This document shows, in pieces, positions 1 to 64,000 of a DNA stretch of 64,000 nucleotides. The notes beneath the pieces are model-generated. The model was not told the origin of the DNA and searched no databases. It was given only the letters and a program-made list of their open reading frames with translations. The first letter of the stretch is position 1. Every line of letters starts with the position of its first letter. The position numbers were made by a program, and so were the translations under genes. The DNA is from Paramecium tetraurelia (taxonomy: Eukaryota), in contig CT868000.1 of NCBI GenBank assembly GCA_000165425.1, positions 1-64,000 of the forward strand, read 5' to 3'.

Positions 1-2869
1 ATTCTTGAATTTAAGACTGATGTTTATCCAAAAATTGCTTATCTGTTTATTAAATACTTTTATTTGCCTCTTCAATATGAGTTTTGAGTCTATTTTAAGC
101 CTATAAAATTTCCTCTAACTTGCTATTATATGATTAATATGTAACAATTTATTATTGTAAAGCTTCATCTTTCTAAATTCTTTTCTCCTAAAATTCTACA
201 GTTTAAACCACTTATGTTATTTGTTAATGATAATTAATAGCGTCTTCTTACCCATAAATAAACATTTAAATTTCTTTACTATTATAAAAGCTGATTTAGT
301 CTTAAATTTTTTAAATATAAGATGATTATTAGTGTTATTATTATTTTACTTTTATGAATTAAGATTAATATTATTCTATTTCTTTTCTTAATTTTTACTC
401 TTATTCTATTTTCATTCTCAACTCTTATTATTTTTTCTATTCATCAAGGTTTTTTTTTTCTGTTACCTAATTTTCAAGTAAACCTTATTCTTATGTTATT
501 CTTTCGATTATAACCATAAGAAATTTTTAGTATTATTCATTTTCTTGAGTTAGTTCATTAAATTCTTTAAGCATTTCTTTTGTCTATGCTTATTATATTA
601 AATTATATTTTTCTTCATTATCTAAGATTATCTCTTTATGTTTCTGTAACTACTCATTAATATAGGTTAACAATTCTTGTTTTTTTTTATCTGGTGAATT
701 AATTTCAGTAATTATTTTTTATTTTTCTATAAGTTTTTCAATGAAAATCTTATGATTAGTTTAGATATATCCTAATAAATTAAGCAATAATTATTATTTA
801 TCTTTAAATTCTTAAATTTCTTTTTATTTTTCTAAATCTTAGATTGCTTATTATTTTTCCTATTCTTTTCTTTATTCTTCCTTCTCTTTTTCATTTTTTT
901 TCCATGAATGTATTGCAATTTCAATCTCTCTTCCTAATTTTTCTATAAGTTTTAATTCTAAATTCTTTGATTCTTCTACAATTTCTTTAACTCTTCCTTT
1001 TTCCTACTCTGTAAATGTTTCATAATCATTTTTTAATTCTTCTTCTTTTTGTTATATATATTATTCCATTTCATCTGAAATCTATATTTCTGATTACATC
1101 AGGATAGATTATTGAGTTTCTTCATTTCTGTTTTTCATTTGATAATTCAAATGTTATATAGACTTCTTTTTTATTTCATCCATTTCTTTTTCCATTTTTT
1201 CTGAAAAATCATCTGATTTTTGAAATATCTTTTGATTAATTTGAGAATCATTAATCAATAGCTTTTCATAAATAAGATTTTCTATCTTTTTCTATTCCTC
1301 CCNNNNNNNNNNNNNNNNNNNNNNNNNNNNNNNNNNNNNNNNNNNNNNNNNNNNNNNNNNNNNNNNNNNNNNNNNNNNNNNNNNNNNNNNNNNNNNNNNN
1401 NNNNNNNNNNNNNNNNNNNNNNNNNNNNNNNNNNNNNNNNNNNNNNNNNNNNTCTATATTTCTGATTACTCAGGATAGATTATCCTTTTTTCTTCATTTC
1501 TGTTTTTCATTTGATAATTCAAATGTTTTTTAGACTTCTTTTTTATTTCATCCATTTCTTTTTCCATTTTTTCTGAAAAATCATCTGATTTTTGAATATC
1601 TTTTGATTAATTTGAGAATCATTAATCAATAGCTTTTCATAAATAAGATTTTCTATCTTTTTCTATTCCTCCTCCTTTTAATTATAAAATTACATTTTTA
1701 TTACTTCTTTTTCTTCAATTCTTTCAATTTCTTTGAACTGTTTTAATTTCCTTTTAAATTCTGTTTAGTTAGCTTTTTTTACATTATCTAATGAGATTTA
1801 TTTGAATTAATTCAATTCATTTCTTATTTTTATTTATTAGTTTTATAATTTTTCAGATAACCCTTCTCTTTTTTTTTTTTGTAATTCTTTAATAAATGAT
1901 TCTAAGTCCGTCACGAATTAATTTAAATAAAATTGAATTACTTCTTTTAATTATATTCTTTAGGATGGAACTTTCTACAGCATTGATTTAATAAAATGCT
2001 TTTCCTTTTCTTTAATACTATCATTTTGCTAAATTTATCTGTTAATCTCTTCTTATGAAATATTCACAATTTTGTAAAAAATTTCCTCTTACCTATTACC
2101 TAAGATTTAAAAATGTAATTACCTTAAAAGAATGTATCATTAGTCAACAACTCATACCAAATAGCTCCCAAAGACCATATATCAACAGATTTATCATAAG
2201 AATTATTTTAATTTCCAAACACCTCTGGAGCCATATAATATGGTGTTCCAACTTTACTGGTCTGAAACATATTTTCTTTATTTTCTTTGACTAATCCAAA
2301 ATCTATCAGTTTAATAGTTATTTCATTCGTTGGACCTTTAACATAGACAAAATTTTCAGGTTTCACATCTCTATGAAACAATCCTAATTAATGAAGTTGT
2401 TCAAGACCCTCCATCATCTAAAATATTACTTATTAATTACTTAAATAAAACATAAATTTTTTTCTTCATAACTCAGATTTTAATATTGGGGAGTTTACAT
2501 ATATTAGTAAAACTCTCCATGGGCAAATTCCATAACAACAACTGGTAAACCATTCTGTCTTTCCTGTACTCCTATTATTCCTATAATATTCTTGAACTTA
2601 TATCTCTAAATTGCTTATATGGCTTATAATTCATTTTTATTAATTGATTTGTATTCTTTGATAGCCACATTTTCATTAGTTTAAACATTCTACCCCTTAG
2701 AAACAATACCTTCTGATCCTTCACCTAATGGAGGTTTAAATTTCCTAAAAGTTTTTGCATCGATTGTAATTGTTTCAAACTACAGTTAAGCAAATTAAAT
2801 AGCTTGCTAGTACGGATGCTTGAATTATATTGAAAATTGATTTGGTTTAAACTAAGCAACATTGATCAT
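1..2869 (-). CDS. Ser/Thr protein kinase with long Q/E/K-rich coiled-coil tail (3' end runs off window; interrupted by assembly gap)
   Basis: Code-6 translation from ATG 2869 gives LGEGSEG, VAIK, FHRDVKPEN, IDFG and GTPYYMAPE. Tiny introns are present (e.g. GTAATTAATAAGTAATATTTTAG near 2418-2440). Downstream sequence is low-complexity coiled coil. Confidence 0.9.
1081..1672. repeat. About 220-bp near-identical direct duplication flanking the gap (1081-1302 vs 1453-~1672)
   Basis: Both copies begin TCTATATTTCTGATTAC and end TTTTCTATTCCTCC, with a few substitutions and indels. Confidence 0.9.
1303..1452. other. Assembly gap (150 N)
   Basis: Run of N seen directly. Confidence 0.99.
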
Positions 2870-3924
2870 TGTTATTAATAATGATTTTATTAATACTTTT
2901 TATGAATCTTTTTAGCAAATTTATATGAAATGTATTTCTATTAGCATTAATTTAATTTTTTATATAAAATTAATTTATTATAGAATACATCAAGATAATC
3001 CATTTCTATAAATTTAATCAATCTTTATTTTCAAGAACTTATTGCAATAATAATATTTTAAAGATTTTGAGATTCTCGCTGCTTCCTAACTTATATATCT
3101 TATATTTTCTTTTAAATTTAAGTTAATTAACATACAACGAACTTAGATTTAATTCTTAAACTGATTTCAAGGTTGAACTCAAAATATTTATAACATCACT
3201 TATTTATGGGATTGATGAAATATTATAGCACTCTATTCATTATAGTGTAAAGTTTCTACAAAGCAGAATATTTATTTCATATATTTGATGCACTTATATA
3301 TAATTTTTCCTTCATTGATTATAAATGAATCTTTCAGTTATTAAATCAGCTCATTATTAATCCTCTCTAAGTTCGATCATTTATAAACATCCCATAAGAA
3401 TAGTCGCTTATTGAGATCAATAATTTACTAATCCATAAATGAATTTCGGTAGGATAATATTTAGAACTTGATTTTGTATACATCCTATATAACTATTGAT
3501 CATTTTCTTATCTTAAATGGTTTATCCTGTAGGTTACACTTTAAACTAAATTACTAATCATTTATTGAATATTTAATTAATATTCAGCATTGATAATAAA
3601 AAAATATGTGAGTGTTTCAGAATGAAATAATAATGGTTACTACCCCTTCCGTCTTAACTCAATATCTGTGTTTCTAACTTATTTAGAACAATTCTCATCA
3701 GTTGATCAAACCATTCAAGTAAAATTAGAATTATTTAATTGATATTTCTTCCAATTATAAATAAACACATTGGAATTAATTATTATTATGGGATCCTTTC
3801 TTCATTTCAATTTCTCATAATGTTTTTAACCACTCCTAATCACAATCACTCTTATTTCTCACCTGAATATTAAAATTTATTTTAAATATTAATAGAATAA
3901 CCCATACTTTTTATAGGATAATCA

Positions 3925-5691
3925 TCAATTGCCTTCAGACTCATCATCCGAGGGTGTTTGCTAATTTTTGATTTAATCTGTGTAGTCTTCAATTTATTTG
4001 TTAATTTAGAGCACATTCTTTCTATTTCTTTCATATTACTTTTCTTTGTAACTTGTAACCAATAACTTGATGTCTCTCTCGATCGATGTGGTAATATTGG
4101 TGTCCTAATCATTTAAATATCATCTTACTTTAGTATTGGCTTTAGATTATAAGTTATCTTTGATGTTACTTACTGTACCCAATAGAGTTTCCTTATTTTC
4201 AAATAACTAGTTAATGATATAATTTTTAGTTTACTGTCTATAGATCCTCATCCCATTCACTTAAATCACTTCCTTATTACACAAATACTTAGTATCTATC
4301 ATATTCTAATTTTGCTATATCTGTTAATTTAGTTCCGAATTCTCTAATGAAATCTCCAATCTTCTTAAATCCGTGATCTCCTGAGACATAATCAGACATA
4401 TCTTTAGTTATAAACCCTAACTTTCCATCAAAATCTCCTAATGCTGCCTCTATATCCACCATCAATTGTAATTCTGTAGAGAGCAGATTATCCTTAAGTT
4501 TTTAGGTTTCTTTTTCTAAATCTTCCAATTTTAATTTCCAGCTATCCTCATTTCTTTCTTTTGCTCTAAATGCTAGTTTCTTTTGATGCTCAAATCTTTT
4601 GATAGTCAATATGGTTTCGTTTTCACTTTTAATTTCTCTTGCTCTAACTGCTTGTTCGAATTTCTATTAGAATTATAATTACGTTTACTTCAATTGATTA
4701 TAATTTAGCAGTGTTCTTTTGAATAACATTCTTTTAAAGATTCTCCACTGTTTCTTTTATCTTTTCTTAGAATTTGTTTATTTCCTCTTCAACTCCTTTC
4801 ATAGTTTTAACTTTTTCTAATTCCTCATCTTAAATTAATTCATCACTTAACTTTTCCACCAAATCCATTCTCGCGCTCTTTCTTTTAAATAATTCATCAT
4901 TATTGTTTTTCTCCTCTTATTCTTAATTTTACATCTATTTTAAGAAGTCTTCCTAAGTAATAGCATCAGTTCTAAATTTTTCATCTGATTCTCTTATCTA
5001 ATTTCTCTATGCTTCATCAATGAAACTATAATCCAAGTATCTAAGATTTGGTAATGAATTAATAATATGATTTTTATAATCTGGTTCTTTTGTAAATGGA
5101 TTTCCTGCTACATTTAACACTTGTAAGTTCTTAAATTTCATTCCTTTTCCTTTACTAAAATATTGTGTTACAATTTCAAAGGAAGGTATTTTATTATTGC
5201 CAATGGATAAGACATTTAGAGATTTGCAATTGTCCAAACCTCCAACAGATGTCAATTAGTTATTAAACATTGACAAGTCTTTCAAATTGACTAGTTTATC
5301 CAATCCTTCTATCTCCTTAATCAAATTAAACGATAAATCAAGCCAATGCAAATTGACCAAATGATCCAAATTCTCGATCTTTTAAATAATGTTATTATCT
5401 AATTGTAACTTCTCCAATCTCTCCAATCCTTAAAGATTTTCAATCTTCCAGATATCTAAATTATTATAATCACTTACTCTTAAAAGACAAAGACATGACA
5501 CGTAAAGAGTTTAACATAATTTAATCTCCCATAGTTATTTTATTCTCTGCATTGTAATCCTTCACTGATTTGCTAGATGTTATCTAATAATAATACATGA
5601 TTAATATTTCATCAATAACTGTGGGCTCTATTGAGGCCTTATTGTTTCGCTTATCAATCTTTGGAAGATGAGCACTTTGAAAGTTTAGCAT
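3925..5691 (-). CDS. DRC3: LRR + coiled-coil protein, dynein regulatory complex subunit 3 (LRRC48)-like
   Basis: SDS22-type LRRs ([34 protein letters not shown]), LRRcap ([20 protein letters not shown]), then coiled coil ending [17 protein letters not shown]. Several tiny introns. Confidence 0.75.
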
Positions 5692-6118
5692 TTATATATA
5701 AAATATTATTTCAATTATTTAATATAAACTATCATTAAAGCTGATTCAAATTGTCAATGTGAAATAATATACATTCTTAATTTATAATCATTTGAAAATA
5801 CTAAATAAAAATATTAACAAAAATGGCAATCATCATTTTCCCCATTTGGTTTGTTTCCAAGAATCAAAGTATTTAGTTATAAGCAAAATTTAACATAATA
5901 GAATATGATTCCAAAAAAGAATACGGATTTTGGAAATATCGATAAGATTTCTGAAAGTAGAAAACTATAGAGGAGAATGCAAGCAATCCTTAACGAATTG
6001 TTAAAATCTTTTTATTGAAAATTGCCTAGAGATTCTTGAATACTAAGTCTAAAAAAAATAAAATCTATAAATTGATGAAATGTGGTAAAATGAATGTTGT
6101 CGTAAATTAATAAATTTT

Positions 6119-7446
6119 ATGATTAAATACTTGTTTGTTTTAATATTACTTTATTTGAGTTAGGCCAAGAGAATCAAGCAAACCTATCTAATTAGATCCC
6201 TTAGAGATTGGCATTACATATCAAAATTCGGAGCAGAAACGGGAGAGGTATTCTATTCGCTAACGTATAAAAATTAAATATTATTAGATTCCGATTCAAG
6301 AATGTAGAAGAGAATGATGAACGAACAATTCCAATATAATATGAATTATTTTTAGATGAAGAATGGCCTAATGCGATAGAGAAGGCCGAGTGCGATGTAA
6401 AAATACATAATAATAAATTAGAGAAGCAATGTGGCGAGAAGAAAGGAGACTATATAAGTCCCAGTTAACAGTGAGTTTGAATTTAAAGGAAGTTTAACGG
6501 CTAAAGTCAGAGCTCATCTATGGTATTTTGCATTTAGTGATTGTGAAAAAATATTAAGAAATTCATTTCCAGTTGAAAGCAAAGTTAAGTTAGATGTGGA
6601 ATTGCACATAACAAATGTTGGAGGCACTGAATTTACATTAGAATAGTTTGGAATATTATAAATTATAGGGATTATAGCCTTAATTGATGTAATAATGTTA
6701 ATTTACAACGGGAATCAAATATTAGAAAAATAAAGAAAGTATGAGGAATTTAGTTTGCCATTATTTTTATTGGTGATCACTTTATTATTGGAAACTTTTT
6801 CCTATTGTTTTTTAACTATTCATTTATGGATCTATAGTGAGAATGGGGCTGGATCATTATTATTATAGGTGTTGTCTGTTATTTTCTAGGTGGCATCACA
6901 ATTTTCATTAACAATGATTTTGGTTATGCTGTCTTGGGGATGGCAAATAAACTTTAGTAAATTTGACAATTTTGAATTATTTATACCAATTTCAATATTG
7001 GTAGGGTTCTTCTAAATTATAATTGTTGGTGTAAGTTTTATAGATTATGATGCTTATTATAAAGATCATTAATATGAAGGATGGGTTGGATGGCTTGCTG
7101 CTTTAATTTACATAGGAGAATTCGTTTATTTTATGAATGGTCTAGTTGACACTTACAACAAATAGAATACAAAAATATAATAATTCATTTTATTATTGGG
7201 TTTGTACGGTGGAGTGTATTTCATCAGTTTCCCAGTTTTGTAGACTGTAAATTTAGTAAACAAATTATTTGATATTCTTAGTTTACGGCAAGATATGTGA
7301 GATATAAAGTAATGGAGATAGGAACTATGTTGTTTAGAACCTCTGCGATTTTATTGCTTACTAGACTGTTTACTTCAAAAAAATCGATCTTTGCATAGAT
7401 TTCAATTGAGAATAAGAGTTTCTTGGACAGGAATAAGGATGAGTGA
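6119..7446 (+). CDS. GPR180/TMEM145-family (GOST) seven-TM protein
   Basis: Signal peptide, WHYISKFG, RAHLWYFAFSDC, EFTLE, IHLWIYSENGAG, LSWGW, HQYEGWVG and about 7 hydrophobic segments. Three tiny introns. Confidence 0.8.
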
Positions 7447-7491
7447 AGCAATGTATATCTGTTGATTTATTAATTTTATTATATTATAAAG

Positions 7492-9470
<1,979 letters not shown>

Positions 9471-9509
9471 ATGATATAAAATTATAAAAAACTTATTTAA
9501 TATTTAAAT

Positions 9510-10953
9510 TCAATAATCTTACATGATGTTTTATCTATCCTTTAAGTTTAATTAGCCTTTTCCTTTCTCCTTCATTTCCTTCACACTTTTGATCCTCTAC
9601 TTAACCTCCGCAACAGCCTTCTTCATACCATTCTCCTCAAAGGTTTTCAAACTCTTCTAAAAATAACTCAAAGCATCTCTAAATTCCTAGACTAACAACA
9701 ATATTGTGCCTTTATTAATTTATATACATTAATATACCAAGAATCTTTTGAGTCTTTGCTACTTAAACACTTCCTTCTCCATATACTTTAACTTCTAGAT
9801 CTTCAGTTTCATATAATTCACCCAGTGCTTCTTAATGTCTCTCTTATCTTAATTAGATGATGGCAATTTATCGTTTTATCTTAATAACCTTCTTGTCTTA
9901 GGCAGTATATAATTCAATATAGATCTATTTCACTTTCTATAGACAAGCAATTTGTTCATCAGTAGATTTAATCTTCTCGTAATAAGTTGATAACTATTAG
10001 TATAGTTCTGCTACATATTCAGTTTTATGATAATTAATTTCTACTAACATATCTATAGCACTTGTCTGACATTGAATTGCATCCTTCCAATTTTCTTGGC
10101 ATGCAAATATTTTGGCTTTTTCAATATAAGAAATTGCACTCTATTCAGACTTATAACCGTATTTGGCTTCTGTAATAGCAAACACTTTAGTAATGCATTC
10201 TTCACTAGCATCGTAGTCTTTCAGGTTGCTATACATTATTAATGATGTGTAATTTACGTATGGCAATTAGACATCAGCGTCAATGTTTAAATTGAATGCT
10301 CAGTTTCATCTCCATAGATCTAACATTGGGTTTCATAGGCCTTTTTCAATAAATCCAAGGATTCTTCATAACTATTGATTTCTAGATAACATTTTCCAAG
10401 TAATGTGAGAATGATTGAATTGTAACTCTTGCTTTCTTATTCTTCATTATACAATTTGGCATTTTTCTTCAAAGCAAGAGTTAGATGATCAATCGCTTAC
10501 TCATAACATTTATAATTTAGATATGCCTCGCCTATATTAGTATGTGCTTTCACTAATTTAAATTATCCTTTGCCATGTGTGAATACCAGAATCTTGGATA
10601 TAAAGTGATAATAATGAATACCTTGGCCAATGCCAACTAGTGCATTCTGATATTCAATATTTGTTCTTCACTCTTATCTTTCGAATACTCATCCAACATC
10701 TTCATCTTTTCTTCCAAATCCTCAGATATCTTATCTTCAATTTATTTTTGTTGATCCGGTTAGTAATTACCATAATTCTTGTCTTATTAGTATTTATCCT
10801 TTTATGCTAGACAATTATCATAAATATTAATCTACAGTTATCAAATTGATTGGATTCCATCTAATCAACTTGATTAAATTAATCATAATCCTCTTCATTT
10901 TGATCTTAATCATCTTAGAAATTACCATCGTCATCATCATATCCTTCTTACAT
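9510..10953 (-). CDS. TPR protein, TTC23/kinesin-light-chain-like
   Basis: Acidic N-terminus, then helical repeats such as FKLVKAHTNIGEAYL..QAIDHL and AKTQKILGTILLLVQEFRDALSYFQKSL. Confidence 0.7.
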
Positions 10954-11569
10954 GTTTCTGTTATATCTCTTATATATTAAAAATAATAATCTAAATTAAA
11001 CAAAACTTGAGTAGTAATATAATATATAACATTCTACTTAACTTACTCAATCTTAACATATCCTTTAAATCTATTAAATTAACAGTTCTAATCTAGACTA
11101 TTGTTGTATTCAATATTATTACAATTGCATATTATATGTTAACGGATAATATACATTCAAGAATTATTATTATTTATGTATAATAATATTAAGACCTCTA
11201 CTATAATTATTGTATAAATTTTGAACATAAACATAAACGAAGTTAAAGTGGTTTAATCATAAAATCCTGTCTATAGATTATGATGTAATTTAAATTTAAT
11301 TTTGAAAGAGAAGAGATTTGAGAATTCATTTAGAAATAAATTTCGTAATTAAACTATTGCTTTTTGATTTAAAATTTGATTTATCTCAAAAGTTTAGGTC
11401 CTCCTATATAATTTTATGTTAATTAAACTACAGAACAAGTTGGCTATTTGATCAAAGGATCTAGAACTGTTGAGCATTAAAAATATATTTTGAAAATGAT
11501 CTATACTTTGTAAAATACTCTTATTTCAATTTATTATAATATTTATTGTAAGTACAAGAAGAGAGAATA

Positions 11570-12427
11570 ATGAATAGCTTAAGAAGTTAATAAAGAAAAT
11601 GCGAGTGTCCACTTCTAAGTTACAAAGAATTCAGTCCCAGACTAAAGGGGCCCTTTTATTATAAAAGCTTGCATAGTGAATCAAAAAAGCTCCTCTCGCC
11701 GTTTGGGAGTTAAACAAAAATTACAGATCAAAAATTTGCGATTCATCTCAAACCCATTTTGATCCCAGATTTAATGGGTAGGAGTTAAATTCAATGTTTG
11801 AAAATAAGATGTCCACTTATTCAAAAGAGTCTTAGATCTTAAAGTTCAAACGAATAAGTATATGGAATTTATGGGAGCAAGTGGAAAAGGTTGATTTCTT
11901 AAGGGAAGTTTAGCGTGAAACAAATTCGACATTAAAAAATAATTTATAGATTCAAGATATATGTAAGAGCAGTTTAACTTATGCTAACATATTTTAAATT
12001 TAAAAGGGCTAGATAATCTAATATGAAAAGTAGCAAAAGATTATCAAAGGCCAGAATCTCTATAGTTAATATAAGAAAATAATCTGGTCAGTCAACTTTA
12101 ATCCCCCTTATTTAGTAATATCAAGCAGAACTGTTATCAATGCAAAATCAAATATTGAATGTATCTACTTCAGATGTACATAGTCCACAATCTCTGTGCT
12201 TAAAACGAAAATAAAAAACACTTTCTTAAATAAGTTTCGATCATTTTCTTAAAAGACCCATCTAACAATTCATAAAAAATAAGAATCTTTCTTCAATTTC
12301 AGATCACAAATCAACTTAACCTACTAAAAGAACTTGCAAGACTGAATAAAGTCACAAAAGATTTGCAAGTATTAGATAATTGCATCGCAAACTTCAGTTG
12401 AGTTAGGCTTATTCAGCTTAATAATGA
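11570..12427 (+). CDS. Hypothetical basic protein (285 aa, intronless)
   Basis: Uninterrupted code-6 ORF from ATG 11570 to TGA 12425-12427. No family recognised. Confidence 0.65.
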
Positions 12428-12462
12428 TACTAGTATTAATGTTATATAAAACTTAATATCAA

Positions 12463-15400
12463 TCAAAAGAATTCTAAGTACATTTTTTTCTGTAATTGAT
12501 TTTATCGTGATTTTCCAAACAACTGTTCCAGATTAGCTGTTGCATTAACAAAAATGCTTCTCGGAGTTATTTTAGAGAGTTTCTTCAATTCCAACATATT
12601 AGCATTTTAATTAGCAATATTGAAAACCATAATATCAACTTAATTCTTCTCCAAAATTTATCTCAAGTGGAGTTCTTGTTTTTGACTCATTTTTCTGTTA
12701 ACTAAAATATTGGATGATAATAATTACTCTCTGTAAAGATACAAATAAATTTATAACGAGATCTAAAATCATGTTGTTATTAGGATTTATCCTTATCAAT
12801 TCTATTACAGTGATCATTTTCATTTCTAATAAATTTAAAATCCTCATCTTCAAATTCGGAATTAGACTCACTAGTTACATCCTAATGACAATCCTAACTA
12901 GGATAAGAATAATATATTTATTATACCTAAAATTCACGTGTTGACTCTTGTCATCTACATTTTCAATTACCATACTTTTTCCTTCATCTTCCTCAGCCAC
13001 TGGGGGCAAATAAATTTTTTATTTAATATTCATTTCCTTAACTTTCTTTTTCTCATAGTCACTGTCATGAATGGTGATTTTATGTTCGAAGAAATTCTTA
13101 ACAGCAAATTTTAAGGCTTAGAATAATTTTGATTTTCCTCCCGGAGCAGTAATAGCCATGAATAATTACTTAGTCAGTAAATCTTTATAGGTTCCTTTTG
13201 GTTATAATGGAAAAGCCTCGTGTAGTGAATTGTTGAATCCGTACATGCCAATCAAATCTTGGGGTTATAGAATGTTGAAGATTTTGGTGCATATGCTATG
13301 AGACAAGTTGATTTGCTCAACAGTCATTTCTTTTGAATAATCAATAATGAAAACGATTTCGTAGATGTTGATAGAAATTTAGTTTCTAAATTATTGGATG
13401 GGCAAAGGAGATATGCTAAATAGATTAAAGATTTTCTCTAAAACCATGAGACAGAAATCACGGACTTCAGGATCATAATATTCACCCAATTCTATTATTT
13501 ATGTTAAGATCTCAGCACCAGTCTTGAAATTACCTTCGATTAATTCGTATATGGCTTATAGTTGCATAATCTTTGAAAGTAGGACTTCTTTGGGTACATT
13601 TTTGAACATGTCAACAAAGTTATAATCCTATTCGGCTTGATTTTACTCTTAATTAGTGTTTTCATTAAGTTTGTTGTAATACTCTAATGCCTTTTTTTCA
13701 GATATTTTGAAATTACTCAAATCTCCAATTTAGATATAACACAATGCCTTTTTAACATGGAGATTAATCAATCTTACTATATTGCTTTAAGTGAACTTTT
13801 AATCCTTCTCAGCTATGGCTTCAAAATCATTGAATAATTTAAGTGTTTCTGGAATGAAGATTTCATTTTGCATACAAATAGTGAACATGAACTATGCCAA
13901 TTGAAATTGTCTATTTAACAATTTTGCCTTTGCTAGTTGTTTCTTCTTCATCAACTCTACAATCTTCTCTTCGATCATTTATAATTCTGTCATACCTCCG
14001 TTAGATTATCCAGAATCTCCTCTTACTCTTCCATCTTGATCTTGCCTATATTCCTCATCTTTATATCTTTCATCTTATTGAATAATGCTCTCTTTCAAAT
14101 CCAATCTCTAACTGATGATACTACTTTAATTATATGAGTGACCTCCTTGATATTTGACCTTGTTATTTGATATATTTGGAGATAATTGAGGAGATATGTA
14201 TGGTGAATTATCAGGATCTACTGAGTTGATGGGTTGTAATTGTTGCTTACTTTCTGCAAATGACATTCTGCCACTTACTCTCTTCTTCTTCTACATAGGT
14301 GTTTGAATAGAATTTGTTTATATCTATGTTATTCTGTTTTAGGTGCCAGTGTTGAGTAATGCTACATGGGGGATATTGGTTTTTTGTAACAATTGAGAAG
14401 TAGATTAGTTTTTATGATGTTAATCTAATGGTTTACTCATGAGGGATTATGAATTTCCTTTGTATTAACTTTCGACCCTTTTTGATTTGTTATCCTTCTT
14501 CTTCTTTACTTGTACACTTATCCAATTGATTTTCATTTACTCTTTGAATCTTTGAGCCAATACTTTCAATCTTTATTTGAAATTTTAATATAAATTTGGT
14601 TCCTGTAATGCTGACTACATCCCTAAACACCATTTTTTAAGTTCTTTGATTTCTATTAATTCTAATTTGGCTATGTAGATGGCTTCTTCCATTTCATTTA
14701 TGGCTTCAAATACTCTGCCACCCTTCATGTGCAAGATCCCAATATTATTGGCACATATTCCAACTGCACTCATGTTTCCTATTTCTTTCTTGTAAAAGTC
14801 CTTTGCTTTACTTAATTCCATCAAAGCCAAGGCGTCTGAATGTTTAGAATTTGAATATTTTTGATTGGAATACTTGATTGTAGTTACAAATATATTCATA
14901 GTTTGAAATAAGGATTTAATCTCAAAGGAGTTAAAATAATCCTAATAATTAATCAATTCTTCTTCTTGATCCATGTTTTAAATGTCTATACTATTCATAA
15001 ATTCAGTTAAAACCTTGATTGGCTATTCAAATGATAAACCAATTCGAGTGGCTGTATACCAAACAAATAGAAATATGACTAATTGATATTGATGGATATT
15101 TACCAACTGATAACACAATGATTACAATTAAAACAATGATCTCTAAGATCCTGACATTATTCAGGGATGTGCCTTCATAGAGTTCTTGAATTAGAGTTTG
15201 TTCCTCAAAGTAATGGACCAAAATGAAGGAAGGCATTGTGAAATTGTTTTCTTCAGGTTCAATGTACACATATCTTCTCCCATTTTCAGGGGCTGTAACT
15301 ATAGACACCTTCTTTGTGGAATAGGTGTTGACCTTGGAAAATAAAAGATAAAACTTATTTTAACCAAACGAGTAAGTCAAGGATGTGGAATTTAGAGTTG

Positions 15401-16547
15401 CATTATACACTAATTCATTAGATTTATTGAGGATTTATGGTGCCAAATCTTCATTCAAAGTATTATAGGAAGATTAACTGAAATCTTTAGTTGTCACTAT
15501 GTATTTAATAATGGATTCGGAAATAGCCATATTGCTGTAATCTGATGGGGCTAAGGTAGTGTATTACTAGTCAATGATGGCAGTAAACAACTAATGTTCA
15601 CTTTCACCTTGACTTTCATGTTATTGGTAATGTCTTGTTATGAGATCCAAGAGATATAAATTTGAAATCTTTGCTGTCAGATAGCATTATCTAGCATCAT
15701 CTTAAGAGATGATTTATGTCATCGTTAATGATGGACTTGAGGTGAATACATCATTATGATCATAATAAATTGTAAAATTCAATGTAGAGTCTAATATGAA
15801 TTCTTCTTCTGGTAGCCAATCATAAGTATTAATGTCCTTCAACAAATTTTATTGCTATTTAGTGAACTATGGTATCCTAACGACCAAAGAGTCTGTGCAA
15901 TGAACCATCAATGATGCATAGTTGATGGGTACCAGTGTTGAATCTGCCTCGCTCGATTTGGGTTCTAGTTGTAAGTCTTACGAGAGTGATCTTGTATTAC
16001 TATTTATATATCATCACTTTTCAATACTTGATTATGATATCTGATAATATAAGTGATTAGGTGATCTTGTTCACCAAAAAGCTTAATCTGGGGTTTGATT
16101 ACTGTAAGGTGTTGAAATTAGTGTAATTAGAGTGACTCCAGGCCACTGTGTAATCTTCTTCAGTTATTTCACCAGATGAAAACGAGAAGGGTGCAATTTA
16201 CTTGGCATCCAAAGTCCTAAATAGGCTTGAAGTAATACCAGGATGAATAGTTTTAAAACTCGCCAAAACAATAATGTCTCAAATGTGCACTTACTCCAAA
16301 TATTTAATTAAAATATGCTTAATATTGGATATAGATTTCCTATCATTCGGGTATTATTTACTTGTTATATGATATTCATTTCTATTTATAAGCCATTCAA
16401 ATGTCGATTTATGTGAAATTCTAAGAGAGAATCCTAAAAACTAGGAATGCTCACAAAACCAAGCAATCCAACCTACAACACTGCTAACATTAGAATCAAA
16501 ATTATAGGAATCAATATAACAAGTAAAATCTAATTTTTTAGTTCCAT
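12463..16547 (-). CDS. Two-TM receptor-like protein: extracellular Cache-like region, HAMP, TPR, low-complexity linker, TPR, C-terminal vWA
   Basis: N-terminal TM (ILLVILIPIILILMLAV); second TM near 15050-15145; HAMP-like FEQPIKVLTEFM...EIKSLFQTMN; TPR-like AVGICANNIGILHMKGGRVFEAINEM; vWA-like EIVFIIDYSKEM...DLIGMYGFN...GGKSKLFQALKFA. Confidence 0.75.
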
Positions 16548-17492
16548 CACTCACCTATTAAAATTTAATGTAATATTAAATTATGGAAATCAAGATAAGA
16601 TGTTAATTATACATGTAATATTAATTTAAATTACCTAAGTAGACAATCGAATCAAAAGAATTTGTTAATTTCTTAAAAATAATATGAATACCAATTATAA
16701 ATCGAACTATTAAATTTAAATTCTCATCCAGAATTAGACGTCTTGACTACTATACAGATTTAATTAATTTCTTGTTCTAATAATTTATAATTTATTCAAA
16801 CAAAATAAATGAAACTAAATCTTATATTCTCACTCTGATTCTCCAACTCAAAAAACTGGAAATTACTAAAAATCTGTTTGAATTCATTTTACTATCATTA
16901 AACTGAATATACAATTTGTAACAACTTCATAATGATCTAGATGTACATCCTGATGAGGAGATGGCAAATCTATATTATGAATATTGAAATTATAAGGATG
17001 CCTAAATATTAAGAAGTCTACCATTAAGAAAATGAATATTTTCTTTTTTTCAATATTATTTTATAGAAGCAATGAACAAGAGAACTCTCACTTTAAGATT
17101 AATTATGTTAAAATTTATATTCCTCCCTTTTAAAAGATAATATCAACAAATATATTTATTATAAAATAATACTCAATTATTCTTATTTTAATATCATCTA
17201 ATTATTAATTATGATATAATTATGTAATTGACAATTAAAAAGTATTGCAATATTAATTTCTAAAATATCAGCCTCTGATGAGTTTATATTTGTAATTTAT
17301 TGTATCAATTTTGTCGAATATAAGTGTTTGAACAAAATCACAGAAATTGTAAAAACTGACTATGTTCCAATTTGAATTATATTTAATCACATCCTGTATA
17401 GATTTATTGGATTGTTTTGAAGATGAATAATTTGAAACATGAGGGTTATATATTAATGAATAAAATATTTATTTAACAATAATACAATATTA

Positions 17493-19384
17493 ATGTTTTC
17501 AAATACAAACTCATAATTCCAAAATCCTCAAACATCCTAATATGGCGGCTATAGTCAAACAGTTCCGATAAGTAAGTGATATGAATATAGTAGTAAATTA
17601 ATCATAAGTGGGGAAACCTGTGTACCAGCCTCAATAGCCTTAGCCGATGGAAGTAGAAATGAAAATATACAGGGGATAGAATCAGGTTTCTGAGATGTAG
17701 GTTCATAATCCATAACCCATAAAATAAAATGCATCTTAAATTGTAGTGCAGAATCAGTTTCACGATTCGTCTTCGGTGAAATAAAATTAGAAAGTGTCTT
17801 ATGTAATATATTTGAATTTAATATGGTTAGTTAATAGATTGGGTAATGTACTTTTTGCCAATAGGATTCATCATATTAATTTTGATTGTTATGTCATGCA
17901 TGGTTGGTGCAAAGATAAAGCATTTTAATCCCGAGGGAGCACATAATACATTATCAACTTTGAAAGATAACTTATCGAAGAATCCAATTGAAGATTTAGT
18001 GGAAGGCAATGAAGTAGCATCACATACGACAATGATTGATTATTTCAGACACAAGGATATCGCATGTCCTGATGGTTATGAAATAGCACAAATAGGAAAA
18101 TGGGATGGAGTTAAGTCTGGTTGTTTATGTGAAAATGGAGAGACCAGTCATTCTACCACATGTTTTTATAAGTCATCATGCAAAAGAGTGAAATCTCATG
18201 ATTCTGTAGATCTCAAAATTTGGTAATAGAAGAGTTTCTGCATTAAAAAGTATGAAGACTGGCATCAACTAACTGGAGTCGCTTGTGATAATGGATATAA
18301 GTTATGCGGAAATATTTGTGTGCCTATGACAAGAAGATGTCCATTGTCCAATCTAGTGAAGGATAATAGTAGATCAAACGATGAACATGCTATTAAAATA
18401 GGCAGTGATCATTTCATTAAGAAATTTGAAGATTCTGAGCCAGTCGTAGATTTGTAATTGGTTCCTGGATTGGGTTAGAGTGAATCATCGCCTTGTTATA
18501 ATCACGATTTGAATCCAAGGTTTTAATCAGAAAAATATTATCCTTTTGCAAAAAGAGCTGAGAAAGGGTGTGATCAGTATTTGGATCTTCAGAATCATAG
18601 AACTACTTTGAATACTTTTGAAATTCACAAAGTGTTTGAACAGAATGATTTAAATGATGTTCTGAATCAATTGCCATTTTATCAAAGTTACATGAGTAAT
18701 GAAGATACCTATGCATTTGAATTAATCAAGAGAATTAAAATAAATTCGATTCAGGATTGTTAAAAACTAAAACCAAATCAAGTAGATAAGATTTCTTCAA
18801 GTAGCAAAAGTGTGTATCATGCTGAATAATACCTCTCTTTCATAATTTTATTGATTGCAGCAATGGCTCTATTTTTAGTGCCAATTCTATATCTAATTAG
18901 GAATAGAGTATGAATATTACATAAATATATATAGGTGTTTGAATGGAAGGATATGACAGAGTTCAGATAACCAAGATTTTTCTGTGGTAGTGCTGCTGTT
19001 ATTGCTACTCTCTGTGTGGTGTTGGGAGCAATCTATTTGTATCATGTAGATGGGAATGTAATTTAATCAATTTTAATTTCAGGATGGATTAAAGGAACAT
19101 AACCACGTGTTCTAGACATATTTAGAAAAGAGTTGCTTTTAAGATTAAGGATTGATATTGGTATGTATCAATTAATTAAATTATAGGCTGTTGATTAAGT
19201 TAATACTTTTGCAAAGAATGTGTATCACTCTACTTATAGTTATGTGATATTTGCGTTTTATGGAAGTATTTGCTATTTTGTGATATTGGCTCTGTTAATG
19301 ATTTATTAATTCTGGTAACACAAGAGTAATTTTGAAAATCCTTGGTAGTACAGAATCTAGAAACAATATTATGAATTTTATTGA
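17493..19384 (+). CDS. Multi-pass membrane protein with Cys-rich extracellular domain
   Basis: Q/P-rich N-terminus joined through 22- and 28-nt introns to a TM, then CPDGYE..KWDGVKSGCLC, further Cys motifs and three C-terminal hydrophobic segments. Confidence 0.75.
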
Positions 19385-19426
19385 GACAAATTATAATTGT
19401 TTATTTATTAATATTGATTAATTATT

Positions 19427-20083
19427 ATGGAGCAAAGCAAAAACATTTATCATCTCAAAAACACTATCAACAAAAATACTCATTACTTTCTCAAACCTAA
19501 AAATGCAGCCTTGAACTCTCTCTTGGATACTTATATCTTATAGGATTATGGTGGAATCAATGTTAGTTATCAATTACCAAAAATACGTAATCTATCATAA
19601 CAATAAATACTCATGGATATCGAAAGTAAACGCAAGCTCTCTGTTCAAAATATTCAAAAATTGGGTTCCCAAAGGAATCTCAATCGGTTAGTTCGATCCT
19701 AAACTATCGATGAACCTGCATGTAGAAAAGCAACTGACATCATTGAATCTTGCGAAAAGATTATCACACTTCAAAAGAAGAAAGAAACAGAATTCAAAGT
19801 TAAGCAATCAAGAGAGGATGATGAATACAAAGCTATTCGTAAGGCTGACAAATTGCACAAGTTAATACAGGAACAAATATATTAATGCAACAAGGAAGAT
19901 TTAGACAATGCAAATAAAAAGGCTATCTTATATATTAGGGAAAATACTGTCACTATTGATAAAGACAGATTTATACAAAAATGTAATAGGGAAAGATTTT
20001 AGTTATAATAATTTCGAGAAAGACCTCGAAAAGAGAAGGAACACAAACGATTCAGAACTAATTATCACTTATTAGATCTCTGA
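19427..20083 (+). CDS. Hypothetical protein (218 aa)
   Basis: Open code-6 frame from ATG 19427 to TGA 20081-20083. Confidence 0.7.
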
Positions 20084-20114
20084 TATGTTTTATTAATTTT
20101 GTAATTTAATTTAT

Positions 20115-21651
20115 ATGTTTTATTAATTTTTCTAATCCAAAAACAATCCATCACTCTCTCGTTTAAGTGCCATTAGAACAACTGAAAGAACCTATGATGC
20201 ATTACAAGTATCTGCTAATGTTTGTAACAATCACGAAAGAATTGTGACAGAACCATCCACAAATGATTGCTACTTGGTAAAAAAATAAACATTTGGTTCG
20301 AGACATCAAAAGAATAAACTCAATATTCTTATAAACAATATTCAAAATACATTTAAAGAAGAAATCGAGAAAATCAAAGAAGAAGCCAAATTAAAATTGG
20401 TGGATCCATAAATACATATGTAATTATAGGTTTTTTTGATTCATTTAGTTAAGATATCCTCTCAAATAGCAAAGAAGACGTCGAACTTTTAATCTACAAA
20501 TTAAAAAAGATATTGATTAACAAATCCAAGCGATCTTATTGTGTTGACATTATTTAAGAAATCAATCATTTCATAACCAAATTAAAAAATCTAGGTATCC
20601 ATCATATTCACAATATTCCAAGATATCAAAATCCTTGTCACTCTCACACTTGCTAAAATTGCCAAATATTATAATCTCTTGTATTACTCTATTTCCCTTG
20701 CTAAAAATGCCAAAAGATTGTCAGACTCAGAAGCACTACTCAAATACAAACTTAAAGCATACAGCATTTTATCGTAATGTTTTCTTAAGCTAAGACTTAA
20801 ATAAGCCAAAATATATATCACCAAATATTTGATGTGCAGTTGGAAACTAAAATTAGTCAATTCTGAATTCAAAGGCTATGAATAATTAGGGAAGTATTAT
20901 TATTATGAAGGCAACATCAAAATGGCTTAATTGTTCCATGACAGAATGCTAAATGGCGAATCTTTGGTAATCCTATTATACTATTTAATCTAGAAATTTG
21001 ATTCCTCTCTGAAAAGGCTAGCGATTTCTAAATTTGAGTAAGGATCGATAGGAAAGAGTAAGAAGGATAACCACATTATTGATGAAAATAATTTAGATAT
21101 TTCCTCAGACGACGAACCTTTTGAAATAATCTTTAATTAAGATTCAAATGATGTTAAAATAAATACAAATAAAATAGTGGCCTCTTATAGAAAAAAAAAT
21201 AGACTACTAAACTTTTCGATAAGACAATAGCCTTTATATAACAAAACAACTATCAAAAAAGCTTAGCAAGAAGTCAAAAATGCTAATCTTTTTATTAGGT
21301 ATAATAATTAACAATAGTGATAGATCTCCCAAGTAATAGAATGTAAATTCGTTGTTTACAGAATAAGGTAATTTGGACTTATAAAAACTCAAAAGCCTCC
21401 CTCATTCTCATCTTAGATTAGGAGAACTTAAAACTCCTGTAATGTTAAATCATCTAAGTCCAAATAGATGTTTAGTCAATTACCAATCATTAGAATTGAA
21501 TAAATCACCTCAATCTAATAGGAAGGCAGAAGAAGTTGATCTGCTTTTTGATGTCGGTGATGTTCATAAGATGTCCAAAATCCTTAACAAAATAATCACT
21601 ATTCTTACTAAAATAGATGAATGGCTTTAAACGCAGAATGAATTAATATGA
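20115..21651 (+). CDS. TPR-like helical repeat protein
   Basis: Helical repeats KLKAYSILSQCFLKL and GYEQLGKYYYYEGNIKMAQLFH, plus a C-terminal LNHLSPNR. Tiny introns. An alternative in-frame ATG lies at 20085. Confidence 0.7.
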
Positions 21652-21710
21652 TAATATGATTATATATTACATAAATAATTTAAAATATTAATAAGTCACT
21701 TACCTCTAAT

Positions 21711-22753
21711 ATGAGCAATAAAAAGTAAGACTAGCCCTTGGCAAATGCTTAGAATAGATAGAGAGGTGATTAAAAATAAATCTCGTTTTTTAAATCCAAA
21801 CTGTCTGGATTGTCACCTTTGAATAAATTCAGCCCTTTCAAGGAATCAAGCACTTATTAGCTATTCAATAAGAATTATGCCTCTGTTGATTTCACATAAC
21901 AAAAGTATCAAGTTAAAATTTCAAAGACAGCCCTTATTCAAATCAATTAAATAAAGATCTAAGCAAAAAGAACTGTCATCTTTTGATTCCTAGAGAAGTC
22001 CTCATAAATCTCCCAACACTAGCAATTAGTAATTTTATGTTGATTTTGTGAAGCTCCTCAAGACAAACTACTTAGAAGAAAGACTATACCTCAAGAATAT
22101 AGTAAGTAAAGAGATAGGAATAGTAAGTGAATTATAGTAATTTTAGGAAAATACCATATGATTCACTGAAATCTTAGAACATCTACATAGAGAGTTAAAA
22201 ATCCATATCTTAAGCATTGAAACAATATCAGAAGCCAGAAGATATGTAAAATTACATTCACAATTAGGAAATTGATTTTGGGATTAAAAAGCTTAATAAG
22301 AAAAGAGAAATAGGTGATCTTGAACGATGTGGACTAAGTGATCAAACAAACCGATAAATATCAATCCAAAATCACAGAAATAGTAAGTATTCCCCTTTAC
22401 TTTAATAGACGAATGACCAGGAGGAGTTGAAGAAACAATATCAAAAAATGACTCAAGATGAACATTAAAGTATAGAGATATATGGGGAAACCATTTCTAA
22501 ATACAACAAAGCCATATAATTATTACATGAATTATAAATTGATTACGATTCACTGTTACCAGAATTATGTATATACTTTTTGAAATTGTTGTTAGAGAAT
22601 GATTAAACTGAAGAGTCCTTAAAAAATGTGTAATAAGAGGAGAACAAGGATGAAACAATATTACTTCAATAGTTTATCATAAAAAAACTAGTTAATAAAA
22701 TAGAAGAATCCAAATCACTCAATCAATAACTAATTTCAAAGATCAAATAATGA
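21711..22753 (+). CDS. Hypothetical coiled-coil protein
   Basis: Code-6 coding sequence with tiny introns, from ATG 21711 to TGA 22751-22753. Exon structure only partly resolved. Confidence 0.6.
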
Positions 22754-22834
22754 TATTGAAGGCATTTTCAATAGAGAGTTGTAAATATATATATCAATTT
22801 ATTATAATTTCAATTATTTTCCCAATATTTTCTA

Positions 22835-23786
22835 ATGCAACAATCCCAAACTATTCTCAACTACTTGAATGGAAATTATCTGCTCACCAGTAGTACTGAG
22901 AATCAAGTTGTCACTCTAGAATTTGATTCACAATATTACAGTCCTTGCTTTCACTTTTTACATTACTAATTATTTAATCACCTTAATAGTACAAGGTAAT
23001 AAAATACTCTAGTATAGACCACTCCTAATTATAGATTTAGAGTTCAACTTCAGATCACTATGGAAGAATATATATTCTAGCATTGAATATTCTGAATAAA
23101 ATGGATTTAAGAAATATGTGAATAATATGTATTTCATCAACAAGGAGGATTCTTTGAATGAAGTCTTAAAATAAATCGTGGCAGATAATATCAAAAGCCT
23201 AGAGGTTTTGATTTCAGGAGTAGAATTAACTGAAATATCAATTTTCAACATGATTAGAGAAATACTCAAATAACCATTTCGATCCTAGATTAGTGTATTG
23301 ATTCCTAAAGAATTTAAACACAGAGAATTAAAAACTATTTAAAGTATTTCAAATTGTAGAATGATAATTGAATAATTGTTGGAGAGTGATGAGAAGATAT
23401 AAAAGAGTGAGAAAGAATTCAAAATCTATAATTTAATGGTTACTATGGTTCTAAAAAAGTCTAATGGACATTCCTTCCTAAAGAATTATATTATAGATGG
23501 TAAGGAGTTGTTGAAAACTAAATTAAAAATTAATAAAATAAAAAAGGAAATTAAGAAAGACGACTAATTGGATGTTACTAAGAAAATAGGTGCAACTTTC
23601 AATTTGAATTTGAGTCAGGAGTAAAAGATGATGAAAAATGAGATTGACAATTAAATTAATCCTTACAAGGAAATCATTTCATAAGAAAATGTCCCGTTGA
23701 TTTATTAAAATGAAGGAGATGAGAAGAGAATAATTTTGGACGATGAATAGGAGGATTTCGAAGAAGTGGAAGAGTATGAAGGATGA
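22835..23786 (+). CDS. ELP5: Elongator subunit 5-like protein
   Basis: RecA-like alternation of hydrophobic strands and helices. The C-terminal GATFNLNLSQEQK followed by an acidic tail is typical of Elp5. One 22-nt intron. Confidence 0.55.
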
Positions 23787-23828
23787 AATGATATTTCAAA
23801 TAAATCTTATTAATTTATACTGTATAAA

Positions 23829-25707
23829 ATGATTGTATACATAATTATAGTTAGAAAGATTGACATCTTTCAAAATTTCTACTCCTTAAAACAATTTATA
23901 ACAATATTAAATTAAAAAGACTTTTAATCGTAAAATCTCGCCTATCATGAAAAAGACAACTCTAAATTATTCATGTACAAGTAATGAAGTCCATTAATAT
24001 GTTGAACATAGATTTATTCTAAAAGTAAAACTAATTTGACAATGTCAATATTGGTATTTTCATTGACAAAGAAAACTCCTATGCTGGATTGCAAAAGAAG
24101 AAGAAGCTTCAAAATAGAGACACAACCAATCAAACCTAGCAAAAGACAGATTTAAGATCAAATAGTGCCTTATAGAAATCATCATCACTCTCTTAATTTT
24201 ATCGACCTTCATCCTCAAATGATAAACATTCTTATTAACACTAGAATACATATGCATACTTAAAAGACATGAAAAACTAATCATGTACTTAGTAACTTTA
24301 GTAGAGTAGTTATTAGAAGCGTCACACTTCCTCTAAACAAGTCAAAGAACACAATTCTAAATAAGTCTAATACCCTTATAATATTTAATTGAGAGTAAAT
24401 TCACTTGAGATTTATGAGGACAAGAAGCTTAAACTTAAATTGATGAAGAGTAGTTTAGAAAAACAACAAAATCTGAAATCAAAAGATTACTCAGAATTTA
24501 ACAATTAATAAATTTAGGACATTAAGACAGAAAATTAAAAATACTAAGGATTATTGGCTAAATACTTTCAAATTAATTAACATAAAAGTGCTGATGAGAA
24601 GAAACAATCAAAAGATGTAAAACAAATTTATAATATGTATCCTTAAATCAAAGATATTAAACATTGCTATACAAATTCATTAAAATAAACTCAAGAAAAG
24701 AAGAGAGGGCAACTTTAGGAATTTGTAACTTAATTAAATGTAGACACCTTCAGAGATACATAAAAATTATAAATGAGTAATACTCTCATCAAATCTGATA
24801 GATAAAAATTGAATGATGTCAAATCAACCCACTTAAACAAAATTAGTGTGACTTAAGAAAATGAACCTGTAAAAACAAATCATCTTATCATACTTAGTTT
24901 CTATATTACATATCTTCAGTTATATCAGCATTAAACATCAAGGAATAAAATAAATATGACGAGAAAGTAAGGGATCACCTTGCCTAAACCTACTAAGTAA
25001 AATAGACTTTTATATCAAGGGGTTATTGTTTGCAGGTCAATTTGATTTGAATTTTGATGAGGATAAAATAGTAAGTCTTCCAAGATCGAATAATTTAAAA
25101 ACTATTGTTTTTGATTTAGATGAAACATTAATTCATTGTAATGAAAATGCATAGATTCCTGGAGATGTCATCCTTCCTATTACATTTCCAAATGGTGAAA
25201 CTGTTCAAGCTTCAATAAATATTAGACCTCATGCTTAGAAAGTGCTATAGACACTCTCTAAACATTTTGAGATCATCATCTTCACAGCTTCACATTCTAG
25301 TTATGCCAACATTGTGATTGATTATTTGGATCCCAAAAGATAATGGATATCTCATAGACTGTTCAGAGAAAATTGTGTATAGACACCTGAAGGGGCCTAC
25401 GTTAAAGATTTAAGGTAATGGGATAAGTATTTTTAGAGTATTAGGAAATCGGAAATTATCGAATGTACTTTTAGTAGATAATGCTTCTTATTCTTTTGGT
25501 AAACAGATTGAGAATGGAGTACCAATCATCTCTTTTTACGATAATTATGATGATTAGGAGTTGTTACATTTATAAAACTATTTGTTGAGTTTTAGACACG
25601 AGAAGGATGTGAGAGATTTAAATTAAAGAATGTTAAAATTAAATTAATTTATCAATTATAAAGAGTTAAAGGAACTACTGTAAGGTTTATTTGAGATGTA
25701 CATTTGA
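23829..25707 (+). CDS. SCP/CTDSP-type (NIF/FCP1-homology, HAD) phosphatase with long N-terminal extension; start approximate
   Basis: KTIVFDLDETLIHC (DxDxT), IRPHA, IIFTAS, RLFRENC, YVKDLRVLG, LVDN, IENGVPI. Confidence 0.9.
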
Positions 25708-25826
25708 TAGGTGTTATTGAGGATGTGATCATACATTGTTTATTTTATATAAATGGCTAGAAATGCACATTAATTATAATTTTATTATTTTCATAAAATT
25801 AGTTAACGAACATAAACAATTTAAAA

Positions 25827-26948
25827 ATGATGAATGTTTCAAAATGTAGTAAATGTTCAAAGGTGCCAGATGATATCCTTATGTTGACATGTAGTCATGA
25901 TTTATGTTTATTATGTGCAGCCAAATCATTTTCAATGCAGCAGCCTAAAAGAAGCAAAAAAGTAAAATACACTATTAATGATTGAATAGTTTTTTGTTTG
26001 TGACATTTGTTCATCTAATACAGAATTAGATGCCAATAGTGTTTATGAATTAGAAAAGCTACATTTAACCAATGCCATTTAGGATAGATCTAATCGTAAA
26101 CCTGGTCAATAGTCCAAATCCAATTTATCAATTGAGAAATAAGTTAAACCTCGTTCACAGACTAGATAAGATAACAAAGAGAATGCTAAAGAGAAATCTG
26201 TTAAATACACTAATTAAACAATGGAAGCCAGAGTTTCTATACATCAATCTCAAAGGAAGATGAGTAAGCAACAGAGTGAAAATTCATTCATTTCACAGCC
26301 AAGAGGAATGTGTGCTGATCATCCTGAAGAGGAAGTGTCATACTTCTGTTTTGATTGCAATAGCAAATGTATTTGTCCAGAATGCATCATACATGGAATT
26401 CACAAGAATCACGAAGTTAAAACAATCAAGAAATCATATCCAATTGTGAGGAAATAATTAGAAGATCAATTGGAATAGAATAATCAATGTATAATACAAG
26501 TTGAAAATTACAGGCAAGACTTGGAAAAGAAGTAGATACAATAACAAGCAATTCAAGATCATTTGAAGTTACAAATAGCCCAAGAATTTTAGGTATAAAT
26601 TACATCCAAATTTAGATTTTACATCAATTGTTGAATAATAAATAAAGTGAATTGCTTGAAAAAGTGGATAATTTACCTACAATTATGGAATAATAGGAAG
26701 GATATATAAATAGACTCAATGAAGTTGAAATCAAAGTCTAAAATTTTAATGAGAAAATTAATGACATGATAGATTCCAAGGATGAATGTGGATTACTCAA
26801 TTATTATGGATCAATTTATGGTCAAACAACACCACAACTGCCACCACTTCCCAACATTAAGGAAGTGCAACTATCAAATTAAATATTTTCATAAATTAAT
26901 GACGCTAAAAAGTTACTTGGAGGTATGGATATTGATTGTAATTAATGA
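25827..26948 (+). CDS. RING + B-box + coiled-coil (TRIM-like) protein
   Basis: CSKC..LTCSHDLCLLC..CDIC RING; CADHPEEEVSYFCFDC..CICPECIIHGIHKNH B-box; Q/E-rich coiled coil. Confidence 0.85.
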
Positions 26949-26972
26949 TATAACTCCATCAATTAAACTATT

Positions 26973-28717
26973 TCATAATCTTCCTTTCAAAATAGTTGGC
27001 CCCACTATCTCACCTATCCTATTAAGCAATTCTGTCTCATTGTATTATTTCAAATAAGCCAAAATGTCTGTTTCATCTAACAATTTGATTGGTAATCGCT
27101 TAACAATCTTCAACTCCTGTAATCCTTCGATCAAACATTATAAAATGAAATGTCTTTGCCAATCAATGTATTTCAGGCATGAAGATATCAAAACGATCAT
27201 TTATTTTAATAGTTATTCATCTGGCGATAAAATGGAGATTTACTTAAAACACATAGTAATCCCAAGTAAAGTTTAAGATTGATGTTTACTGACAACCTTA
27301 TCCTTCCCTCCTTGAGCTTCTAGACTTTTCTATAAATGAGTTTGTGCCTCTTCTGTGTTTGGCACAACTCCAACAAAATCTTAATAGGCTAATTCCTTAT
27401 CCTTAACCACTTATACTTTCTATTGTAAATTCTTGATTAAATCAGTATGATCTTTGAACAATGCTAGTATTTTTGCACAAAACTCCTTGCATTCCAAAGG
27501 CACATCACTTAGATGGAATAAGCAATTGTCAACGATCTATTGTTGATATGGTAAAACTTCATTCATATGTAATCTGCTTATGTGATACATCAAACTAAAC
27601 CCAGCCTATCTGACTATGGGATCAGTTTCAAATAAGGTGCAGTTTTGAGCTGCTTTCAATATTTCCTTATGTGGTAATACATTTGGTGTTTATTTCATGA
27701 ACAAGGTTATTGTTTAAAGAGTTGATAAACCACTACTCCTTATTTAATAATATCGACTTGTTGTGCAATGATAATTATAAATGAGGCATTCTTTAAGGAA
27801 TCTATCTCTGATAATTGTAATTAAACCCAAAATAGGAGGACCTCCAACTGAAGGAAAATGTTGCTAAGCAATATTGGCAGCAATTTCCATCAAATTATCA
27901 GTATGGCAATTGTTGAGTAAAGGTATCAAGAAGCAGTCTTTATTTTTGGGATTCAGAATTTAGTATTCCTTGAGTGCTTGCATTCTCACTTCAAGTGATT
28001 CATCCATCAATCCTTATTAAATGGTGGCAATAATAATGGCTTTGTATTCATTTCCTTCAAAGAATTGAAAGAGATTATGAACGAATTTCTAGGCGTATAG
28101 TCTAACATATTTATTCTAGTGTCTTGCTATCCTTTGAATGATTTCAATCACTTCGATAACTTTGTCCATATTGTATTTTTGCTCTAGGAATAATTCCATT
28201 ACTCCCAATAAACCTTAGATGTAGTACTCCTTTCTGTTTGTGAAATAATATTTATTCATAAACATTGGTTCCATCACCTTAATTTTGTTTTGCATGTCTG
28301 GAAACTACTCTTTGAGCAAAGTTTATGCAAATTTAAAGCTTTGATTATACATAATGAAGGTATCATCCCAAATTATCACATTAATCAGCAAATCTAAAAC
28401 TTGAGAGCTTAATTCTTTGAAGTTGTGTTTCTAAACTAATTTTGATATCACCGATATTGTTAGCTCTTAGACTCGATTGTCTTAATGTTGCAATAGTTTT
28501 AATAGTGAATTTTATAATACTTACAAGACTCTGTCTTCAGTATCTGCTATAAACTTAAATTCTGATAATTGATTACATTGAAAATTGTCATAGCATTTAA
28601 TATTGTCTATTCGCTTTCGTAAAGGGACTTTGCCTTTTCAAATAGTTCCTCTCTAGACAGACTGCTTGTTCTCAAGTCTTCGACAAAAGAGTTGATATTA
28701 GTCAATTTATTGTCCAT
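26973..28717 (-). CDS. HEAT/ARM-repeat protein
   Basis: HEAT-like segments HQNKYVRLYA, GLMDESLEVRMQA and ETDPIVRQAG. Confidence 0.65.
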
Positions 28718-29727
28718 TTAATATAAATTAAAAAAGAAATAAAATAAAAATGTAATAAAGGTTTAGGTAAACAATGTTATTAGAAATTACAAAGATCTCC
28801 AATTGGTAAGATATTTTCACATTGAATTCTTAGTTTTAATTCTCATTAATTTTTGATGGGTTTCAATATTGGATTAGAGACTGATGGTTCATACTTTGTT
28901 TACTGCTGTTAATATACTGTGCTTTGAGTAGATAGACATATATATAATGATAAATTGGCAATTTTCAATGGTATACAGATAACTTAGTCACTGGGATTAT
29001 ATATAATAATGTTGTCTATTCTTAATGAATTGCTTATATTTTAAATGATATACCATCCTAATTCAGATGATATTTTACTACATCTATTGATCAATTTGAT
29101 GAGACGGCATTTAGTTATGTTTAAACTTCTGTTTGATTTTAAACTATTAATAACGCCTCAAAAAATTCAGTTAATTATTTTTTTGTATACAATATATAGA
29201 ACTAACATGAATACTTAAATAAATCATTTAGTATGTGAATATCCATATTTACTTCCGTAGTTAAACTGCACTTAAAATATGATAAGAAATAAAGCAAAAA
29301 CTTAATGAAAACCAGCAGTTATATCACAAACTTAAGAAATTAAAAACCCAATGTAAAATCATACTTGTACTTAATAAATCTATATTGAATATTTGATCAA
29401 AATATGTTGTTTATATTAATTATAATATTAATTAATCATAATAATTATAATGAAGCTGTAAAACCGAATATATAAAATTTTAAATGCGAGGAAGAAAGCA
29501 AAACATTTTAAAAATATACTTATCTCACCTTGCTTATGTTAATATAAGGATTATAAATAATTCAACACATTATAGAATGAGTACTTAAATTAGAAATGTC
29601 CAAAAAAGTCATTATGATAAAATAGCACGTTAACAACGATTAAATTTAATGAAACTGTAGGTTTAATGGATTTAATCATATTTAAACATAAACATATATA
29701 GATCAAATTGTTGCGAATGAAGATCAT

Positions 29728-29970
29728 TCAATAATGAGGTCTGTTTATACCTAGAATACCACTAATGGTTATTTTATTCTTATTTGCTGCAACTAGACCA
29801 ATTCTTTTTTATCCTGGTTTTAAAATACCAACCACAAAATTGGCAATCATTTAACTGCTCTTATCGTTATCATCATTTGAACAGCAACTATCATCGAATT
29901 CGGAAGAATCTTGTTAACACCACGTCGTTAGATCAGTTGATTGTGAGTTTAGAATTATTTTGTTTTCCAT
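29728..29970 (-). CDS. Small hypothetical protein (80 aa) or gene relic
   Basis: Open frame MENKIILNSQ...GINRPHY*, with higher GC than its flanks. Confidence 0.35.
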
Positions 29971-30152
29971 TATGTTATTTATTTAATTTAAAATTGCTGA
30001 TTCAATCCATATTTCAATTGATAAATAAACTTATTCGTGCAGTTTTACAGAATTATATTATTTAATGCGTCACATTAATTGAAAAATATAAAAACAATAT
30101 TGAAACTAATATAAAAAGCATTATTGAAAAATATTTTATTAATAAATTATAA

Positions 30153-30362
30153 ATGGGAAATACTCAATAAAAAGTATGTTCAGAGGAAGAACAATTAGCA
30201 TAACAACAATAAATGTTGAAATCGAGAATGTTGTACAGGGTCATAAAAAGTCATAAGCGATTGCTTAAAAAATAGGCATTTTGTTTGGGAATCACATTTT
30301 TTCTGATTCTATTGGCATTGATGAATTCTGTGTTATTGTTGTTGTATGATGATGAAAATTGA
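30153..30362 (+). CDS. 69-aa protein with MGN N-terminus and C-terminal TM helix
   Basis: MGNTQQKVCSEEE...AFCLGITFFLILLALMNSVLLLLYDDEN*, with A-rich start context. Confidence 0.65.
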
Positions 30363-30540
30363 TTTTATTTATTGAATAATTCTTAAAACCATAAATTTAA
30401 AGATAGATTAGTTTAGCCTTTAATATAATCAATTTTTACCAATTAAATAATGATGATAATAGCACCAGAATTGATTTATCATGAAATCAACATGCCTTCC
30501 TTAACCTGAAATTTATATATATTTTTTAATAATATTTTTT

Positions 30541-31498
30541 ATGAGTTCCAATGGTAGTGCATTGAAGGGATCAGGTAATTGTAAGTAACGAATGGAATAG
30601 CACCTCCTGATTTAGCAAAATAAGTGTTGGTCCAGAAATTGGCTCAACAAATAGTGAACCAGATAGTCTCAGATGATGTAATAGACGATAAAATTGAGGA
30701 GGAGGAAAATCACAACAAAGAGCCTACTTGCTGTCAAATGTTCTATGCTCCCTTCACATTGAAATACTATTAACCATTCTTCAACGATTTAACAACTAAA
30801 GTAATAGCATAAAAACTATGGGCATCCTTTTTCCCATTCAAAGCAACCTTCTTTGAAATTCAGGATGGAAAGGCAGATTTATATGGGCCAGTCTGGATTT
30901 ATGCCACCTTAGTATTTGCAGTAGCTGCTGCAGGTAACATTTCTGGTTATCTGGCAACTCCAAGCAACATAGCATTCCATTACAATTTCGATTTCATACC
31001 AACGGCATCATCCTTACTGTTCGGAATAGCCTTTCTAGTACCATTTGCAATTTATATGGTTATGAAAATGCTGGGAGGCAGACATCTCCATTTAACATCA
31101 GTTATCTGTATATATGCCTATGCTTAAACATGCATAATACCTGTGTGTGTGGTATGCTCTATTCCGAATCCTTAATTGCAGTGGGGTGCATTGATCTACG
31201 CAATGATTAACTCATCTCTGTTCTTGATAGTCAATTATTGGGGGTATGTATATGAATGTGGCAATATCTTTTAGAGAGTTGGAGAAGAACATACAGGCGA
31301 AGAAACACATAGTTATTTGGTTGATTGCTGGATGCTAGGTGGTGTTACTGTTATTGTTCAAGATGTACTTTTTCTTGTATGTATACACAAATCCTTATAC
31401 TGGATCAAGATTCGATTAACTCACAAAGATTGTAAATGAATATTGTAATTTAGGTTCATACGGATCACTTCTTTTTGCACCATCATCAATAACATTGA
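30541..31498 (+). CDS. Yip1-domain protein (YIPF1/YIPF2-like)
   Basis: LKYYQPFF, DLYGPVWIYATLVFAVAAAGN, ICIYAY and five TMs. Three tiny introns. Confidence 0.9.
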
Positions 31499-31535
31499 GA
31501 ATATTAAATTATTTATAATATTATTATTTAACCGA

Positions 31536-32896
31536 ATGTCTTCAAAAGATAAACAAAGTGTTAAGAGTGATAAGTCTAAGGACAAGAAGAAGAAATCTAC
31601 TAAATTGGACAAGAAGGATTCCAAGATTCTACCTCCTCCTCCTGACAATGATCAATAACTACTTATTGCGAGAGTAATTAGTAGGAGTGGAGACAAGGAA
31701 AGCAAAAGCTTGGGTATTACGAATAATAAGCTTAGCCAATTGCGATGAGGATCCATAAATGTAGACATTCAACAATAATAATGGCAATTTCTAAACTAGC
31801 AATTATTCGTAGCAACATAATCAATATGAAAATTACCCTACTGTCAATAAGAATAATAATCAATTCAGAACCAATAAATTTATGACTGATCAAACTGCTT
31901 ATCCATAACAATACCAAGACAATTTCTATTAAAAAAGTGCACAACAATATCAAGATCAATATTATTCACCCAGTTACACATAACCCTATTATCCAAATCA
32001 ATAGTTTACATAATAAGCTACCTTCGATTATAGATAAGAAAGAATGAAGGATCAAGTTAACTAGAGTTTGATACCGAAAAGATCTGAAATTCTGGAATAA
32101 GTCTCAAAGGTTATTGCTATTAATGATAAATTAGATAGATAACAGAATAGATGAAATCAAATATCAATCCTAAAAAATAGAGAGCATTACCAGAGAAGAA
32201 TGCGAGATGATCATCGATAAATTAAAGAGTGTTGAAACTCAGAAATTGCAAATGTTGTATCATGATAAGAATGAATTGCTTAGGTATGATCAATCATTTA
32301 TCTCTAGAGACATCGATTAAATTGATGCTCTGCAATAGAGAATCTCATAGTTGTAAGATTTCAACTCTCAAAAGAACATAGACTTATTTGAAAACATAGA
32401 AAGATTGAGTAGGAAAAGGATCAAAAAATAGATTGAAATCTACCCAGATGATTTGCCTTAGGATTTGATTCAATTTAGATAATTGCAATAGTAAAATTAG
32501 ATGCTCCAGAAATTGATGGATTTCAAGAATGAAGTCATTTGGAAACTCTTTAATGATTCCTAAATAGAAAGTAAGCGGATCAGAGAGGAATTGGAAAGAC
32601 AAGCAAATCAAGAATTTCAAGAGTGGTACAACATTGTGGATCAATACTAACAAGAATTGAATAAGTACAAATTACAATGCACTTTTTGTGGAATAAACTT
32701 TGATTATTAATTGATTAATTCTGATTGCAACTCAAATCAACAGGATGTTTGTAAGATATTGATTAATTAAAAAGAAATCTAATTCGACTGCGAATAGAAT
32801 CCGCCTGAATAATTCTTGGGTACTCGACGACACTTTTTTAGTAAAAGTAGGTAGATGTAATAATCGTAAATTTAAATGGAAGACAATAAAGTATGA
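31536..32896 (+). CDS. Coiled-coil protein with Q/Y/P-rich N-terminus and C-terminal CTFCG Cys motif
   Basis: DLPQDL, FKNEVIWKL, EWYNIVD, CTFCG..INSDC..N, GTRRHFF. Distant paralogue of the 43585 gene. Confidence 0.7.
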
Positions 32897-32920
32897 TAAA
32901 AATATATATATATATAAAGA

Positions 32921-35900
32921 TCAATTTTTAAATTTGATTTCTCTGCAATCTAAAACAACATTTTCATCAAAACCTCCGAATATTCTATCTGTTTCTTGTT
33001 GTAAGGTTGTCTAATATACAGGCAATTGAGGTTCTCTCTAAGACCCAGCACTTTATGGTGTGACATAATGACCAGAAAATTGATCTTCATATAATTTAAT
33101 GTCTGTAGTTCTTCGTTTGGAACTGAAACCATCATTTATAAAATCACTCTGCACTTGTTACCAACTACGTAATTTAGATATGATTAAAATACTATTGAGG
33201 ATTGTTCTAAAGATTGCCATCTAATGTTATTTCGTCACTCTCTGTATAATCATCTTGTCTCCTTATTATCTTTTTAATCAGTAAGTTGGAGTATGATTAC
33301 CAAGTTTTAAATAAGATTAAAACATTCAAATAATCATGAAGAATGTTGAAATTAGATTTGAACTATAAAGTATGCTGACTGATATTGCTTCTCTGTTGGG
33401 TTTTGTTTCTCCTATAATACAGTAATCGAATTTGCATCTCTTTATTGAACTATTTCATGTTTTGAATGGACTCCTAGGACCCATCTTTGAACACTTCATC
33501 ATGATAACAACACCTGAACAGTTGATACAGTAACTGATTATATTGAATATATCCACAAGCATCACTACTTAATCATAAAAGCATTACCATCTCAAATTCA
33601 ACTTCGATGCTAATTTGGCTGCGTCCCATAAATTGTCATCTTTGCCTCCTCCCAATGGTTATCCGATGTCAAGCAAAAAGCGACAAAGAAACTTGTAATG
33701 CATACTTTGACCATTGGTCTCAGCTGAATACTTACACCAAGCAGTTTTGATCTTATCGATTTCCTCGACATATGTTTGAATCATTGAATTCTGGACTTAG
33801 AAAAACTCTTCAAATTGTTCAATCAAACCTAAAATAAACAAATTCAAAAGAACATAATTTGAAAATAGCATAAATGTTATGAAATATAATTAATTGAAGT
33901 CTGAACCACAACAATCAGGGTTCTCTGGACATGATGGATTATGATGCATCGTATCTGTCATAATAGTCCTAAAATCATCACCTGATGCACATTTAAACAG
34001 TGCCAACAAGGCATATTCAAAATTAGTAAAATTAATGTAATCATCAATCACTGCACCTTCAATTATCTTACCGAATAATTGACATCCAATCAATGCATAA
34101 ATTATCATAGTGATGATTAGAATGGATATGAGTTTGGCCAAAAATGGAAGAGCAAAACCCATCACTCTTATCAATCTTGATAAGTTTGTTAATCCTTGAA
34201 ATATGACAAGCAGACGCAATTGTCTTGTCATAAAGGCTAACCTTATCATTTAATAATGTGGAGTGAACACATTCGATTGAAAATAATAGATAACCCAGTC
34301 ATTCTCTAAATCTGCTATTAAGTCACAAAGGGATATCAGAATCAAGAATGTATAATACCTCCTCCAATTATTGTCAAAGTATCTATTTATACCCAATGAC
34401 ATAAACAACAGGGCAATCCATAAAGCATAAAACAATATGATGAATCTCTAAATGATATTTATTTATCTGATATACTCCACCTCCATGTCATATTAATATT
34501 GTAATTAACAGATCAAATCTATTAACAACATCAGAAACATAAACTTCTAAAATATGGAATTATTGACGATAAAAGAGGCAAATCTTCTTACTATCTTGGT
34601 GGGGGGAGTTGAAAAAACAGGAGTATCCTTAAGGATAATTGGAGCAATCTCTGTAAACTCTCTCTAGAATTTGGTGGCATCTTACATTTCAATCTTTTGT
34701 TGATTGAATCTCAATTTCGAAAAGAGTGTTCCCGTAAAGAAACTCAAAAAGAACATAGACCCTACAAAGCAAAATGAAATGAAGTAAGCATATGTTGATA
34801 TATAAGTAGCAAAAGGAGATGGTCCGTATCTGCTTTGTCTGCTGTTTTCAGCAACTTACATGATTTCACCCCAACCATCAAAGGTGGATACTACAAACAA
34901 TGTGGGCAATGCTATAGTGATATTGTCAAAGTTATGTTTAAAATTAATCCACTCTCTTTGAGATTCCTTGCATTCTCTTTCATTTACATAGAATTGCATT
35001 TTATCATCACAAAATCCAAACTGACTTTCATACAATATGATGCCAAACACTCCGAACATTATCCACACTGAAATCAAAGTCAATAATATCTTTAACATGT
35101 CTAATAATGATTAAGCCAAAGCAGCTCTTATCTTGTCTAACCATTTAATTCGGTACATCAACTTCATTGGTCTAAAATGGCCGAGAAACAAACAAATATT
35201 TACAATTGGGTTTTGTTTATAACTATCGATAAAGAACCCAAGCAAATAAATTAGGTCGATCAATTACCATGAATAGTTGATATGTGATCCCTTGTCCATA
35301 CATAACCCTTTTGCTATTATACAAATTATATCTTCTAGGAACATAAACACATTTAAAATCATCAACAAAATATATGGGTATTAACTCTTCTCTTATTCAT
35401 AATCATGGTATGTTCGAATAATCATTACAATAATTGATGAAATCAAGACCAAATTAGTAAACCAATAAAAAGCTTAGGATGAACAGAAATTGCAACAAAT
35501 AATTCTAATTTTGCTGGTTTTTTCAAATAAGTAGAGTGATGTTTCACATTGAATATCTTGGAACAACTTAGGATTCGACTTCATTACTTACTTATTTAAT
35601 TACTCTAATATAATTACATTATTATACTTAAAGATCGCAATAGACTTTCCATCAAATCAAGTTTTACTTTTGGTTATTCCTTCTCTTCCAACTCACAGAT
35701 TTGAACTTATGAGAAATATTGTGATTTAATTCTCAAATTTCTCGTAGAATCCAGATCTGTATTTAATTGTTCCTCATCTCTTGCAGAAGTCATTTGATTC
35801 TCTAGCAGTTGCTTATCACCTTAATCTACTTCTTCCTTTTCATCTAGATATCTGCCAAATCCATCAAGCAAAATAGCTAAAACCAATCCATAAGTCAAAT

Positions 35901-38900
35901 AATTCAAAATTATAACCATCGAAAACGAATAAGTGATAGCAGCAACAGTACTTATGCCTGTCCCTAAAACATACACTCCATACCAATCATCATTCGTCAT
36001 AATATTGAATATAGTCATAATTGCTTTCATCAAATTATCGAAGGAATGTAATTAACCCAAAAAATCATCCTAATCAAACTTACTTGCATAAAGATCCATC
36101 CCAATCATTGCGTATATTGTGATAATGATGAACATAAATATAGTTAGATATATGTATTGCTTAAATGTTATTGATGCAATCTTACCTATCAATACAGCCA
36201 TCTAATTGTATTTTAAGCATCTGTAAAATAGTATACATTTTGTTCCTCTTATCAATCTCAAATATTACTCAGTTAAATTCAAATAATCACTGAAACTAAA
36301 TTCTATAAAACTTGCAATCATTATTATCGCCTATAACACATTTTCCTTACTTGAAAAGAAACGTTGCAATGGATATGTGAACATTTACAAACTGATTTCG
36401 ACCAACAAAAAAACAGTTGAAATATCTTCGCATTTCGATATGATAATCGGATCTGCTATTCCATACAATGATAAGAATATGAAATTGATCAAGATTATCA
36501 AATCAAAAAATAATTAAGTGACCTAATTGTCTATTATTATTAAGGTGTATCTCCTCATAATCAATAGTTTCCCACCTATTGTCGGCATCCATATTAATCG
36601 ATTGAAATTATTTAAACTATTAAAGATGTCTTCGAACATCTAAAATCGATCTGGATTCATTAGTAATACGTTGTTTCCTGACCAATTCTTTGTTTTGATT
36701 ATCTTCTGCTCTCTCTCTTTCTAGAAAATTAATTAATACAGTTCCTCATTAGAATCCAATTGTAATTTTGATTTGGGTATCTTCGTGTTGATTTTCTCTT
36801 GAATCTATTCATAATTGATGTAGTATCCTTAAATATAGACGTATCTTCTGCCCTTGCTAATGTGTTCAAAGGGTAGTTTTTGTTCTACTCTAGGTCTCAA
36901 ATTAATTATAGATTTTAAATCATTGTTTTTTCGCTTCATTTAGAGAGAGGGGACATCGAGACTCTCGTCCTTCTTACTTAGACTCTTTTAAATAGTGATT
37001 CTCCTAGTACTCTTATGGATTGGGTATCTAGACATTGAATAATCAGATTGTTATCTCGTTGTTTATTTTAAGTTCTTCTTTGATAGCAGATGTTGATAAT
37101 ACATTTTTATTTTTTCCTTATGTCCAATTCTAACAAATTAGCCTATAAATACCTTTTCTTCTAAACAAAGACATCTTTCAAACTATTAAATTTCTATTCC
37201 ACATGATAATTTACAGAATTGTTCAATTAGGTAAAATTGTACTCTATTAATTTCAATAAAATTGAAATCTCAATAGGATCATCAGAATATAAATTAATAT
37301 TTACTTAACTCTGTTCTTTTTTGAGTTCCTTGAACTTAGGCAATAGTTAGTTTTTGAGTGAGAAATACTTAAACTTATTCCAAATAGAACTTTAATTAAG
37401 TTTCTACAGTAAATATTTAATTCAAATACCGTTTATGCTTCATCTAAAATCTTTTTTTGTTTAGAGGACAACAACCTCAACTGTTGATTCGGCTTCTCAG
37501 GCCTAAAATTGTCCTCAATTAGTTCATTCAAAGGCTTCATTGTCCTAATCAAATGTCTGTGCTTCTTTAACACAGAATAGAAACCAATGTAACGCAAAAA
37601 GGATAAATCAAAATAGGAGATCACATCCTTACTTAAGAACATCTCCTATCTTTATAAACTATGATCGTTTTTCTATTTAGATAACTTCTCAAATTCTTCG
37701 CATTCTTATGTCGCTTCTGAATAGTGAATTTTCAATACAGCAATCATCATATTGATCGAAAAGAAGCCACAAACAAATATGATCAACAAATAATAGATCC
37801 ATATCTATGGATGGTAGATCCTCATTGTAAAAAACATCACCCAACTCCAATCGTCCATTGTTATTGTCCTTAAAATCTACCCAAAGGAAAAGAATATATT
37901 ATTGAAGGATGTTGGCAATTTAGGGGTTTCAGCTGATAACATGCAATGCATTCCTTCAGGACAAATGTTTTAATAGCACTGGATCCAATCATCGACTGGG
38001 TCTCCCTCTATTGGTTAACATCTATAATTAAATAGGCCCTGGAATAAGGATACTCCAATTATGGAAAAGAATAAGGCGGATAGTAAGAGGATGAAGAGTG
38101 CTTCAGCTAAAAATACCAATGACTTTTTTAGAGCTATCAACATGTATTTCAATCTCAATAAAACATCTCCCAAATATATGAAGATAGTGATTATTCTGAG
38201 TGGAGTTGGGTCGAATGGAATTGAAGTGGGGTAAAAGTAGTGCAAAAAGCTGATTAATGTACATAACAAATTAAATATATCTTCCTTACTGTACAAAAAA
38301 TGTACTGTAGGGTAGATCCCTCCTGCAGCTAGAATTCTGATGCATATTTCAAATGCAAAACAATAAAATATAAATTGCTTGTACTTCTCATTTGTGATTG
38401 GGGGATTTGAGTTACTTAGTGTGAATAGAGTCAGATTGCAAATAATGAAAATACCATTGATAATTTTAAATTGGTAACTGTCTACGAGTTTCTAGAAGTG
38501 CATCGGTATACACAAACAAGAATAAACAATGAATTTTCTTAATTTCAGGAAATTGAGATGATCATTGTAATTCTAGACTAAACTAATTTAAATACTTTTA
38601 ATTCGTGCTTCAACCTTTCCAAACCATGGAGAGGAGTCAATACAACATAATAAGGGTCTTCAAATGGATTGCGTTCCTTGTGCTTTTAATACTTCTTCAA
38701 TATCCGGGGATCAAGGTCTTCACAAAAATATTCCACGTCTTCATTATGCTGAGCTTCCAATTCTTCTATTTGATCTTGAATAGGGAAATTGTCGTGTCCT
38801 CTATCTAGCAATTGATCTTGAGAATTGACTTCGCTCATGGAGCTTGAATCACCAAAGCATTTTTTTAGAGTCCTTAAAACTTGCTTCTTAGGACCTTTCG

Positions 38901-39270
38901 AGCTATTTTAATCAGAAGAATTATGCGTCTATTGTTCTTGTTATTCGAGTGTTAACAAAAAGCCTTCTTTAAAACTCAAATTAGGTACTGCAATTTTGTC
39001 TTCCTAAGGATCAGGCTTTTCGTCAACATTATTATACTCACTAGAATCTGAGGAATTCTCATCTTAGTTTTCGTAAGGTTGAAAATTTTTTAAACTCTTC
39101 AAAGTACTTTATTATAGCAAATGCTTGAGACTCTTCATCTCCTTCAAATACCTTGTTGGGCTTCTCTTCATCATTTGATTCGAGATTGTGAATCGATAGC
39201 TTTTCTATTTTTTAAACTCCTATTATTTTGGCGATGACTTTTGCTGCTGTGAGGATTCTCGAGGAAGCAT
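32921..39270 (-). CDS. Four-domain (4x6TM) Cav/Nav-superfamily cation channel, copy A
   Basis: Pore loops TITMDDW, IMTNDDW, STFDGW and ASGDDF; S6 motifs INMMIAVL and LFILGLIEQF; C-terminal EF-hand-like segment WCKYS..LLDIGQPLGG. Confidence 0.92.
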
Positions 39271-39817
39271 TTTTATCTAAAAAAAATAATATAAAATTAT
39301 TCAAATCACATTAATTACGCTACTAACACAATTGCAACTAGCAATAATACATTGCTACTATTTAGAAGGGGCTACTAAGAACTTGAGCTGAATACCAATA
39401 AAGATCAAACTGGCACTTTTCCAATCACTTCCCCATTTCCATTTAATAATATTTGCAACAATCAATTGCATATACTGTAAAACCAATGTTATGAAGTTAT
39501 ATTTATTATCTATTTAAATATTGCTTAATCAAAATTTTTATTTAACTAATATCAAATATCACAAGTCTTCACTTTAAATAAACTCCTATAATTATGTAGA
39601 TAATTCTATGGAGAAATGATATTGAACCCTATAAATAGTAGAATTAATAATAAATTCATAAATGATGACTACATCGGAAAAGTATCAACATTCTTTGATG
39701 AACCTAGTGATATCATCTTAGTATTGAGGAATACACACAATAACAACAAGATGTCTAAACAAAATTCTATCGAAAATAGATTAACAATTTAATATTATTA
39801 TTATTTCCCGCTAAAAT

Positions 39818-41264
39818 ATGGAAGTAGAATCAAACACAGGAATACCCTTCATTTTACAAAAATTGAGAATAAATTCTGAGAAGAAATTCAAACATGAGAG
39901 AGTTGGATATGAAATTTAATAGTCGATCAAGTTTTATTTGACTCCTCTTAATAAAAGCTTTAAAGCATAATATAGTCACATTTATTATATGCGCTATTTG
40001 AACTTGTCTAAACGATTTGAGAATAATAGCAATGATTCTTAATTCATTGAGTTGATTTAAAAAATACAGAATTAATAAGGAACCATCAAGGCAATTGGTA
40101 CGATTTTCAAAGAAATGAAATTAAAACCATATTATTTCTCTTCGAATTCAAACAAAACATTATAAAGTAAAATGAATTTGCCTATATGCAAGATTATGTA
40201 TCTAATGAGGATGTATGCTATTTAGAAGACAGTTCAGGAAGAGTCAAATTGCAAATTCATAATGCCATACTCTGTCTTCCAAATAGGAAAGATAAAATAG
40301 TCAATGTCAGCGATCTTGTGACAGGAATTACATTGATGATTGAAGGGTAGATTGTTGCAAATAATATTGTGAAAGTAGAAAGGTTCTATCTACCTTAACT
40401 TCCTGAGGCACCGCTTTTTAAGCCATTAAATTTAACTTCATATCTCTGTCTGATTTCTGGTTTAAATTACAATGCCTCAGAATGTACTACCAAGTATCGA
40501 CATATGATTGATTATATGTAAGGCAATCTTTATAGCGGAGAAGGAAGCGAAGTAAGATTTCACAATAATGATATAGATTCCATATAATATATCTTAAGTC
40601 ATAATTCTTGGGAACTTATATTCCAAGCTAGAGGAACCAATTGATTAGTAGGTACAGAATCCTTAGTAAGACTTCAAAGGGGTGTATAGCAAAATATAGT
40701 TAAACATTAAAGGAGTTGATGAATTGATTAGTTAGTTAGTATCCGTTACTCCAGTTGCTATAATGCCAGGAGTAAATGAACCAGTTTCTTAGATGTTTCC
40801 TTAGACACCTCTGCATAGATCATTTTTTCCAGAATCCTTAGAAAAATCCAAATAATTGATATTCTTAACAAATCCAAGTGAATTTTCTTTGGGAGAGTTA
40901 AAGGTACTTGGAACAAGTGGATAAAATATCCAAGACATTAAAAAGTGCTCTTTGATAAAGGATTAATCAGATGTAGATTTATTGGAAATGACATTGTTTT
41001 ATGGACATATTGCTCCAACTGCGCCAGATACTTTGATGTTTATATTTAATTCAATTATATAGTTCATACCCATAGTAAAAATAGGATCCATTTGTTTTAT
41101 CAGAGTTACCGAATATTTACTTTGCAGGAAACATGTCAAAATTTGGAACTAAGATTGCTGCTGAAAATGTAAGAATTGTTAGTGTGCCAGCATTTTCTGA
41201 AACTGGAACAATCTGTTTAATAAATTTACATACTTTAGAATGTTTTCCTGTTCATATATAATGA
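39818..41264 (+). CDS. POLD2: DNA polymerase delta small (B) subunit
   Basis: QYSHIY..R, IGTIFKEMKLKP, LEDSSGRVKL, MPGVNEP..MFPQTPLH, TNP, GTSGQNI, HIAPTAPDTL, DPF....PNIYFAGN. Confidence 0.96.
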
Positions 41265-41288
41265 AAACCATTTATATATATATTAATA

Positions 41289-43565
41289 TCAGATTTTAAT
41301 TTTTTTCTTGCTTTAACACAATAATTTAGTTTCTAATTATTCTAATTATTCATGTATCATTTCATGAATTTTCAAATAATTATATTGCCTGTACTTGTTC
41401 CATTGATGTAATGATTTCAACTCTTTTTTGCTTGTTTTTAAGCCTTGCAATATAACTAAGATCTTGGTGGCACAGTTCTCCTTTTAAATCCAAGACAACC
41501 CAAAATCCTGTATGTTGTAAAAGCTTATTATAAACTAAAATATAAATGATAATGATTACCTTGACATCCTACAAAAGAGTTGATTTTTCTCTTTAAGTTT
41601 CAAGTTTAATAAATGGCAAATTATTGTGTCCTGTCAAATCAGAGTAAACATTCTGATCTAAATATTATTGAATGAAATCAGTGAGCTATGTTGAATTCTT
41701 TTATAGCTAAATTTATTTCCACATATACTCCAAAGATCGAAAGGATCCTGTTCTAGCCAAGTTATACATTTAATCCAAGTTATTAATTCGAATGATATTC
41801 TATCTTTTGATACCAGAATATATATCCAGAACTTTTGCTTGTAATTCAGATTGCGATGGGAAATGTGTTAGTTTAATTATTTATGCTTCCTCTGAGATTT
41901 CAAACTTAACTTTTAATTATTTTAATTTATTTAGCAATTAAATTGGTGTCATAACAGATCCTTTGAGTAAATCATCAACTGAACATTTATAACCATTTAG
42001 ACTGCCTGTTTTCTTACCATAAATTTAGATATTCTGAGAGATCTCATCATCTTCTGGTAATTGTGATATTATTAATTCAACTGGAATGGCAACTTAAATT
42101 TCTAACCATTTCTCTTTTTCTAATTCTTATAGAAATAGTTAAATTTGTTTTCTGCTGAAATCATAATTCAAAGTTGATTCATTTAATAGTATCTTTTTGA
42201 TTTTTGCATCAGACTATTCTGAACTTTGTAAATGCAACCATTTCTTAGTTAACCAATAAGTGATATCATTTTCATCTTTAGATATCAAATCATTTGTGTA
42301 AACACATTCCTGCATAAAAATAGCCAAGTTTTCTATTTAAATAAAATTTGAACATATTTCCGCCCTTTAGGTGAAGTAATAGTCATCACATAAAAATATA
42401 TGAGAGTTGGCTTCTTTGTTCAATTCTGTTATATCCAGAATGTATGTTTCAATATTTAAGGGTAAATACAAGTGAACAGAAAGGAATACAAAATTTTTCA
42501 GTCCTTCTGGCAATTAGAATCCGCTCGGTAATACAATTATATCGATATTTTAAGATGCAAAATCATAATAACTAGCTTATCTTTGATTCTCAGGTTTTTT
42601 TTAATGGATTGAGTTACTCTTGAATCCATTTTACTATAAAGTAAATTGCACTGATTCTACTGCACTGATATTATGGCAGAAGACAGCTATTCCAGTCTTT
42701 TTATATAATCGTTGGCTTCGAAGCAAAGATATCAACGATTTGATAGGACTTTCATCCTTGGAACAAGTGATTTAAGTCTTTGGACTGAAGGATCTAAATT
42801 TATTAATAGAATAAATTACTCGCGATATGTTTGATAGTTTCTATTAAAAGGATGCACTTATCGAAGATCCTAAATAAAGACACTTTGAGTTATGGGCAAT
42901 AGAATGTGGATGTATTCAGCATTAGCCTTTTAGATGTACTTAGTTAGGTCTGTTTGTACTTTGCCTATTTCCAGAAAGGACAAATAATAATTGGATTAGT
43001 CTAGCAATAAGAGTTTGATATCTAGATTTGATAGATCAATTAAATTGGCTTGATCTGGATGCACAATCAATAATTTAATGTTCCTGCTTGAGATATTTTT
43101 GACTATGAAGTCAATTTAATGAGTAGGAACTTCAGGATTGATGGCTGCCCATGAGATGACATCTTGGATTCTTCTTAATTTCTCCTTCAGCAACACATAA
43201 TTGTATGAGAGTATGACAACCAAGCCATCTACTAAAATAGAGAGCAATTAAAATAAAATTGATCGTTAAATTGTATTTAAATTTAATGAGCAAATAATAT
43301 TATTTGTAGTATTTCTACATAAGAAATCGATTGGATCAGTGATCAGATCTTCAATTTCTAATTGTTTAATAGCATCCTACAATTTTCTATCATAACCCTC
43401 CGTAATTGGGGTCTTGATTTGTTCATAATTATTATTTTCTTTAAATGGAGTCATGTTAAAAGAGATGATCTTTTTGACTTCCTCACTAACTAAAAAAGGG
43501 ATGGAGTTCTGTTTCTTCAATTGTTTAGGAGTGAATGAATAGCCAGAATCAATGGAATCGTTCAT
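41289..43565 (-). CDS. RecQ4-like protein with degenerate helicase motifs (probable pseudo-helicase)
   Basis: Colinear RecQ4-like segments: LVVILS, AAIN, IKLLIVHPD, LLLLDQSN, VHLYLPLNIETY..ANSHIFL, and C-terminal ILQGL..QWNKYRQYNY. Confidence 0.7.
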
Positions 43566-43584
43566 ATTTAAATAATTAATAATA

Positions 43585-45411
43585 ATGAATTAAAACAGAG
43601 AGTGTTAACATCATGAAAAGGTCATGGAGTTATTTTGTGAAACATGCAAAGACCTAGTCTGCAATGATTGCGTTAGTTATGGTCCACATCAAACTAAGAA
43701 TCATAAAATAATTAGTTTCAAAGATGCCTACACAATAAGATAGGCATTCATTAAGGACAGAATTGAAACCGCCATGAAAAATAAGAAGGAGAATCTCCTC
43801 GATTAATTAGAGAAGATAGAAACCAGAATGAAATATATCACGGAAGTGAAGGCCACCATTGTCAAAGACATTCACATGGAATTTGAGGGAGGTATCTTAA
43901 AGAGATTGAATGATTAATCTGGTACATTGACAGCAGTACTCCAGAAGGACATTGCTTGGTTATAGAAGCATTTGAATTCAATAGATGATTTTATTCACAC
44001 TTTTGAATATTTGGCTTTGGATCAGAATGTGTTACCCTTATTATTCATGTCAAAGACATTAAGTCAATAAACCATGAAGTTACTCAGCATCATTATTAAG
44101 AGTATTGCAATTCATTATCACTTAGCCGAAATAACTTCGCATCCTTCTGATCTCCCTAGAGAATTGTTTGATCTCAGAACCAAAATCAAAAATTCAGAAA
44201 TACTCCAACAACAAATTGAATTCAAAAAGCAAGTCATTTGGAAATGTCGATAAGAGAAGATCTAATCCTTATAGAAAATTAAAGAAGAATACTTCGTCAA
44301 AATTGAAGATGAAATCTATGATTGGGTAAGACTACTTAAAAAAGTGGTCAACACTTTGGACAGTTTGTGTATGATATGTACATTTTGTGGGTGTTTTATC
44401 GATGTAGTGAATGAACAATGTGCACTCAATGCTAAACCATATGAAGAAGTTTAATTAGATTGTATATATTAATCTTATTCGAAATTAAGTTACTGGATTT
44501 ACCAATGAGTTACCTAAAATGAAAGTATTTGGAACTTGCCAACATTTCTTTGGCTATCCAAGAGATGAGTATTTAATTTTGAGAAAGGATAAATATGCTA
44601 ACTTCGGGGATTATCAGGAACAACGAAGAGCTGCCAAGGAAGTCTACTTCAAAGTGTTTAGATCACTCTGTATATTAACATCAATATAGTCAAGGGTTTT
44701 CTATTATAGATCTAAAAGCCAGGAGATATTTGAAACAATTGGATTTGTAAGCCATATTCAAAAAATACGATCCTGATAACAAAGGCTGGTTGTCCATTGT
44801 CAAATTCAAATATCTGATGCATCAAGAATTGGGTATGTCTGTTTAGGAAGTCGAAAAACTAGTCATCTACTTTAGAGATGAAAAAGAAGACAAAGTAATT
44901 ATTAACAAATATGAAGGTCAATTATGAATACTTCCTGGGGATCGATTGGTATTTGGAAGAACTGTAGAGGTTGGAAGAACAAGTAAAAACAGAATCTGTC
45001 AAATATGCTAAATTATATAATAGGAGAGTGAGAGTTAAAACAACCTCTCCTCCTCCAAGGCAGGAAGCCAAATTTTTAGAAAGACCATAATAATAATAAT
45101 AATAATCAACTATTTATAGCAGTTTTACTCGTTTTTCATAAGCTGTTGAAAAACAGCCTGTCCCATAACCTGTTTAATATGAGTAGCCTCGATTTGGGTT
45201 CATAGATAGAGATAATTCTCATACTCAATCAGTGAGTAAACAGTTCCCTCAAAAAAACAATATAGAATTTTCAGCTGAATCCAGTTTGAAGAGCAAGTAG
45301 AAATCCTCTTCTTTGTAGCCTAAGAGAGTCTAATTTGAAGAGAAATAAAGTTATCAAAGATTTAAGGAATCTGCATAAGTAAGTGGAAATTATGCTTCTA
45401 AATATTATTGA
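43585..45411 (+). CDS. B-box + coiled-coil + CTFCG motif + EF-hand protein
   Basis: CQHHEKVMELFCETCKDLVCNDCVSYGPH..NH B-box; SDLPREL; CTFCG; EF-hand FKKYDPDNKGWLS; Q/S-rich tail. Confidence 0.8.
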
Positions 45412-45457
45412 ACATTGGACTTAGTTGACTATTTGAATTATTATAATTAAATTCAAA

Positions 45458-47012
45458 ATGGATAACTATAAAAAATATCTCTTTGATGAGAAATTTCAAG
45501 AACCACAACCTCGAAACACCTACTCATTCTAAGCTCAGGAGAGCCAAGAAGAATAGCCTGTCGAATCAAATTTTGATGATGAATACAAAAAAGATTTTCT
45601 TCAAAATCAAATTAAAAACATCAGAGAAAAATTGATAATGATGGGTTTTCCTAGTTTGGGTGATTTGTATAGCAATTCAAATTCTGAAGTTGATCTTACT
45701 GTCAAAGTGTAAGTATAATTCAAATCAATTTTTTAGATTGGTTGCAGTAATTAAATAAAGAAGAGAGGACATGGATTTTAAGAACACCTATCATGAAAGA
45801 GTTAATAAAATCGAAGCAGAAAAACAACAACTAGTTTCTAATTTTGAAAGAGTATCAAATAATCGAAAAATTCTTGAGTAAGAAAATACAACCTTATAAG
45901 CCAAGATCAAGAGCACAGAAAAGGTTCAGAAAGAATAAATGTAAGTAAATTTATATATTAAATAGTAATAAATTGATGCTGGAAAGAGAAGATCTATAAA
46001 AATAGCTATCAAAATTATAAAGTAGATCGACTTAATTTGAACATGAATTGAAGTAAAGGGATTTAGAAATTTAAAAACTTAAAGATCATATTAAGAAATA
46101 ATAGGCTTCCAAAACTTATAAAAATAGTTTAGAAATGACATAACCTATTGAATAAGGGGGTCCAAGTGTTTTTGCAGCAAATGGAGAATATGAATTCAGT
46201 CAATTGGTTATGAAAAAATGGGAGGAAGTCAATAACAAATTACTTAGGGAGAATGAATAACTTAGGGAAAATCTAGTTAAGATTCATACGGAACTAGGAG
46301 AGATACTGCAGATTAGGAGAGATGTCTATATCAAAAGAAGAAAAATAGATTTTGGAGATGAGAACATTCCACCAGAATTGGATAACCCATAGCAAAATAT
46401 GCATCAATTCAAAAGTGACTTATTCAAGGCTCCTTTAGAAACTAATGGCAAATAGGCTATTTCGATGTTGTAAGAGAATCTATCAACGTTTAAAGAACTT
46501 ATGAAGAAGTTTGATTAATAGTATGAACTTTAAATGAACGAAGATGAAATAGAAATTGAAGCTGAAGGAGGTAAAACTAAGGCATGTAAGAATTTGACTG
46601 AGTTATTCAAAAACTACAATTATATTTTTGAAGCTCAGGATAAGATGATAAGTTAAATAATCAATAAAAGCTAAAATTTAAAAAAGATAGACGAATTAAA
46701 CTTTAATTTAAATAGATTCAATAGAGTGTTGGATGACAAGTAGATTGATGATGTTAAGAAGTATTTACAAGATTAGAAGAAGTATCTGGATGAATCAAAA
46801 AATGAGATGGATATGATCAAAAAATAATTTTAACATTAATTGAAAAAAAGAGAAGAAGAGAAATAGATAATACAAGTATTCTTATTGATTGAAATATTTA
46901 GATGAAACGATAGATGCTAGAAGAAACTAATGATAAATTCAAGGAAAATATCAGAATGTTGGAAAATGCAAGTAAACAAGCCTTACAATAACTTAATTAA
47001 GATAATAATTGA
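45458..47012 (+). CDS. Afadin/alpha-actinin-binding (ADIP/SSX2IP/Msd1)-like coiled-coil protein
   Basis: IREKLIMMGFPSL, LVAVIKQR, RSTQFEHELKQRDLEIQKLK and LLRENEQLRE match the ADIP-family pattern. Confidence 0.7.
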
Positions 47013-47223
47013 TTAAATATTTTAGTATCTAATTATTATTATACAATAAAACTTTGCATTCCATTTTAATCCATCTTCTGTGATAGATAGATAAGATTTA
47101 GAGAGGATTCAATATATATCAGCAAATTGAAATAACATTCTTTATAAAATATAAAATTATATAACTAATTTGTTTGAAAATATTAACTAGCAATTACTAT
47201 TAAATTATTATTTATAATTCTCT

Positions 47224-50200
47224 ATGAACTTATTGCATCAGCCAAGGAATAATAAAAAACGTCTAACAATTTCAAAAGAATTGGCTTAGAGAAAATAGAG
47301 CATTATTTAACATGTTTAATGTATTTTAATTGATTTTTATATTGTAGCTGGTGCTCAATTAGTTAAATAAGATTCGTCTTCCAAATTGATCAAATAAGAG
47401 AAATAAGTTCGAAAAATATCTATAGATTCATCATTATATTCGCATTCCTCTTTCTATGTTCAAAAAAAGTTAAATATACAAATAAAATAGAAATTAAAAA
47501 GAAAAAGAATTAGAGGAGTATGAAGAATACTAATTGAATTCCTCTGAGTATTCAGAATAATCCATACCTGCAATTCAATATGTTAATTAGGAATCCATAA
47601 AAGAGCCTAATTAGATAATTGAAATCTATAATAATAAGAACCATAAATTTAGAGCTGATTTTGACGATGACATTCAAGGTAATTAAAAGCATGAAAAACT
47701 TTCCAAATATCTAGAACTATTTGCATTAGAATAGGACGATCACCCAGAAAATGAAGTAGCATATTCAAAAATAGTTAAAAGATATGAGAAATACTATTTG
47801 CGCAATCCTTTTTAGGATCCATTTTATATATAATTGGTACCATTAAAAGGAACAAAACGATTAATTTTTGAATTAAAAGTAAATTTATATTTAATTTTAA
47901 GAAATATTAAGATAACATAAAATTTTTAAAATTTAGAAAAATTGTTGTTTTTTTGTCACTGATATTTCCAATTTTAGCAAATGATATGATGAATACTAGA
48001 ATCTATAAGATATTGATGACAATATTGATTTTGTTTAATGTCTTTCTATTTATTGTAGTAAAGACAGAACATAGATAAGATACTTTTGAGATAGAACAAG
48101 TTGTTACAATCTTATTTATCATTGAAATTATCATAAGAATCTTAGTTTCTGGCTTCTTTTTCACTAAAAATGCCTTTTTTCTCAGGATGTAGGACATATA
48201 TGATTTCACTCTAATATTTGCGACTACAATAAATCTGTATTATCCAGAAATATTTATCATTGACATATCCCCATTGAGAATGATTACACTTCTATTTTAT
48301 TTGGGAGATATCTTTGATGATTTACAAGTAATGCTCAAAGCGCTCAAATAATCCATAAAGTTTCTAATTGAAGCATTGATGATAGTTGGACTCTTTTCTC
48401 TTTTCTTTGCAATATGTGGTGTATTCCTATTTCAAGGTTTGTTTAATTATCGATGTGAATATGACAATGGGGATGAGACAGATGGGTGGGTTCAATGTCA
48501 TGAAAATTCTTGTTATGAAGATGGCATGACTTGCAAATTTACATCTGAAACTCCAAAGATGCCAACCTCATTTAATAATGTGATATTTTCATATGGTTAG
48601 ATTTTAAGAACAATAACAATGGATGATTGGAGTTGGGTGATGTTTTTTACAATGAGAATATTTCATCCATGGGTGTGGATCTATTATTTGTTGATCATAT
48701 TTGTCGGTGGCTTTTTTGGATTCAATCTAGTTATCGCTGTTCTTAAAACTCATTATGCAGAGGCTGCTGAGGAGAGTGCAAAGAAACAAGAGGAGGAAGA
48801 AATTAATAAGTTAATAAAGGACAATTAAGAACATCCTGAGAGAGAACTCATTAATGTATTTGATGTCGCTTTTCTAAGATACATTGGATTCTTTTCGACT
48901 ATTCAAAAGTATAGGGAATGTTTTTCAAGCAAGATTATCATGACTTCTCATTTGGAATCTGAATCATAAATGAATAAAACCATTTCTGAAGCTAGAACAT
49001 TATCAGCTGCCTAGAAGAAATAAAGTGGTCAACATGTATATAATGTTAAATATAAATTAGAATTTTGAGAATTAAAGTCTGTTAAAAAAAATATAAGAAT
49101 TCACTACTAAGAACTTTTTACTCAGAAAGTTTAGATTGTTAAAATATTAGCAATTAATCATCAATTTAAAGAGCTACTCAGAAGATCCTTTGGAGTTGGA
49201 GATTCTATCAAAATTATAAAACACTTCATATTCCTGTTTGTAGTCAGAAGTGAATTATCAAATGGAATAAAACTTTTCAAGCTAAAATGATGTTTTATTA
49301 AGATTCATGTAATTCAACAAAATATTATTAGTTTGATAGATTTAGCCTTGTAAGAGGAGAAAAAGTTTAATCCTGAAAAAATGAGAAAAATCAAATTTAA
49401 ACAATAATATCCCAATTGGTCTAATTAGGTCAAGTTAATAAAGAAATAAGCTTAATAGCAAAAGTAATTGCAGAGAAGCTATTTTCCTTCAAAAAAGAAG
49501 AAAAATAATAAATGGAATATCAATTTTAAGAAAGATGAAGATAAAGAATAAAATGAAACAAGTAAAAACACTTATGAAATGCTTGAGAAGTCTCCAGAAT
49601 AATAATATTAAAATTTAAATATATAATAGAAGGCTTCATTAAAGAAAAAATCGAAAAAATTTGCTAAGATTGTAGAGGGTTAAGTTTTAATATTTGTCTA
49701 AGGGTATTACTTAACATATGATGAAATAAAAGATAAAGTCAACTTAAAGATCCCAATAATTAAAAATAATTTTACTAGTAATTAATTTAAATACAGAAAG
49801 TTAAGAGAAAAGGAATTATAGGGTGGTAAAATAATAAAAAAGAGTAATTGGTCAGGGAAGGATGTATTAATATTGAATACAAAGAATCTAGAATATTTCA
49901 ATCTTATTTTTATATAATTGAATTAAAGAGATGTTTTAATATGGATGCAGGGATTGAAAGGTAAAATCCTAAACTTAACTAAATATACCAATCTCATTAT
50001 TACAAGCACAACAAGTAGGGTCTGTTTTGATCTAGTAATATTCATAAATTTTACATTCCTTTCACTTTGGAACATAGCTGATTCTAACACAATCCATTAG
50101 GTTGAAAATGTTTCAACAGTATTACTTTCAATTGAATTATTGTTAAGAATAACTTCAATCAAAATAAAAGATTTTACTAGTAATCCAAATTACGTGTTTT

Positions 50201-53200
50201 AAGCAGCAATAGTAATCATTAATATAATTGAATTGACTATGAAAGATTTAATGAATGTTTTTGATGAATAAAATTTGAGATTAATCAGAGGAACCAAATG
50301 TTTGCTATTCTATCGATGTCTAAAATATAATGCTATGGCTGTTAGAATTGGGCATATAGCATCAATGACATTTAAATAATATATTTATTTGACATTTCTA
50401 ATGTTTTTGGTTATCTTTATGTATGCTTTAGTTGGAATGGAGATGTTTGCAGGAGAATTTGATTAAACTGACTCATTAGGTTAATTACATTCATATGATA
50501 ATATTTTCAAGGCCTTCATGACTATTTTTAATATCATGACCAACGATGATTGGTATGGAGTATATGTGATGGGAGGGGAATTAAATTACACCTTTGCGGT
50601 AATCTATTCATACTCTATGGTCATTATATTGAATTATTTGACTTATGGTCTATTTATGGCTGTTTTACTAGATGGATTTGGAAAGTATTTGAATGTATCA
50701 ACTGAGAATGCACCTTTATTCAATAATGAATAGCATGCTGAAATCACGCAGAATTCTAATGAGGAATTGGAGAAACAAGTATAATAAACCATTCTAAGTC
50801 CAATTGGATCTTAAACTCATATTATTTTAGAGAATAACTAAGCAAAATCTAAAGTTGATTTGATAACCAATTTTTTCAAATCCATCAGTAATATTTATAA
50901 TTAATTAGTTAGAATAGTTGAATAAAGAATTATTGAATAGAACCCCTAAACTATACACTGGAATTGAATGTTAGAGTTCTCTCTATATATTTGAGAAAGA
51001 GAATATCATCAGAATAGCGTGTACAAAGGTTGCCACAGCTAATGCCTATGTATATTTTATGGATCTAGTGTTGTATGCATCTCTTATAACTTTCATAATG
51101 AATACCTACTACGATTACGAGGAGAGTTCAAATAATACATGCAACATCATTTAATTAATAATAAACATATGGATGTCCATTGATATTGTAATAAATGTAA
51201 TAGCCAAGGGATTGTTTTTGGACAAAGGATCCTATTTTATTTCAGTGTGGCAGATATTGGATATAATTTATATAATATCTCACTTCATAACATTTGGATC
51301 TTCGTAATATGCACGGATTTTAGATTTCTTTTTGTATTTTGGATATCTAAGACCCATGAAATTACTATTTCGTATTAGTTGGTTGACACAACTAAGAATA
51401 GCACTTGGATATTCATTAGTAGATATCACAAATGTTTTAATTACTATGTTGTCTGTTTGGATCATGTTTGGTGTGTATGGGATAATTCTTTATGAGGGCT
51501 CGTTTGGTTTTTGTGATGATAAAATGAATTTTGAGATTAGTTACGATTAATGCATTAAAGAGAATAGACATTGGATTAATTATAAGCATAATTTCGATAA
51601 TATCACAGTTGCTATTCCAACCCTATTTGTTACATCAACACTAGATGGATGGGGAGAGATCTACTAAGTAGCTGAGAATAGTCAATTGTCAACTATAGGA
51701 CCTTAGCCATTCAATAGTTACATCTATACGTACTTTTTCTTTATAATCTTTGTATTCATTGGTTCAATGTTCTTTTTAAGTTTGTTTACAGGAGTTCTGT
51801 ATTCAAATTTGAAAGAAAATCAATAGAAGATTGAGATGACTGATGTCACTCAGTCCTAGAAGGAGTTCCAAGAGATCTCTTCCATAATTATTAAGGATTT
51901 CCCTATATTTAGTTCACCTCCTACAAATGGTATTAGAAAATTGGCATCAGATATAACTAATAATTCTTACCTTTTGATTTTCATGTATCTCTTGCTGATA
52001 CTCGATCTAATAATTCTATTATTGTTTGAATCAGATATGAGTGAAAGCTACTTCAGAGCTGTGAATAATGTTCATAATGCTTTGACTATAATCTATGTGG
52101 TTTGGATCATCTTACTATTTTTGGCATTGGGAGTTGGTAGATTTTTTGATAATTATTGGAGAAGATTTTATTTCTTTTTGATTCTCGTGGGCATAATTGA
52201 TTTTATAGCTGATTATTCGATTGATTGGATTATGATATATTATAGATCGACTCCTTATGACAAGGCTTATTAGATATTGAGGTTTTTCTTTTCGCTCCGG
52301 AGTTTAAGAGTGATTATTATATTCCAAGGATTAATAAATTTGTAAAGATTGATGAGAGTGATGGTGTTTGCATTCCCTTTTTTAGGTAAGATATTTACGA
52401 TATTGATGATTGCTATGCTTATTTTTGCTTTGATTGGTTGCTAACTGTATGGTTAAATAGATAGTGGAGCAGTGATGGATGATTAAATTAACTTCCAGAA
52501 TGTAGCTTAGGCATTGTTGGCTTTATTCAAATGTGCGTCTGGAGATGATTGGAGAACAATAATGACAGATACAATGCAACACAATCCTCTATGTCTCGAT
52601 GATCCTAAATATTGTGGAAGTGTTCACAATCAATATTTCTTCTTCCTGTTTATGCTCTTGTCTAATTACGTATTACTCAATCTCTTTGTACTTGGATTGA
52701 TTGAACAATTTGAACAGTTCTTTTAATTACAGAATTCCTTGATTCAAACCTATGTGGAAAACATCGACAAAATTAAAACTGTATGGTGCAAATACTCCTC
52801 TGAGACTCAAGGACAAGCTATGAATTACAAGTTTTTATGCAAGTTCCTGTTGGACATTGGTAAACCCTTGGGAGGAGGGAGGGAGGAGAATCTATGGGAT
52901 GTGGCCAAATTAGCATCAAGTTTCAAGTTATAATGGTAATTATACATTTCCTAATTATAGTGATCATTATGGTTACATCCAATACAATCAACTAATATAT
53001 GAACTGTTTAGAAGACGTTTTGTCAATGAGGTCTTTAAGGAAGGATCGGAGAGTTCGATTGTCAAAATTAAGCAATTCAATAAGGAAATGCAATTGAGAC
53101 TAATGTATTATAGGAAGAATAGATTGTTGGAGAGATCAAACATCAGTCCAAACAAATAACTTAAAGCTAACTTTAACATTTTGCATGATTATTTGACTGT

Positions 53201-53764
53201 CTTGATCCTATTCAAAACTTGGGAGTCCTATTCTAAATTGATCTTTTAAAAGATCTGCAGAGAAAATAACTTCTCAGACAGTGATGAAATTTCCATTCAT
53301 ATTGACAAAAAGAACAAACAAAAGTAATTATGTTATTGTTATATGAATCTAGTTTTAATAATTATGAATTTGACGATGACTTTTCTGAATCTGATAATAT
53401 GACACAATAATAGTTGAATAACTAGATATCCTAATAATTTAATAACTCAATCAATCAAAATTTAATTCTACAAAACAGCAGTAGTCTCTAAAGTGGTTCA
53501 AAGAATCATATTATTGGAAGTCTCAAGAATACAAGTACAAGAAGAGTCTAGAGTTTCAGGATTAAGAAGAAGGGCAATCAAAAAATCAACATCAATCCAT
53601 CAGAACCTCAAAACAATGAATAACTTAAACACTATAATACACTCAAAAGTCAGCAGTAGATTGATCAGGATGAAAAATTACCCTATTATAAAAACCAATT
53701 TGATTTGTCTCTTTAAAGTGACTACAAAGAAGGTACATTATTAAATGCAAGAAGAAATTATTGA
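47224..53764 (+). CDS. Four-domain (4x6TM) Cav/Nav-superfamily cation channel, copy B
   Basis: Pore loops TITMDDW (48619), MTNDDW (50542), TLDGW (51641) and SGDDW (52541). Clear paralogue of copy A, with shared intron positions. Confidence 0.92.
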
Positions 53765-53812
53765 GATGAATACTTGACATTCTGTTTATATTTAAAGTTT
53801 ATTATTATAAAG

Positions 53813-55794
53813 TCAAACTATTTTGTGAAATCTTACTGAGACAGAAACCCAAACAGCATAGATATCTTCTGGATAAATCTCCATCTTCACTCTAACAGCA
53901 TGGTATGTTTGATCTCCTCTTGCAGTGAGCACTTCTCCACCAACAGGAGATGTTTTGATATCCTCCAACATCTTCTAAATGTTCATGTGATTGAAACAAA
54001 TTGGAAAACTCATAAATGTATGTCCTTCAGGTATATAAGTTCTAATAGCAGATTGAAATTCAGTTTATGCAAATTGCAATCCTATTGTCAATAGTGATAC
54101 TAAATACCTGTGATCTTTTCAGTTTCATAATTGGCCAAGGCTATCTACATTATGCTTCCCAGTTTTTCATCATATCTAGTAGCCAAATTAATTACTAACA
54201 CTAGGATAATTAATACTTTTTCTGTAGCTTCCTATGGCTTCCCTGAGTTATAACTCTAACTTCGGTTCCAATTCATCAGCATGCATTGTTTATCTCAATA
54301 AGATCAATTAGAAATTTTGTGGTTTTAATAGGCTAAGTTCATTTGGATCAACAGCCTTCCATTTAGTATAGTCTTCGATATTGAGATCAGTTCTTAGCAC
54401 AGAATCGTTTTCTTAGATATTTGCATAAAAACACTTATGATTAAAAATACACCCAATTCTTTTATATAACTAAGGAACCTATTTTATTGTATTATCTTTA
54501 AAAATACCTTGGGATCATTAAGTTGAAACTTATGACCAGTCAAAGGTTCCCAGAAGTTGTATGTATATTCAGCCTGTTTCTAATTTGGCTATTTTGGTTT
54601 CTGTAATCTCGTCATAACCCATCCATGAGGCCTATCAGCTGTAGAACCGAATACAACATATGCATCTAAATTAAACCCAAGAAAGAATGAGCACAATAAT
54701 AAGCAATGGTCCTCAAAATCTCCACCTTTCAAAGCTAAAAATGTTGGAAACCTATGCCAAACCTCTAATCGATCTCCAGATGGTCCTCTATCCGAAGTCT
54801 TCATGGGTATCAGACTTACAAATCTGGCAGCGTGATTAGGACTCATGATCCCTCTTACACTTTGTAATTCCCTTATAAAAGTGCTAGATGGTCTCCATAT
54901 TCCATCTTGAGATTCTGAATACAATTTAATTGGTCGAACAGATAATTTAAGTTCTTTAAAATCATTCCACCAAGCATTGCCATAAGTATGAAATCTATCA
55001 GATATTTAATTGATCACAGATTTCTCTTTGGAAAGTTATGAAACCACTATGTTTTCTGGAAGCAATACTAACCCAGTTTTTGGTAATAATTCCAAATGAA
55101 TTTGAAGTATACCAACATGATTCTTCCTTTCATTTTGCATTTTTGTATTATAAGTAGTTGGAAGTTCTATATTCAATGAAATATTGCCATAACATAATAG
55201 AAATCGCCATTCGATTAATTTTTGTGAAAACAACTTTCTTTATCCATTTTAAATTTAAATTACGCATAACTCAATAGGGTGATCTAATTTGCTTAAAGTC
55301 AACAAATCTACATTAGCCTTTTGAGCTTCAGTTCTCAAATCAAACAAAAATAGTTCGTTAAACTCAGGTTCTACTGTGGCATCAACTGTTGCAGATGCAA
55401 ATCTCTGACCGCAAAAACTTAAATATAACTACAATTTCTAATTTTGAGGTTCAATAAAATCCAAGAATGCTCTTCCTTTGTATATACGCAAACTAACTGA
55501 GCGATAATTAATACGATCTGGGTCTACGAATGTAAGCTTAATATTCTCATTTGATCATACTTGTTTATTTTATTTACTAAATTCATCAATTTCATCCAAA
55601 TGTTTGATATCCAAGATGAGATTATCGATGAGATTTGTTTCTCTGAGTAATTTGGTCAATTTTTCATTATCCAAATCATCAATTTGAATTTTTTCACTTT
55701 CGATTTTCTTCTTCAATTTATCAAACACTTCACCCTTATCGAAATAATTGTTGATTAGTTATCGAATTTTAGTTATTTGTTCTTTGGAATACAT
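53813..55794 (-). CDS. CEP76: Centrosomal protein CEP76
   Basis: C2 domain (FCGQRFASATV..VEPEFNELFLFDL), WRFLL, SPNHAARFVSLIP, GDFEDHCLLLCSFFLG, FWEPLTG, IGCIFNH, and C-terminal YPEDIYAVWV. Confidence 0.88.
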
Positions 55795-55817
55795 ATTTTA
55801 AATATATAAATTAATTA

Positions 55818-56005
55818 ATGGACATATAAGACGCCTCTAGAGTTGTTTACATTTGTGGAAGTAAGTTACCTATGCTAAAATAGAGTGTGGAAAGGATGTT
55901 TAACTTGAAGCCAAAGACATAGTCAGATGTCAATGTGGCTATAGAATCCTATATAAAAAAAGAAAGGCAGATCCAAAGAATCCCCCTTAGTATGAAGCAA
56001 TCTGA
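55818..56005 (+). CDS. RPB12: RNA polymerase I/II/III common subunit RPABC4
   Basis: VVYICGKCG..LEAKDIVRCQCGYRILYKKR..QYEAI after removal of a 23-nt intron (55861-55883). Confidence 0.93.
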
Positions 56006-56266
56006 ATTATTATCATTTATGTATGCCAATATACACTTCTAATCAACTAAAACTTAATCATTCGACCTCTTCATACAAACCTGATTGCAACTAAAATTTT
56101 AGTAAAATAGGTTTGTAATATTTAAGCATTAAATAAGGATTATGCAAAAATTTACATTCCAATTTCACATCAATCGCAGTATTAGGATCTTTAATGATTA
56201 AATATTACTCTTTATAAATTATCTGAGTAAAGAGAAATGATAATAAATATCTTTGTTTACGTATTA

Positions 56267-57657
56267 ATGCAACAAGAAATTTAAGCATTCCTCCTTGTTC
56301 CCAAGGATTCTGATTTCACCATCAAAAACATACCATTCGGTGTTGCATCCAAAGCTGATGGTCTTCCCTTTCCAGCCACCATCATAGGTAATTCTTACTC
56401 GCTAATTCAATTAGGTGATTCTGTGATCAATTTGGCCAAACTTGAAGAATTGGGATATTTTAACGGACCTCTATTTTCTACTTTAGGATCGAAAGTCTTT
56501 GATAATGGAAATTTAAACAAATTTGTTTCACTCTCAAGACCATATTGGAAAGAAGTCAGATCTTAGATCCAATCTTTATTTTCAACTGGAAGCCAATTGG
56601 AAAATAATAAAGAAGTCTTGGCTTAGGTTATCACACCTGTTCAAGATAGTAAATAATTAATATTAAGTAGCCAAAAATCATTTGCCAATCACAATTGGAG
56701 AATACACAGATTTTTATTCTTCTAAGAATCATGCTTTTAATATGGGATCTATTATCAGAGGACCTGACAATGCCATGCAACCAAATTGGTACCATTTGCC
56801 TGTTGGATATCATGGAAGAAGATCATCAATTGTTGTTGATGGAACAGATATAAGAAGACCTTGGGGTTAAGTTAAGGCTCCAACAGCTGAGAAACCATCA
56901 TTCACTAAGTGCAAAAGACTAGATTATGAATTAGAAATCGGAGCAGTTATCGGAGGAGCTCCAAACAATTTGGGAGAACCAATTAGAGTCAATCAAGCTG
57001 AAGATAGAGTCTTTGGGTTTGTGATTCTAAATGATTGGTCAGCCAGAGATGTTCAGGTCTGGGAGTATGTTCCCCTAGGTCCTTTTGGAGCCAAAAACTT
57101 TGCATCCACCATATCTCCTTGGATTGTTACCATCGAAGCCTTAGAACCATTCCGCATTTAATTACCAGAATAAGATCCAGAACCATTCGTCTACTTAAAA
57201 GAGAAGAAGTACTTTTCAATTCATAATGAAGTCATACATCTTTCGATATTAATTTGGAAGTCCTCATTGGAACAGAGAAGACTCCAGAATTGGAACATTT
57301 TACTACCAGCAATTTTAAGTATATGTATTGGAGTGTGAATCAATAAATTGCTCATCATTCCGTTACTGGTTGCAATATTTAACCAGGAGATCTCTTTGGA
57401 TCTGGAACAATCTCAGGAACTACTAAGGATGGCAGAGGATGTTTAATGGAATACACTTGGAATGGAAAGGAGCCTTTGGTATTGAAATCAGGTGAACAAA
57501 GATTGTTTTTGGAGGATGGCGATGTCCTTGAAATGAGGGGATTTGCAGGAGAGGGAGAGTAAGAATCATATATTTATATGTTAGAAATCGTGTTGGCTTT
57601 GGCAGATGCAAAGGAAAGATTTTACCTGCTTTAGATGAGAATTATTTCTAATAATGA
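56267..57657 (+). CDS. FAH: Fumarylacetoacetase
   Basis: [79 protein letters not shown]. Confidence 0.97.
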
Positions 57658-57697
57658 AAGTTAAATATTATCAATATTAAAATTTATATTAAAAAAT

Positions 57698-57905
57698 ATG
57701 GGCAAAAAGACAACATTACTCTTTAAGTTAGTGAGTTCAGCTGGCACAGGGTTTTATTATTATGGAGAGAAGAGCACAAAGTAATTGGAGCATTATTAAA
57801 ATAAGGAAAGTGGGCTCTAAATTGATTTTAAGAAAGTATGATCCAATGGTCAACCAATATGTTATCTTCACAGAGTCTAAATTAGCATCAGGAAAGAAAA
57901 AGTGA
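57698..57905 (+). CDS. MRPL33: Ribosomal protein bL33, probably mitochondrial
   Basis: KLVSSAGTGFYY..KLILRKYDPMVNQYVIFTE after a 25-nt intron. Confidence 0.9.
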
Positions 57906-58805
57906 TTTAATAAGACATAGCAAAATATATAATTGTAATTTAATCTTATTTAAAGAAAAGCGATTATTTTTTTATTTAATCATTTTCCTATTTTATAACC
58001 TACCTTCATACAGTAATCTGCACAAACATTTATTTCACCTTTTCCCTACTCTAAGGTTCGTTATTTTCATATTCTAAGATATCAAGAAATATTTAAAAAT
58101 CTTCCACAATTAATTTAAAATCAATTATAAAGTAAGCAAACGAAAAAATTAAGGGTGAATTTATTAATTATACACAGATTGTTGATACTCTAGCGTTACT
58201 GTAGCTGTAATTTAATAGGAATCCTAAATTAACTCAAAGATATTCAGAAATATTTTTAAGTCCTTTTTAATGAATTAAGCAAGAGAAATTACGTTTCTTT
58301 GTGTTCTGAGAACATTCTTCAAACTGTTATAAATATTCTTAGAATAAGCCTAAGATTATTTTAATCAATAATTATATAATATTCTTCCATGAATTCAGGT
58401 AACCAACGAAAACACAGAAATATCTTGTAAGCCTACATAAATACTGTCTAATTTGAAGAAGAAACTCAGCAGATGTCAGGAAATATCAATTCAAGCTAAC
58501 AATTCTTTGATTATTCCAAGAAGTATAGTCCATCTTTATTTAGAATAAAAACGATCGACAAATTTTTGAGGGATCTTCAGAGCCTAAAACAGATGCCTTT
58601 CTATAAAACTGAATGAATTAGATGAATTTTTTTATGTTTATATTTTTAAAAGTTGAAATATTTTTGAGAAGTCCAAATAAATCTTAATATTTACAAGAAA
58701 AGCATTACATTTTGGGAATTGTAGAGAATAAGATCACTTCATTTCTAAAAATAGATAAAATTTTGTTTATATAAGTTTTAATCAATATACTGTGTTTAAT
58801 AAAAT

Positions 58806-60991
58806 TCAATATTTTTTTTATGAGGCACTTTACGGTCTTACCATTCTACCAGAACTTGAGGAAGGATCATCTAAAAATTAGGATTCTTTAATACTTGCTT
58901 TATTTTGACTTAGCATTGGGTATTTGAATCCAACCGTAGTTCCAACATATTTCTAATTATCCGTAGTGTAATTAACTTAATTTGGATCTAAATTTTTAGA
59001 TTATATTTACTTAATTCATAAACTTCAGAATTTTCATAAACCAAATCTTTTGGCCTCAAATCTCCTCTTACTAATTTAGCCTAATTTAAGTCTTAGCTTT
59101 TCTTAGAATAACATTAATTATTACATCTAAAGTTTTTGTTAATTTAGTTTTTCCTGAGCAAACCAAGCATCTCTATGTAACAACTCTATGATTTCCGGTT
59201 AAGATGCTAACAGTTTCTTATTGATTTACACTAAATATATTAATGAAACCATACTATAGCAATGTTTGTAGATAATTAGAGAACTCCTCTAACTCCTTCA
59301 TTCCTTTAGCTAGAATCCCATAATTTTCAGCCATGGTTTTATATTTTTCCTCTAAAGCTGTAAATTTAGCCTTGGTGTCTTCTTCATTTGCTTTTCTAAA
59401 GATTATTTAAAATATTAATACTCTGCAAGCTGTTTCTATAGGTCAGAGTTATCATTCGATGTCATTTATTTCATATACTTTCTCATTTTTTTATCAAGAT
59501 CTTATAAACCTTCCATCTTCTTTTTTAAATCAGCTATATCATTTAATAGGTTTCTGATGAACATCTCAAAAGACATGTTCTCTCCACAAGCTTAGCCAAC
59601 AATTTGTAATATTCTTGCTCTTAATAAACTCATAGGTTATGATAGCTCTTTATCAATTATAGAGATAATATCTTCTTTTGATAATTATTATTATTAAGGC
59701 GCCTACTTCAAAAGATTTAATTGTTGAAGGAATCTTTGTTCATTGACATCAATTTTTCTTTTCAATTCATTTTCTAATAATCTCAATTTGTTTTCTTAAT
59801 CTGTATAATCACTTTTTAATCTTTTAATATCAGCTTCTAAAGAACAGACTTTGTGAGGATCAACATCACTTTTTCCTCCTTTTGCTTGTCCATCAAAGTT
59901 TTCAGTCTTAATTTTTAATTCTTCAATGTCTTTTCTATTTTATTCTCCCCTATATTAGCAATCAGCAATTTTATCATCCATTGATTTGATTTAAGGTATC
60001 AATTTTTCTAATTACAAAATGGCATCCATTTTTCTGGACAATTCACCTACTTTATTTTAAAGATCAACAGTTCTATCACTTAGTATTTATTTTGTTTGTT
60101 CAAATTTTTCAAGGGGTGTATATTTCTGTTAGATTGTATCATTCATTTCTTTCAATTGAATTCTTAATGTTTTGAAATTGTCTTGATTTCTTTCTTCATT
60201 GTATTGAAATTTGGCCTTCAATTCAACCATCTCATTTTAAATTCCCTTGATGCCTTCATCTTTTTATTTGGCTATGTCTCTCATAACTCTATCATAAACA
60301 CCTTAGCAGGATGATTCCACAAATTTGTCATTGATTCTTTATTGCAATAACTTTTCACAATCACTTATTTTCCATAATGTTTTTTTCTCTAACTCATTAA
60401 TACTTTATTGTAACTGATTTTAATTTTAAGTTGCTGATCTCTCCTGATCCTAAAATCGTTTAGTAAGTTTCTTATTTAAATCATCAATTTGATCTGACAA
60501 TTTAGTTTTTTGTTCTTTCAAACCCTTATCCAAATCATCTTTCAATGCTCGTTTCATAAGATCAGCCTCCAATTTGTTGAGTTTAGCTTCCCAATCTTTA
60601 CTTCGTTTGAATAGATACGCCATTCCTTAACCGAACACTCGCTCTTTGTTGATCACCATACAGATGGCATTCTCTATTTGATCTGATCCATTTTCAGCCA
60701 ATGGTTTCTCCAACTAAAAAGAAACCTATTGTTCGAATTCTGGATCACGAAGAGACATTGATCTTGCAGTTCTCTGCAAATAGGTTTCATACTATTTCTT
60801 ACATGATTAAATCATACATCTTGCAATTTCAGTACTTGATTCAATTAGATTTATAAGTTGTTTAAATAGGAAGAATGCCCATTAACTGTGTTAGTAACTT
60901 TCTCTAAATAACTTTTAAGTTGTTCAGCTCTTAGGTCAACTTAAAAAAGTGTCTCCTCCAATAATAGAGTTGCTGCTTGTTATGCTTTCAT
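58806..60991 (-). CDS. Long coiled-coil protein of unknown function
   Basis: Code-6 frame from ATG 60991 to TGA 58806-58808 with tiny introns; K/E/Q/D-rich heptads. Confidence 0.75.
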
Positions 60992-61034
60992 TAATTTACA
61001 AAATTTATAATATATTAACTTATTATTATATTAA

Positions 61035-63631
61035 TCATTTCTTTATAACATTGTTCCGCCTATTATATGTAATCAAGTCCACTGTACATTTAGTGGCTCT
61101 AACTTATCTAATTATTTGAGCAGGATACAAAACGTAACACAAAAACTATGTAATAATTCTTAATTTATTTTTATCCAAATTGATCTTGACATTACTAAAA
61201 TTAAACTTAGGATTGTAATGGATGAAATTCTGAGGCTAATCAAATTCCAGCGTTGTGATCAACGGCGTCTCTAAATTCTTCTTGATATAGTAATCTAAAG
61301 TGTCTAATAATTTCAAATCTATGCCTCCTATTTATTTTAAATAGTCATATCTTATCTGCATCTATTTCAATTATGATAATTTGCTAAAATAATTAGTTTT
61401 TGCTCTAAATGACTCAAATGCATGTATGATAAATTGAGGATATGATCTATTAATCATCACTACTTTACGAACCAAACATTAGAATTTTTTTTTAATTTAC
61501 TTCGTTGCTTTTATCCCCAGCTTGATATTTTTATAGCAATCCAAACTGTTGATTAGAATTTGATCATCTATCTTTTCAGGTAAATCGTATATACGAACAA
61601 TATCACTATTTTACTGCTGTATAATAAAAGCATTTTTCTCTAGTGACTATTTCATAAGCTTTGCATTTTAACTGATCTTTCCCCTCAGATGAAATTTTCG
61701 ACCTTATTATGAATCAATCGTAAATTATTTAATTAATTTTTCTTTGTCTGCTACATAATGTACCTATGGACACTCCTTTGAAAAATGGTAATTTGACTTG
61801 CAAATATAACAACTTCTTGGGAATATACTAGTTTCATTCCCATTAAATATCAAATAATCCTTTATTTAACAATATATTTCATAATCTGCTGGGTATTTTG
61901 CTAAGATTTTCAAGAATTTCCTTTGCGATAAAGTCATGACCAATGAAAATCCTTAGCTTTTATATATTTCTGGTTATTCATTACCCAATAAAAAGGATAT
62001 TAAGCCTAGAGTATTACCCTTAGAAAAAGATTTCAACTTCAAATTGCACTATCTATCCCCAAATAACTCTATTTTGCCCTATTCAATGTAAACCAATTGA
62101 TTTTTCTGAGCCACTAAAGATTCAGGAGGCAAAATCTTTCTCTTCAAAGACTTTATGAGTTCTGCCTTAAAAGCTGCAGTAAACCTGTACCTGAACAATG
62201 CACATTAATTCAAAATTATAGAATTGGATTCCTAAACTAATTTATTCCTTAACATTTCCGACAATTAATTTATTATAACATTAACATCCTAGGCCTCTTA
62301 TTCCTTGTCTAATTACCAAAAGTAATCCAAGTATTATCTGACTTCATGTTACAAATTAAAGGGAATTTATTTTCGCTGCATAAATGAGTTGATAATTCTG
62401 AGCTTTCTTCTCTTGTCTTCGCCATATTCTGTGATATTTTGGACAATCATCCCAACTGTATTAATACTATAAGGAAGCTAAAGACTTGAACACACTATAA
62501 AAAAACAGCAAACTATTTTCTCTAGATTAGTTTAAGGAGTCACATCACCATATCCAACTGTAAAGATGGTCACAGCAGAAAAATATACAGAATGTACATA
62601 TTGAACAGTCCAGTCCTCATCTACTACTTTTTCCATCCAACTAGTACCATATGCTCTATGACTATATTCTCCAATCTAATGTTATGAATAAATTATTAAA
62701 TTACATAAAACCAAAAGCAAGAAAAGAAGTGGACCATAAAAAAAAGAGCACCAATCAGTTTTATCAACTCTAAAATTGATGAGGCTTTCTTATTCAAGTT
62801 TAATCCTTCTTCATAATAGATCAGGCACTCCTATATTGTACTATAATGAACCAAAAATGTTATTAGTGTTAGATATATTCTATAATCCTTTATTTTAATT
62901 TGAATTTCATCATCCTATGTCAAAATTAGATATATCAATATTTAAATTGTTGACATCCATTCTAATCCATAGCACTTCAAGAAATTATGTTTGACTATCT
63001 TTTTTCTATCAGTTACTAATATCCCTTCAGTATAATAAGATGTATTTAGTCCCACTAATAAATCTCCTAATAGTATTAAAAGAAAAACAAATGATTAAAT
63101 ATAATAGAGATCAAACATGAAGGAGTATTTATTCCATACTACATCAAGAGGTATTAGAAATAAAAAGTATAATCGAGAAACCAAAGATGCCAGATCCCAA
63201 ACTATTTTAATAGGGGATTCTGGCTTGAATAATTCAACCCGGCCCAACCACAGGATTAAATTCCCAAAATAAGTAGCAATTAGTTTCTTCATCTTTTCTT
63301 AAAATCTAATTTTCAATTCCATCTCCATGTGAGTTGAAAGTAACTTGAAGTTCAAGTTGAATCCATGTTATTATTTTGATGCCGCATTATCTCCTACATA
63401 ATCTAGCAACTCATTCGATATTGAACTATTGTCCTCCACTCTCTTCTTTAAAGAATTAAAAAATCTTCTAACATATACAAACTTCCTCTCTGATTTAGTA
63501 GGTGGACTTTTAAAGGAATCTGAAAAAAAATGATGACCTAAACTACTGTGATTTTGAAACTAGCCTACTATTTCGCTCTATTCAGTATTGAAATAAACCC
63601 TATTTTTTGGTGTTTTCCCTTCCTAAATCAT
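61035..63631 (-). CDS. 6TM K+ channel with C-linker, CNBD-like domain and CCHC zinc knuckle (EAG/HCN-like ciliate family)
   Basis: PESPIKIVWD, YFSAVTIFTVGYGDVTP, YSINTVGMI, C-linker VRQYLDYFW, CNBD-like region, CYICKSNYHFSKECP. Confidence 0.92.
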
Positions 63632-64000
63632 AAAATCCTATATAATAAATAAAATTAATGAGACAATAACCTTAAAAACACAAAGATTTCAATGTTGAAT
63701 TTGAAATATAATGAAATATCATAAATTAGACTAAAAATTTCAAAGGTTTTTCTATTTTTGTATTTTTTGTCAAAAATTATTGACATTATGTTTCATATTC
63801 AGATAAAAACTTAAAAAAATCAAAATTAAATTAATTGTATTTTTTACTTGATAAATACATATTAATAATTGAAATTCCTCTGTCCATCTAGAATGCTTAG
63901 ATTTCAGACTCTGTACTACTTCAATTATTGTGAAATTTAAGAAGTCTTTAATTATTAAGATTTTAAATTCAGATAATTAAAAAAACGTTATCAAAATATT

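Follow-up and report, generated by a model that had tools for sequence, protein, structure and literature searches.

Two predicted four-domain channel genes of Paramecium tetraurelia lie on the 64,000-nucleotide stretch of DNA analysed here (the window), and the first-pass annotation read aspartate at the selectivity-filter position of all four repeats in both. The locus thus raises the question whether these genes encode a CatSper-like, Ca2+-selective class of single-chain channels distinct from the canonical ciliary Cav channels, and whether such a class has already been described.

Gene models and filter register

The interval 32921–53764 is not a single feature: about four unrelated genes, at 39.3–47.2 kb, separate gene 1 from gene 2 (Table 1). 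Position 32921 is the final base of the gene 1 stop codon on the minus strand, and position 53764 the end of the gene 2 stop codon. The six introns of gene 1 (23–28 nt) all have the form GTA...TAG; those at 33565 and 38573 (23 nt each) are missing from RNA-library contigs (run X14). The spliced model of gene 1 is identical over 2067/2067 residues to the P. tetraurelia protein XP_001426414.1 (GSPATT00029647001; P0391), and that of gene 2 matches XP_001426419.1 (GSPATT00029652001; P0407) letter for letter. The two proteins are 47% identical. Transcription of both genes was low, as judged from sense-strand reads in three oligo-dT RNA runs (read depth 0.08–3.4 for gene 1 and 0–1.4 for gene 2).

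Table 1. Positions in the window of the two channel genes, their exons and their filter motifs.
Feature	Position	Strand	Basis
Gene 1, four-repeat Cav/Nav-type channel, 2067 aa, 7 exons	32921..39270	-	homologue-guided splice model
Gene 1 exons (incl. stop)	38596-39270, 37430-38572, 37153-37403, 35628-37129, 33588-35604, 33193-33564, 32921-33164	-	
Gene 1 repeat I filter TMDDW, D465	37847..37861	-	MAFFT alignments, HMMER alignment
Gene 1 repeat II filter TNDDW, D1070	35983..35997	-	MAFFT alignments
Gene 1 repeat III filter TFDGW, D1433	34871..34885	-	MAFFT, HMMER, AlphaFold model
Gene 1 repeat IV filter SGDDF, D1733	33971..33985	-	MAFFT, HMMER, AlphaFold model
Gene 2, paralogous four-repeat Cav/Nav-type channel, 2122 aa, 8 exons	47224..53764	+	
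Gene 2 exons (incl. stop)	47224-47468, 47491-47878, 47902-49035, 49061-49308, 49332-50887, 50913-52935, 52961-53323, 53353-53764	+	
Gene 2 repeat I filter TMDDW, D452	48616..48630	+	MAFFT alignments
Gene 2 repeat II filter TNDDW, D1077	50539..50553	+	MAFFT alignments
Gene 2 repeat III filter TLDGW, D1435	51638..51652	+	MAFFT alignments
Gene 2 repeat IV filter SGDDW, D1735	52538..52552	+	MAFFT alignments

The Pfam domain Ion_trans (PF00520) was found in all four repeats of each protein, which bears out the proposed single-chain, four-domain architecture and places both in the four-repeat Cav/Nav/NALCN superfamily. The scores for gene 1 and gene 2 were 62.7 and 87.4 bits in repeat I, 72.4 and 74.7 bits in repeat II, and 185.4 and 215.5 bits over repeats III and IV (two stretches each). 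An AlphaFold model of gene 1 repeats III–IV, i.e. half of the channel (pLDDT 78.2, pTM 0.70), was compared with solved structures by Foldseek and matched NavPaS (E 7.8e-23, TMq 0.70), Cav2.2 (E 6.8e-22, TMq 0.68), Nav1.7/1.8, Cav1.2 and Cav3.2, with TMq values of 0.62–0.71 and E-values of about 1e-20 to 1e-23. In the translations the extracellular turret loops of repeats I and III are rich in cysteine, resembling those of Cav/Nav channels of the cell surface.

The filter register was read from two MAFFT alignments, made separately, that include animal channels of the Cav1 (EEEE) and Cav3 (EEDD) types. The first Asp of each motif, present in one copy per protein, falls in the Cav filter column, so that Asp, and not Glu, occupies the filter position of every repeat in both paralogues, aligned with the filter Glu of Cav. 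A second Asp follows directly in repeats I, II and IV (+1 residues D/D/G/D), again as first read. HMMER alignments of gene 1 gave the same register for repeat I on Cav2.2 repeat I (TMDDW over TMEGW) and for repeat III on repeat III of Cav1.1 and Cav2.2 (TFDGW over TFEGW/TGEGW). Repeat IV, in which the usual Trp of the motif is replaced by Phe, was placed by HMMER on repeat II of Cav1.1 (SGDDF over TGEDW); its IV-to-IV register is that of the two MAFFT alignments. In the AlphaFold model D260 and D560 lie between paired short pore helices (246–257/262–270 and 546–557/562–568).

Conservation was assessed in 43 Paramecium family rows (the two window models and 41 database proteins, 42–97% identical). 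The filter was D/D/D/D in 37 of them, and the +1 pattern D/D/G/D was likewise found in 37/43. Of the six rows with another filter, two lack one residue in repeat II, two have D/D/R/D and D/D/N/D, respectively, and the remaining two are truncated or misaligned in repeat IV; damaged filters occur, among others, in P0003 and P0005, duplicated sisters in the group of gene 1. We take the D/D/D/D pattern, as aligned, not to be due to chance. Among the best 150 of 4994 matches in a 50%-identity representative library, 149 of which were newly added rows, no D/D/D/D filter was found outside Paramecium. The nearest relatives among these 150 matches had E/D/D/D (P0133, and P0270 with its fragment P0122) or S/D/D/E (P0127, P0129), and the S4 segments of the nearest E/D/D/D relatives were intact. 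P0200 is E/D/D/D as well, yet lies outside the ciliate clade. A '-DDD' reading of P0146 was discarded as an alignment artefact, in which a Cav3-like segment had been placed twice.

Family placement and voltage sensors

A FastTree phylogeny (67 rows, 1531 columns) recovered a Paramecium DDDD clade of 28 rows with a support of 100. A quick IQ-TREE run (35 rows, 1181 columns) recovered it with 11 rows, support 100, inside an enclosing ciliate clade that also had a support of 100. In both trees the two genes are separated from the EEEE channels of ciliates, including those of Paramecium, in agreement with the proposal of a distinct class. Gene 1 pairs with the P0004 cluster, home of Paramt34 (XP_001438029.1), and gene 2 with the P0013 and P0016 clusters, the latter containing Paramt25 (XP_001455219.1); Paramt18, 20, 23 and 26 also fall inside the clade. 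Linkage of the two gene types is also seen in the duplicated sister region, and orthologues in two other species are 95–98% identical to genes 1 and 2. The two genes are old paralogues. The Paramecium family to which they belong is large, consists of single-chain Cav-type channels with four repeats, and branches on a long stem from the EEEE Cav-like channels of ciliates, its probable ancestors.

The clade proved not to be new: both genes fall inside a DDDD clade that is already in print, an outcome that the first-pass annotation had named as a refutation. In 2018 Pozdnyakov et al. (Sci Rep, PMC5824947) reported a ciliate subclade, Ic, in which the D/D/D/D filter predominates, one or more S4 segments are poor in R/K and an IQ motif is present, and termed it "likely voltage-insensitive"; the passages on Ic list the IQ motif as present and the pre-IQ as not identifiable, and give a sequence-based description and no function. 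Genes 1 and 2 nest among its members: both have the D/D/D/D filter and R/K-poor S4 segments (S4-I and S4-III), they group with listed members, and their whole-genome-duplication sisters are themselves listed (Paramt34 for gene 1, Paramt25/28 for gene 2). The correspondence was established from accession numbers and the printed table, read by eye. We find no essential difference between the two genes and Ic, which is known only from Paramecium; they are additional to the 22 P. tetraurelia sequences that the published tree places in Ic, and neither accession is among the 34 P. tetraurelia accessions of Table S1. On these grounds the DDDD class is not new but equals subclade Ic, and we regard the identity and family placement of both genes as close to certain. 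A 2018 review (PMC6259924, citing Verret et al. 2010) lists non-animal DDDD pores, and the gene IDs of genes 1 and 2 were not mentioned in the open-access main texts searched.

Solved channels in the PDB matched by sequence in the order Cav2/Cav1, Cav3, Nav, NALCN and, far last, CatSper (E 5.3e-62 for Cav2.2, 6.7e-16 for NALCN and 9.1e-06 for CatSper4), and the CatSper4 match had no stretch passing by itself. Membership of the high-voltage-activated Cav1/Cav2 channels was rejected on the Asp in place of the EEEE filter and on the Pfam search of both C-termini, which found neither GPHH nor a Cav IQ domain (Ca_chan_IQ), whereas the animal Cav1 matches carry PF16905 and PF08763. A short IQ-like motif, tabulated for Paramt34/28, is visible by eye in both C-terminal translations. 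Cav3 (T-type) was rejected on the DDDD instead of EEDD filter and on the grouping of the genes with the ciliate clade and not with Cav3; CatSper on the single four-repeat chain and the marginal match; and NALCN/Cch1 on the E-value relative to Cav and on a fungal Cch1-like row that falls outside the ciliate clade.

In the aligned S4 and S1–S3 blocks degradation is seen in each of the four voltage sensors, to a differing extent. S4-I retains 1/5 and S4-III 2/5 of the Cav1 charge positions, and in sensor IV both the Glu of S2 and the Asp of S3 are lost. Sensor II alone looks partly intact, with 4/5 S4 charges and the S2 Glu kept and the S3 Asp replaced by Gln. The S4 of sensor II, largely intact, hardly varies across the Paramecium DDDD family, so that the predicted channels may retain a real voltage dependence.

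Ion selectivity and gating

Genes 1 and 2 most likely encode channels whose pore selects Ca2+ and whose gating is not the canonical response to depolarisation. With its double carboxylate ring the filter would form a site of high field strength and, because such a ring should bind Ca2+ tightly, Ca2+ selectivity is a reasonable inference; monovalent cations would probably pass only when divalents are absent. CatSper (DDDD) works in this way, as does CavAb, an engineered bacterial channel. A review from the Spafford group (PMC10120453) states that an Asp at filter+1 is 'always' tied to Ca2+ selectivity, with Glu or Asp as the filter residue, and an engineered DDDD Cav3.1 still yields currents with measurable gating (bioRxiv 10.1101/626069). 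A DDDD ring could also be wider and less selective, since the side chains of Asp are shorter than those of Glu. Opening would not follow the usual response of four sensors to depolarisation; voltage may modulate it weakly via sensor II, or it may be governed by another input, for instance a partner protein, a mechanical or chemical stimulus, or Ca2+/calmodulin acting on the IQ-like motif of the C-terminus. We put the explanation as a whole (Ic-family channels with a putative Ca2+-selective pore and non-canonical gating) at a probability of roughly 0.6, and see about even odds for the functional mechanism. No electrophysiology, localisation or knock-down of a DDDD family member was found in open-access full text.

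The degraded sensors of all four repeats would also suit a voltage-insensitive leak channel of the NALCN type, mainly conducting monovalent cations, in which the Asp rings serve as an extracellular site for sensing or block by Ca2+ and not as its path. NALCN is the textbook example of weakened sensors in a four-repeat channel, and its filter includes a Lys. Such a residue is missing from the filters of genes 1 and 2, and NALCN, an animal-only channel, is a far more distant match than Cav. The wording of Pozdnyakov et al. quoted above (PMC5824947) is in line with a leak; the three filter+1 Asp indicate Ca2+ selectivity by the rule of PMC10120453, and we consider a leak channel unlikely.

We rate as equally unlikely a pore for Mg2+ or divalents more broadly, or a channel of internal membranes (alveolar sacs, contractile vacuole complex, trichocyst sites) in place of the plasma membrane. 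No sequence feature fixes the membrane, and the family is large (the 22 P. tetraurelia Ic sequences plus genes 1 and 2) and therefore leaves room for varied locations, but the Cys-rich turrets of repeats I and III resemble those of surface Cav/Nav channels. The Mg2+ current is carried by PKD2 and XNT. Their description as partner channel proteins in PMC8535419 argues against the Mg2+ reading.

That the genes are decaying duplicates devoid of channel function, as the damaged filters of P0003, P0005 and other family members might suggest, is highly improbable given the intact reading frames and canonical introns of both genes, their transcription, their 95–98% identity to orthologues, and filter and S4-II/IV motifs that are invariant across relatives of 42–97% identity.

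The DDDD filter of genes 1 and 2 adds little as a discovery, the clade, its filter and its weak sensors having been published in 2018. The family nevertheless comprises more than 20 expressed paralogues, matched to no current, in a classic organism of electrophysiology, and for several Ca2+ conductances of Paramecium that have been measured well the literature, as far as it was covered, names no gene. As a long shot, the DDDD family including genes 1 and 2 might underlie non-ciliary Ca2+ entry, with the somatic hyperpolarisation-activated Ihyp as leading candidate. Ihyp is highly Ca2+-selective, is not carried by Ba2+, Sr2+, Mg2+, Mn2+ or Co2+, is blocked by amiloride and stays intact in mutants that lack the ciliary Ca2+ current; the passages on Ihyp in these sources name no gene for it (PMC2229130; PMC8208649). 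If so, the double Asp ring would give Ihyp its extreme selectivity, and the rebuilt sensors would suit a polarity or mode of gating unlike that of ciliary Cav.

Comparison with known channels

Animal Cav1, Cav2 and Cav3 share with genes 1 and 2 the single four-repeat chain, the fold and the P-loop frame T-x-[D/E]-x-W, and in Cav3 (EEDD) the filter residue of repeats III and IV is already Asp. The two genes differ in having Asp in 4/4 repeats, Asp at +1 in three repeats and not in one, degraded sensors, C-termini without Pfam GPHH or Ca_chan_IQ, and a separate ciliate clade. The EEEE Cav-like channels of Paramecium, Tetrahymena, Ichthyophthirius, Oxytricha and Stentor belong to the same ciliate-specific clade (support 100); they differ from genes 1 and 2 in their +1 residues (G/N/G/D) and in the complete charge ladders of their S4 segments. 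Three ciliary Cav were reportedly described by Lodh in 2016.

The term 'CatSper-like' can be kept for the chemistry of the filter and not for kinship, CatSper4 being the weakest of the PDB matches. CatSper1–4 have Asp at the filter position and CatSper1 also at filter+1 (PMC10120453), and CatSper is Ca2+-selective. It is, however, assembled as a heterotetramer from separate 6TM subunits and has many accessory proteins, and the filter that it has in common with genes 1 and 2 is convergent and not inherited. CavAb, cited in PMC10120453 as PDB 4mvu, is an engineered form of the bacterial NavAb with the filter TLDDWSD. The D-D-W motif that it shares with genes 1 and 2 gives it a high Ca2+ selectivity, in an artificial homotetramer of one-domain subunits.

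Gene models and their surroundings

The window uses the ciliate code (TAA and TAG encode Gln), has a GC content of ∼29% and contains introns of 22–29 nt. Homologue-guided splicing yielded two four-repeat channel models, gene 1 and gene 2, which equal XP_001426414.1 (GSPATT00029647001) and XP_001426419.1 (GSPATT00029652001), respectively, at every residue. The existing annotation of both proteins reads 'Ion transport domain-containing' or uncharacterised, and nothing more. The proteins are 47% identical, and the genes are divergently oriented with about four unrelated genes in between, coding for a DNA-polymerase B-subunit homologue, a helicase-C protein, a B-box protein and an ADIP-like coiled-coil protein. 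The span 32921–53764 of the first-pass annotation thus comprises two genes plus spacers and is not a single unit.

Coordinates and properties of features in the window.
Feature	Position	Strand	Remarks
Run of N	1303-1452		150 N (assembly gap or masked stretch); surroundings 19% GC
Gene 1	32921-39270	minus	7 exons, 2067 aa
DNA polymerase accessory B-subunit homologue	39253-41164	plus	DNA_pol_D_N and DNA_pol_E_B domains; small introns divide the coding sequence over several frames; plus-strand transcription
Read mismatches within the coiled-coil gene	45586-46714		five single-base mismatches between RNA reads and window; loose read ends at 46210, 46252 and 46696
Gene 2	47224-53764	plus	8 exons, 2122 aa
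CEP76 homologue (centriole/cilium protein)	54307-55554	minus	C2 and peptidase-like domains; adjoins gene 2
Potassium-channel-like gene (separate)	61038-63688	minus	Ion_trans_2/Ion_trans pore match; GYGD-type signature in translation

Both channel genes are transcribed: reads from three stranded oligo-dT runs (same species label) fell on the sense strand of each. The depth was low (0.08–3.4 over gene 1 bins and 0–1.4 over gene 2 bins) and increased toward the 3' end. Given reads of 58 nt, RNA support for introns is limited to two 23-nt introns, at 33565 and 38573, which are missing from contigs of a fourth RNA library. The mismatches and loose read ends in the coiled-coil gene probably reflect unmodelled introns or strain differences.

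Selectivity filter and voltage sensors

The pore motifs quoted in the first-pass annotation were all found, one copy each per protein. In two independent MAFFT alignments (56 hand-picked rows and 67 rows) the first Asp of each motif occupies the Cav filter Glu column, giving D/D/D/D; the next residue (+1) reads D/D/G/D, that is, Asp in repeats I, II and IV, as had been noted. The controls behaved as expected, with E/E/E/E in the Cav1 rows and E/E/D/D in the Cav3 rows. HMMER comparison with solved channels placed repeat I in register with repeat I of Cav2.2, and repeat III with repeat III of both Cav1.1 and Cav2.2; the in-register partner of repeat IV was repeat II of Cav1.1, and the pairing of IV with IV is supported by the two multiple alignments. 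The reading frame of repeats III-IV was modelled with AlphaFold from 33 aligned rows (mean pLDDT 78.2, pTM 0.70); the model has a TMq of 0.62–0.71 against Nav and Cav structures and predicts D260 and D560 at the turn joining the two short pore helices.

A word-seeded family search of longer proteins gave 121 matches among 1609 candidates, the top 41 of which come from five aurelia species of Paramecium. Together with the two models these make 43 rows, 37 of which carry D/D/D/D at the filter; D/D/G/D at +1 is likewise present in 37 of the 43. The filter exceptions are P0003 and P0032 (P-numbers denote matched database proteins or clusters), which lack one residue in repeat II; P0005, with D/D/R/D; P0033, with D/D/N/D; and P0034 and P0041, in which repeat IV is truncated or misaligned. 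The damaged filters of P0003, P0005, P0032 and P0033 all belong to other aurelia species. P0003 and P0005 are duplicated sisters within the group of gene 1, which suggests that one copy in that group is decaying after genome duplication. For a P. octaurelia protein in the P0018 cluster (P0414, 2395 aa, named protein-kinase-domain-containing), the gene model may have joined a DDDD channel to the kinase next to it, or the fusion may be genuine.

The state of the voltage sensors was read by eye from the 67-row alignment, using the Cav1 charge ladder as reference. The S4 segments retain 1 of 5 charges in repeat I, 4 of 5 plus one additional outer Arg in repeat II, 2 of 5 (the inner ones) in repeat III, and 2 of 4 plus one additional outer Arg in repeat IV. 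Sensor IV has Trp at the site of the conserved S2 Glu and Tyr at that of the S3 Asp; sensor II retains the S2 Glu, and its S3 Asp is replaced by Gln in both window genes and by Glu in two other subgroups. The ladders are full in all four repeats of the EEEE ciliate channels and in repeats II–IV of the E/D/D/D rows, the sole repeats covered by these partial sequences. The degraded S4 sequences are strongly conserved across the DDDD family, which argues for function rather than decay.

Phylogeny and earlier description of the class

A FastTree phylogeny was built from 67 rows, all picked by hand, and 1531 columns: 26 of the 41 family proteins, both models, 23 named ciliate sequences, 7 animal Cav channels, one fungal and one Diphylleia sequence, and 7 unnamed ones. 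An IQ-TREE quick search (LG+G4) used 35 of these rows and 1181 columns. Both trees agree on a ciliate clade (support 100), within which the DDDD rows of Paramecium make up a separate clade (support 100) on a long stem of ∼1.0 change per column. This clade groups with E/D/D/D rows (P0133, P0270 and its fragment P0122) and S/D/D/E rows (P0127, P0129) with a support of 99–100, beside EEEE channels of Tetrahymena, Ichthyophthirius, Pseudocohnilembus and Paramecium (P0323, P0325, P0330). The E/D/D/D and S/D/D/E rows are the nearest relatives outside named Paramecium; their placement is provisional because long branches meet, as the program warned. They may represent intermediate forms, the filter having changed ahead of the decay of the voltage sensors; this order of events holds if the tree is correct.

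The two window genes belong to separate subgroups of the DDDD clade, which makes their duplication an old one. Judging from accession order and contig size, the gene 1 and gene 2 types lie together on one contig in both P. octaurelia and P. pentaurelia (equal contig sizes; accession numbers 10 apart). The same holds for the duplicated sister region in P. primaurelia and in P. pentaurelia (accession numbers differing by 2), and in P. tetraurelia the sister pair has the adjacent accessions XP_001438028/29. This suggests that the pairing is older than the last whole-genome duplication.

The class is real, and an in silico description of it already exists. Pozdnyakov et al. 2018 (PMC5824947) divide ciliate clade I into three subclades: Ia and Ib combine S4 segments rich in R/K with a mostly E/E/E/E filter, whereas the third, Ic, has a mostly D/D/D/D filter, at least one S4 poor in R/K and an IQ motif. 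The supplement tree text assigns Paramt11, 13–20, 23–29 and 31–34 to Ic. Accession matches link four family proteins to this list: P0018 (XP_001435671.1, Paramt18), P0024 (XP_001450103.1, Paramt20), P0026 (XP_001424033.1, Paramt23) and P0031 (XP_001433501.1, Paramt26). In addition, Paramt34 (XP_001438029.1, P0004 cluster) is 75.6% identical to gene 1, and Paramt25 (XP_001455219.1, P0016 cluster) 74.7% to gene 2. XP_001426414.1 and XP_001426419.1 are absent from the 34 P. tetraurelia accessions printed in that supplement. The window genes are unsampled duplicated sisters of listed Ic members and no new clade. DDDD also figures in a 2018 review (PMC6259924) as one of the filter motifs of non-animal four-repeat channels, with reference to Verret et al. 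2010.

Pore properties and relation to known channels

By analogy with CatSper, CavAb, an engineered DDDD Cav3.1 and the rule for Asp at +1, the pore would be Ca2+-selective. Gating would be other than by canonical depolarisation activation. The rule linking Asp at +1 to Ca2+ selectivity is given in PMC10120453, and bioRxiv 10.1101/626069 reports that current kinetics were still measurable in the engineered channel. No experiments on any DDDD family member were found in open-access text. A link to the somatic hyperpolarisation-activated current of Paramecium, described as highly Ca2+-selective in PMC2229130 and PMC8208649, is speculative.

In a comparison with all solved structures, the frame of repeats III-IV matched Cav2.2 (E 5.3e-62), Cav1.1 (4.6e-59), Cav3.2 (3.3e-50), Nav1.5 (3.9e-40), NALCN (6.7e-16) and CatSper4 (9.1e-06). 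Animal Cav1 matches carry the Pfam domains GPHH and Ca_chan_IQ, whereas neither domain gave a match in gene 1 or gene 2. CatSper1–4 and the window genes are alike in having Asp at all four filter positions; according to the relevant passage of PMC10120453, +1 is Asp in CatSper1 and Gly in CatSper2–4. The resemblance to CatSper is one of convergent filter chemistry.
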